Below are positions 1 to 64,000 of a stretch of DNA of 64,000 nt, one piece after another (positions within the stretch are counted from its first letter, which is position 1; each line of letters starts with the position of its first letter). The position numbers were made by a program, and so were the translations under genes. The notes under the pieces were generated by a model. That model was not told the origin of the DNA. It saw only the letters and a list, made by a program, of their open reading frames with translations, and did no database searches. Source of the stretch: Styela clava (lineage: Eukaryota); contig NC_135251.1 of assembly GCF_964204865.1 (NCBI RefSeq), positions 18,352,001-18,416,000 on the forward strand, given 5' to 3'.

Positions 1-1889
1 TTATAGTAGTTCAAGTAGTAGTCTAACCAAGCTGACCAAATTATGAGTCGGTAAAAATTCAGAAATTTCTATAAGACTTTTATACTTTTGTGAGATGATA
101 AATAGGGTATGCCTTTCGTGTCACTTTAAACATGGCAGGAAATATAAAAAATTGTATAAGAATTCGGGCAATTATTTCTTTTTATGTATTTTATAATAGC
201 GTTTTCTGCCCCATTTTTTCATTGGTTGGCGGACATATCCATTAACCAATCAAACCGTGCCTTATGTGACTGTTGCATGAAACATAGGCGTGTTGTGATA
301 ACCGAAAACAGCCATAAACAAGAACAAACAATGATAACAGACACGATGTTTTGTGCCGGAGGATACAATACTACCGTCAATGTCAACTCGCCTCATATTC
401 ACTGTTATGATTAAGATTCACAACTATTGGATGATATGCATAACGAAGTTTAAATATTAAAGAATTCACTATTTTTAATAAATTATGAAAGTACAGACAT
501 GTCATACTTTCAGATTGGAATGCCAATGAATATGAAAAATTACATTTGTATTTGAACAATTATTTTTTATGCATTGATTAATTTGCTTCACTTGACGGAA
601 ACAGTGCGAAAGTCTATACTTTACTAAACCGCTGGATTGATTTCAGCTTTGTTCAACTTTTTTCTACGCATATGGGTCTTGATTAGGGAGAGCTTGCGAG
701 GCTGAAAATAATAACACAGGTCCGTCAATGGTTCAAGATCATAGCAAAAACATGGGGGGTGTAGATTGTTGTGATATGCCGTTATCTTTGTATTGAAATA
801 AAATTGGCTGTGATCAAGCGTAAATAACACCAAATAATTAAAAGGGCATATCATATGCGCATTATGCGCACAAATACATACAGTAAATATGGAAATTCAA
901 TATTCATGTTTTTAAGCAGCACAAGAAATGTATTTGTCGTTGATAAACATCAAAATGAATGGGAAGGTAATGTGCTTGAAGAAAAACGTATGAATTTTGG
1001 ATAGCGTGAATCTAATGGCAAACTCATATTTAGGAATAGGTTTCACAAAAAACGCGCAATAGGATATCTTACGAAGTTTTTCGACATCTTATGTGAACTT
1101 GCTTCGCACTTAGTCTAGAAATATACTCTAATCACAGCTTCTCTCTTTGAGGGGAGAAAGGGTTCTTCAGGAGCAATAAATTATCAGTTTCGGAAAGGAA
1201 AAATTACGATGAATTACCTAAACCATTTTTTTGACCATGACTTGGTAGATTAAAATCACGCCATTTTGACTAATTATTATAAAGTGAACATGGGGAATGT
1301 TTGTTTGGTTACATTGCGATACCCTGATAATAATTGGTGCATAGAAATTTGATGGTCTTTATTTTGGTGACACTACATGTTTCCACTCACATTATCTGTT
1401 GATCACTATACCGATACAAGAGAAGAATTTTGTATGGGTATATCGTTTGAAAATGAAACGCCTTATGTTCTAACTACTAATTAAATTAGTTAGATATTCG
1501 TCTGACTCCAAAACAGAAAGATTAATAGGTTACGTGTTCAGCTGAGATGTCTGTTAATTTGATATAACAGCAAAAAGATCCAAATATTTACCTGTATAGA
1601 TTTTATTTCCTTGATAAATATATTACAATAACTTAAATCAAATAAACCTATTTACAATTCTAAGTTATTATTATTGACGGTTGATTAATAGAGATTATCA
1701 GATTAATTGTACTTGAGATCTCTTTGTTTGTTTGAGATCGCATTTTAAAGTATATCACAATTCAAACAGGCTTTTCTCGATGATTCTAGAGAAATCCATG
1801 TAAAACAGGGGTGATTCATCATATCATATGAGAATTATTCACTCTGCATACAGCTATGTGTCGAAATTTCATATTAGAATGTTCTAGAA

Positions 1890-3170
1890 CATGGGTGGGC
1901 AACCTTTTTCGGCTCGCGTGCCAAAATCGGCTAAACTTAACGACAAAATTCTCCCGCGTGCCGACCAATATTAAAAACTATGCTTTGCTACTGTCAAAGC
2001 AAAAAACTTTTTGAACATGTACAGACAGATCCACTTTTTGGTAAAATATCAGTCCGTAAAGATATTTGATTACTTTTCTAATGCTGCTGCATTACCACTG
2101 ATAGAGATTTTACATTGAATTTATATTTGGTAACTGTCAAAGAAAGAAATACACCAACTACTGGTTTCATCTTTAGGGATACTCCTGTTACGAGACTTAA
2201 TAAGGTTCATAACTGAGAACAGAGATTCACAAGCATATGTAAATAAAAACATACATGAGTAATGCAGTTGCAGACACGAAAAATTTTCGGCGATGGCTTT
2301 CCAATAGCGCAATAGTTGTTTTCTGCACTTCTCTCTTGTATCCCTTTCCATGATCGTTTATAATTTTTCCGAAATCAATTTATAACAGTAAGGTAGCAAG
2401 TAACTCTAACCAACATGAGCTATACTTCATAAATCAGGCAGAAAGAAGAAAAAGGGCGGCACAGACGACATACCGTATTTCCCGGCGAATAAGTCTACCC
2501 TGTAAATAAGACGAGGCCGGTTTTTAAGCCTGAAAACATGGGTTTTTGCATATAACCTACAATAAGTCGGGGTAGTAAAATCGCATCAACATCGGAATCT
2601 CAAACTACCATGCAATGCCTTTTGAGCGGTCGCCGCGTTTGCGCATTGGTTAATATAGCCTATAATGACGTTTTTTGCAAGGTAATATTCAATCCATAAT
2701 AACTACGGGAATTCGAACTGTCTTTAAATTTTAATCTAATTGTGTTCAACTCGTGATTGCGTCCACCATAAAAGAACATTAGCTAAATCATAATAAGGCG
2801 ACACCAAAAAAATGAAAATTACCAGACTCGCCTAATAAGACGATCCCCTCAAAATCAGGCCAAAAATTTGGGTCTAGAAAAGCGACTTTTTCGCCGGGAA
2901 ATACGGTATATTACGTGAAAATTTAGCCAAATAAATGCTGCGCTCTTCCTGACAAGTTTCTCCGGACCTCTCTCTTTTGTTGCGTCATAATTTATTCCTT
3001 TGTAGCTATATGTCATGGAAGGACGGGAAGATTTGAAATAAATAACGGTTTGTCAACGAATCACAAGGAATAAAGAAACACTGAGTTTCATCAGATAATT
3101 CAGATTCTTGAAATTATTTATCTGAAGGTGAAGGATCTTGTTTTCAAGGCCTCGCTCGCGTGCCGAATAA
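1890..3170 (-). mobile_element. Non-autonomous hAT (Charlie/Buster-like) element with one end deleted
   Basis: TIR catgggtgggcaacc follows ttctagaa. Minus-strand hAT C-terminal remnant (TYACESLFSVMNLIKSRNRS). Subterminal cgcgtgcc repeats. Empty site in unit 3. Confidence 0.8.
2473..2906. mobile_element. Tc1/mariner (Tc2-like) MITE nested in the hAT element
   Basis: TIRs ccgtatttcccggcgaa / ttcgccgggaaatacgg flanked by TA on both sides. Confidence 0.9.
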
Positions 3171-6100
3171 ATAGTATCCGTACGTTATACGCATACGGAT
3201 TCACCATTGCAAAAAAATTTGAAAATTCCACTGGATGGAATATTACTAAATAATTAAATGGGCCTCTGCGCATTATTTCCACAAATACATACAGTAAATA
3301 TGAAAATTCCGCTACATCCACATTGACAGATCAAATAATCATGTTTTTCCAGCAGCACAAGAAATGCATTTGTCGTTGATTAACATCAAAATGAATGGGA
3401 AGGTAATGTGTTTGAAGACAAACGTATGATTTTCAGATAAATCCAATTTTAAACTCAGATTTAGGGATATGTTTCACAGCAAACGCGCGATAGGATATAC
3501 TACGAAATGTTCCGATATTTTGTATGAACTAAGCACAGCACTAAATTATCAGCTTCGACAAAAAAAATGACAATGAATTAGCTAACCCAATTTTTTGACA
3601 TAGACACGTACCTACAGGGGACAAAGGTCTCTTTGGAAGCAAGAAATTATCAGCTTCGAAAATAGAAAATTACGATAAATACCTAACCCAATTTACTGAT
3701 AATAACACAGCAGCTTATATTCACGTCATAAATCATTTTGACTAAATATTTTCATCAATTTAGTATCTCGGACGTTTTGGGATAAATTGGACATAGGAAA
3801 TGATTGCTTGGGTGCATAGCGATACTCTGATAATAATAGGTGCATAGAAATTTGATCGTCTTTTTTTTTTGGTGACACTACGCATTTCCACTCACAACAT
3901 CTGTTGATCATTATACCGATACAAGAGAAGAATTTTGTACGCGTATATATCGTTTGCATTAACATTGAATATTTCGCTTTTAGTTGAATATTTGTGTGTG
4001 TAGGTCAGAGTGATCTTCATATCACTGACATGTATGTCATTACAATAAACAAAATGTAAATTAGATGCTTCAGTAAAATTATGGCTGTGTTGTCGTCCGG
4101 GACCGTATTCCTTTATGGATAAATGATTTCATTTTCATCAATTAGCTATGATATGAAGACGTGGAAAGTCCAGTCTTAAGTAATAATCCTGCAATAATTA
4201 TGTACACAAGATCATAATGCCAAGAGAATTCCGAGTTCATTTAACACAAACTTTTATTTTATTTTTTTATTTCGTCATGCCGAGTTCAGATTTATACAGA
4301 TGAGCATGTTTCAACTATTACAAGAAAGGGCCATAACATGCACATAAATATTGGGTATAACATTGTTGAGTGTGTTTTCAATGGAGGCAAATTATGGGCA
4401 CCTGAACAACAATAGGGAGGGACAGTTAAGCAGCAAATTATTGAATTGAATATCCCGCAGTGTTTGTGACGAATAAATATTAGTAAACTAAACATTCTTC
4501 AAGTACTCCGCAAACAGCACAGATGAAGTTTTCTGATTGGGTGAACGCCACGATGACCTTCAACTGTTGACTATGAATAATTTCACTTTTAAAATAAATG
4601 GCTAATAACTATTCAGTCAGTAATCGTATATAACGCTCAAATTAAACAAATGAATGGATAGGCTACCCCTCTTGTATATTCATTCCTAGACTCTCCAACG
4701 TTCCAAATCGTTAATCAAATGAGAAACGTTGAAAATACATGAATGATACATAATATAGTAATCTTTATATGTACAATAGTATCTGTACGTTATACGCATA
4801 CGGATTCATCATTACAAAGAAATATGAAAATTCCACTGGATGGAATAACCCCAAGTAAATAAATGGGCCTCTGCGCATAATTGCACAAATACATACAGTA
4901 AATGTAAAAATTCTGCTACATCCACATTGACAGATCAAATAATCATGTTTTTCCAGTAGCACAAAAAATGTATTTGTCGTTGATAAACATCAAAAAGAAT
5001 GGGAAGGTAATGTGCTTGAAAAAAAAACGTATGATTTCCAGATAAAACTAATTGTAAACTCAGATTTAGGGATAGGTTTCACAGCAAACGCGCGATAGGA
5101 TATACTACGAAATGTTCCGATATTTTATACGAACTTGCTTCTACACCAAGCCTATTGAAATATACTCTAACCACAGTTTCTTTAAAGCACAGTACTAAAT
5201 TATCAGCTTCGAAAAAGAAAAATTACAATGAATTACCTAATCCAATTTTTTGACAGAGACACGTACCTACAGGGGACAAAGGTCTCTTTGGAAATACGAA
5301 ATTATCAGCTTCGAAAATGGAAAATTACAATAAATACCTAACCCAATTTACTGACAATAACATGGCAGCTTATATTCACGTCATAAATCATTTTGACCAA
5401 ATATTTTCATCAATTTAGTATCTCGGACGTTTTGGGATAAATTGAACATTGGGAATGATTGCTTGGGTGCATAGCGATACTCTGATAATAATAGGTGCAT
5501 AGAAATTTGATCGTCTTTATTTGGGTGAAACTACGCATTTCCACTCACAACATCTGTTCATCATTATACCGATACAAGAGAAGAATTTTGTACGCGTATA
5601 TCATTTGCATTAACATTAAATATTTCGCTTCTAGTTGAATATTAGTTTGTGTAGGTCAGAGCTATCTTCATATCATTTACATGTATGTCACTACAATTAA
5701 CAAGATATAAATTAGATTCTCCAGTAAAATATAGGCTTTATGAGCGTCCGGAACCGTATTGTTTCACTTTCATTAATTACCTATGATATGAAGCCATGGA
5801 AAGTCCAGTCTTGCGTATTGATTCTGCAAAAAGGATGTACCAAAGATCACAATGCCGAGAGAATTCCAGATTTATTCATGTTTCCAAACACGTACGTCTT
5901 GCTAGCTCTTATTAACCAGCATCCAAAACCAAGAAAAACATTGTTCTCAAATACATACGATTTCTGATTTTAGACCAATATAGTAACAATCTTGTTTCGG
6001 ACCAGGAGTGAATTAATTTCTATATATGTATATGTCTTTTTTCTACTGTGTTGACAATACTAATTCATTGTTTCATTGTACGAAACCATTCGTTGTATAA

Positions 6101-6235
6101 AACAATCCGTCATCAGTCTTGCATAAACGATATCTTTCTATATTTATGTAAAGTAATTCCGAAAACTCAGCGATATCAACTCACTGAATATAAAATTTCT
6201 ATTTTCTCAATTTGACGAAAATCGTTTCTCGAAGG

Positions 6236-6243
6236 TATAAATA
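6236..6243 (+). promoter_or_regulatory. Candidate TATA box of IL-17 copy 1
   Basis: TATAAATA about 100 bp upstream of the ATG at 6343. Confidence 0.5.
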
Positions 6244-6342
6244 GAATGCAAAAAATGTGTCTGAATTCAAACATCACACTATCAAGAAGAAGTAGTACTC
6301 AATTTGAGGAAATTTCTCAACGTCGATACGCACTATACAAAA

Positions 6343-8452
6343 ATGAAGGTGAAGTAAATTTTTAAGATTTATTCATCTATTCTAGATTATTTGAATATAT
6401 GCACTGTTCCACTATTGTTAATGGTGGATAATTAACGGACGAAAATTTAAAATACAATTTTTTTTTACTTTCAGGCACATCAAGTCAGCGGTGTAATTAT
6501 ACTTGTATTCCTTGCAAATTGTCAAAGATGTTTTTCACGTCGAATTTATGATGCAGAAGCTCAATTTCTATCCAGGTAAGAAAACAAATTAAAATGAGCC
6601 AACTTCGAAAAAATATTGATATGTAATGTATAAATATTTCCTCAATTTTCCAGCGAACATCTAGATGAATCAGCTGATTTCCCAAGCTACAGAGAAATAA
6701 GAAGACAGTCGGTATGTTACAAAATAGATTTTCATAAATGTAATTTGTTGTAGCGATTGTTAAAGTGGTTTTCAAGCTCTATATCAGTGGTTCTCAACCG
6801 GGGGTTCGCGAAGCATTTCCAGGGGGTCCGCGATTAAATTTAGATTTTATGAAATTATTTGCATTTTAATATCGTTTTTATTTGTAATACGCTCGAACAT
6901 TTGCTGCCTATGACAATGTGACAATAGCCTACAAAAACCTCCCGTAGACCTATTGTGACAAATACGAGTTATGACATCACAATGATAAATACGAGAACGC
7001 AGCTACAGTGATTTCAAGGGTATGTAGTCATTGGTCACATTCTCATTTGAAGCGAAGTAGCTAGTTGTTCTACAGCCAACAAAGGAGATCGTGTTGCTTT
7101 CCAAAATTTAACCAGCATGGCTAAATCGAGAAAGTACTCGGAAAGTTATCTTGAAATGGGGTTTACCTCAGTGTCAGAGGGTGGCAAGGAAAAACCGCAA
7201 TGCGTTTTATGCTATGCTGTCCTCAGCAACTTTCTCACAAATCCCTTTCTCAGTTTTGGAGCGCCATTTTGCCGTCGGACCCAAAAGTATCGATGGAAGC
7301 ATTACGTGTTATTGTCCCATTTGCCTCCACTTACCTTTGTAAAAGTGGATTTTCTGCTGTCGTCCATATCAAATGCAAGGCTCGTAACCAACTAAACGTC
7401 GAAGACGATATGCGTCTATCGTTATCGAAAACACGACCACGTATTTCAAGACTTGCTTCTGATATGCAACAGCAGAAATCCCATTAAGTGTTTTCGATTT
7501 TACAAAATAAATGAAAATGTCCACTAGTTTGGTGTTATTATTGACTTGGTTAAATCTGTATGGAACATTAGGTTGCTGTTCAAGCTATAAACTAAGTTTC
7601 AAATAAAAAACATTTGAGAGCACCAGAAGGGTCCGCAAAGACAAAAAGGTTGAGAACCACTGCTCTATATTAACAAATTTTCTCCAAGAATACTAATTGA
7701 CTGCGTAAAACAACCAAGCACTATAGCACGTCAATTGAAGTTAAGGATGCTTAGATAAAAAACATACAGCCCCGGTGCACACAACTACCTACCGTATGTC
7801 ATGTTGTAAGCGGCGCAACGCTTTTCTCTGTGGTCTATGTGGCACCTGTATGTCATATGTAGCATTCCCACTGTTGTTGATTATGCAAAATTAAACCGCT
7901 TTTGAATTATAGGCTGATTGTCCATCAATCATTGACTCGCCAAGACATTGTCCATACGTCAGAGGATACTCTGGAACGAATGATCAAGAAAATCTATCAG
8001 GAAGTAGCATTACTCCTTGGACAACAAGGTAAGTTGATCAGGTTCGATTGATCGTTTTACAAACATAAAATTTGCATTGACTGTTGTTTTAACATTACAA
8101 CGCGGGGTTGCATTATGTTACTTTATTTTGTAGTGGAAATGTAGGACAATTTTGAGAAAATATTTGAACCTTCAATTTTTCATTTTATAAAAGCATTATG
8201 TTTTGATTTGTTTACAGAATTGACATTGATCCTTTACGCTCACCCCAGGCTTTTCCAGTAGTTTGTTGTGCATGCACCCACTGCGTTGACATATCTGGTT
8301 CTGAGCCTAAAATCCTGCGAGAACATTACAGTGAGAAAGTCTACGTAAAAAAGGAAGTGAGAAGAGCAGAGGATGGATTTCGACCTCGTTATATCAAAGT
8401 AGCTGTTGGATGCACCTGTGTTCACAAACCCTTTGGTGGACATCGAATGTAA
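6343..8452 (+). CDS. IL17: IL-17 family cytokine, copy 1 (~179 aa). Exons 6343-6348, 6475-6575, 6654-6711, 7770-7793 (uncertain), 7913-8028, 8218-8452
   Basis: Signal peptide MKAHQVSGVIILVFLANC. Motifs SSITPW, DPLRSP, CCACTHC and VAVGCTCV match the IL-17 cystine-knot pattern. Splice phases are consistent. Confidence 0.88.
6785..7662 (+). mobile_element. Internally deleted hAT (Buster/Charlie) element in IL-17 intron 3
   Basis: TIRs cagtggttctcaacc / ggttgagaaccactg, perfect 8-bp TSD ctctatat. N-terminal RKYSESYLEMGF..KPQCVLC joined to C-terminal PFASTYLCKSGFS dimerization remnant. Confidence 0.95.
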
Positions 8453-8765
8453 CCTGGGACATGAAGTTTAATTTGTCGTTTACTTTTAAAATATGTTTTA
8501 AAATGTTTTGAGAATTTCATCAAATGCTTTAAATACTTTTAGGAAATGTTTTATGTACTACAGCCAACAAAGTAAAGTTTGTCTCGTGTGGCGGTTGAAT
8601 TTTATGAAGCGTGTAAACATTTCATATATTCCACAAAAAAGAATCAATTTCAAGAAAAAGTCTACAATGAATTTATTCAGACAAAGTTATTTATATGTTT
8701 GTTTTTCATATAAAAATCATGTGATTTTTGTTCTACTTTATTGCGAATAGTATTATCATTTAGTT

Positions 8766-8813
8766 CAGTGGTTTTCAGCCTTAGGCTCGCTGAACCCCGG
8801 TTGAAAGCCACTG
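8766..8813. mobile_element. 48-bp minimal hAT MITE
   Basis: cagtggttttcagcc...ggttgaaagccactg, TSD atttagtt/atttagtg. A longer version occurs at 24915. Confidence 0.8.
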
Positions 8814-9370
8814 ATTTAGTGTGTATTTAAGCTATTTATTGACTATTTTACCAAACAAGTGTTATAATATATAATGTAAGTGTGTTAAAGTATGTTTATC
8901 TCAGAGTTTTTGAAAATGTCGCAATATTCTGTCTTATACTGGTCTTACTAAGTCGAATCAACAAAATATGTTTTATAACGATTAATTAATATAAAGGAAA
9001 CAATTAGAAAGTGTCAAAATGTACCCATTGTTTGGCTTTTTGCGATATTTCAAAATAAAATTGAAGGCAAATAAAGAAGAAACTTTTATTTCCTCATCAG
9101 TTTGGACTATTTATTATATTTGGATGTTCGATTTATAATGGTTCTTATGGATATCACAACAGTTTACAAAACAGTTTACAGCTCACAAAAGAAACAAGAC
9201 GTTTATGTTTGTCAAATAATATAGAAAAGAATATTTTGTATCGTATTAGCAATCTTTCATCCGTATGAATGGAATGTAATAAAATTATGTGAAATGTAAA
9301 TACTTAATAAACTCCGATTAGTAGTGATTGCGATCATATTTGTTTTTACTCGTGTTTTAGCAGAACATGG

Positions 9371-9984
9371 TGTCACTTTTGGGACCCATAAATGATAAGT
9401 CGCTCTGCCAGACTCATTTTATTAAAAATATTCAAAACGGTTGACTAAAATACAAAAGGAAGTAATTAGCACCAAATAAACCAAAGACAATTGATACAGA
9501 ATTAAAGAATATAAAACTACTACTTACACAAAACAACTCCATGTAACAGCATAGTCCCAAAACGACAGATATACAACCAAGATAAAACACTATAAATACA
9601 ATACAATACGAGCTGCAGACATGCAAATATAATGTTATATCGAACGATTTGAAATACAGTATGAAAAGACGCTATAAACGGAGACTACTAAATGAATTCA
9701 AACCACAATGTTATAAAAGCGATGTAATCTTAAACTGTCATAACAAGAATTAAAATCCTAAACTGCTAACACCAGAAATGCAATCATGAACATCTTGCTG
9801 AGCCTGAGGGACGATAATAAAATGAATACGTAAAACGATGACACGTGAAAGAGAAAAACGCAACACGCCGGATGCAAGAAAATAAACACAGTGAGGATGA
9901 CGTCGACAAGATGGCGATAATCATCATGATGACGATATACAATTGAAGGAACCCAAAAAACTTCAGACCAGAGGTCTGCCGACA
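9371..9984 (-). mobile_element. Solo LTR (614 bp)
   Basis: TGTC...GACA termini, 5-bp TSD catgg, absent from unit 2 (gcagaacatggaacc near 25672). Minus-strand AATAAA about 50 bp from its end. Confidence 0.88.
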
Positions 9985-10087
9985 CATGGAACCGAGGCAT
10001 CGCGATTTAAAATGGAATAACCGCGTTTCCGTCAGGTTTTACCTATGATTATACCGACTATGTTGAATATGAATATATACCTATAAT

Positions 10088-10253
10088 CAACGTTCCCTCT
10101 AAGCTGGCCGGGAATCCCCTCGCAGTACTTTTGTTCTGCCGCGCACTGCATAAATATTGACAACAAAACAAGCTAAATTATTCGCGCAAACCTTTTTTTG
10201 GAGCTCACATGGCCTTCTATTCCGCGCAACTACGCAAGCTCGAGGGAACGTTG
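10088..10253. mobile_element. hAT-type MITE (166 bp)
   Basis: TIRs caacgttccctc / gagggaacgttg, 8-bp TSD cctataat. Empty site in unit 2 near 25762. Confidence 0.9.
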
Positions 10254-13039
10254 CCTATAATCAGTTGCGTTTTCATACTCCAGGATGGTGACCAAACAAT
10301 GTAAACACGATCCATAGGACCAATTCATTTACTCCCTGAAAAATATAAATATTGCAATGTTTGATGGGCAGTTAATATGCTCCTAAATTATTGGGCGATG
10401 AATGGCTATGCAGCACCACATTACAGTGGTAGCAGAGTAATGCAAGCTGCTTCGATTGTCGTCAGATCTTTTTGCAAGAAAACAATATTTTAACTCGGTT
10501 TAATATTGTTTATTGCTGTTATAGTAGTTCAAGTAGTAGTCTAACCAAGCTGACCAAATTATGAGTCGGTAAAAATTCAGAAATTTCTATAAGACTTTTA
10601 TACTTTTGTGAGATGATAAATAGGGTATGCCTTTCGTGTCACTTTAAACATGGCAGGAAATATAAAAAATTTTATAAGAATTCGGGCAATTATTTCTTTT
10701 TATGTATTTTATAATAGCGTCACATGCCTAATTATATTATTTGGAATAGTTGTCCGAGAACAATGAAAAAGTGGTTTGTCGAATTAATATTGTTGGGGGG
10801 CAAATTAAGTTGTTTCGAATAGAGACAATTGTCACAAAAAGGGTAATTACATTCTTGATATGAGAAAGAATTCATAATATATACATTCACCATATTGCCG
10901 TATGAAGCGCACTGAACGTTTTCTGCCCCATTTTTTCATTGGTTGGCGGACATATCCATTAACCAATCAAACCGTGCCTTATGTGACTGTTGCATGAAAC
11001 ATAGGCGTGTTGTGATAACCGAAAACAGCCATAAACAAGAACAAACAATGATAACAGACACGATGTTTTGTGCCGGAGGATACAATACCACCGTCAATGT
11101 CAACTCGACTCATATTCACTGTTATGATTAAGATTCACAACTATTGGATGATATGCATAACGAAGTTTAAATATTAAAGAATTCACTATTTTTAATAAAT
11201 TATGAATGTACAGACATGTCATACTTTCAGATTGGAATGCCAATGAATATGAAAAATTACATTTGTATTTGAACAATTATTTTTTATGCATTGATTAATT
11301 TGCTTCACTTGACGGAAACAGTGCGAAAGTCTATACTTTACTAAACCGCTGGATTGATTTCAGCATTGTTCAACTTTTTTCTACGCATATGGGTCTTGAT
11401 TAGGGAGAGCTTGCGAGGCTGAAAATAATAACACAGGTCCGTCAATGGTTCAAGATCATAGCAAAAACATGGGGGGTGTAGATTGTTGTGATATGCCGTT
11501 ATCTTTGTATTGAAATAAAATTGGCTGTGATCAAGCGTAAATAACACCAAATAATTAAAAGGGCATATCATATGCGCATTATGCGCACAAATACATACAG
11601 TAAATATGGAAATTCCGCTACATTCATATTGACAGATCAATATTCATGTTTTTAAGCAGCACAAGAAATGTATTTGTCGTTGATAAACATCAAAATGAAT
11701 GGGAAGGTAATGTGCTAGAAGAAAAACGTATGAATTTTGGATAGCGTGAATCTAATGGCAAACTCATATTTAGGAATAGGTTTCACAAAAAACGCGCAAT
11801 AGGATATCTTACGAAGTTTTTCGACATCTTATGTGAACTTGCTTCGCACTTAGTCTAGAAATATACTCTAATCACAGCTTCTCTCTTTGAGGGGAGAAAG
11901 GGTTCTTCAGGAGCAATAAATTATCAGTTTCGGAAAGGAAAAATTACGATGAATTACCTAAACCATTTTTTTGACCATGACATGGTAGATTAAAATCACG
12001 CCATTTTGACTAATTATTATAAAGTGAACATGGGGAATGTTTGCTTGGTTACATTGCGATACCCTGATAATAATTGGTGCATAGAAATTTGATGGTCTTT
12101 ATTTTGCTGACACTACATGTTTCCACTCACATTATCTGTTGATCACTATACCGATACAAGAGAAGAATTTTGTATGGGTATATCGTTTGAAAATGAAACG
12201 CCTTATGTTCTAACTACTAATTAAATTAGTTAGATATTCGTCTGACTCCAAAACAGAAAGATTAATAGGTTACGTGTTCAGCTGAGATGTCTGTTAATTT
12301 GATATAACAGCAAAAAGATCCAAATATTTACCTGTATAGATTTTATTTCCTTGATAAATATATTACAATAACTTAAATCAAATAAACCTATTTACAATTC
12401 TAAGTTATTATTATTGACGGTTGATTAATAGAGATTATCAGATTAATTGTACTTGAGATCTCTTTGTTTGTTTGAGATCGCATTTTAAAGTATATCACAA
12501 TTCAAACAGGCTTTTCTCGATGATTCTAGAGAAATCCATGTAAAACAGGGGTGATTCATCATATCATATGAGAATTATTCACTCTGCATACAGCTATGTG
12601 TCGAAATTTCATATTAGAATGTTCTAGAACATGGGTGGGCAACCTTTTTCGGCTCGCGTGCCAAAATCGGCTAAACTTAACGACAAAATTCTCCCGCGTG
12701 CCGACCAATATTAAAAACTATGCTTTGCTACTGTCAAAGCAAAAAACTTTTTGAACATGTACAGACAGATTCACTTTTCGGTAAAATATCAGTCCGTAAA
12801 GATATTTGATTACTTTTCTAATGCTGCTGCATTACCACTGATAGAGATTTTACATTGAATTTATATTTGGTAACTGTCAAAGAAAGAAATACACCAACTA
12901 CTGGTTTCATCTTTAGGGATACTCCTGTTACGAGACTTAATAAGGTTCATAACTGAGAACAGAGATTCACAAGCATATGTAAATAAAAACATACATGAGT
13001 AATGCAGTTGCAGACACGAAAAATTTTCGGCGATGGCTT

Positions 13040-13354
13040 TATAGCATATATAATTGGTAGATAAATGTGATGTTACCGTATATTGCTAATTTGTAGATTG
13101 TCTCTGACTTGTAAGTCACCCGTTCACCCTTCAGCTTCAACGCCCACGTGAATGAAGATGCGTTAAAAATCTCTATATGTTTTTATTTGTAAATTTCCAC
13201 AACACACAGAATACAAATCTTATAACATTTATCCAGACTAGCTTAGAATGGTTTACATCGTCTTCCTCACATCGTCCTCCTTCGAAATATATCGGAGTCG
13301 TATTTATACGTCGATCGTACATCTAATTAAATACTGTAAACGTGAGCTCCGTGA
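13040..13354 (-). repeat. Inverted, diverged LTR-like segment (TATA, poly(A) signal and U5-like end on the minus strand)
   Basis: Reverse complement has TATAAATA, then ttgtattctgtgtgttgtggaaatttacaAATAAA, then caatctacaaa, ending ctata. The LTR at 17281-18008 has ttgtatttctgtatatattgtcggaattgcAATAAA, caatctacaaa and ctata in the same order. Confidence 0.65.
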
Positions 13355-15061
13355 TTTTTCTCAAAATCGTTAAACCCAGCCCAACGGAAATATTCTACTT
13401 TTGATCGGGAACTACTGGCTGCTTATCTGAGTGTCAAACATTTTCGATATGATTTGGAAGGACGTTCGTTTTTCATCCTCTCTGACCATAAACCATTGAC
13501 GTATGCCCTACACAAAAGTGCTGAAAGATCATCTCCACGACAAGTTCGTCATCTCGATTTTATAAGTCAATACACAAATGACATGAGATATATTGCTGGA
13601 AGCAGTAATGTGGTAGCCGATGCTTTGTCTAGAGCGACAATTGCCGCATTCTCACACTTGCCTACAACTCTAACCTTGTCTGACATCGCTTTGGAACAAC
13701 GTAAGGATCCGGACATTCAAAACCTGTACAATGAACCTAAAAGCATGGAATTACGATTTGTGAAACTTAGTGACGATTTACATCTACTATGCGATTCAAA
13801 ACTATCAACACTACGCCCAGTTATTCCGAAGAAATTTCGAAAACGTATATTCGATACGAATCATCAATTAAGTCACCCTGGAATTCGAGCAACTCAAGAT
13901 CTTATTCAAGCAAGATATATTTGGCCAAACATGAACATTGACATCAGGAAAATGTGCCGAGCGTGTATTCCATGCCAATCATGTAAAATTCAAAGGCACA
14001 CGATCTCACCTTTGCAAACTATCGTAACTCCAGACGAAAGATTCTACCATATCAACATTGACATTGCTGGACCTTTACCACCATCTAACCGATATAATTA
14101 TATACTTCTCGTTGTGGACAAATTTTCGAGATGGGTGGAAGCTATTCCTATCAAAGACATAACATCTGAAACGGTAGTTAAAACATTTTTTCTGTTCTGG
14201 ATTTCTAAATATGGCGTACCTGCAATCATCACCAGTGACCGTGGAGGTTGCTTTCAAAGTGTTCTATGGCAAGAAGCAATGCAATTTCTCGGTTCTCAAC
14301 ACATTTCAACTACTAGCTATCACCCAGCCTCAAACGCAGCTGTTGAAAGACAAATACGACAATTAAAAGCATCTCTGATGACTCACTGCCGGAATACTGC
14401 AGATTGGTATCAAAACTTGGGTTTAGTTCTACTTGGCATGCGAACTGCCATTAAACAGGACTTAGGATACAGTAGCGCCGAACTACTTTATGGAACACCA
14501 TTGAAATTGCCTGGAGAATTTTTCTCGACCAACCAACCGGGTATCAACACTAACCCTCAGGCGTTTATGAAACGCTTGAGCAATTTCATCAATAAGTTGA
14601 AACCAATCCAACCGAAAACACCTCTAAATAGAAAGACATTCTTATCACCAGAATTGAATACTTGCAGTCACATCTTTCTACGTGTTGACGCAGTTAGAAG
14701 ACCACTGGTACCACCTTATCAAGGACCTTTTCGTGTTATACAAAAATACGACAAGTTTTTTAAGATTGATTTTAAAGGCAAACCTACCACTGTTTCTATT
14801 GATAGAGTTAAGCCGGCTCATGAAGAAATTTTCACTCCCGATACTCAAGACATTTCTAATTCAAATACCCCAACTACTGAATCTGACGTACTAATACACA
14901 GATATAACGTACGAATATCAACCGATATTGACGACTCTTTACTTATTACGCAGAACGAGGAAACTAATAGCAATCAACAAGGTTTAGGATCAATACAATC
15001 AAGGACTCGACACGGAAGGACAACTAGACCGCCACAGAGAGACGATTATGTTTACTATTAA
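13355..15061 (+). CDS. pol: Truncated pol: RNase H C-terminal part plus complete integrase (first ATG at 13583)
   Basis: FFSK..YSTFDRELLA..SDHKPL..NVVADALSR. HHCC zinc finger, D,D(35)E (IDIAG, SDRG, VER) and GPY/F (PPYQGPF) motifs. Motif style resembles the CsRn1/Kabuki clade. The frame is closed upstream by TGA at 13352. Confidence 0.95.
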   Translation, partial: FFSKSLNPAQRKYSTFDRELLAAYLSVKHFRYDLEGRSFFILSDHKPLTYALHKSAERSSPRQVRHLDFISQYTNDMRYIAGSSNVVADALSRATIAAFSHLPTTLTLSDIALEQRKDPDIQNLYNEPKSMELRFVKLSDDLHLLCDSKLSTLRPVIPKKFRKRIFDTNHQLSHPGIRATQDLIQARYIWPNMNIDIRKMCRACIPCQSCKIQRHTISPLQTIVTPDERFYHINIDIAGPLPPSNRYNYILLVVDKFSRWVEAIPIKDITSETVVKTFFLFWISKYGVPAIITSDRGGCFQSVLWQEAMQFLGSQHISTTSYHPASNAAVERQIRQLKASLMTHCRNTADWYQNLGLVLLGMRTAIKQDLGYSSAELLYGTPLKLPGEFFSTNQPGINTNPQAFMKRLSNFINKLKPIQPKTPLNRKTFLSPELNTCSHIFLRVDAVRRPLVPPYQGPFRVIQKYDKFFKIDFKGKPTTVSIDRVKPAHEEIFTPDTQDISNSNTPTTESDVLIHRYNVRISTDIDDSLLITQNEETNSNQQGLGSIQSRTRHGRTTRPPQRDDYVYY

Positions 15062-16994
15062 GTGCCTCGCAATCTGTATGTATCTTTTTGTTTATTCGTC
15101 TAGTCTGCCATTTAAATCTGCTTTACCAACTCCAACAGTTACAGTAAACCTATGCCACCCCAATAGACCCAAAGCTGAATACTTTATTCAGAAGCCCAAT
15201 AATTGTACTAAGGAGACACCCCAAACCATTAAGCAATGCTCTGTTACGGTACATGAATTATCTTCTAGCTATACAAATATTACTTTATATGTATGTCAGA
15301 AATCTGCTACTAAATGGTCTAGTCATTATTTTTTCTTTGGTGCACATTCGAGTAAACTGACTTCTACCATGATAGAACCACCCACCCCTTTATATTGTGA
15401 AGATTGGGTACACACGTTAAAAGCTGATAATATTGGAGATTTAGAACCCACTTCCCCAGATACTTGGTCCACTCAAAACAAGGCAAAAGTTACTTATAGT
15501 TGGCCATCCTCTAGACACGGACAAGTGATCAATGCTCATTTGTCTCGTATTCAAATTTCGTATGATCCTTTTCATGGGGTAATGTTAGGTGCTTTCCCTT
15601 CAATTTCCACCTGCAACATATTAACTGGGTCATGCACGTTAGGAAGTCAAACTTTAATTTGGAAACACCACCCTTTAATTGATTGCCCTCAATACCAAAC
15701 AACTGTTACTGAAACTATTTTACATTATAATTCTTCTAATCAGATTTACCGCTTAGATTTTCCAAAACTTGGGCAATCAATCCATAACTGGGGTTCATGT
15801 GGCAAGTCAGTTAAAAGATGTTTTAAGTCTGATACTCTTTGTACCAATAATGGTTTGTTATTCGAAACGCAACAATGCATTGCACTTGATGGTTCATCCC
15901 TTTTTACTCTTAAATATCCCGCCTTTAATTACGATTATACTGTAAAGAATTTTTCAGAATCTTCTCCTCTAATTGGGTTTTTTCAAGAAAGCACTGATAG
16001 GGTTTCCGAGGTAATAAACAAATTGACAGCAGATATTAATTATTTGGAATGCCAAATTGAAAGCATTCTAACCACTAATATTAAACTCCTGTCTAAACAA
16101 TACCCCGGTAAGATCCTAAGTCAGTTACTAGGTGGGAACAGAGCAGCTATCACCGTGGGTGATATATTGACCGAAATTGAATGCCAACGTATTAACGTTA
16201 CCGTTCTTAGGAACCTCTTTTCACATGGTAAATATGCTACCCGACCTTTAGTGCACTTTATTAATAATAGCAATGAAACGATCATTGCACAAATATTCCC
16301 TGATTCTAACGCTTATGTGGGTATTCATTTTTTTGAAAATTATACGCCTGGTCGTATATTTACGTTTCAAATTGACGGTCGGTTCTATAACTACGTCAAT
16401 TATACTTTAAATCATGCGGATATGCATGTAAAATTTCTGAGACCCACATTCAAGCCTTTTGTCGACAATTTTAATCCTATCGATTACAATGAAGCATATA
16501 ACGAATTACCAAGGGGACACCAGGGTTATGATGATATTAATAATATGTTATTATCAATCAGCCACATTAACCTTATTCGAGAACGAATATTAAGTGAGCA
16601 AACCCTAACTAATGCAGATAGCACATCAGACACTGATACTGATGCTATCTCACATGAAGTGCAAGACACTTTTGTTCATGCCCTCTCCTTCATTAAGACT
16701 TCAATTTTATCAGGTATTTATATGCTCTTATTCCATTTATCTCTCATTTGGGCCACTATTTGGACCGTTTGTTTTATCAAGAAACTTTGCCCAAAACTGA
16801 GAGATGAAGGACTTCCTAGAATACAACGGCTTCGGCAATACTTGGCTGCTCGCAGGGAACAAGTGAACCCTGTTGAACCACCTCAACCTCTTGTGCAAAA
16901 CAATAGACAAGATCAGGGGGGTCAAATCTATCAATCTAGATCAAATCCCAATAATAGATCAAATTCGAACTTATACCCTAGTCTGGCAGACTAG
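15048..16994 (+). CDS. env: Envelope glycoprotein, class III viral fusogen-like (648 aa)
   Basis: Signal peptide, Cys-rich ectodomain, N-glycosylation sequons and C-terminal transmembrane helix. LSKQYPGKILSQLLG..AITVGDIL..EC and YATRPLVHF..FQIDGRFYNYVNY resemble herpesvirus gB domains III/IV. Confidence 0.85.
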   Translation: MFTIKCLAICMYLFVYSSSLPFKSALPTPTVTVNLCHPNRPKAEYFIQKPNNCTKETPQTIKQCSVTVHELSSSYTNITLYVCQKSATKWSSHYFFFGAHSSKLTSTMIEPPTPLYCEDWVHTLKADNIGDLEPTSPDTWSTQNKAKVTYSWPSSRHGQVINAHLSRIQISYDPFHGVMLGAFPSISTCNILTGSCTLGSQTLIWKHHPLIDCPQYQTTVTETILHYNSSNQIYRLDFPKLGQSIHNWGSCGKSVKRCFKSDTLCTNNGLLFETQQCIALDGSSLFTLKYPAFNYDYTVKNFSESSPLIGFFQESTDRVSEVINKLTADINYLECQIESILTTNIKLLSKQYPGKILSQLLGGNRAAITVGDILTEIECQRINVTVLRNLFSHGKYATRPLVHFINNSNETIIAQIFPDSNAYVGIHFFENYTPGRIFTFQIDGRFYNYVNYTLNHADMHVKFLRPTFKPFVDNFNPIDYNEAYNELPRGHQGYDDINNMLLSISHINLIRERILSEQTLTNADSTSDTDTDAISHEVQDTFVHALSFIKTSILSGIYMLLFHLSLIWATIWTVCFIKKLCPKLRDEGLPRIQRLRQYLAARREQVNPVEPPQPLVQNNRQDQGGQIYQSRSNPNNRSNSNLYPSLAD

Positions 16995-17270
16995 TCGAAT
17001 AGCAATGCTCATATTGTACATATATATTATACTTTAACATGATTTCTTTCTAACATGTGTTTTACGAAGAATTAAATACTTCGTGCATTTACATCAATAC
17101 CTATAACAATAATATACCTCATGTATAACTATCTCAGGAATAACTATATTTAATCTACCTTTATACAGCTTAAAATTTATTTTTTATTTTTAGTTGAATT
17201 TCATGAAAACAGCACGTCATTTCCGCCTTCTCAGCCCAAATTGCATCATTAGAATTCTCCGAACTCCTGC

Positions 17271-18008
17271 GGGGGAGTTATGTAGCCAATTAGTTGTTAT
17301 GTAACTACAAAACTACACCAAATTGGCCCAATTCGTGAGAAACTCATGAAAACCAAAATTAATTATTCCCGTTATAGCAATTATCAATTTCTCAAAATCC
17401 AATTTCAAGATTTAATAGCATTTCGGTGCCATCCCATGTAAAAATAAAATTTATTTCCAGTAATATTCCAATAACGTAAATTCGAAATATCTTGTTAAAA
17501 CCAAATTATCCACTTGAGAACAATTTTTTACATCTCATAATTGGAGTAAGTACGTGACCAGGAACACGGTGACTTGGCAATAACATGTTAATTGCTAGTA
17601 ATGAACTTCAAGAAAACACTTTTAATAATGTTTGATTATAGTGAACCGAAAGCTAACCAGAAACCGGAATGACGCGTGATTCTTTAATCGTTAATGTAAA
17701 AATCTGTTTCTTTATTCTATTTTAATTGCTTGGTAGAAAGCTATATATTCAGCAACGTGTTTTGTTTTAATCAGACTAGATTTGATCAAATTGTGTGTAC
17801 ATTGTATTTCTGTATATATTGTCGGAATTGCAATAAACTCATAAGGTGTTTTCAAACGTCTCCTTACTACAGCCGAAGGCTATCGACAGATAGACAGTTC
17901 GAGTTAACGAACGCAAGACAAAACTATTGTCAGTCAATGCTGGGGTTATAACACATAAACCAGACCAATCTACAAACAATCTATGTGTAGTGATAACTAA
18001 TCACTATA
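17271..18008 (+). repeat. Polypurine tract (17271-17277) and 3' LTR (17281-18008)
   Basis: gggggag, then tta, then TGTAG start. Internal TATA-like tatata and AATAAA. Ends ctata at the TSD. Confidence 0.8.
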
Positions 18009-18185
18009 GCTTTCCAATAGCGCAATAGTTGTTTTCTGCACTTCTCTCTTGTATCCCTTTCCATGATCGTTTATAATTTTTCCGAAATCAATTTATAACA
18101 GTAAGGTAGCAAGTAACTCTAGCCAACATGAGCTATACTTCATAAATCAGGCAGAAAGAAGAAAAAGGGCGGCACAGACGACATA

Positions 18186-18615
18186 CCGTATTTCCCGGCG
18201 AATAAGTCTACCCTGTAAATAAGACGAGGCCGGTTTTTAAGCCTGAAAACATGGGTTTTTGCATATAACCTACAATAAGTCGGGGTAGTAAAATCGCATC
18301 AACATCGGAATCTCAAACTACCATGCAATGCCTTTTGAGCGGTCGCCGCGTTTGCGCATTGGTTAATATAGCCTATAATGACGTTTTTTGCAAGGTAATA
18401 TTCAATCCATAATAACTACGGGAATTCGAACTGTCTTTAAATTTTAATCTAATTGTGTTCAACTCGTGATTGCGTCCACCATAAAAGAACATTAGCTAAT
18501 TCATAATAAGGCGACACCAAAAAAATGAAAATTACCAGACTCGCCTAATAAGACGACCCCCTCAAAATCAGGCCAAAAATTTGGGTCTAGAAAAGCGACT
18601 TTTTCGCCGGGAAAT
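18186..18615. mobile_element. Unit-2 copy of the Tc2-like MITE, right TIR clipped by a ~220-bp deletion
   Basis: gggaaat joins directly to gaaggtgaagg. Unit 1 retains 2903-3123. Confidence 0.85.
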
Positions 18616-21600
18616 GAAGGTGAAGGATCTTGTTTTCAAGGCCTCGCTCGCGTGCCGAATAAATAGTATCCGTACGTTATACGCATACGGATTCACCATT
18701 GCAAAAAAATTTGAAAATTCCACTGGATGGAATATTACTAAATAATTAAATGGGCCTCTGCGCATTATTTCCACAAATACATACAGAAAATATGAAAATT
18801 CCGCTACATCCACATTGACAGATCAAATAATCATGTTTTTCCAGCAGCACAAGAAATGCATTTGTCGTTGATTAACATCAAAATGAATGGGAAGGTAATG
18901 TGTTTGAAGACAAACGTATGATTTTCAGATAAATCCAATTTCAAACTCAGATTTAGGGATATGTTTCACAGCAAACGCGCGATAGGATATACTACGAAAT
19001 GTTCCGATATTTTATATGAACCAAGCACAGCACTAAATTATCAGCTTCGACAAAAAAAATGACAATGAATTAGCTAACCCAATTTTTTGACATAGACACG
19101 TACCTACAGGGGACAAAGGTCTCTTTGGAAGCAAGAAATTATCAGCTTCGAAAATAGAAAATTACAATAAATACCTAACCCAATTTACTGATAATAACAC
19201 AGCAGCTTATATTCACGTCATAAATCATTTTGACTAAATATTTTCATCAATTTAGTATCTCGGACGTTTTGGGATAAATTGGACATAGGAAATGATTGCT
19301 TGGGTGCATAGCGATACTCTGATAATAATAGGTGCATAGAAATTTGATCGTCTTTTTTTTTTTGGTGACACTACGCATTTCCACTCACAACATCTGTTGA
19401 TCATTATACCGATACAAGAGAAGAATTTTGTACGCGTATATATCGTTTGCATTAACATTGAATATTTTGCTTTGCTTTTAGTTGAATATTTGTGTGTGTA
19501 GGTCAGAGTGATCTTCATATCACTGACATGTATGTCATTACAATAAACAAAATGTAAATTAGATGCTTCAGTAAAATTATGGCTGTGTTGTCGTCCGGGA
19601 CCGTATTCCTTTATGGATAAATGATTTCATTTTCATCAATTAGCTATGATATGAAGACGTGGAAAGTCCAGTCTTAAGTAATAATCCTGCAATAATTATG
19701 TACACAAGATCATAATGCCAAGAGAATTCCGAGTTCATTTAACACAAACTTTTATTTTATTTTTTTATTTCGTCATGCCGAGTTCAGATTTATACAGATG
19801 AGCATGTTTCAACTATTACAAGAAAGGGCCATAACATGCACATAAATATTGGGTATAACATTGTTGAGTGTGTTTTCAATGGAGGCAAATTATGGGCACC
19901 TGAACAACAATAGGGAGGGACAGTTAAGCAGCAAATTATTGAGTTGAATATCCCGCAGTGTTTGTGACGAATAAATATTAGTAAACTAAACATTCTTCAA
20001 GTACTCCGCAAACAGCACAGATGAAGTTTTCTGATTGGGTGAACGCCACGATGACCTTCAACTGTTGACTATGAATAATTTCACTTTTAAAATAAATGGC
20101 TAATAACTATTCAGTCAGTAATCGTATATAACGCTCAAATTAAACAAATGAATGGATAGGCTACCCCTCTTGTATATTCATTCCTAGACTCTCCAACGTT
20201 CCAAATCGTTAATCAAATGAGAAACGTTGAAAATACATGAATGATACATAATATAGTAATATTTATATGTACAATAGTATCTGTACGTTATACGCATACG
20301 GATTCATCATTACAAAGAAATATGAAAATTCCACTGGATGGAATAACCCCAAGTAAATAAATGGGCCTCTGCGCATAATTGCACAAATACATACAGTAAA
20401 TGTAAAAATTCTGCTACATCCACATTGACAGATCAAATAATCATGTTTTTCCAGTAGCACAAAAATGTATATGTCGTTGATAAACATCAAAAAGAATGGG
20501 AAGGTAATGTGCTTGAAAAAAAAACGTATGATTTCCAGATAAAACTAATTGTAAACTCAGATTTAGGGATATGTTTCACAGCAAACGCGCGATAGGATAT
20601 ACTACGAAATGTTCCGATATTTTATACGAACTTGATTCTACACCAAGCCTATTGAAATATACTCTAACCACAGTTTCTTTAAAGCACAGCACTAAATTAT
20701 CAGCTTCGAAAAAGAAAAATTACAATGAATTACCTAATCCAATTTTTTGACAGACGTACCTACAGGGGACAAAGGTCTCTTTGGAAATACGAAATTATCA
20801 GCTTCGAAAATGGAAAATTACAATAAATACCTAACCCAATTTACTGACAATAACATGGCAGCTTATATTCACGTCATAAATCATTTTGACCAAATATTTT
20901 CATCAATTTAGTATTTCGGACGTTTTGGGATAAATTGAACATTGGGAATGATTGCTTGGGTGCATAGCGATACTCTGATAATAATAGGTGCATAGAAATT
21001 TGATCGTCTTTATTTGGGTGAAACTACGCATTTCCACTCACAACATCTGTTGATCATTATACCGATACAAGAGAAGAATTTTGTACGCGTATATCATTTG
21101 CATTAACATTAAATATTTCGCTTCTAGTTGAATATTAGTGTGTGTAGGTCAGAGCTATCTTCATATCATTTACATGTATGTCACTACAATTAACAAGATA
21201 TAAATTAGATTCTCCAGTAAAATATAGGCTTTATGAGCGCCCGGAACCGTATTGTTTCACTTTCATTAATTACCTATGATATGAAGCCATGAAAAGTCCA
21301 GTCTTGCGTATTGATTCTGCAAAAAGGATGTACCAAAGATCACAATGCCGAGAGAATTCCAGATTTATTCATGTTTCCAAACACGTACGTCTTGCTAGCT
21401 CTTATTAACCAGCATCCAAAACCAAGAAAAACATTGTTCTCAAATACATACGATTTCTGATTTTAGACCAATATAGTAACAATCTTGTTTCGGACCAGGA
21501 GTGAATTAATTTCTATACATGTATATGTCTTTTTTCTACTGTGTTGACAATACTAATTCATTGTTTCATTGTACGAAACCATTCGTTGTATAAAACAATC

Positions 21601-21835
21601 CGTCATCAGTCTTGCATAAACGATATCTTTCTATATTTATGTAAAGTAATTCCGAAAACTCAGCGATATCAACTCACTGAATATAAAATTTCTATTTTCT
21701 CAATTTGACGAAAATCGTTTCTCGAAGGTATAAATTGAATGCAAAAAATGTGTCTGAATTCAAACATCACACTATCAAGAAGAAGTAGTACTCAATTTAA
21801 GGAAATTTCTCAACGTCGATACGCACTATACAAAA

Positions 21836-24600
21836 ATGAAGGTGAAGTAAATTTTTAAGATTTATTCATCTATTCTAGATTATTTGAATATATGCACTGT
21901 TCCACTATTGTTAATGGTGGATAATTCACGGACGAAAATTTAAAATACAATTTTTTTTTACTTTCAGGCACATCAAGTCAGCGGTGTAATTATACTTGTA
22001 TTCCTTGCAAATTGTCAAAGATGTTTTTCACGTCGAATTTATGATGCAGAAGCTCAATTTCTATCCAGGTAAGAAAAACAAATTAAAATGAGCCAACTTC
22101 GAAAAAATATTGATATGTAAGAAATGTATAAATATTTCCTCAATTTCCAGCGAACATCTAGATGAATCAGCTGATTTCCCAAGCTACAGAGAAATAAAAA
22201 GACAGTCGGTATGTTACAAAATAGATTTTCATAAATGTAATTTGTTGTAGCGATTGTTAAGGTGGTTTTCAAGCTCTATATCAGTGGTTCTCAACCGGGG
22301 GTTCGCGAAGCATTTCCAGGGGGTCCGCGATTAAATTTAGATTTTATGAAATTATTTGCATTTTAATATCGTTTTTATTTGTAATACGCTCGAACATTTG
22401 CTGCCTATGACAATGGGACAATAGCCTACAAAAACTATTTTGATTTACCTCCCGTAGACCTATTGTGACAAATACGAGTTATGACATCACAATGATAAAT
22501 ACGAGAACGCAGCTACAGTGATTTCAAGGGTATGTAGTCATTGGTCACATTCTCATTTGAAGCGAAGTAGCTAGTTGTTCTACAGCCAACAAAGGAGATC
22601 GTGTTGCTTTCCAAAATTTAACCAGCATGGCTAAATCGAGAAAGTACTCGGAAAGTTATCTTGAAATGGGGTTTACCTCAGTGTCAGAGGGTGGCAAGGA
22701 AAAACCGCAATGCGTTTTATGCTATGCTGTCCTCAGCAACTTTCTCAAAAATCCCTTTCTCAGTTTTGGAGCGCCATTTTGCCGTCGGACCCAAAAGTAT
22801 CGATGGAAGCATTACGTGTTATTGTCCCATTTGCCTCCACTTACCTTTGTAAAAGTGGATTTTCTGCTCTCGTCCATATCAAATGCAAGGCTCGTAGCCA
22901 ACTAAACGTCGAAGACGATATGCGTCTATCGTTATCGAAAACACGACCACGTATTTCAAGACTTGCTTCTGATATGCAACAGCAGAAATCCCATTAAGTG
23001 TTTTCGATTTTACAAAATAAATGAAAATGTCCACTAGTTTGGTGTTATTATTGACTTGGTTAAATCTGTATGGAACATTAGGTTGCTGTTCAAGCTATAA
23101 ACTAAATTTCAAATAAAAAACATTTGAGAGCACCAGAAGGGTCCGCAAAGACAAAAAGGTTGAGAACCACTGCTCTATATTAACAAATTTTCTCCAAGAA
23201 TACTAATTGACTGCGTAAAACAACCAAGCACTATAGCACGTCAATTGAAGTTAAGGATGCTTGGATAAAAAACATACAGCCCCGGTGCACACAACTACCT
23301 ACCGTATGTCATGTTGTAAGCGGCGCAACGCTTTTCTCTGTGGTCTATGTGGCACCTGTATGTCATATGTAGCATTCCCACTGTTGTTGATTATGCAAAA
23401 TTAAACCGCTTTTGAATTATAGGCTGACCCAAAAGTATCGATGGAAGCATTACGTGTTATTGTCCCATTTGCCTCCACTTACCTTTGTAAAAGTGGATTT
23501 TCTGCTCTCGTCCATATCAAATGCAAGGCTCGTAGCCAACTAAACGTCGAAGACGATATGCGTCTATCGTTATCGAAAACACGACCACGTATTTCAAGAC
23601 TTGCTTCTGATATGCAACAGCAGAAATCCCATTAAGTGTTTTCGATTTTACAAAATAAATGAAAATGTCCACTAGTTTGGTGTTATTATTGACTTGGTTA
23701 AATCTGTATGGAACATTAGGTTGCTGTTCAAGCTATAAACTAAATTTCAAATAAAAAACATTTGAGAGCACCAGAAGGGTCCGCAAAGACAAAAAGGTTG
23801 AGAACCACTGCTCTATATTAACAAATTTTCTCCAAGAATACTAATTGACTGCGTAAAACAACCAAGCACTATAGCACGTCAATTGAAGTTAAGGATGCTT
23901 GGATAAAAAACATACAGCCCCGGTGCACACAACTACCTACCGTATGTCATGTTGTAAGCGGCGCAACGCTTTTCTCTGTGGTCTATGTGGCACCTGTATG
24001 TCATATGTAGCATTCCCACTGTTGTTGATTATGCAAAATTAAACCGCTTTTGAATTATAGGCTGATTGTCCATCAATCATTGACTCGCCAAGACATTGTC
24101 CATACGTCAGAGGATACTCTGGAACGAATGATCAAGAAAATCTATCAGGAAGTAGCATTACTCCTTGGACAACAAGGTAAGTTGATCAGGTTCGATTGAT
24201 CGTTTTACAAACATAAAATTTGCATTGACTGTTGTTTTAACATTACAACGCGGGGTTGCATTATGTTACTTTATTTTGTAGTGGAAATGTAGGACAATTT
24301 TGAGAAAATATTTGAACCTTCAATTTTTCATTTTATAAAAGCATTATGTTTTGATTTGTTTACAGAATTGACATGGATCCTTTACGCTCACCCCAGGCTT
24401 TTCCAGTAGTGTGTTGTGCATGCACCCACTGCGTTGACATGTCTGGTTCCGAGCCTAAAATCCTGCGAGAACATTACAGTGAGAAAGTCTACGTAAAAAA
24501 GGAAGTGAGAAGAGCGGAGGATGGATTTCGACCTCGCTATATCAAAGTAGCTGTTGGATGCACCTGTGTTCACAAACCCTTTGGTGGACATCGAATGTAA
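21836..24600 (+). CDS. IL17: IL-17 family cytokine, copy 2. Exons 21836-21841, 21968-22068, 22151-22208, 23280-23303 and/or 23918-23941, 24061-24176, 24366-24600
   Basis: Same structure as copy 1. ORF track 24373..24600 shows CCACTHC and VAVGCTCV. Confidence 0.88.
22282..23172 (+). mobile_element. Unit-2 copy of the intronic hAT element
   Basis: Same TIRs and TSD ctctatat as 6785..7662. Confidence 0.95.
22790..24065 (+). repeat. 638-bp direct tandem duplication (22790-23427 / 23428-24065)
   Basis: Junction aggctga|cccaaaag with 2-bp microhomology GA. The two copies look identical. Confidence 0.92.
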
Positions 24601-24914
24601 CCTGAAACATGAAGTTTAATTTGTCGTTTACTTTTAAAATATGTTTTAAAATATTTTGAGAATTTCATCAAATGCTTTAAATACTTTTAGGAAATGTTTT
24701 ATGTACTACAGCCCAACGAAGTAAAGTTTGTCTCGTGTGGCGGTTGATTTTTATGAAGCGTGTAAATATTTTATATATTCTACGAAAAGGAATCGATTTC
24801 AAGGAAAAGTCTACACTGAATTTATTCACACAAAGTTATTTATATGTTCGTTTTTCATATAAAAATCATGTGAATTTTGTTCTACTTTATTGTGAATAGT
24901 ATTATTATTTAGTG

Positions 24915-24996
24915 CAGTGGTTTTCAGCCCTTTTGGTGGAGCAAAACCCCAATGAAACATTCCAGAGGCTCGCTGATCCCCGGTTGAAAGCCACTG
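24915..24996. mobile_element. 82-bp hAT MITE
   Basis: cagtggttttcagcc...ggttgaaagccactg with perfect TSD atttagtg. Confidence 0.85.
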
Positions 24997-25532
24997 ATTT
25001 AGTGTGTATTTAAGCTATTATTTATCAATACATATATTTTTTTCTGCGTTTAATCATTGACTATTTTACCAAACGAGTGTTATAATAAATAATGTAAGTG
25101 TGTTAAAATATGTTAATCTCAGAGTTTTTGAAAATGTCGAAATGTTTTGCGATAAAATTAATATGAAGGAAACACTTAGAATGTGTCAAAATGTACCCAT
25201 TATTTGGCTCTTTGCGAGATTTTGAAACAAAATTAAAGGCAAATAAAGAAGAATCTTCTATTTCTTCATCAGTTTGGACTATTTATTATATTTGGATGTT
25301 CGATTTATAATGGTTTCTATATCACAGCTGTTCACATAACCAGTATTAACGTTTATACCGCTAATCGTTCGTTACAGATCACAAAAGAAACAAGACGTTT
25401 ATGTTTGTCAAATAAAATAGGAAAGAATATTTTGTATCGTAATAGCAATCTTTCAATAGTATAATTGAAGTGTAATAAAATTACGTGAAGTGTAAATACT
25501 TATAAACTTTGATTAGCAGTGATTGCGATCAT

Positions 25533-25646
25533 TGTTCATTGTTGATAGTTGTAAAATGCTTGTCTGAAGAAGTCTGACCTCGGTCAGACGAAACGTTACA
25601 GAAATATATTTGTGTTCGTGTGCAGCAAGTCTCTTGAATTGAATAG
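25533..25646 (+). mobile_element. Short Penelope-like element terminal fragment
   Basis: ~114-bp insertion absent from unit 1 (gcgatcatatttgttt near 9330). Contains a hammerhead motif. Confidence 0.6.
25560..25601 (+). ncRNA. Minimal type I hammerhead ribozyme motif
   Basis: TTGT-CTGAAGA-A-GTCTGACC-TC-GGTCAGAC-GAAAC-GTT-ACAG: catalytic core, perfect stem II, palindromic AACGTT stem III, short stem I. Confidence 0.7.
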
Positions 25647-26788
25647 ATTTGTTGTTTTTACTCGTGTTTTAGCAGAACATGGAACCAACGCGATTTGAAA
25701 TCAAATAACCGTTTCGGTCGGGTTTTACTTATGATTCCACCGATTATGTTGAATATGAATACCTATAATCAGCGTATAGCGTTTTTATACTGCAGGATGG
25801 TGACCAAACAACGTAAAAACGATCCATAGAACCACTTCGTTTACTTTCTGAAAAATATAAATATTGCAATGTTCAATATGCCCTAAAATTACTAGAGCGA
25901 TGAATGGCTTTGTAGCACCACATTACAGTGGTAGCAGAGTAATGCTTTGATTGCTGCTTTGATTGTCGTCAGATCTTTTTGCAAGAAAACATTATTTTAA
26001 CAACGTGTTTAAAATTTGTTATTGATGTTGTAGTAGTTGCTAGTCAAATGAGTCGGTAAAAATTCAGAAATTTCTAAGACTTTTATAATTTAGTGAGACG
26101 ATAAATATGTCTTTCGTGTCACTTTAAACATGGCGTGAAATATAAAAAATTGCATTAGAATTGGGACAATTATTTCTTTTTCTGTAATTTAGAAAAACGT
26201 CAACGTGTTTCGAATAGAGACAATTGTCACAAGAGGGTAAATACAAGCTTGTTATAAGAAAGAATTCATAATTTATTCATTTAATTTAGATCGAATTAAA
26301 CGAGTTTAATCTTTTTTTCGTATACTATTAAGAAATTTGGTTATATTCACTATCTTTCTCTAAACTCTAACAATTCCGGTTATAGTATGATCAATGACTT
26401 TGGAAAATGAAATATAAGGGCACAATGGTCATAATATATCTATATAGGATTGTGTTTGTTATCCGATCAAAAGTACCAGAATTTTACGTAGTAGGGTAAT
26501 AGGAACGGCTAATATATTAAGAAATGGCGCGAAATTAATGCAGAACATGGCATGTTTGAATAAGACATTTCTAAATTATCTATGAGCTTAGAGACAGGCT
26601 CTTATGTTTTTATTATTTAGAACTCCAGGTCCTCTTGTACGAGAGATCATTCCATTTTCATCCATTTGGGCAACATAATTTTCAATTACCTTTAAAATAT
26701 GCATACATAGGCACAAACACGCGCCATATGCGCGTACTATACGCACCATATTGCTGTATGTAGCGCACTGAACGTTTTCTGCACCCTT

Positions 26789-27073
26789 TTTACTTATCGA
26801 TCTTGATCGGTAAGTATGTTGATAGGTATTTGTCTGTTTGGCTGTTGGACACACGCGATATCTCACGAAAGCGAGGTTGAATCCGCTCCAAATTCTGCAT
26901 GTGTATTCATCATATATCGGATCAGAAGCCTATTGATTTCGGTTGAATTATGTCGAATAATTAGCGATGTATTATTTAATTAGTGATGGGACACGCAGTG
27001 TCGCTATTGATTCATAGCGAAAGATACACGCCACTAGATCCATAAGTCGGCGGTTTCTGATCGCTATCTCGTT
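26789..27073 (+). mobile_element. Possible non-autonomous Helentron/DINE-like insertion
   Basis: Inserted in a T-run relative to units 1 and 2 with no TSD. 5' hairpin tacttatcgat...atcggtaagta followed by a gtctgt-like tract. Confidence 0.45.
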
Positions 27074-28362
27074 TCATTGGTTGCTGGACATATCCATTAA
27101 CCAAATATCCATTAACCAAATTGTGCCTCATGTGATGGCTGCATGAAACGAAGTCGTATTGTGATATATGAATTTATTGATTCGTCAACCGAAAACAGCC
27201 ATAAACGAAAGCAAACAATGATAACAGACACAATGTATTGCGTTGGAGGAGGCGATATGACCGTCAATGTCAACACGCCTCAAATTCACTGTTATGATTA
27301 GGATTCACAATTATTGGAGGAAATGTATAAATACAAAGTCTAGATACTAAGGAATTCACCATTTTTATTAAATTATGAAAGTATAGACATGTTATACTTT
27401 CAGATTGGAATGCTAATTAATATGAAAAATTACATTTTTTTGAGAACCATTATTTTTGCGCAATGATTAATTTGCTTCACTTGACAGAAACATTGCGAAA
27501 GCCTATACTTCGCTAACCAGTTGGATTGATTTTAGCATTGTTGAACTTGTTTCTACGCATATGGGTCTTGATTAGAGAAAGCTTGCGAAGCTGAAAATAA
27601 TTTCACGGGTCCGTCAATGGTCCAAGATCATAGCAAAAAACATGGAAGGTGTAGATTGTTGTGATATGCCGTTATCTTGGTGTTGAAATAAAATCGGCTG
27701 TGATCAAGAGTAAATAACACCAAAGAATTAAATAGCCATATCATATGCGCACAAATACATACAGTAAATACGGAAATTCCGCTACATTCATATTGACAGA
27801 TCAATATTCATGTTTTTCCAACAGCACAAGAAATGAATTTGTCGTTGATAAACATCAAAATGAATGGGAAGGTAATGTGCTTGAAGAAAAACGAATGAAT
27901 TTCAGATACCGTAAATCTAATTGCAAAACGCGCCATAGGATATCTTACGAAATTTTTCGACATCTTATGTGAACTTGCTTCGCACTTAGTCTAGAAATAT
28001 ACTCTAATCACAGTTTCTCTCTCTAAGGGGAGAAAGGTCTCTTCAGGAGCAATAAATTATCAGTTTCGAAAAGGAAAACTTACGATGAATTACCTAAACC
28101 AATTTTTTGACCAAGATATGGTAGCTCATAATCACGCCATTTTGACTAATTATTATAAAGTGAACATGGGGGAATGTTTGCTTGGTTACATTGCGATACC
28201 CTGATAATAATTGGTGCATAGAAATTTAAACGTCTTTATTTTGGTGACACTACGTATTTCCATTCACATTATCTGTTGATCACTATACCGATACAAGAGA
28301 AGAATTTTGTATGGGTATACCATTTGCATATTAAACGTCTTATGTTCTAACTACTAATTAAA

Positions 28363-28611
28363 CTGACGCCGTCCTGACGTTTATAGAGACAACATTGAAA
28401 TTCCGTGAATTCAAAAAACATTAATCCCGACAACGGGATTAGGAAAAGGGCTATTCCCAATTGAGATATTTTAAAAAACACTCAAAAATTGTTTGCCAAT
28501 GAATACAAATATCTGCCAATGGTTTAGTACACGCTAAAATTGTTCTGCGGGCCGCACGGAATGTGTCCGGGGGCCGCATACAGCCCGCGGGCCGCAGTTT
28601 GGACCACCCTG
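28363..28611. mobile_element. hAT terminal remnant with adjacent deletion
   Basis: gggccgcagtttggaccaccctg followed by ttccagag. It replaces unit-1 positions ~1486-1784. Confidence 0.7.
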
Positions 28612-28825
28612 TTCCAGAGAAATCCATGTAAAACAGGGGTGATTCATCATATCATATGAGAATTATTCACTCTGCATACGGCTATGTGTCGAAATATTAT
28701 ATTAGAATGTTTTAGAATAATCTCCAATATATTATGACGTCAAGAATTATATTTAGTCTTGATGTCATTATTTCCAAAATTATTGGTTAATTTGTTACAC
28801 ATAAACGTTGAATATTTCGCTTTTT

Positions 28826-29470
28826 GGACACGGTAGTGGACATAACAATTGTTTCAATATTATGTTGTTGTTCTTGTTCTTTGACACGTTTTTAAAAAGT
28901 CGCTCTTCTTTTTGATTACTTGACCAATTGCTTTGGAATTTTCAGTAGTCAAATATTGATTTTTTTGCCAGAAAGCTATCACTTTTACTTATTTCCAAAA
29001 TTTCTGTGAACTTCGAGAGATTCGTTTCTTATGTGTCAGAATAAAAAATAGCGACACCTTGTGACGTGTCCATATATTTGAGCACAGCTCTCATGTTGTT
29101 ATTGGACACGCAGTGGACATAACGATGGTTTTGGCGTTATGTTGTTCTTGTTCTTTGACACGTTTGAAGAAATCGCTTTTCTCTGTGGTTACTGGACCAA
29201 TCGCTTTGAAATTTTCAGTGAGCAGAGATTATTATTTTTGCTAGAGGGCTTTTACTTTTTGCTATGACGTCATCAAAAAATATGTGGATCTACGTGTCCA
29301 TATATTTGAGCATAGCTCTCTTGTTGTTATTGTTATTCTTCGTCATCATCATTATAAAATCGCTTTTCTCTTCGAGTACTGGACCAATTGCTTTGAAATT
29401 TTCAGTGGTGAAAGTTTGATTTTTTTCAAGAAGGCTATTACTTTTATTTATTTTTAAATGTTCTATGAAT
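28826..29470 (+). repeat. About 2.5 diverged tandem copies of a ~250-bp dispersed repeat
   Basis: Repeated ggacacg.agtggacataac, aatcgcttttctct and actggaccaattgctttgaaattttcagt. Relative at 43823. Confidence 0.75.
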
Positions 29471-29479
29471 CCTATGAGA

Positions 29480-30322
29480 TCTGATATTTCATTCTAAATT
29501 TCGCTATTTTTAAATTTACTCATGGGAACACTGTTTTAAAAAATAAACTTTTTTCTTTGCATTTACCGATGTAGATTTCATTCTCTCATTCGTGAGTTCA
29601 TATATCACGCATATATCAATAGCTTCTTATATAAATTGTCATCGTAGGTTATCATCAAAAACACCTGTCAAAAATCTGTCTCTAATCAACTCATCTCTGA
29701 GATCACCCAATTCGCAAGACTTGGCTTGGTTTTCAAGTCTACAACAATTGTTTGAATAGATTCATCTGTTATCGGAGCTCTCATGTTAAATTGAGGTCTT
29801 GTTAGGACTATGTTTACTTGGGTAGGGATATTTCAGCAAATTTTCTTTTCGAGCATTCTGGATCATTACGAGATTCAGCAGGAACGTCACCTTCATTTGG
29901 CTCATATTTTGCCGTTGCTCTGCCGTCTTTCCCAATCAAATTAATTTATATGAAAGCTTTAGCTTTGTCTGTTTAATCACTGTACAGTGCTCTGATAAAA
30001 TTATCATATTCACGAACATATATTTACCAGTTCCTAGCAACATTACCATAAAAAATCAGAGGATCTGGTCTGTTTAATGACGAATCAGCCTTAAAATAAT
30101 CACCTTTAAATTGATTTCTTACTGACGCGATTTTTTGAAATCTTTAGGAAATTTCAAATCAATCCCGCTTCTAGCACCATGTTTGTTTGTGGGTAAACAA
30201 TGAACTGCTCAAGATGCTTGAGTATATTACGGATATAACATAGACATCTTAAATCACATCACCAAGCAGCATGCAGTACACTACAGCAAAAGAGAGAGAG
30301 CTCAGCGGTGACACCAAGCGAC
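29480..30322 (-). mobile_element. Possible decayed 5' fragment of a LINE
   Basis: Minus strand has a CT-rich leader, a degenerate zinc-knuckle-like NCCRLENQAKSC and an endonuclease-like IDICVIYE. Heavily disrupted. Confidence 0.3.
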
Positions 30323-32507
30323 ATAATTAAAGCATTAATAATGACGTCATAAATATCATCTTACGAATATGCACCAAATCGAAGCATTAGAATTATTGCG
30401 CTATATTCACAACAGAAAACTTTCTTCTACATTCAGTCATTCACCAACTACTTTTCTAGACAGAGTGATGTTCACTCATTTGGAACACGATCCTCTGCTG
30501 GATTTTCGTTTTATGTGAATCGTTTTTCAACCAATCTTACATAAAATTTCATTTAATTTAATGAAGTTAAGTTATGGACTGCACACCCTTATAGTATTTG
30601 AATGATAATTCCCATATACTCGCATTGAAAATTCTATAACTTAAATCTTATATTTCTCAATGCTCTGAAGACCCTTCTCAGTAAAGTGTGACACATTGCT
30701 TCTGATATAGGTATGCTTCCTGAAACCATCCATGTTTTTCTACTGTACAGCTGTGGCCTTTATTACCTATTCAGTTCAGCTGAACACTATATTTTCTTTG
30801 TATTTAACTGTTTCAAGCTCGTTGTGTCATATTCTGAAACTTATCACATGATATTTGCAGAATAAACCATAAAGGTGCTGCATTCTATCTCATTTTATTG
30901 TGTCAATAACCTTCCTCTCATCACTTTACGATCAAATAAAAAGCGATCATAAAATTTACGATCAAATGAAAAGCACCGATGCTGGGGACTACAGTGTTTC
31001 TTGTGTATGGTCATGTGATGTTTTTTTTTTACTTCTCACTTCATGTTAACTTTAATTACATATATTATAACAATATAATATTACTGTTATTTGTACAAAA
31101 CCTAGCTGATGGATTATAGATCCGCGTTAAATACCATTGAAAATAAAAAATTGCAATAGTTTCATTATTTAGCATCACAAAATTTGGTTTATAATCAACA
31201 CAAAGACAATAACAGAACGGATAAAAAAAATATCAAGAAGAGTACTAACAACAAATACCAATTCAACGAACTTATCCATTGGTGCATTTTCGTGTCCAAT
31301 AATAAATTCCGCGCTACGACTTCCTTGGATTCATGCTATTTGTTGGTCTCGAAGGCTACTCCACATTTTATTCAATTCGCGAAGAATCCGTTCAGATAAT
31401 ACTAATCGCCCGTGAACGAACGGTCTAGGACGCTGCGTGACTGAAGCGTACAGCATTGAGACACTTCTGGTACAGTGTGATGTTTTTCTGTGACATTTGT
31501 TTAAATTGAAGCATACATAAAATATTTTAATGGATTTGACAAGCCAGTGTTGGTGGGCCTTTTTACGTTTGTAAAGTTTTGCGCGAACATGCTTAGCCTC
31601 GGAGGAGTTTACATAATTTTCCCTTTCATTCTGAATTTGGTGAAAATAATTACATTTGGCATTCAAGAACCGGTAAAGAATAATACTGGGAAGAAATATT
31701 AAATTTCCCCTTTCTCTTCAAATACAAAAACAATTTCGATTTTTCATTGCAATTTTCTTTATATGTGTTGTGATGATTAGTGTTTGTTGTTCAATTTTCA
31801 ACGCACATACTCTTTTGTTTCAAAATTATTTAACATTTTGAAACTGAGCTCTTCACTCTTGAAACAGAATCTCAATGTGAAACTAAAAACTTGTAACGAC
31901 AAATTTTCGGCGAAAATATGAAGCTATTAAAAAGTTTGTATTGAAAATGACATAATTTTTGTTTTATCATAGTTATTGCACAACATCACCTCTTTTGTTA
32001 CATCAAATTGCCTTAGGCAAACTTTAGCCAAATGTAGTGCTTCGATTTCTCAGGCTAAGGCAAAGTTATCTTTTGAAGTATTCGTTGGTGTAAGTGGGTT
32101 GTGTATGATTGATACGAAAATATAGACAAAAGTAGCTTCAGAAAACTTGATTTGAGTGTTCAACTGCAGTAAGGATGCTTTTTATATTAAATATAAGAAT
32201 AGTTTTGGGGATCTTTTTTATGGAAAACGTGTCGTTAATGAATATAAATTATTGTGTAATACACTGTTCGTGGAATACTGTTGAAGGTTAAATAGTTTTT
32301 TGATAATACCCGGCGGTTAATTTACCGCTTTGGGCAACCTAGAAAATCCCCAATCTGATACAAAAGTCATTCCTGTACTGACGTAAACATTGAATATTAT
32401 ATTAGCACGATATTGTTTATTTACTTAAACAAGTGAAGAATGCGGGTAGAAATTTAAGAACCTTCATTAACCTTATAATTTAGTTTTAGGTCGAGATTTG
32501 TCAAACA

Positions 32508-35500
32508 ATGATGTTGGCCTTTCGTTCGTTCGTTCTTGCTCTATTTATTTTCGAATCAACTTCTGGTGCTGCACAAGGAATATTTCAATGTAAAATGAAG
32601 GCAGGATGCAATTTTCCTCAATGCGATCCAATTCCAGGGGCTTTAAATAAATTCGGTTTCAATATCGATGATTATCTACAGGTGCAAGAATTTCCAATCG
32701 TTTGTGAAGCAAGAGGTCAACAAAGAAGTAACAATGTTTTACCAGAAATTATAAATGATAATGAGGAAATTGATGTTCTCAAGCAAGGTAAGTAACTAGT
32801 GGTTCTCTTCCTGAATAAGATCCAAGCGACATATGTGCCTCAATTGGTTTTACGCTTTGCAGTGAATTATTATCCTACTAAAATAGGGTCAATATTGTAA
32901 GCACGTCTACAGTTTAATTCACAAAATTCCATTAACATTCATTACGAGATTGGCGATTACTGGCGGGATCGCACCACGCTCACTCTACTTTAGGTTATTA
33001 AGCAGTCGGTGATAAATGCTTAACGTTTTTTTGCTTTTCGTAGAACTGCGACGCGTTGAAAGAACTGTCAAAGAACAAAACGAGCAACTAGTAATATTAA
33101 AGTACGAAAATCGTCAAACCAAAGACCGTAAGTTTCATAAATAATTCAAAATATGATTTTGCGGTTCGAGGCGTGGTGTTGATTTTAATTGTTATTACTA
33201 ACGAGTATAATTATTATTCTGAACAATGTCTTGAGTTACCACATGGACTTTAAGGTGATTACTATATTATGATCTCAGTAAACTTTCATGTTTCAGCTTT
33301 CACAACAGTGACATAATGTATATATATATATTCTATGTTTAATCACGTGGAAGGGGGAGATATATAGATAAAAATATAAATTAAATACAATATCCAATCG
33401 CTTCATCTTATCTACTTTTCACTTGGATAATAATATCAAATTGAATCGTCGTCATATATCACAACGTCATTCACAATAAAAACACTAAAATAGCGTTGAT
33501 TACTCGATTATTTAAAACAGCAGTGAGTATTAACATGGTACAACATTGGGATCAGATATAAACTATTCGATATTTCAAACATTTTTACCAGACATGCATA
33601 TGAGTACTGAATATAGATAATACCTCGTACAAGGTTTTATTTAAAATTGGAATGAACTTCAACGCTATATACATTTTACCTATAGGTTACAGACATTATC
33701 TACAAATTTCAAATTGAAAGATACTTAATTTTCCGCACAGTTCTGCGGTGTGCATATACATGGAAACAAGCCTTATTATGTAGGCTTGAATAAAACTATC
33801 TTTTGTGGAGATAGATTTAATAATAAATTGACAAGGTCTCTAAGGGCGGACATAACTATGCTAGGATGCAAACAAGTAAGTGAAGCAATCCGTGATCTGA
33901 AACTATTCTGGTGAACACTGTTTTTCTGATCTATTTCTGGTCTAAACTTTTTACATTACGCCTTCTAACGGATGCCGTAAATAAAAAAATCAAATTTTAT
34001 TTTAACTAGAATCGGATCAAAAAGGCCATGTATTCTCAACCTATTTGAATATTCATTTTGCAATATATCATTTTGTTACAGTGCTTAGAATTAATAATCA
34101 AATCAACAAAAGGCAAGCTGAAGAACTGATTGAACTGAGAACTGAAAACACCAAAACTCAAGAACGTGAGTAATGTGGAATTCAGGTCAATATAAATTTG
34201 TGTGTCAAATAAGAAAAAAGACGGTTTTTAAAGCCATGGAAGTGCAAAACACTGTATTCAAACAAGGACATACTTTTGTCATAACCAAAGATATCAGTAT
34301 CGAAATATATAGCAACATATTATGCTCCACTTCATTGCAGAAATAGTATTATTGAGGGCTTTACTAAATTTTGCAATTTTAAAAACTATTTTTATATAAA
34401 ATGATTGAAATTTATTTCACAGAAATCCAAAAGCAAAAGAAAGAACTTAAAATTATAAAAGACAGCTTACGGGCCCTAATGAAAGGTAATTGTAGGCAGT
34501 GACATAACCATTTTTATCAAAATATACATTATGGTATATACTGGTATTTTCATAAGTCCCCAAAATTTATCAAGTGGAAAACGTCATTATTTTTAATTTT
34601 TAAGATTATAGGATTGCAACTGAACCCTAGAAAAATTTGAAAGTATATGATCTTTAAAAAACTTCTGTAGCCTCTGAAAATATAAAACTGACTGGCCATG
34701 TAGGTAAAAAGAGAGACATTTGTCGAATGATGAAAACAACAAAAACAATTGAAGAGGTAAAATCAGCAAATAATATGTTGGCATAATCCAAAACGGTTGT
34801 CATACCAGGTACATATTTTTATCTTTCCAATTTAAAATTTGCTTATCATTTCTTCATATAAAAAGAAGGTGCAACATCAAAGCCCAGCCCAGTATTTAGA
34901 GTCAAACCAACAACCGTAGCAGGTAAGACATTTTGTACTCAAGACTTGGAATGAATTCTGCTGAATAAAGTTCGAGTCGCCTCGAATAAACAAACCTATA
35001 AACAGTAAAAATAGCGTGTCTGCATTAAATTGACAACTTTTTATATTGTCTGACATTGATAACAAATACGAGAGCTCTAATTACCGTTATTTCTTAAAGC
35101 GCAATTTGAATTTTATTCAGACCGAGTTAAAATTTTGAAATTGTAGTTTAAGACTTGAAAGCTGAGAGTCGGAGCTATTTCAGTCTAACCTCAGTTTCTC
35201 GTTAGTACATTTGTCCCTAAACCAATATTTTAACAAACTTAACTTAAGATAGTTTAAACAAATTTAAACCTCACCATACAAACCAGCCCGGTGGAATTTT
35301 CAAGTAAATAATTTTTGAGCACCACGCTTTTTGTTCCCAGCACTTTTATATATTATATATATGAACAACAATGTATTTTAGATTTATAAAAGACTCAATA
35401 TCAAACCATGGGAATACAATGATGGCAACAAACCACTTACTTTGCCACATATTATATGACTGCCAATTTGTGTTAATTGTGTCATCTCAGTTGTTCAATT

Positions 35501-35980
35501 TGGCCTCGATGTGAGCTTTTTTAAGCAAGTACGACAGGCAATTCCTAAACATTTGCATTGAGTTGAAGAAAAACATCCATTTTGAATTTAATGCACGCAA
35601 AGCAAAACTTTTTAACGTTATAAATAGTTTCTGATAATGGTCAACATTCTACAGAACACGAAGGCGCACTGAGGCTTGTGGACGGACGTAACAATAAAGA
35701 GGGTAGAGTGGAAATCTTCCATGCGGGAAAATGGGGAACAATATGCGATAGAGAATTCGAGATTGACGAGGCAAATGCTGTTTGTTATACTTTGGGATTT
35801 AGTGGAGCAAAGTTTGCTTTAGGACAGGCACATTTTGGATCTGGAGCTGGACCTATATGGATTGCTTTCGAGCATACCTGCAGCGATGAAAACACGGATT
35901 TTTATCATTGCCATGGAACTTTTGGTAAACAAACATATCTTTGCGATCACGAAGACGACGCGTCAGTAGTATGCAATTAA
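32508..35980 (+). CDS. Secreted coiled-coil + single group A SRCR protein (~297 aa). Exons 32508-32787, 33044-33127, 34082-34165, 34423-34485, 34866-34922, 35655-35980
   Basis: Signal peptide. Phase-1 exons of 84/84/63 nt encoding heptad-like sequence. LRLVDG..EGRVEIFH.GKWGTICD SRCR domain with 6 Cys. Confidence 0.88.
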
Positions 35981-36624
35981 TGAGTTTGTACATCAATTTT
36001 AATATCCTAATTTCCGATGGGATTGAATCCAAAGTAAACAGGTTTTATTTTTGCAATATATATGAAATAAGTATATCGCACTTTTTCCAGCAACCAGATT
36101 ATATGCATGGTATAAATTTTCCTATTAGGCAGTTAATTTTTGCATTATATTTCTAGCAATAGTGTAATTCAATGCATTGTATTAGTGAAATTGACAATTT
36201 TGTGGTGAATTTGAGATTCACGATTTGTTTTAATCATCATCTTTCATTGTGTGAAAACATGACTATGTGTAAAATGAACTTCGAATTCGTATTGCCTTAG
36301 TCTTGACTTGTGCAAACAGCAAATAATTATTCATATTGTATATATTAGGTATTAAAATTGTGTTCTGTGTACGTACAATTTTGATCGGATCTAATTCGGA
36401 GCTTAATAAAGAACTAGTCAGTAGTGGTAAGTTGTAGTAATTTAGTAGTAGTAGTAATTTTCGAAGAATTGGGTTCGAAGAAATTTGAAAATAAAATGTT
36501 TTAGGAATCAAGATGATTGAAATTACTATTTTTAGTAAAATTGCAGAATCATACATAGTCCATTCAATAACATAAAAATCCAATGCGTATTACGCTATTT
36601 TTGCTTATCCTAATATTATATATA

Positions 36625-36899
36625 TAAATAGTACGAAGAGACATGCAAAACAACAAAATTTACGGACTTTGTTAACTTTATATTAACTATTATACATTTG
36701 TCCGTCAGCCCCTTCAAGAAGTATTTTGATGCTGAATACATTTTGCTCTTTAAAACTAACAAGAGAGCTATGCTCAAATATATGGACACGAAGTTCATAA
36801 CAAACTGTTTTACCATCATTTCCTCGAAAATCATACGGGTTTCGTGTCCCATGGGAAATCCAAATGTGTGCTGTCCCATCCCATTCTATCCCAAGCCTG
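36625..36899 (+). mobile_element. Partial copy of the MITE family at 48326-50150
   Basis: Homologous to ~49830-50150 and ends caagcctg. Confidence 0.75.
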
Positions 36900-37153
36900 T
36901 CTATGTGTATAGTTGCAAACGCAAGTGGTGTGGTGGAGCAAGGTAAGTACTACAGATATAAACTACAAAGATAGTAAACCCCATATACATTATTAACACC
37001 ACATACGTGGTTCAAATTTGCAATCACAAGCTTTTTAACGCTATTAAAAATAGATGAGAAATAAATCAAAATGCGCTATCGTAGCCTTTGATACGATAAT
37101 GTTTTGGAAGTAACTTTCAACTGTAACTTGGACCTCTAGACTCTAGTCTAGAG

Positions 37154-39107
37154 CAGTGGTTCCCAAACTTTTTGTACCATCGCCCCCCTATAGTAGTTTA
37201 TACAACTTCATCGCCCCCCGGCACTGCAAAAAAAATGAAAGTCTGAAACGAATATATTACAGACCAAATAAGAAGACAAATCATAGTTTATAGTGTTTTT
37301 AATGAGATGGATGAGCTTGGTGTTCTTCAGCGAGTTTTTTAAAATATCTAAAATTACCCCGTTTACTGATGGAAAGGCGATTTAGTTGTTTTGATAGCAA
37401 TAGCAGCACGGCTAAAAACCCCTCTTTCATCGTATCAGAGGTCGGAAATAAAAGAATCCAGGGTTCTACCTTCTCGAAGATCTTGCCTTATAGCATTTAT
37501 CTCCCTAAATTCACCCCATTAAACATTAAAATAATGAAAACAAATTTAATTTTCCAAAACAGCCTAATGACCTTCACCAAAATACATGATATATAACGGT
37601 CTTCGGTAAAATTCATCCTCGATTCCTCTTCCTACCACGTCCTCCGGTCCGATCACCAGTCCATAGAATCAATCAGCCCTTTGTCTTCGATTTGTGGACT
37701 CGGATGGCCCAGGGGTCGGCAAATTTTACATCGCTCGCGGGACAAAATTTAGGGTTGCTATTTTGCGGATCGCATATATTTTTTGAAAGTTAAAAACGGA
37801 ACATCGTGCGAAAACTGCGACAATTCGTGAACTCAACTTAGTCGTCTTATTAAAAATTATTACAATGACATTTAATGTGTCACTGTCTTGTTGCCGCATC
37901 ACGCTTGATAGCTTTACGACGCCAAGATTGGAAGATTTTCTAAATGGGCATCACTAACCTTAGTTTTTTGCTCGTTCTTTGTAATGTTCATTTTCGAAAA
38001 TAATTGTTCGCACAAATATGTACTTCCAAACATCGAAATGAATATTTTCGCAGGGTTTCTAGAATTTTGATAAAGTTTTGCTTTAAGAAGATATACATTC
38101 TTACAAAAATTAAGCAGTGACGAATCTCTCGAATACAATATGAATTTTATATCTGCGTGTTTCCATTTTTCTAGTTATGATTGAATTGTAGGCTCGTTAA
38201 ACGAGTAGCTGTTCAGGATATATATAATGAAATTTAGTCTAAACGTGTCTCGCGATAAATTCTGTTACGTAAAAAAATGTAATTTACTCCTCGAGCGTAG
38301 ATAATAAATAAAATTAATTCATCGTTAAAACCGCCGTTTGGATGCTTCCCCTGGCATAGACTTCCTTGTATACTTCATGACGTTGGTCATTGAGCAAAAT
38401 GCAAAAATAAACGTAACAATGCCCCTTTCGCATCTGCTCAGAGCCTCAGACACATTCCTCGCTCAGACAGACTTTCAGGCGTGGTCGTGAACATTACCTC
38501 TTTTTCGCGATTTTGAATTATATTCGTTAGTTTTTAGTTAAATAAGTCAATGATCATTCTATGAGTTTTAGTTCAATTACAGAAATCAAAAATTAGTGTA
38601 GAAATAGCTGTGATAGACTAGGCAAAAATTCTTTACCGGTACTTTTAAAAAGCAGATTGCTGAATGGTATGAATTAGAATGATAGTTTGAAACAAATACT
38701 TTATTTTATAGGCAATAACTCGCGAAACCACTCTTGAAATAAGCACCGAAAAAATAAATTTTAGTATATAAAGTAAGGGAAGAATTTACCGGGGTCAAAG
38801 GTCGGGAAAAGGTCCATTCAGTGAAGCGTCCCGGGCCAGATTACTTCAGATTTCCCGACCACTGGGATACGCAAACTACCGTACCTTATTACTGCAAAGA
38901 CGAGTCCAGCAATTCTTTCGCGTGTGACATCGCCCACGTGATTCAAACCTACGAAAGCACGCAGAGTACAGTAATCAAGTGAACGATGCGCCGACCAAAA
39001 ACAGGTTTCGCGAAATCGCCCCCCTATCGCCCCCTTCGACTTTTTCGCCCCCTTCTGTATCGTTTTCGCCCACCGGGGGGCGATATCGCCCACTTTGGGA
39101 ATCACTG
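37154..39107. mobile_element. Non-autonomous hAT element (1954 bp)
   Basis: TIRs cagtggttcccaaa / tttgggaatcactg, perfect TSD gtctagag, subterminal tcgccccc repeats. Confidence 0.92.
37710..38160 (-). mobile_element. Nested hAT fragment with transposase C-terminus
   Basis: TIR caggggtcggcaaa. Minus-strand MFGSTYLCEQLFSKMN..VSDAHLEN. Confidence 0.75.
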
Positions 39108-41026
39108 GTCTAGAGTCTAGTAGACCGTGGATCGTGGTTAGGAAAACACCGTGTTAATATATATACTCCATGATTATAACAGTGTCATAGATTGCATAGC
39201 GGATATGACACCACTTATGTAAACTAATTAGTGTAACACATTTATGAATGCGCTTGCCATTTGTATCGCATATTAGAACTTCATAATAGATTCTCAATGT
39301 GTTTAGAAATTTTACCTATAACATCGAATTGGATGAACGTATGAAATGAGTCAAATCATATGACTGATGTTAAAATTTTATTAGGCTTCTGTTACACATA
39401 TTGTCTACAAATACATATGGTATTTATTCGACTTTGAATAGGAAATTATTGTTAAACTTATTCTATGAATATGTCAAGTAAGCGCTACCTCGCAACATTC
39501 GGAACAACGATAACATACGTTCAGTTGCTGTTACGCCCGAGTTGCCAGACACAATGGCTAAACGAATCACTTCCTCTGCCCTGCGCGCGGTCAGCTGTGA
39601 GAGGCAAATTTTATTACATTCATTCACCTGTAGTTGCGTACAGATAAAATGCCAGTCACATATACCTAGCATAAATGAGGTGAGTGAAGTGAACGATGAA
39701 ATGAAATGTAGTAGCATTGTAAACATACTTTGCAGTTTACTGTTGGGCGATATTGTTAAAAGTTCGACCAAAGAAGGTATTGGGCTATGTTTGTGGAAGT
39801 TGGAAGTTTGATATTTAAAATATCTCATCGGTATTCAATTCAACCAACTTTTTTTGTAATATTGACACAATATTATAGGCGGAACTTTCACAAATATTTG
39901 ATGCTGTGAAAGCATAATATTTCCATTGTACTCAAACAAATGTAGCGAGACGATTACTTTTAAAGAATGAGACAGAAAGGATAAGTCTAATATTGAATAT
40001 TTAATTGACTAGCCTAGTTCGTAAATATAAATATCACATGAAAAAGTTTCTGCCTGTATCAGTGTTAATCAGTCAGTTTTTGCGTGATTGGACTTCAAAG
40101 GCATGTAATAGAGAGTATTTATCAGTAGGGTACGGTTGGAGGAAAATTCCTACAAGCTATAAATATTGTACTATTCAAATTCATGAAAGTAATACAACTT
40201 GAATACTGCAACACATATACATTTGTTATATTCATAATATAAAATGTAGAAGTTCTGTAATTCCTTGACACCATTGTCGAATTACCAATCTACACCAGGT
40301 AAAGCTTATAGCAAGGGTGTATATCATCGTGTTATAGTTAGCTTGTCGCCGCAGATAAAAGCAAAGTTCTTTTTTTAATGCGTAAGCTTAAAATGGCACA
40401 TGGCGGATGTCCAAAGAATGACTAAGACCTGTGATTTATCTCTTGTTTAAGTACCTCGACACAACGGCCAGTGCATAGATAGATTGCATCAAAGATTAGA
40501 ATGATAGAAACAGACACCATCAATACTATATGCAATGACTTGCAGGATAAACCTTACTGAAAGGCGAGTTCAATCGTTCACCGATATTGTAATCATAATC
40601 GAGAAAATTGCATTGGATTATTTACTCTTTCTGCGCATTCCAGAGATTACCTTTTCCGGAAAACAACAATTATATTGAATTACCCCATTTTTTTCTGTAT
40701 TTCAATCATGTTGGGATTTTCGTTAGAACCACGCCAGGAGTTTGTGAATGCCAATGTTGATCCATCGGAAAATGTTTTTTTCTCAACACCTAAATAATTT
40801 ATTTCACCTAATTCTCAGCCGCCTAAATTGTGAACCATCCATAACAATAGCATAAGATTATTATAAGTGTCCGACACTGTTCTCAAGTATTACAAAATTG
40901 AAAAGAATGACATATTACAAAATATTCGCTTATATGCGTAGCACGCGTATGACTAATCCAAATCTGATATCCGATGCATTGAGTATGTTATTTGTATCAT
41001 TTAGATGTAGAAGTCAACCACGCAAG

Positions 41027-44000
41027 ATGAATATAACCTACTTGATTTTCGTCTTCGTCTTGCCAATATTGGTATTTACAGCAATTGTAGTTGGAATGAC
41101 AATTTCTGAAAGACAGGAGGCGGAAAAACCTGAAATTGTTGTCGCAGAAGGTAAGTGAATGATATAGGATTATATTCGAATGGTGTTTTTATTGAATCTG
41201 CACTTTTGATCAAATTTGTCTAATTTATGGAATGTTAATTGTCCAGGGAAACAGGGTATCATTGTTGGTTTAGCAAGCCCTGAAGCTGGCATATTCCAAG
41301 GTATCCCTTTCAGTCATCCACCGACTGGTCAATTCCGATGGAAGAAACCACAACCATTGACAACATTTTCAAAAGATATATGGAATGCGACATATGTTCG
41401 ACCTGGTTGTCCACAAACATGCACTTACAAAAGCAAGAAATATACGTGTCCAGACGAAGTGAGTTAATAAAATATTTATGTTCTCTGCTCAATGCTGTAA
41501 CTAGGCTATGGTAGACTGATTTGTTTTTCTCAAAATAATATATAGGAATTAAAAAATATTTTTAGAATATATTCAAGATTGTTTTGTTTATTTTGAATTT
41601 CAATATAGTATGTACAGAATAACAAAATAATTTAATCGTCAGTTACACCTAGAAAGTTTTTAAATTGTTTTGTGTTCAACTTTTTTCAGACAAACGAAGA
41701 TTGCCTTTATTTAAACGTTTGGGTGCCGCAAAAAATACTAGAAGTTGTTGCTACGAGTGATCTACATCTTGGGAAACATTATACAATTCCTGACAAATAC
41801 CAGAAAGTTGACGAAGAATCTTTAGCTGTGATGGTCTATTTACACGGTGGAAATTTCATGACTGGTGCTGGATCAGCTAGATTATACGATGGCAGATTTA
41901 TTGCAGATCAAGGGAACGTTATAGTTGTATCCACAAATTTCAGGTTGGTGTGTCATAATTTACAAATAAAATATTGTTGAAATTGCCGAAAAAGTTCTTC
42001 CACAAGCATATTACATTTCTCAAATAATCGCGCGTTTATTTTTCAGTCTTGCAGAAGTCATAAATTCATGGACAACTATTTAAAATAGCAGAAGTCAATT
42101 TCCTTTCATTCTTCAAGTTTACTCTATTGATATTAATCCTGTTTAAAATGTAATCTTCCAGATTGGGGGCGTTGGGATTTTTGGTTCAAGGTGACGGTGA
42201 AGATGCCGCGCTAGGAAACTATGGAATATGGGATCAAATTGCTGCTTTAAAATGGATTCAAGAGAATATCAAGTTCTTTGGTGGAAATCCAAAAAAGGTA
42301 AATCTTTATATTTATCCTCACAACAGACGAGCCTACATTTACCTTCGGCCACCTTTTTCTTATTTTATTTCAAAATTATTTTACTAATTATTTCTTAATA
42401 AAATGGCGTTTTTATTACGAAGAGATCACCTATTTTGAATGAACGAATGATATAGCATGATATAATGAATTTAATTGACAATGTCGAATTTTGAATTTAT
42501 AAATTCTTGACATTATATTATCTCTGTATTTTAAAGAATTAAAATAATAAATCAAAACACAAGGTGTTAATGCCCTTGAATACCACAGATCACATTGTTT
42601 GGGCAAAGTTCTGGAGCCGAATCTGTTGCAGTATTGATGACGTCACCGGACGCAAAAGACTTATTCCATCGAGCAATCATGTCAAGCAATCCGATGTCGG
42701 TTCCATTGCGTGATGTTGCAAACGCCAGGCAATATGGTGCAAAATTTGCTGAAGCACTTGGATGTTTACCAGATAACATGACATGCATTAGATCAGCGTG
42801 AGATGTTTTACTTTATAAAACATGCAATTAACTTACATCTTTTAGCCAATCGATGTACTGATAAATAAGCAAATTACCCGCTCACCAATTGCATAAAATA
42901 ACTGTATATCCAAATGTCAGTGGAAAAAAATGTATACTTAACCAAATCATTTTCGTGCTAAGGTACTTCCTAGTAAAATGCCACATATGTATCATATTAT
43001 ATCAATATTAACTTATTTTTAAAGGGCCATTCGTTGTTGATAGTGGTTTGTGTGTACATTCAATCGCAATGTTCAGACAGTTGCTTGCTCGATTATATAC
43101 TCTGAATAAACTAAAGTGTTTTTTTATAGAGACACAAGCGAGATCATCGAGGCCTCACAAGTACAAGGATGTTCGTTATTCGGAGGTGGTAGAAAACTGT
43201 TAGCTCTTCAACCATGGGGCCCAGTTATTGATGGAAAATTCTTAATGGAATCTCCCCTGGAAGCATTCAAGAATGTAAATTAATATCATAGCTAATGAGT
43301 TGATTTTTGTCTCGGATGATTAGGAGAAGAACATTGCAATCTACAATACGAATAATTACTAATGTTATTGTCAACAAATTTCATATATTTGCAAACATTT
43401 TTAAGAGCGAAACAGAAGTAGAAAAACGTTATAGATGGGAACAGTATTATAATGATGTTAAATTATGTTGGATTTAAAATCTTCAACAAAATATACTTGT
43501 ATACTTGAGTTTTAATTGTAAATTTTAGAAAAGAACGATGAAAATACCAGTAATTATTGGAGGAACAGTGGATGAGGGAATGTTTTTCGTTCCAGAAGTT
43601 TTCAAAACACCAGTTGCAAATTTTATTTATCAATTTACTATTGGAACAGTAATGCCATCTGCTACATCTCAAGTACTCAAGGAGTATCCTGCGGTAAGTA
43701 TAGTCTGATCTTAGTCTCACCAACTTTGCGATTTTAACTTAATAATATATCTTATTCTATTCTGCAATATATACACTTTACGATGTATTTTGGGGTTTGT
43801 ACCCTATCAATAGATATAGATATTGTTGGACACGAAGTGTATCTACGGATCGTTTTTTTGTTATTATGCTGTTGTTAGTATTCTTATTTGTGTTGTTATC
43901 ATTGGTGTGAAAAACGCTTTTCACTTTAAATACTGGACGAAATTCTTTGGCATTTTCAACAGTTAGATTTTGTTGTTATCGCTAGACGGCTATATTTCAA

Positions 44001-45907
44001 AGATTTATATGGGCTCAATGAGAATCGTTTTTCACGTTAAAGTTTTTTTTTTATGACGCAATTAAATTTAAAAAATGTGCTCCGTGTGGCGGTTCCGCGA
44101 TCACATTTGAACAATCTGGTTGTCAAGCCGGGAGTGTTTTACAAATGTACAGATAATGTAAAAAACGTGATACAGGTACTTCTTCGTTTTGAGCATTGTT
44201 ATCTTGTTTTTTATTACGTATCAAATTCATTAAACAATATTACTATTTTACCTTGCAGTGCAGCGAGCAATCATGCGACAACCGGTTTGCAATCGGAAAA
44301 ATAATCACTGATTATGCATTCCTTTGTCCAGAAAGAGCAACACTATTTCATACCAGATATGATTCTTGGTTTTACATATTTAACGAATCACTACCTATTC
44401 ACGTGAGTAAACTTATTCTCAGTGTGCGTTTATGACGTCTTAGGCACATTTGCCGATCGACGCATGACGCGTTTCCGAAATGAATCTTTTTCGACATCTG
44501 ACACGAAAGTAATAGACCCAGGCCGACATATATAAAGAATGAATGCGACCGTATTATGATTCATATACTCATATAAGTCAGCCCTTTACTTAGATACATA
44601 GCAAAATTGGCTCTAACCTAATATATTAAACAAAAAGGTTTATGATTTTCTTTTTCCATTTTTTCGTAGTTTCACATTCTTCATTAAAAACGAATTCTGC
44701 TAATTTTTCTATTTATCATAGAATCCGACCATATTTACTGACTTATTTTTTTTTATTAAACCAGTGGTTCCCAACCTTCTTCGATGATTCCCTCTTTAGC
44801 CTACTTTGGATCTTATTATTTCTTCCTCACTATGCATAAAAATATGTTTTCATTATTTATTCGAGCTTCAAGGATTTATTACTACTGTTCCGCGCAGATC
44901 GCACTCTAGCATTTAAATAATATGAATAGTTCATGACGTGCCCATAAGTATGTATAAATAATGCTAAATAACTAAATAGTCAAACTTATTATTCAATTTT
45001 AGTCAAACGGCTGTATTTCCTTCCCCCCAAAAAACTAATTTCTCTTCAATTGGGAAACGCTGGATTAGGCCCCCATTAATACAGTAGCCACGATTCAATA
45101 AGATTCGAAAGGAATTTTACCCATTTGTTAGCAATATATTTTTTCATCATTCATGTGTCATATTCTGTCTTCTTAATAATATCTTTTGTCAGGAACTCTG
45201 GGAAACCGATTTTTGTTTCGACAGAGTTTGCCATTGCGCGGACCTGCCTTTTATTTTTAACACTGTTGGTCTGTCAGATTACAAATTTGATAATAAGGAA
45301 CAAATGTTAGCAAAAAGGATAGTCTACTTCTGGACAAATTTTGCTAAATATGGCAATCCGAATGGCGAGGTATTTATTTTTTTACAATAATTATATATTA
45401 GTGAATATTTTCAGGGCTTTTTACTTTTTCCATATTGAATGTTATTATAGTTGGAGTTTGAAAACAAAAATAATTATCAGATTCTTGAAATATGGAAAAA
45501 TTTCAATGTGATTCATAAAATTAGCATTGATATATGGTTAATATTAATTACGGGAAATTAGATTAATTGACGTCGTATACAAATATTCATGTATATATGA
45601 TTATGATCCATACCACAACTATCGATAGCGCACAGGTTTATGGCAGAAGTCATATATTGAAGTATTATTCTCAATGAATTCCAAACTTTTACTTTGAAAG
45701 GGAGAATTCCAAAATACCTCTGGGCAACGGGAAGAAGGAACATATGGCGAGTACAGCGCCGCCTACTGGCCACGTTTTACAGAGCAAAGCTTCGGTGCAT
45801 ATTCAGCTATTGAACTCAAATCTGACGGTGATAAGATTCTTTCTGATCCATATCAGAAGACTTGCATGTTCTGGGACGAATTGGATTCTTATGGGACGTT
45901 TAGATGA
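41027..45907 (+). CDS. Type-B carboxylesterase / cholinesterase-family protein (~590 aa). Exons 41027-41150, 41247-41458, 41690-41943, 42162-42297, 42589-42797, 43130-43274, 43529-43693, 44259-44402, 45193-45369, 45701-45907
   Basis: [30 protein letters not shown] and [11 protein letters not shown] motifs. Catalytic triad present: GQSSG (Ser), DEG (Glu), VCHCADL (His). Phases are consistent. Confidence 0.93.
43823..44110 (+). repeat. Intronic copy of the dispersed repeat at 28826
   Basis: ttggacacgaagtg...aaacgcttttc...tactggacgaaattctttggcattttca. Confidence 0.55.
44762..45062. mobile_element. Old hAT MITE in a carboxylesterase intron
   Basis: cagtggttcccaa...ttgggaaacgctg; the TSD is degraded. 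Confidence 0.55.
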
Positions 45908-47941
45908 TCATTTGTTCGTAAGAGCAATTGTAGAATTTGTGTAAGGTCCGACTGACAAGGCTGTCATGTGATGTGCAGTGGTGATAACGGGTAGAAAGTT
46001 GAAATATGAACAAAAGTTTCGAAGTCATTTCCCGCCGGAAAACAAAATGCAAGCTTTGAAATGTGAAAATCGTTCACATTAAAATCAGTTTCGTTTCAAA
46101 TATCTGCAATATAAATCTGCTTTATATTCTGCAAAATAAAAATGTTTTAATATTACATTTATTATTGTATCAAATGCACTATTTTATGTATGTTTGATAA
46201 AACTAAACGAATATATTTTGTATTGTATATTCACAAATGTTTCTCAAATTGTAACGTAAGGTATTGGCTTTTCAATGAGTTATATCACTACAAGATGAGA
46301 TTTCATAATCATTGTTAAGTAGTTGCTACGCTGGGTATCTTTTAGCATAGTGAACAACATAACAAAAGCCATATATTTGAATTGGTTCTGGGAATTGGAA
46401 TCTGGTGCTTTGAGAGTGTTTTATCACATTATTGCGAATCCATGACTGATCGATCAGCCCCGTCAAAACCCACTTAAGACAGAATTTCCTCGAACAAGGA
46501 AATAGAAGGACAGAAATGTTCGAAAGTATGTTCAGGCATTAAGGGAAGGCATTAATACAATTAAAACTATGTTAGATACAAAATACCATATGTCTGGCTA
46601 TTGAATGGACCACTTGATTGTGATATGACACAACCAAATTGACTGTGGAGAATATTATATTTTGATTTGAGTCATCAAACGTGTCGCTCGCCGTGCATTA
46701 GCGTTTAGCTTGGTATCTTTCAGTAGCTTCGAGTAAAAGTGTTGTTAGATTCAGTAGAGTCAAGCTTTTCTTCACCTACTAAAATTGTTTCTTTATTCTT
46801 ACTAGCTTATATATGAATATTTCAATTCAGTTCAGACTTTTATTTGTAAGTTATCAGCTGACCGGATAAAATCTTATATTATTACATGGAAATATGTAAA
46901 ACCGCACGAAAAAGTTACCAAAACAGGTTAAATGTCCGAAAATAATTTTTATATTTCAAGGTAATATTGATAAAGAAATATGTTAAAAACATTATGCGAA
47001 TCGTAACTGTCATTGTAATGAAGGATATAATTTGTGAGTGGGAAGCAGTTTTTACGTTACTTAGTCGTGAATGCCCGGTTTGGAGAACTACAACGCAATA
47101 GGCCCTTTCCTGTACAATATGTAAAGAGGAAGAAACTGACGTATCACTTTCGTCAAATATAATTTATATATTTTCGATTTATATATCAGCTATTACAGAT
47201 CTGTAAAACCGTCAATATTAATTAATTAATTAAGACATCGCTATATCTGAGTTAAATCGGTTTTTATCTCATGGTGTCAGCATTGCGTTTTTTTGAGGCC
47301 TATATAAACAGTTAACTGTTGTGAGATTAACATTATGCTCAGACACACCTCACCGTCGATGTAAAAAAAAGGTAAATAAGATCCATCTAGTTATGAGTTC
47401 GAGTAAAAGCATCTTTAAATTACGTTTAACAATATAATAAAATTTTATGACCAAATCTTGAAAACATGTTTTATTTGTATAATACCAGCTTCAATACCAG
47501 GGTTCCGCCTACGGTTTGAGTTTTTATCTTGAGTTTGTAAGATTAGAAGTGAATCAAATTATCCACGGAAGAGGAAACTAACTCGTAGAAATAACTAGTT
47601 GTTGAAGTCGGCCAATATTACATAGATAGAACTCCATATTTCAAAGACGTGCACTTGCTCACAATCGATCGTCGGGAATCAGTTTCGAGCCTCAACTTTG
47701 ACGCATTTCAGTTTTCACCAATCAAAACAGCTACAATGCACCGAGTGGTATCGAAAACAATACTTTTCATTGTACTATTTCTTGTGGCATTCGGCTATTC
47801 CAATGAATCTGAACGAAGTGAGTAACGTTTTTTTTCCTCCACGATTTCGGACATTCTACAATGACGCATCTTTTCTTATTATTTTAAAAGTGTAACTATT
47901 GCCTTATACGTAACGATATATATTTACCACATGAACTCAAA

Positions 47942-50900
47942 ATGAAAGTCTCTGGCAAAAATGTTGCATATTTATTTTGTTTTAACCACAATTTGAATTT
48001 TTTTTTATTTTAAGTTGAAATTTAGTTTACATTGCCTAACTAAAGGTTGACAATGTCATCTCTGGGCTGTTATTCTTTATTGTACTAAGTATGTCGGATT
48101 GAATTACAAATATTATTGGACCACAATTGGCTACAGAATGGTACCCTTTATCTCGTCAAAATTAATTAAATTACAGATATATATTATAGCAGACCTTTGG
48201 AATATCGGAACTTCTCCCGAAAGTTTTTGATCTTGTTACTCGATTGATTGACTGCAAGCTCACATCCGTTTACTAACAGTGAACTTACCAAATAACAATG
48301 AATGCGTAATGCACTGCCTTATTTCCAGGCTTGTCCATGGGACATATTTTTCTGTCCCATTCCCATCCTATAGCACAGGGGTCACCAACGCGTTGCCCGC
48401 GGGCACCAAGTCGCCCGCGAAGACTATATTAGTCGCCCGCAGGTCTGTTCCAAACTAAGCCTAATAATGGCTCTTATAAGTAAGCTACATCAATTATATT
48501 TTGTCCTGCTATTTAAGTATAAATCACACTTATATGGGAACTAGAAATGACACTATATTAATTATTGTAACCATCAACCTTATTTTTATTTGACCTCAGT
48601 AATGTGACGGGTCAATTAACACTCTTCCAATTATGACATCACACTGAGATCACTTTCCACGAACCCGCGCTTTTTCTTGTCCGTTGGTTAGCGGAGCACT
48701 AATAATACAAATATTGATTCCAAAGCAAACCCCATCATTTTCACGATGAATGGGAGGTGGATATATTTATACCACCATGAAAACAGCCTACGTGTGTCTC
48801 ATTAGTGGGGCGATTTTAGCGACGGCAAAGCGGAGAGATATTTCACATCTTGTCACGTAATCTTCCGCGCTAACTACCCACTGGTCAGCACAGAACGGAC
48901 AGAAAAAGCTCGCGATTCAAATCATACAGCAATCCTATTTTACGAGACCATCGTTTGTTTCAACCTATCCTTTCGAAACAACATTTTTGACATAAATTCA
49001 GGATAGGAGGAGATTTACATATTTATCCCGGGGGAGAAGATAACCGATAAGACGGCTTAACCATATGATAAACCACGGCTTCTCGCCGGTTACCATTCGA
49101 TGTCGGGTATGGAATTAGTTAGTTATTTGTTTCTGGAAGCCTGGACTTGATGGCGAAGGAAGCCTTAACCGACCAGCGGTTACGTGAACCACCCTACGGC
49201 GGCGAGGAGTCCAGCTATCCATTTGCACATAACAATCCCCGCATGGGATTCTAACCTGCGAACCTAACGCTTAACACGATGGGCCATAGCGCTGCGACTC
49301 ACTCCACCGGGAACAAACATGGAACACGCCTCACTGATGAAAATCTGCAAGACTCGCTCAGAGTTACAGTGTCAAGTTACACGTCGGAGTATAATACTCT
49401 ATAACATTGGATAGTACAACTGTTAAGTCCATTTTATCTTAGACGTGTGCAGAGTGTTGAAAATCAATTTAAAAACACTCAGTTTTGAAATACAAGTGTT
49501 ATTGATAGAAATTTATTTGCAACGTTGTGATAATCGTTTGATTTCCTGAAGAATCCTAAAGTTTATTAGTGTCTATACTTCACTAAATACCAGTAATTAT
49601 ATCAATAATTGAAGCTTAATCGAGCAACTGATTTTTCTAGAAGTGAACATTGAACTGGTAGCCCGCAGCTTAATCTGTACCCAGAAAGTAGCCCTCGACT
49701 TCGAAAAAGTTGGTGACCCCTGAGTATAGCAATTATGCCTGTCCCACCCCATCCCATGGGATGCCCATTGGAATAAAATTCAATAACAAATATTAAATTT
49801 AGGATTAGCGTCTACTAAACAGGACTACATGTACGAAGAGACATGCAACACAACAAATTTATCGACTTTGTTAACTTTATATTCATAACGTCAATGCATG
49901 TGTTCATCAACCCCTTCACGAAGTATGTTGTTAAGGCTGAATATATTTTGCTCTTTATAACTAACAAGAGAGCTATGCTCAAATATATGAACACGAAGTC
50001 CATTACGAAAGGTTTGCCATTATTTTCCTGAATATCATACAGTTTTCGTGTCCCACGGGTCCCATGGGAAATACAAATGTGTGCTGTCCCAACCCATGGG
50101 ACGTTTTCCATGGGATTCCCATTGAAATCCTATTCCAATGGACAAGCCCGCTTATTTAAATATAGTTCCAGTAGATTGTGACACTTTATTGGTTGCCGTT
50201 TCGTTTCTCAGGGATCACCTTTTTTTATTCTGAATGAATGAATTATTTTGTTAAAATTGACAAACAGAAGAGTCATTGAACTGTAGGCCGCATTTTCTTG
50301 GATTTCAAACTAGGAAAAAGCCTGAGCATATTCGCCCATAAATAAATCAAACTATCTGAAAATGAACGAAGTTAAGATTTTTCAAGTGGGGAAATTATTT
50401 AAATCTATACTTGATTGAATTGAGTAAATTCTATCACAAGCAGTTCAGTTGAATGTTCGTAATTATCATAAAATTTGACAAATCTATCGGTATTCGAAAT
50501 TGTCTTCCAGAGAGACCTTGCGAATATATTACAATCTATTTTAACTGAAAGTAAATTTTACACCAAATTTCAATATAAAATCAAATATTTATAAAGTTAT
50601 AGTGTAAACCAGCGGACAAGTTCGTATACCAATAGCATGCTGTGTATATAATACGTTATGAATCCCAAGTACGTAGATAACCAACGAAAGAAAGGTCAAC
50701 GACTGGAAAAATGTAGATCATTTTATAACCATATAGTATAGTAGTCTATAATTCTTCATCTTATTACTATTTCCATTTTTCCTAGATTGTACAAGCTAAT
50801 TTCAAGGACGTTCGATTGTTTAACTAAACCGTTATAAAAAAACATTTGCTCAAAGCAAATATTATCACTCAGTTATGAAAGGAATTGAGCATAGTTATGG

Positions 50901-53900
50901 ACGACTACTAAGGTTTCACGAGAGTAAAATGATTGTGGAGTGTGGAGTTAGTTACCCCCTAAGTCAGGGGTCGGGAACCCATGGCTCGCGAGCCATATAT
51001 GGCTCTTTTGGTGACGGCATATGGCTCCCAGAAAAATCTATTATTCTAAGATTAAGCTTACTATTGTTACTAGACTTCAAACTATTTTATGGCCAAATTT
51101 GGCAAAAAATTCCTTATACGTTTGACAACGCGGGCCCAGCGCATGTCTATGTTATGTAAGAGAATTACCAGACAAAACATGGGGATTCTGGAACATATAT
51201 TGTGACATCACAAAGCGATAGAGTTTTAAAATACTACGGAGATGCCTAAACGAAAAAGGGTGATGAGTATCGTAGATTCCAACTTGGGCTGCATGTGAGC
51301 AACCGTTCAAGGCCCGCAACGAAAACATGCAGCATCAGAAGTCACATTAAATGTATATTGACATGGAATGTGTTGACTTTTGAGTAAACCTTTCAGGCCT
51401 GATTAAGTGAAGAAATGTTATATGGCTCGCACGAAAATGCAATTGAAAATATGTATATTTCAGGGCCTCTTGACCAAAAAGGTTCCCGACCCCTGCCCTA
51501 AGTAAATGCCGATTGATCCACGACTCTACATAATTGAAGTTCATGAAAAAAATTTGGTCATAAAACAGATTGTAAACGTATGAAAGCTCTGCTTTTGTGA
51601 CTTTACTGACTCTGTGATCTTTTATTTACAGGCACAATTGGTTGTCATTTTGAAGAGACAGAAATTAAACAAGTTTACGCAGGTTGGCCCGTTGCTATGT
51701 CTTGCTTTCATCTTATTGCCGCCCTTCGTAGGAACATAAATTATGGTCTGAACGGAGTTGGGAATTTAACAGTAAGACGAACTTTTTATTACTGTGCGTA
51801 TTATAAAACATAATCAATTTTTTTCGATATAAAAAAAATGGAATGATTGAATTGTACATCCGTTCAATACCAAGTTTCATTTCTCTCTCGAATGACACTG
51901 CAAGATAATAAAATAATGAAATCGTTATATAAAATATAATTTTAACATTTTTAGTGCTTAATTATCGATCCTGTCACCAACAGAACACTTTGGTCGAAGC
52001 CGATGGATAAATCAAATTATTATGACGGGCCTAAATATTATACTACAGATTTAACGGGCAATTCTCCGACGACATATCAAATCAATATAAAGGTATATTT
52101 GTTGGTATGAAAAAATTCACTTGTTCTATTTAATACAGTGTATCAGGGAATATAAAGGTAGGATATTTTTTATAACACAAACACAAGGTTTTATTGTGAT
52201 GTGACTTTTCCGTGTGCTGTCTCCCAACTTTTGTTTATTCCACCTGTTGTTTCGATTGAGTGATACAATTGCTTTAATTAATTCCGTGGGGCGTAAAAGG
52301 CACAAAGTTGTCCTGCGCCACGTTTTGGCTGGGACCATGAGAGGGGTTGCATTTTGTGTTGGCACTTATGTTTTCATATATGTTAATTTAAAATGTCGCA
52401 ATCGCATTATTACGCAATGGATTTTTCAATCGTTTTCAAAAAGGAAAGTATTTTCGTTGTGTTATAGCAATATATATATTTCCCGTCCACCAAACACGTG
52501 TGTAACCATTTGCACAAATACGGAAGATTCGAAATTTTTAAAGAGTTCATGTAGTGCTTAAACTTATCATATTGGCATCAACGTACTTTTTCCTATTTCT
52601 CAATAAATTCATAAATATGTGCCATAGAAGGTTATAACTTGTTCATGTTTAAGCCTTCCAACGCTACATGTTATTATTCTGTGATGAAATTAAATGTAAC
52701 AAAGCAACCAGAGGAAACATGCGCCGACAATCAGAAAAAATATCCCATTGTGCCAACAGAAGGAAGGAAAGGCCAAATAAAATCAATGGAATGTACAAGT
52801 AAATATTTAATCACGACTGATTAATATGTGCTAATATGCTGATGTAGCCTACAACTTTTTACAGTTTTTGATACACATAAATTCCAGTTAACATAGCATT
52901 TTCTTTTCTCCTGTGTAATCAATTTAATTATAAATTAAAACAAGATTGGCATTGTTAAATCAAGTGTGCTAAGTGGAACTTTTGTTTTCTGCAGAATGTG
53001 TTGTTGTTTTCCCCAAACTTCCTTCCTTGCTCGCTTCATAATATGAGTACTTGTAATATATATCCAGGATAATAATTTTGAATCAGAAAGGAAGATCAAC
53101 CTAAAATACTGAAAAAATTATTTTACAGTCTGAACAGGTTTTAAAGCAATAACAAAAAAATGAATATTCCATTTGTAAAGTTGTATACTGAAATTGACAT
53201 ATTCCACTTCACAGCACCGCTTGAAATTGAGCCTCAACTTGATTTAACTAAAGAAATGCACGATTACAACGTTACATGGTATTTAAACTGCACTGAACTT
53301 CATCCAAAAAGGCGCCCGGATGTATACCATATGATGGGATCGAAAGTATGTGTTATTGATTGATTATCTATTCCTTCTTTTGCCTGATTTGTAATATAAA
53401 CAGTAATAATATTGGCCATTTTCATATTATTCAGCTCACTATATCGTCGTTGGACTTCAGCATAGTTGGAATATATTCTTGTAAAATAACATACAATGGA
53501 CATACGAGGCACCCGATAGCATTTAGTCTATGTGCTAAACGTATGTAATTGATTATTTTGATTTATACCACATATACGAACATTGAAATATACATCACAA
53601 AAATATGCCCATCTGAAATAACAAATTATTTTAATTTGCTATTTTGCCAAATATTTATCTGGGACCAAATGCGTGACACGACAAGTTTACATTTCAATGC
53701 TTTAGGGAAGATTGGCTTCGATTATCAATAAAACAACATAAAATAACATGATGAAGCGGGTATTTAAAGACGCGATAGCTGCTCTGGCGATAAAAACGCA
53801 GAACCTTTGTTGCAAATGATGTTACATAATGTCATCACCAAATTCTGAATCATTCATAGTTTTTATCATCTTTGAGATTGGATTCGTCTCCGGATCCCTC

Positions 53901-56900
53901 CCGGAAGTTTTTTTTTAATCTTATTACGTCAAAATATTTCACCAAACTAACATTTCCAGATATTATGTCATGAAATATAACATACATATAACACCTACTG
54001 CTAAGTTGATTTGATTAATGTTGTACAGCCAATATATCAGATAATGCGAACAGAAGAGATTTTTGATTGCGAATGTCTGACCATGTAGAGCAAACGAGCC
54101 TAAAACAATAAAATACCCTAATTTCATTTTATCATATTTTTAGCTCCTACCCAGACTAGCAAGCCCACGATACGTTGTCCAAAATTGGTGAAAGCAAAAA
54201 TTGGGGAATCAGTAAAAATATCTTGTAACGTTAGTGTGGGATACAGTGCCGTAAGCACATTTGCGATGGAAGGATCTTGGCAGCAGGTATGCATTCATTT
54301 TATAGTCCGGCAGAATCGGGCCTTAACATTGTTTTGGGACATTTTTTTTATTTTTTATTGTTCAGATATAATGTAGATGACATATATAATGATACCCAGG
54401 TGGGTGTGGAGTATATAATGTTGAGCGATTTTTTTTTAAGTGGATTTAAAATATTCGTACCAAGATGACGCACATCCTGAACCCTAACCTGGTAAACATA
54501 CAATGTTCAGGTTGTGCGTCATCTTGGTACGAATACTTCAGGAGCGCCTTTTTGTTAAAAACAATTATTTCATAACTACATGGTATAGTTTTGCATACAT
54601 AGTAACATTGAATCTTCTTACCATGTCAGAAATTCAATTTTAGTAGAATAAATGGTAGTTTATTTCACTAATACAAGCCAAGATCCATCGACAGCAACTA
54701 GCCACTTTCTACTGCGCTCTTCAAACTACATTTGCGTTGCCGCGCGCATTTTGTTTTCCTAGTTTAAGCTTAGGAACTTGGAAATATTTTATTAGTTGAA
54801 TTGGATTGGAATATTTGACCTCGTTTTTCACTCCGAACAAGGCCATGTAAAACCATCCACTGGTATCTAACGATGTGTAACGTGTTTTCTTTTGGAAGAA
54901 CCGGAACCTTTCAGTGCTGCATTGACTTTGACAAAATTAATATATCCTTGTGGAGATAGAAGGTATGCGTATGCAAAACCGAGATGTACACCTGTTATGC
55001 CAACATAGTTTATTCAAAATTTTGAATGCTAGTACATCACACACATTTTCCTGTGTGCTTCGGTTGTACGTAGTAACGCGCACATTTTTGCGCAATGCAT
55101 CAAATTCCACTTGATTATTGAGCTATAGGTTTCTGACGAGCTTTTGTGTATGATTTCATTCTATAGAATTGTATGCTGTTCTAAACAATACTAGTTTCAT
55201 CTTTTTCATTCATTCAAACCGCGTGTTGAAAGTAAGTTTTGTAATATTGCGTGTTGGTTTTCAACATCCCTAAATCGGTGATGCCAGTAAATCTTCAATA
55301 CAAAAAGATTAGTAACATCTGCAATAAAACCAGCAGCACCCACTCAAATGACAGCTGGGGGATGGATACTCCTAGTATCTGCTCCATCGCGTGCCTCTTA
55401 CAGTTCAGTTTACATGAGTGCCAATTGGCATCTCAGCTCAGCTCAGCTACAGACAAAAAGTTTCGGACTGTATATATATAAGAATTGCTGATATTGGTTT
55501 GCAATGCGATGAAATCCCATCTTGGCATTTCTGCCTCTCGCAATTGCTGCGTATACTTATCGAAGTTCTGTGGCGTGGTTATCAAATGAAAAAAAAACAT
55601 GGGACGAGTATTTTTTCTACTTCTCTACTACTATCAAACCTTGACATTTTGTGAAAACTTTTTTCCATGCAACCTTTTTTTAAACATCCCCAACAACCAC
55701 AATTAATTCTGTTATTAAACTTCCAAAACAAACACATAAAATCATCAACAGATGCATATCACTAAGTAGATATTGCTGAATTGATATTTATTTTACCATT
55801 TTTCATGTAATTCTTTTTGGTAAACCTGTTATCTATCGTAAATACAGCACATTTGACAATGTTGTAGTGTGACTTTTTTGGCCTTACATTTTTGATATTT
55901 GTAGTTAGAGCTCTTTGGGCTCTGTCAAGCAAAGTTACAATATTGGCTGTTAATTGCAAAACATGATCATGTTGTTGGAATAACTTGGCATTTTACCACC
56001 CGTATATCATTCATTGTTGAGAATATTATTGAAATCAAAAAGATTTAAAAATCCGTTTTCGTGAATTTTTTGTTGTAGCTGAATTCCAGGGACAGCATGA
56101 CAACAGGCAAGAGAAGCACGGTCGCCTCTTTTAGTTTATGACAGGGTTTCTTCAAAGGGGACCCTGTCCTCCTTGGATCGGTTATCTGGGAGAAAGAACA
56201 AACAGATGGAAATGCGAATATATAATAACAACGTATTTTTATAGAAGAGAAGAAGCAAAAGTGTTTAGAGTGTTTGGTAGTTTGAAAAGCATTGTCATGG
56301 AACATAACAATAAACTACATTCTTTCCCAGGGAAATACTATAAAATGTAGCAATTTTCTCATTCTTGTTCTCGTGATATCATTATCTTTCACTGCCCGTC
56401 GTGATCATCCCGCTGCATAACAATTCTCTCTAACAAATAATTGACTGTTCTACACCGGGTGTATATCCACTTGAACCCCTGGCGACTGCATTAGCAGGCT
56501 TGTATCGTTAATTGCAACAATAGAGGGTATTTTGAAATGGTACTCTTTATTTTACCCGTACGTTTCAACAGTATTTCTGTTTGGTGCTTCCGTAGTTTGT
56601 CGTAGGTTATGGTTCAGGTTGTGCGTCATTATGATGCACAGGTTTGACGAAAAACACTAATACAAATATCTCAACAAATACCTAAAAGTTATTGATTTTA
56701 TTTCCTAGTAAATTTGGCGCTTGCGTAGTTTGTGCACCAAGATTGCGCACAACCTGAACGTAGTATTGTAACAGGTTATGATTCAGGTTGTGCGTCATTA
56801 TGATGCACAGGTTTGACAAAAAACACTAATACAAATATCGAGCCGTAAAGAAAATTGCTCAAGGCTGCAAACTCCACACCCATGTAGAAATGATTGGCAA

Positions 56901-59900
56901 TGACCCCAAGATGAATAATCACAAATAAAAAAAACTTTATGTCTGAAATCAAACTTGGGCCAAAAAGGTCCCTTCATCTGCTGGACTATTAGTCTAGGTT
57001 GTTAATTTTATTGTACGTTCAATACAAACCTTTTTTCTACACAGATTAATCGAAATAAAACATATTCTTGTTCACATGCTGGCATTTCAACGATGCACGG
57101 ATGGAAGGAGAAAGCCCAATGCTACAGGTAGTTAGGATTCCAGCAACTTAAAAGTTGTTAATATAATTTTAGTCCCTGAAATTATATTATGTCGAAAACT
57201 AAAATTTCTGATTTAGATTATCACGCATTTTCCTTTTTACTAAAGGCTTGTTGAATCTTCAATTGACATCTATACACAAAGCCAATATATCACGCAGTGG
57301 CACTCAAATAAATAATGAATGGCTGAGTCAGTAATATCCTAACTAATACCAAACTAACCAATGAGCTCTTTTTATTTGTAGCAGTTTAGGGGTAATCGAA
57401 AACAATAGTGTTTACCCATACAAATTATGCCGTCTTTAGAAATTTCACTCAATACTTTAGAGGTGAACAACACGTCGATCGCCACGTATAGTAATTGATC
57501 GTGTCTGATGTTGAGTAATTTTGATAACACACCCCAAAAAATTGCCTTGAACCAGTTTCACAGCGCCTGTTGTATGTTTTAAAACAGGAAGAATATAGTA
57601 CGTAAAATACGATATACACATGCAGTAATTGGGTATGGACAAGCCCGATGAGTTTGTGAACACTTACATTTTTATCATCTAATTTTCACGCACAAAGAAA
57701 TTTTTATTTAATTTTTGTTCTACAACGGATTTATATCATTTTTGAATCAAGCTCTACAATTCTAGTTTTGTTTGAACAGTAATGTATCGCAAGAACACAA
57801 CGATAGGTGCTATCTTTATGAACCAACTGTTCGCGAGAAAGAACCTATTGAAAACATCTTACAAATGACACTTGAAATAAGGTAAGAGGTTATACCGTTT
57901 ATAACACATCAGTGCAATTGATCTGTGTATTTCCGCAACTTATCCTGCTACAGCGGTTTCCTTTTAGAGGTGCATGAACCAACGTGGCTAGCAGAATGTT
58001 TGGTGGTATACAATAACTATATAATACTTTCCATTTTATTATTCTCCCGCGTTCAATGCCGTTCAGAAAAATTGTATAGGCTCGAGTTAACGACCACTGA
58101 ACTCTGGGATATCAGTGGGTGGTAGAGACGTTACTACGCTTGAAAGCCGCGCTTAACTCTTTGAACTCTGACGGCTCTGAGCGAAGTTACTCGCTCACCC
58201 TGAAGGTTCGCGGCGCCGTGTTGGTAAAACAATAAAATTATTCTAAATACTGGCTATTTGGAACGCTTATAATTTTTTTACCAATTATAGTAGCACGTTG
58301 TGTGACATTTCAATCGAAAGGAAATTTTATCGTGCATTCAGAATGTATTTTCCAATTTGAAATACATTTTGTCAAAATTAATAAAATTGACCCTAATCTA
58401 ACAGTGATTTTTCTGCATGTATGTGAGTTTTGGCTTGAAATTTCGTTATTTTGGTACAAAATATACTGCCAATAATTGATGTTCATAAAGAGTTTTTTAT
58501 AAGCTCTTTGTTGATATTTGAATTACTATTGTGGCTGCCATATAACCAATTTTATATTTAAATATTCAATTGTGTATCATTGTGTCGGGTGAACAACTTC
58601 GATAAGCGGCCATGACGCACTGATTACGCAGCTACGCAAAAGCCGATCACGTGACTAACGTCATGAAGATGTTGATAAGTACGTTCGAAACGTATTGCGT
58701 GGCAAAATGCGCAAGATAACTTTCACGACGACGTTCTCAGCGGGACATCGGTCGCCGAGTTTCGATATGAAATTAACCCTGCATGGAGTGAAGTACCGAC
58801 GTCGAGTAATGCGCGCAGTAATAGCAAAGTGAAGGGAAGTTAATATCGTCATATTAAATTTCCCGTGGAAAATGTTTTATTCGCCCATCAGTATTTGTTC
58901 AAATATCAACCAAAATAAGTACTTGCCTGCTCTGCAGATCAAAATATCTGATTGTACGAATGTTAGGCGAAGCAAGTGGATGGATCAATATCTGAGAGAA
59001 CTAATAATCCAGAATGAGCAACTCTTATTCCAAGAAGATCATATGCGTCGCCAGAACTAGATACCCCCACCGCAAAACGCCAGTTCTAATAATAGATGCG
59101 TCGTATGCAGCAAAATTTACATTATTGCCAAAAATCCAATCCAGCTGCTAAAGATAAAGCGTTGCTGAAACGATGCAAGACAGTATATAAGTGCAAATAC
59201 TGTAATGAGTACCTATGTATAGGTAACGAAACCAACAACCATTGGTATAACTGGCACAACAAATTGCAATATTGGATTTAGAAGGTGTCTTTTATCTGCA
59301 TAATATTTTCATGTTCTTCATTGTTCCGGGCACAACAAAGTACAATATTCAATTTAAAAATTTTAGCAAACAGTCTTTTATGTACATACATTCTTCATGG
59401 TCTTTATTGTTCGGTTATCCGCTAATAAAATCACAATCTTGTTCCTATTGCGTATACGTAACCACAACTTAATGGGGCTTGAGCGGGCAGTCAAAGTCAA
59501 AGCGTAGTGCGAATTTTGAATGCGTAACATCGGGTCAATTAATTACTTCCTGCGGACATTTAAATAATAACATCTCGACGTAACGTTATTGCGGATATCG
59601 TCACGTTTTGTTGCATTTGCGTAATATACGTAAAGTTGTGCGTGACGAGACGTTGCCTCTCTTTAATGAGAACATCATTTTGACGCAGCGTCGCTGTTAA
59701 ATCTACAGATAATCTATTATATTTAGCCATAAAATTTGAATGGTTCATCGTAAAATCGTTTTGGATACGTATATAAAAAGCTATTCAAATTTGCCACATA
59801 TATTGTCGATTGAATATGTGGCTATTTAGGCAAGAAGTCGAAATTCTTTATATTAAATATTTGTTATCATACAATAATTTCATACGCACTTTCAAATTGC

Positions 59901-60717
59901 CAATTTCACTGGAACATCGTATATTAGAGCACCGATATTTACAATATAATTAGTCCCAATAACAAGCTTTCATGCAATACAAAATTTATTTAAATACTCA
60001 TTGTGGTTCTTGAGATACGAGATCTTAAAGTTGATTCCTTCCGACACGAAAAACAAGCCGGTAAACCGGCTTGCCGGGGCACAGAGCGTACTCAAACAAG
60101 CCGGTAAACCGGCTTGCCGGGTTCAAGAGGTTAAAAATATAATTCCTTCGGAATGAAATTATTTTCCAAACTCTTTGGAAACGATGAAAAGATTTGCTGC
60201 TGCATTATAAACGTTTTTCGCTAAATCATATGTATGCTGATCCATGTCTTCGCACATAAATTTCACGAGTGCCTTTATCTGTGTATTACGTTAGTTTTCA
60301 TTTGATATTGAATGGTGATTTAAAATTAAAGTTAGTCTTATAAAATAAAATGATATTTATGTTTGAGTGATGAATCCATTGTTCGCAATGCATATTTTTG
60401 GTCACAAATGCAAACCACAATTTCCACCCATCGCTAACAGTAAACATGTCATAAAAGGGAGTATTTTGAAATATTCCTCCTTCTCTTTTAGAGACATACA
60501 GCCTGATGATTTTGGAGAAATCAGTGTCAGTTACACATATTTCGAGGAAAACGCTACCGACAAAATAAACCTAGATTACCAAAGTAGAATCATCTTGTCT
60601 GGATACATGTACACTGTTATTGTATTATCTATTGTAGTTGGTATATTACTTGTTATTTTACTCTTCATCATGTTTAGAAGGATTGTTAAACGGGCATCAC
60701 CAGAACCATATTACTAG
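47942..60717 (+). CDS. IL-1 receptor-like protein with 3 Ig domains, a transmembrane helix and a 13-aa tail, no TIR (~420 aa). Exons 47942-47947 (tentative), 48046-48088, 51632-51771, 51955-52092, 52654-52798, 53215-53345, 53435-53540, 54144-54286, 57045-57127, 57780-57881, 60492-60717
   Basis: Signal SGLLFFIVLSTIG. NATCYYSVMKLNV, VTWYLNC, GIYSCKITY and KIGESVKISC resemble IL-1R family ectodomains. Transmembrane segment then RRIVKRASPEPYY*. Phases are consistent. Confidence 0.75.
48376..49722 (+). mobile_element. Nested non-autonomous hAT (SPIN/Buster-like)
   Basis: TIRs caggggtcaccaac / gttggtgacccctg. Remnants FHDEWE and RLTDENLQDSLRV. Imperfect TSD (tatagc core). Confidence 0.85.
49016..49296 (-). 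mobile_element. tRNA-derived SINE nested in the hAT element
   Basis: Minus strand has A-box-like tggcccatcgtg and B-box-like ggttagaatcc, followed by a unique body. Confidence 0.65.
50965..51495. mobile_element. hAT MITE (531 bp)
   Basis: TIRs caggggtcgggaacc / ggttcccgacccctg, perfect TSD ccctaagt. Confidence 0.93.
54452..54535. repeat. Foldback mini-element with 31-bp arms (30/31 match)
   Basis: tattcgtaccaagatgacgcacatcctgaac ... gttcaggttgtgcgtcatcttggtacgaata. Confidence 0.8.
56600..56838 (+). repeat. Two direct copies of a relative of the same foldback family
   Basis: aggttatg.ttcaggttgtgcgtcattatgatgcacaggtttgac..aaaacactaatacaaatatc occurs twice, about 170 bp apart. Confidence 0.75.
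58157..60130 (+). mobile_element. Non-autonomous piggyBac derivative (1974 bp)
   Basis: TTAA on both sides. Imperfect TIRs ctctttgaac / gttcaagagg. C-terminal Cys-rich remnant RCVVC..KTVYKCKYCNEYLCIG..WH near 59095-59260. Confidence 0.85.
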
Positions 60718-63100
60718 CATCATTACTTACCATATACCACTGTCTTTACTCATAGTTTCAAAAAAACAAAGTTTTCGAAATATCACAAACTTTACCAAGT
60801 ATATACGGTGTGTTAAAATAAAGCAATACATTTAAATACGTCCTCACCGGGCATGGTATTGAGTACTTTACGAAACAGATAAATCATTATCCGTTGAGAA
60901 AGTTGTAGTTAATTAATATTTTCGATTTATTATTCTGATATACTTTATAGATTTTATATCAGATATTGTGTTTTTCCTACAGTGATAACGAATTTGCAAG
61001 ATTGCAAAGAATAAACATCTAAACTGAATATTTATCGAAAGTTTCCTTGCATTTTTATTTCCGCAGGTTGTCGTGGTATTTTAGAATAGTAACGCTTTTA
61101 TGTTGTCGCGAATCGCGAGTCGACCGCGACGCTACCAGAAATAAGTATTGCTATATTTTTTCTCAAACCTGCCCCATTCCAACCTCAATCACGAACGAAA
61201 TTACAGGCAACTGATATAATATGAAGATATACAATTGCCGTGCCATGGATAATAAATAGCACAAATAAATGGTACAAACCGGACGGAAGTTTTTACTTAT
61301 GAAGTAATGACAATATATTGAGGGCGTTATATTTTGACTTTCTCAAATTTGCAACGATGAATAGATCTAGTTTGGTAAAAAAAAAAGCTTTCATCACTCA
61401 TTCATTTCCAAAGCACCAATAAATTGTTGAAAGTAAAATGAGATTGAATGCACTTATTTCTGCAAAACATATTAACATCCATTTATGACAATAAGTACAA
61501 TAGACTTACAATAATATAAGGCCGTATAATTTTGAAAGATGTTTTCAAACATTGAAATTTAAAGACCGAATTTGCAATATCAGCTAAAAGATATAACTGA
61601 AACTTGATAATACGCAGTCAAATATCAAAATAAAAAAAACTATTAGATAATTGAAAATATGTGGAAGTTATCTTCAAATTGTATATATATAGGCAGTTTA
61701 CACTAATACAATACGAGCAATGAATAAATCAAAAAAGCACGCTTGCTATAACGCCCCTAGTCGAATATCATGTGGATTACTAAACTGGTCGTACCTAACG
61801 AAGGCTAGGCCTTTAAATCATTTAATCTATTTAATGTTAAATATTTTTTTTACTATATTTCACGCCTTTATGAGAAGAAATGGAATAAATGATCGGTCAA
61901 CGTCATAAAATACAGAATTTTGCAACACTTCGAAACCTAAGGTAAGCAATAGGCAATAAGTCAACTACGAACCAATGAATTTTGTTCGGATCTCCCGCCC
62001 ACGAAGAAAGTTGTGGAAATTTCTTACAATTGCATGAGAAATTTGTTTTTTAATCTCTAGGTTCAACAATTTAATTCAGATTTAATTACAATTCAGTCTG
62101 ACACTATCGTAGCGTATGGAAATAGTAAATGTGACGTCACGTGTAGTCATGAAATGAATGGAATCTTATCTCGGTGAATTAGAGAACCAACTTTTATGTA
62201 TAACAACATTTATACGGAATACGTGGAACATAAATTTAAAATAGACAATTTAATTTTGATATGTAAATACCAAATTGAAAATCAAGCTTTCATTCAAAAA
62301 TATGTAACTAATTGTTTTAATTTTTTTCGATATCATTACGAATATACTTTTGTTAAATCCATCATATCAAAAATTAATATATATATATATATACCTGGAG
62401 TGCAAAATTGGTCTACGACAGTAGTTTCACCAATATCAAAATGCTTAATATTAAATCCTATAAATTGAATTGGAATTTGAAAGTACTAAAATGATTCAAT
62501 GACAAGAAAGTATAAAATAAAATATATATCTCTTCTGAAGCAATCGCAGCAAAGTATGAATCTTACAATCATTATTTAGTTAGCGCAATTACGATCCGCG
62601 ATTTCCGGGAACAACCCTTAGATACTCTTGCATCAGCGTGAGCCATAAATCCTATTTTCATTAAAACCATCCCATACCGCTGTATGAAGGTTATCGCATT
62701 GTTTGACGTTAAAATAACAATTGGTTCCATCAATTTTGTGTGAGCGCATCTAGAGCATCTTGCCGGCAAATTCTACCACTTAATTTGAGCGCTTGTATAT
62801 TGATTGGTGTCGCTCTCGTTAGCTTTCTAGAAGTATTATCATGTCATAACTCAATTGACTCAGAGATTGAAGCCTGATGAAATTAATAGTATGAAGCTGA
62901 TAGGACATTTTAAAATATTCTGTATCATATTTAAAGTTTGATGAATGTGAAAAAATTACATAAAGTTTAATAAAGATTGCTCGGCGCCTCAAATATTCTA
63001 GACACTTCAATAGACCACTACTGAGCGAAGATAATGAGTTGTAGTTACATTAGATGTGGGTTGAATAGTAGTTGAAATATACAGCTTATACATTTATCAA

Positions 63101-63925
63101 TCATTTCTTTTCTTCGAAATTAGGATAAATTTCGAACGACTTCATGTAGTTGCAGATTGCAGTATGACAGAATTTGTATTGTTCCTGCAATTATCATATA
63201 TTTTGTTACTCTATAGTTTTCACGATAAAAGAGTTCAAAGGAAAGTAGATATGAGTAAAAGCGAATACACGAAGATTAGAATCCCTACTATTAAACATAC
63301 GCGTCTGCATATAAATATAAAAATTACGGGGGAAAAAATCGTACACTTGTTACATAAAAACTAATTCAATTTGAGCAATCGGAATACCAGCATTGCGAGT
63401 ATTTTATACTGACATAATCTAAGGTCATATATAATGAGTGATGGTATACGATAACCAGGGATAAAACTGAAAGTTTATAACAAAGTTAATTAGTTAGATG
63501 TTTATAATATTCTTTTGAGATCTATCTAGAAATAACATTTAGAATCATTTACCAACGTCTTAACCATTCCTTGTCTGCAATCACGCAAATCTTTTACTGC
63601 GCGGAAAACATCAACTTTATTCTCATATTTCAATCTCTCTATCAAATTTGAGATTGCGCAAAATGCTCCAGTTCGTCCAGCACCATCGCTATAAATATAC
63701 GTCAAAATGGATGTTTAATGTTTGTAACATTATCACTTATCAATTGAAAATTGGCATGTATAAAAATTTATACTAAATTACGTACGTGCAGTGAATAAGA
63801 CAAGCTGATCCCCGAACACCTCTTGTATTTCTCTGCATCTCCCCAATAATATCCAATACAATGCTACCATCTTCTGGACATTGTTCATTACTCCAGTCAG
63901 AATATTGTATTTGTGTAACACGAGT
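63101..63925 (-). CDS. 3' exons of a receptor protein tyrosine phosphatase (D2 domain, PTPRA/PTPRE-like). Exons 63925-63786, 63688-63553, 63184-63101; the gene continues beyond the window
   Basis: TRVTQIQYSDW..IHCTDGAGRTGAFCA..VDVFRAVKDLR..MV..EQYKFCH..FEIYPNF. Confidence 0.9.
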
Positions 63926-64000
63926 CTGAAATAATAAAATAATCGGATGTTTGGTAAAAATTTTGAACTGTATGTTCGCCTTGATTTGTTTGTTTTGCAA

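Follow-up and report, generated by a model that had tools for sequence, protein, structure and literature searches.

We analysed a 64,000-bp stretch of the Styela clava genome (C2:18352001-18416000, hereafter the window) that carries a 4969-bp insert at positions 13040-18008 (Table 1). The insert is enclosed by 4-bp target site duplications (TSDs), and the corresponding site is empty in the other unit of a segmental duplication, where the flanks are 98.4% and 99.3% identical to those of the insert. Both the TSD and the empty site had been pointed out in a preliminary description made from the sequence alone and could be confirmed. The mirror termini TATAG...CTATA noted there are likewise present, though the mirror match is just 5 bp long, with 13 of the first 40 bases agreeing. 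Gag, protease and reverse transcriptase are missing from the insert, and no motif resembling a primer binding site (PBS) was found on either strand. Instead of two direct LTRs and a PBS, the insert holds one LTR and a reversed half-LTR that is foreign to it. We refer to the families that supplied the right and left parts as A and B, respectively.

Table 1. Features of the insert, and inverted-end inserts found in the same genome. Positions given without a chromosome refer to the window.
Feature	Position	Strand	Remarks
Empty target site, single GCTT	2296..2299		Other unit of segmental duplication
Left TSD copy GCTT	13036..13039		4-bp target site duplication
Family B LTR, U5-side half, reversed	13040..13356	-	LTR positions 585 to 269 of 585 bp
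Junction	13353..13356		4-base overlap GATT common to B and A
3' part of A pol	13355..15061	+	Last two thirds of RNase H, whole integrase; no gag, PR or RT
Env splice acceptor	14926..14954	+	Pyrimidine run, AG before 14954
Env-like ORF	15048..16994	+	648 aa from first Met; weakly glycoprotein B-like
Polypurine tract	17269..17280	+	Found at this place in every long copy
Complete family A 3' LTR	17281..18008	+	728 bp, TGTAG...CTATA; U5 attachment end at 18008
Right TSD copy GCTT	18009..18012		4-bp target site duplication
U5/U5 insert, B/A	Window insert		4969 bp, TSD GCTT
U5/U5 insert, B/A	C14:14216335		2135 bp, TSD GTGT
U5/U5 insert, B/A	C19:862527		6856 bp, TSD GACC
U5/U5 insert, B/A	C16:11.50 Mb		306 bp, TSD AGCT
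U5/U5 insert, A/A	C16:12854717		263 bp, TSD GCGC
U3/U3 insert, B/B	C16:6368205		TSD GAGA
U3/U3 insert, A/A	C5:12960096		TSD CAGT
U3/U3 insert, A/A	C2:20647687		TSD CGCT
U3/U3 insert, B/A	C17:16976550		TSD CAGG

Family A is an 8.4-kb gag-pol-env family of the Ty3/Gypsy type. Bases 13353-18008 correspond to its 3' half, with 99.1-99.4% identity over 4656 bases in all six long copies compared, and begin at A position 3748, which is residue 521 of the 1088-residue pol of a long copy. When the insert was used as genome query, 58 matches were obtained (40 of 425 candidates scored); bases 1-4969 were covered by the window alone, and seven other loci matched at 98-99% identity from base 314 onward, reaching the end or almost. 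Full-length gag-pol-env parents, which the preliminary description had left to be searched for, are thus present as long A copies, which reach 8.4 kb and have direct LTRs of 728 bp (TGTAG...CTATA), a tRNA-Trp PBS and 4-bp TSDs. Some A copies have long open frames and others are broken. In one long copy, Pfam domains follow the order RVP, RVT_1, RT_RNaseH, Integrase_H2C2 and rve, the Gypsy-type PR-RT-RH-IN arrangement, and GPF lies at residue 977 of A pol. The right end of the insert is a polypurine tract (PPT) followed by a complete LTR, and the proposed fusion into mid-RNase H also holds, since the pol frame starts inside this domain (Pfam RT_RNaseH profile positions 35-105). With 568 open codons and its first methionine at 13583, this frame encodes an integrase with HHCC, D236/D295/E331 (DD35E) and GPF. 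Like the env frame (14988-16994, 668 open codons, first methionine at 15048), it is uninterrupted, as had been described; the insert is unusual in holding whole integrase and env frames. Compared with three other copies, the window frames show 2-5 synonymous and 6-9 non-synonymous differences per gene. These small numbers give no sign of purifying selection, so the open frames point to youth and not selection.

The env-like protein has 18 cysteines, 10 N-glycosylation sequons and one hydrophobic segment near residues 553-578. It weakly matched the Pfam glycoprotein B (gB) profile PF00606, with an E value of 2.6e-5 and 24 bits, below the curated cut-off of 43, and gB accounted for 11 of 12 matches in a PDB search (best E 0.0012). 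PF00606 is carried by four of five env homologues, and among the closest homologues four of five matches are labelled Styela clava. The genome also contains more diverged env families of 74-77% identity. In all four env-only copies, the AG acceptor at 14954 is joined to a GT donor from the A leader; family A env is normally made from spliced RNA. The donor, lying in the A leader, is missing from the insert. Ty3/Gypsy elements with a gB-type env (errantiviruses in the wide sense) have been reported in tunicates (PMC13524379), and family A resembles them in its gag, PR-RT-RH-IN with GPY/F, direct LTRs, tRNA PBS and PPT, and in an env that may be gB-like. The insert differs from such elements, being made of a 3' portion of A fused to part of a B LTR in reverse. 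In its entry for Styela clava, the supplement of the same survey gives pol-env matches and no intact copies for a 340-Mb assembly (PMC13524379), whereas the present 377-Mb genome holds young long A copies.

The left end had been described as a 315-bp reverse complement of an LTR, diverged from the one on the right. It is indeed a reversed LTR with a U5-type end, but it measures 317 bp and comes from family B, and its similarity to the right LTR is at chance level. Aligned to 17281-18008, the reversed segment (13040-13354) reached a local score of 36, within the range of 300 shuffles (mean 30.5, SD 4.6, maximum 52), and a diverged copy of the right LTR was therefore rejected as its source. BLASTN of B against A gave short matches alone, with E values of at least 0.018. 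The owner of the left LTR could be located as a non-coding 2.5-kb element with TATAGC...GCTATA ends, a PBS, a PPT and a 4-bp TSD. Its LTRs of 575-590 bp are 99-100% identical within elements and direct in all 10 fetched pairs; the longest open frame, found in one copy, has 87 codons. The first 317 bases of the insert gave 41 genome matches at 90-100% identity (40 of 267 candidates scored), and a 21-base family B motif gave 175 compared with none for a control. Family B was sampled in part, with 100 of these 175 motif matches listed; among the fetched copies the closest is 96.5% identical to the left segment, and the donor copy of the B arm was not found among them. The family B LTR has TATAAA at position 316 and AATAAA at 438, and the presumed U3/R/U5 borders are placed by such motifs. 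In the left segment both are read on the minus strand (TATAAA at 13303-13308, AATAAA at 13182-13187), and the B promoter therefore points outward from the insert. Since LTR position 585 is the end that is followed by the PBS in family B, the U5 attachment end of the left segment lies at 13040. Family B corresponds to a non-autonomous LTR retrotransposon of the TRIM/LARD type. It likewise has direct LTRs, a PBS, a PPT, a TSD and no coding capacity, while differing from a typical TRIM in being larger.

Families A and B share TATAG ends, 4-bp TSDs and a tRNA-Trp primer. Apart from termini and primer B has no significant sequence in common with A, yet it recombines with A. All 17 solo LTRs checked had a 4-bp TSD and none a 5-bp TSD. 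Using a DNA search, an 18-nt PBS complementary to genomic tRNA-Trp plus CCA was detected after both A and B LTRs. It matches 11-13 of 18 bases in long A copies, and in the B reference copy the first 7 alone are matched in a row. ARAGORN and Rfam did not recognise partial tRNA copies that the DNA search did. Direct-orientation A/B template switches inside TSDs were seen at C1:22.49, C2:30.92, C9:7.56, C14:9.17 and C16:17.94 Mb. Such switches are common and show that A and B are co-packaged, and the two families recombine often.

The insert is therefore a recombinant of two families, its right part from A and its left part from B, and it entered the target as one unit with two outward-facing U5 ends in a single TSD; both points had been anticipated in the preliminary description. 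The junction itself is single-copy. A 91-base junction query was covered end to end in the window alone (40 of 200 candidates scored), and the insert is therefore a one-off; a single genomic copy had been named beforehand as the finding that would reduce it to a one-off rearrangement.

All A ends were located genome-wide (65 matches for U5 ends, 73 for U3 ends) and their sequences fetched, some spanning just 1-2 kb. In addition, 39 partnerless B ends and one 10-kb stretch were fetched. An automated census yielded 82 left-right end pairs within 10.5 kb, and 62 of them had a common flanking 4-mer (chance 0.008); the 20 pairs lacking one were left out of the classification. The 62 TSD pairs comprised 54 with the normal U3/U5 layout (one locus counted twice), four U5/U5 and four U3/U3. 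With one further case found by hand, nine inverted-end inserts are known, five U5/U5 and four U3/U3 (Table 1). They have nine different TSDs, and all junctions differ. No repeat junctions were found: four that were counted occur once each among the fetched loci, and the others are unrepeated in the end censuses. Some A/A and B/B inverted inserts have perfect inverted ends of 43-100 bp. Among inserts with a TSD and at least one A end, 8 of 33 are inverted, and same-polarity joining would thus be a frequent side route of Gypsy replication here, accounting for about one in four A-ended inserts; for B no such rate is given because its ends were sampled in part. This type of event recurs at nine independent loci, while the window insert itself is a one-off. 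Several candidates were set aside. At C4:4.009 Mb, a short reversed B U5 piece adjoins A, with the right end lost and no TSD, and at C8:24.117 Mb, two U5 ends meet facing inward, with the outer end lost. C10:17.20 Mb and four other single-ended pieces had no partner end with a matching 4-mer.

We consider the insert to be, probably, the dead-end reverse-transcription product of a particle that held autonomous A and non-autonomous B RNA. Its top strand starts with B minus-strand sequence and its bottom strand with A minus-strand sequence, each from the U5 end, and in having a 4-bp TSD it agrees with all regular A and B inserts. Under the standard model of reverse transcription, the strands of U5/U5 products start as minus strands and those of U3/U3 products as plus strands (PMC7197481). 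Both minus strands would have been primed by tRNA-Trp, that of A stalling in RNase H after about 4.7 kb and that of B after 317 bases. The 3' ends would then have annealed at the 4-base microhomology and each been extended on the other, yielding a DNA duplex that carries U5 attachment sites on both ends. A integrase would have inserted the joined molecule, presumably accepting both ends because those of A and B are both TATAG. In a mirror event, two plus-strand strong-stop DNAs would join to give U3/U3 inserts. The mismatched PBS in A and B may stall strand transfer and so raise the rate of joining.

Several of the sister inserts bear on this scheme. In the B/B U3/U3 insert, a full tRNA copy lies at the joint, where plus-strand strong-stop DNA naturally ends. 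In the two smallest U5/U5 inserts (B 585-367 joined to A 642-728 in the 306-bp insert; A 728-616 joined to A 572-728 in the 263-bp insert), the arms lie wholly downstream of the TATA boxes, as expected of strong-stop DNA. At the C19 locus, about 1.1 kb of B minus strand precede a switch onto A at 4316, from where the strand continues to 2681. The A arm that enters from the right stops at 4310, and in this one case it looks as though two strands had used one A RNA. Taken together, the single-copy junction, the near-identical long parents and the nine distinct inserts support an accident of reverse transcription. Counting against mutual priming, the B arm of the window insert extends some 47 bases beyond the TATA box and is longer than strong-stop DNA, so that a prior first strand transfer would be needed. 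Overlaps at the joints amount to 4 bases in the window and 7 at C16:12.85 Mb, are short and imperfect at C14 and absent at C16:11.50 Mb; short or absent overlaps count against mutual priming or are neutral.

The same observations can be read differently. Truncated U5 ends of A and B may have been joined to one target as two separate donors, with host end joining sealing the inner ends. Integration of two donors occurs in vitro and yields the same product, with a 4-bp TSD, an attachment end on either side, little or no overlap at the joint, and both U5/U5 and U3/U3 classes. Such repair would be in keeping with the 34-base spacer at one joint of the C19 insert and with a single inserted base close to the window joint. 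The end product alone thus fits in-particle mutual priming as well as two-end integration with host end joining and cannot tell them apart. We nevertheless regard two donors as unlikely, given that joints coincide with the ends of reverse-transcription intermediates (the tRNA copy at the B/B joint; 4310 and 4316 at C19) and that a full-length A arm is found in none of the nine inserts.

An assembly misjoin of an A copy and a B copy would also place the two families side by side, and no read or contig spans the joint among the listed records of four sequencing runs over 12500-18500. In those runs, loose ends of B type occur at 13349, and contigs of A type begin at 13353. However, one of them (X21) lacks the window alleles at 14616 (18 of 18 reads differ), 14848 (18 of 18) and 15981 (13 of 13), so that the animal sequenced probably lacks the insert. 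The four runs seem to come from animals without it, and their listed reads speak neither for nor against the junction. A misjoin would not leave TSDs that match each other and the empty site, nor would it account for eight other loci built on the same logic with other TSDs, and it is accordingly very improbable. Because of the TSD, the empty site and the eight sister events, the junction is taken to be real. The insert is a real, recent, single-copy chimera, and the class of error to which it belongs is already known.

Rearrangement after integration is very improbable: nested insertions and deletions are common at these loci, and this is the route put forward by Bao et al. (PMC2836005), but if B had entered an integrated A copy in reverse and the 5' half of A had then been lost by deletion together with the greater part of B, the deletions would need to have stopped exactly at TSD and B terminus at several loci, whereas here the TSD directly abuts the B U5 end and equals the empty site exactly.

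The preliminary description had also allowed for a mobile family halfway from an enveloped retrotransposon to a TIR DNA transposon such as Ginger; it would be moved by its own integrase. Here, the whole integrase frame with its own methionine does lie between two outward-facing attachment ends, and for Ginger1, whose descent from Gypsy elements was held to involve an unclear chain of events, Bao et al. 2010 suggested a precursor of just this layout, with two opposed LTRs flanking an integrase (PMC2836005). As Ginger1 is described there, the insert resembles it in its Gypsy-type integrase, zinc finger, DDE and GPY/F between inverted ends, and also in its 4-bp TSD and length of about 5 kb (PMC2836005). 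This Ginger1-like integrase is inherited from family A (99% identical), and beyond the common integrase fold no Ginger trait was found. In place of the Ginger1 TIRs of about 40-270 bp there is a 5-bp perfect match, with 13 of 40 bases agreeing (PMC2836005). The TSD is GCTT, and none of the nine inverted inserts has the CCGG or CCGT/ACGG preferred by Ginger1 (PMC2836005). Ginger1 also has a C-terminal OTU or Ulp1 domain and a YPYY motif (PMC2836005); in the insert neither domain gave a Pfam match at E 0.1, and no YPYY was seen by eye upstream of the zinc finger. Further, a Ginger1 transposon has multiple copies that share their ends but lie at different sites (PMC2836005). The insert is present once, and unlike Ginger1 it carries a whole LTR and env.

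Mobility is also contradicted by the genome itself. The junction occurs in one copy, the nine inverted inserts are all unrepeated, even those with 43-100 bp of perfect inverted ends, and the terminal match of the window copy is limited to 5 bp. A sense promoter was not identified, the frames give no selection signal, and alleles of the window copy are missing from the reads of another DNA run. A mobile family of this kind is hence extremely doubtful. Lacking a sense 5' LTR, PBS, env splice donor, gag, protease and RT, the insert cannot retrotranspose again; it looks like a dead end, with no sign of having moved again. Judged from its frame, the integrase could in principle be made by read-through transcription from the methionine at 13583. 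A broader reading would combine the frequent side route with a live proto-Ginger, in which integrase supposedly expressed from a neighbouring promoter excises or moves inverted-end units and second copies exist in other animals. We rate this combination as highly improbable.

Related errors have been described elsewhere. HIV-1 proviruses with inversions or asymmetric LTRs (PMC9278108) and inversion circles that arise by auto-integration in Arabidopsis particles (PMC7197481) are, like the inserts, errors of strand transfer or integration that lead to inverted or asymmetric genomes. The cases presented in these papers each concern a single family, as internal inversions or as circles that are not integrated (PMC9278108, PMC7197481). 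By contrast, the Styela inserts are integrated and heritable, both tips are of one end type, and two families are joined in them. A search of the open-licence literature found no description of two-family U5/U5 products in integrated form; older work on retroviruses or Ty1 may cover them.

In conclusion, the set of nine events exposes a likely mechanism and, on genomic evidence, links a non-coding LTR family to its helper despite almost no common sequence. A family other than A, among those with 74-77% identical env, may be the helper for B. For annotators, a single inverted-end insert with a TSD need not be a DNA transposon, and the A/A and B/B inserts with 43-100 bp of perfect inverted ends look like ready-made MITEs. 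The window copy places the layout of the hypothetical Ginger1 precursor (PMC2836005) in a genome, inside one TSD, and from its sister inserts it can be seen how such opposed ends are made in a single step. The first step of the proposed route from Gypsy to Ginger1 thereby becomes observable and countable; excision would be the second.

In four env-only copies of A, the autonomous gag-pol-env family, position 1063 of the element (a GT donor) is fused to position 5348 (an AG acceptor), and both LTR regions are present in each. Judged by this structure, the four copies are retrotransposed spliced env mRNA, and it is they that define the env splice sites. As a separate observation, contigs from two sequencing runs whose RNA origin is a guess pass over 483 bases of the window insert, with CT..AC at the ends of the skipped segment; the skip was not seen in the other two of the four runs. 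Bounded in this way, it would be a minus-strand intron of family A.

Features of the window and related loci (contig coordinates in bp unless Mb is given)
Feature	Locus	Position
Env-only A copy	L012	C5:9.53 Mb
Env-only A copy	L013	C1:15.51 Mb
Env-only A copy	L014	C1:29.25 Mb
Env-only A copy	L017	C13:1.23 Mb
Skipped segment		window 13734-14218
Additional base near junction		window 13340-13356
Long A copy with antisense B	L061	C2:30922345-30931647
A fragment with reversed LTR	L074/L100	C9:3393852-3401038
Tandem pair of A LTRs	L091	C10:8606900-8608369
tRNA-Trp/tRNA-Cys gene cluster	L200, L202	C10:6.86-6.93 Mb
Segmental duplication		window 200-8780, 10917-24929, 25156-28362
Tandem repeat, 640 bp		window 22788-24065
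Diverged env-like copies		C14:21.3-21.4 Mb, C16:18.96-18.99 Mb, C20, C42

The segmental duplication in the window consists of near-identical units (98-99%), with an older copy (81-93%) lying further right; the window also contains an exact 640-bp tandem repeat. Elsewhere in the genome, more diverged env-like copies (74-77% identity to A env) are evenly spaced and apparently form tandem arrays.

Reverse transcriptase has copied the tRNA-Trp primer 30-50 bases deep at several inserts (L113, L115, L116, L117 and L021). Compared with the gene, mismatches in these copies recur at two positions, bases 19 and 40 of the copy; modified bases in the mature tRNA would be expected to give such a pattern. 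Alternating tRNA-Trp and tRNA-Cys genes form a large cluster. A 39-base tRNA copy also lies at the joint of an A fragment with a reversed LTR, whose tips are a U3 end at the right and internal A sequence at the left; despite this internal left tip, an identical 4-mer, identified by eye, flanks both sides. In another insert, a tandem pair of A LTRs encloses a 13-base PBS copy and is surrounded by a single TSD.

Relative to the usual form of B, the non-coding LTR family, at 49 compared loci, the window carries one additional base near the junction. The sequence that results is identical to the reversed A leader over 11 bases; it may reflect a brief additional template switch, or a simple slip instead. 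Another recombinant, a long A copy with TSD GATC, has 1.3 kb of antisense B replacing part of its leader; the B piece includes the B PBS and an LTR half, and a 64-bp A U5 piece is also present. In older B-like subfamilies (L163, L168, L169, L171, L174, L175 and L184), LTRs combine a B-type U3 with an A-type U5 end, and these mixed LTRs suggest a long-standing exchange of ends between A and B.

Follow-up and report, generated by a model that had tools for sequence, protein, structure and literature searches.

The locus considered here raises the question of whether a splice acceptor that has been copied to a position directly before a transposon remnant, inside one of three tandem IL-17 genes of Styela clava, marks the birth of a host-transposon fusion gene, acts as a trap for transcripts, or is an error of assembly. 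The window, by which we mean the whole stretch of DNA analyzed (G000:C2:18352001-18416000), is 64,000 nucleotides long, and positions refer to its forward strand unless a contig is named. The explanation that we favor, by a modest degree, is that an exact 638-bp duplication, likely young and rare, has put a copied acceptor before a dead hAT fragment and would form a leaky gene trap rather than a working fusion.

The host gene encodes an IL-17 cystine-knot domain (PF06083, 44.4 bits against a cut-off of 24, E 2.2e-11). The affected gene (copy 2) and its unduplicated paralog in the window (copy 1) are laid out as follows, the acceptors at 23423 and 24061 being called proximal and distal, respectively.

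21836..21841, plus strand: coding part of exon 1 of copy 2 (ATG AAG); the spliced model equals the public protein P0026 with 0 differences, and the matching copy 1 intron is joined in runs X5 and X7
21968..22068, plus strand: exon 2, with a hydrophobic signal-like stretch recognized by hydropathy only
22151..22208, plus strand: exon 3, whose donor at 22209 could pair with either acceptor
24061..24176, plus strand: true exon 4, beginning at the distal acceptor, as seen in spliced contigs
24366..24600, plus strand: exon 5, with the cystine-knot domain PF06083 and the stop
23280..23303 (second copy 23918-23941), plus strand: 24-nt piece previously taken for exon 4; intronic, skipped in every spliced contig seen
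6343..8452, plus strand: paralog copy 1, the same gene with the same hAT element, without the duplication

Splicing was assessed on copy 1 (6150-8750), for which eight of 18 runs were compared (X18, X1, X4, X5, X7, X10, X11 and X12). Five of these are RNA-like and three are DNA; the RNA nature of a run is a guess from the data, by which nine of the 18 are RNA-like. All four introns of copy 1 were joined at GT..AG in X5 and X7, and intron 3 was joined in all five RNA-like runs, which come from three studies. In each of these five contig sets exon 3 was connected directly to the exon at 7913, the equivalent of 24061 in copy 2, and the record coordinates of X5 and X7 leave zero letters between the two exons, without room for 24 nt. 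The first-pass annotation had placed a 24-nt exon 4 in this interval and had suggested that the duplication doubled it. Because the piece is skipped in 5/5 contig sets, has a purine-rich acceptor (7/20 pyrimidines versus 11-15 in real acceptors), and lacks in the upstream paralog the 9 nt that form its donor, it is intronic, and the proposed exon and its doubling have to be abandoned. Protein lengths agree: the three spliced models match P0024, P0025 and P0026, 171 aa each, with no differences (these public models are not independent of this assembly), and among the seven members of the Styela clava IL-17A-like cluster (P0023-P0029) six have 171 aa, one has 151 aa, and none has the length expected of an 8-aa insert. 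The sole homolog match of the host gene was a protein named as Styela clava (99% identical). Copy 2 thus has five coding exons and 171 aa, and the exon at 24061 is exon 4 rather than exon 5 as previously numbered. The RNA junction diagnostic for use of the proximal acceptor is accordingly 22208->23423, and the junction 23303->23423 put forward earlier was wrong.

The three IL-17 copies form a tandem array: copies 1 and 2 occupy 6343-8452 and 21836-24600, respectively, and the third precedes the window. The 377-Mb genome as a whole contains 32 IL-17 domain matches. Units of the array are spaced ~10.5 kb apart (window 1-28700 plus G000:C2:18348000-18352000). Copy 1 is a hybrid: its 5' part is within ~1% of copy 2 and its 3' flank within ~0.5% of the upstream copy, with the switch located in exon 5 or the 3' UTR. 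Such a pattern fits unequal crossing-over.

Intron 3 of copies 1 and 2 contains a transposon insertion that is not found in the upstream copy; run X4 holds both states, as indicated by an empty-site joint. In copy 2 it consists of the following parts.

22274..22281, no strand: left target-site duplication, 8 bp, CTCTATAT; found once in the upstream paralog, where the site is empty
22282..23172, plus strand: non-autonomous Buster-type hAT element, 891 bp, inserted into intron 3 in the orientation of the gene, with 15-bp terminal inverted repeats
23173..23180, no strand: right target-site duplication, 8 bp, CTCTATAT

The target preference of Buster elements is TA-centred. Their terminal inverted repeats measure 14-16 bp according to the accessible part of PMC12637253, which compares with 15 bp, plus an 8-bp target duplication, in this case. 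Of a 589-aa transposase the element keeps approximately residues 1-38 and, in another frame, 507-589 (the last 83 codons). Its nearest full-length relative found was P0002, a ZBED5-like protein of 589 aa from Clavelina lepadiformis, with 80% identity at 507-589, 67% at 1-43, and 85% over the tail discussed below. An alignment-based model of P0002 matched Hermes (E 3e-9; pLDDT 77, with residues 542-557 below 50); the single-sequence model was unusable (pLDDT 35). The family of this element is abundant, with at least 152 protein matches at all similarity levels. No autonomous parent above 85% identity was present among 21 loci compared, and the three long hAT frames examined were 37-46% identical to P0002. 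A 107-nt go-back joint, the mark of an internal tandem duplication in this hAT family, was supported by five raw reads of X18 and one X1 contig. Judged by its sequence, the element is a non-autonomous Buster-type deletion derivative with nothing unusual about it besides its doubled right end. Among other copies of the family, L023, L024, L025 and L029 contain arrays of the 107-bp internal repeat. Open Buster-like transposase frames belonging to other families were also encountered at L020, L021 and L022 (595, 600 and 549 aa, respectively); L020 and L021 are nearly identical, such that their family may be young, and L022 is followed ~512 bp downstream by a repeat of its own 3' end.

The doubled right end results from a head-to-tail duplication revealed by comparison of the sequence with itself.

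22790..23427, no strand: unit A of the duplication, 638 bp; comprises the 3' part of the hAT element, the remaining intron 3 and the first 5 nt of exon 4
23428..24065, no strand: duplication unit B, identical to unit A; carries the second right end of the element, with its terminal inverted repeat at 23796-23810

Units A and B match with 0 mismatches over 638 bp, bearing out the earlier impression that the copies are identical. The exact run extends to 640 nt (22788-23427 = 23426-24065), which for a 638-bp unit implies that the breakpoint lies 3-5 nt inside the exon at a 2-nt microhomology (GA); the annotated position just inside the exon (5 nt) falls within this range. A microhomology of 2 nt is within chance. 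Since the units do not differ (0/638) while copy 1 differs from unit A by four substitutions over 638 bp, the duplication postdates the split of copies 1 and 2 and, if real, is very young. Exact tandem duplications are ordinary in this assembly: two exact two-copy cases, this one included, were found in 694 kb sampled, among nine near-exact tandem repeats of period 100-3000. The second exact case has a period of 328 bp and lies at G000:C2:18330104-18330748. The DNA junction pattern matched once in its own genome, only the window's own place matched among 91 loci, and metagenome contigs, in which the host genome is not expected, gave no match.

The copied acceptor and the sequence behind it are as follows.

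23423..23635, plus strand: duplicated proximal acceptor and 70-codon frame, Ala followed by transposase residues 521-589; predicted trap exon
23654..23659, plus strand: AATAAA in the 3' end of the element, with a GT/T-rich stretch behind it; AATAAA also occurs at 23016

The proximal acceptor (tatag followed by GCTGA) equals the true acceptor at 24061 over the upstream 25 nt. The two sites are 638 nt apart, share an identical intronic context, and diverge from the sixth exonic base. The frame 23423-23635 runs open to its stop and keeps the phase of exon 3, so that the first-pass annotation was correct in joining the acceptor in frame to the hAT tail with a stop at 23635, as it was in placing AATAAA at 23654. 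This signal is also present in copy 1, inside an intron that is normally spliced. Splicing from 22208 to 23423 predicts a chimera of 125 aa (exons 1-3 plus 23423-23635), of which 57 derive from IL-17; it would lack the cystine knot and all eight cysteines that follow the leader. The figure of 133 aa given previously is a correct count for the exon model used at the time and does not hold for the true one. An in-frame outcome is not rare by chance: 83/885 start points in the element (9%) give the same tail and 159/885 give a tail of ≥50 aa. Selection need not be invoked to explain the layout.

The fused tail itself falls short of an intact domain. The 70-aa frame had no Pfam match at E<=10, and its earlier designation as a hAT dimerization domain is only loosely right. 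PF05699 is weak even in relatives (1/8 above the cut-off). Residues 509-560 of P0002 align to positions 19-70 of this profile, which places the start of the fused fragment near position 31 of 84, after the FW helix and without the beginning of PF05699. At sites conserved in 21 relatives, the invariant Y521 is D in our element and the nearly invariant E542, presumably the third catalytic residue of the transposase, is K. The notion that these changes are private to this copy was rejected, as D together with K or R occurs in 4/15 loci, a dead subfamily. In Hermes, the region corresponding to the tail is described in the accessible part of PMC4763223 as not being an independent folding unit. Two alignments were searched against the sequences of solved structures, with no relevant match. 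A folded, dimerising or cytokine-like product would be unlikely.

Whether the trap exists at all depends on the duplication being real. We consider it probable that it is a young or private structural variant; an assembly artefact, i.e. an uncollapsed overlap in a heterozygous, repeat-rich three-copy array that would leave neither trap nor fusion, is the less probable reading and still a substantial possibility. In reads placed on copy 1, the duplication would appear as a go-back joint from 7917 to 7280, with a threshold of three raw reads or one contig. No such joint was among those listed for any of the eight runs, including the DNA sets X18 (raw reads, read at ~6%, local depth ~4), X1 and X4, as an artefact would predict, and contigs of X1 and X4, which cannot show absence, cross the breakpoint position unbroken. 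However, none of these runs is established as the source animal of the assembly: the proportion of words shared with the assembly reached 0.65 at best. Position 8028 points the same way: A is found in X1, in 2/2 X18 reads and in the upstream paralog, and G in copies 1 and 2. An overlap left in the assembly would likewise yield two units without a single difference; haplotype mis-joins also produce the pattern seen here, a near-identical segmental array with a hybrid copy 1, and the species is ~1.72% heterozygous according to the part of PMC7540406 available to us. On the other hand, the assembly has no N gap at the site, and the hAT family does make real internal duplications. In X1, which derives from an unrelated sample (S1), the 5' and 3' variants stand in 2:1 depth ratios, which weakly fit a real three-copy array, depth being no copy number. 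A contig of the same run at 7638-7876, inside the duplicated unit, has a depth of 55.6 versus 14-19 per variant elsewhere; this is a weak hint of an extra unit, confounded by GC content (0.41 versus 0.26-0.37) and by repeated words where the contig begins.

Given a real duplication, the balance tips slightly toward use of the proximal acceptor. The duplication could instead be silent, with the proximal site ignored because the transposon provides no exon definition, and normal IL-17 made after removal of a longer intron. This possibility falls within the real-variant reading and takes part of that reading's probability; we regard it as rather unlikely. No contig joining exon 3 to the element was found among the five RNA-like runs, with the provisos that contigs drop rare forms and that the carrier status of the samples is not established; the four RNA-like runs whose contigs cross the last junction have A at 8028 and may represent a different haplotype. 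An X5 contig with two differences runs through the AATAAA in the copy 1 intron and may be pre-mRNA or DNA. In favor of silence, the same AATAAA and 6-of-9 donors in the copy 1 intron were passed over in 5/5 spliced contig sets, but copy 1 is no test case because it has no true acceptor upstream of the element. Similarly, the distal acceptor is the one used in the public model of copy 2 (P0026), but that model was not derived independently of this assembly, and the RNA behind it cannot be traced to a carrier. The classic experiments with duplicated splice sites are reportedly those of Reed and Maniatis. As far as the accessible part of PMC2095810 goes, the choice among competing 3' sites is governed by the sequence that separates them, and exonic sequence in that position can repress the intron-proximal site. 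Set against such repression, the proximal acceptor has its full intronic context and is transcribed first. A gene-trap effect is a reasonable prediction from this anatomy.

The hAT element in intron 3 is normally spliced out with the intron. According to the leaky-trap explanation, the duplication would have arisen by a replication or repair slip at the 2-nt microhomology, and not by transposition, because neither break lies at an element end. The exon 3 donor would then pair with either acceptor. Use of the distal site would give the normal 171-aa IL-17, and use of the proximal site would give a transcript with the stop at 23635 that may end at the AATAAA and encode the 125-aa chimera, probably with an unfolded tail. 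Alternatively, the proximal transcript might splice on from a donor at 23878, 23942, 23996 or 24177. A stop far upstream of a junction makes a transcript a target of nonsense-mediated decay by established rules, and with the stop 243-361 nt or more upstream of the later junction these products would likely be degraded. Either way the output of copy 2 would fall, buffered by its two intact neighbors; the redundancy follows from the three tandem 171-aa copies and the genome-wide IL-17 complement.

A nascent functional host-transposase fusion, as raised by the first-pass annotation, would instead be a secreted 125-aa protein made of the IL-17 leader and a transposase tail with a role, for example as a decoy. 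The in-frame join, the native acceptor, the stop and the polyadenylation signal are all in place for it. The same layout yields a real fusion in CSB-PGBD3, the piggyBac exon trap in intron 5 of human CSB: as described in the accessible part of PMC2268245, a same-sense intronic DNA transposon, preceded by an acceptor and followed by AATAAA, serves as an alternative last exon in frame with the host exons, and the normal product is kept. Unlike in that case (PMC2268245, as far as accessible), the acceptor at the present locus is the host's own, duplicated one, only 69 decayed residues are contributed, use is predicted, and the allele is found in one assembly. In addition, no fusion transcript was seen among the contigs of the five RNA-like runs, and there is no sign of fixation or conservation, the junction having one match in its own genome and none listed in the three DNA sets. 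The tail amounts to 69/589 residues mutated at conserved sites, loss of the eight cysteines makes pairing with IL-17 unlikely, and the frame has 9% odds of arising by chance. We therefore do not retain the fusion-isoform proposal and regard a functional product as extremely improbable. Somewhat less remote, and in our view still improbable, is a segregating allele at the birth of a host-transposon fusion, in which the duplication hands the host acceptor to an intronic frame and carriers make chimera mRNA and less copy 2 IL-17. In the available part of a survey of host-transposase fusions (bioRxiv 10.1101/2020.05.07.082677), transposases are captured via splicing and hAT elements supply 23.4% of cases; a fusion model had to contain a transposase Pfam domain and to have every intron supported by RNA, and the 81 that were tested showed purifying selection. 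In comparison, the present locus has no Pfam domain, no RNA support in five runs, and no orthologue for dN/dS, and it falls short of a host-transposase fusion gene under those published criteria, so far as the accessible text gives them. No paper on the locus was recognized by title or abstract start among the matches listed for Styela clava and IL-17, a set with incomplete coverage.

As it stands, the arrangement is of little consequence: a single structural variant, or an error of assembly, affecting one member of a three-gene IL-17 tandem. Rather than a new gene it is likely either an ordinary young variant or such an error, and at most it would waste transcripts from one of three near-identical copies. 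If a carrier does use the new acceptor, the locus would offer a natural test of how the spliceosome chooses between identical 3' sites 638 nt apart, and an instance of transposon exonisation by duplication of a host acceptor, though still no new system or functional cytokine.

Several other features of the array and its surroundings were observed. Two joints that read GT..AG on the minus strand (6687-7792 and 7971-8243) make it likely that the IL-17 gene is overlapped by a spliced transcript in antisense; both come from X10, one of the five RNA-like runs, and one has a clear pyrimidine tract. A tiny hAT-like element with CAGTG..CACTG ends lies in the 3' flank (~24914-24997 and 8766-8813) and differs in length between copies. 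Between the two genes, a 5-kb LTR-retroelement occupies 13041-18005, with a 5-bp target duplication, and is absent from the paralogous unit. It contains an RNase H and integrase frame (13355-15061) and an env-like frame of 668 codons (14988-16994), the latter matching glycoprotein B weakly and below the cut-off (E 3e-5); a terminal stretch 90% similar to its own lies upstream of it in inverted orientation. Further neighbors within 35624-35980, 41000-45400 and 54122-60717 include an SRCR domain exon and a carboxylesterase gene, both identified by Pfam, as well as receptor-like frames with no Pfam match in which an Ig-like part and a transmembrane stretch were discerned by eye.
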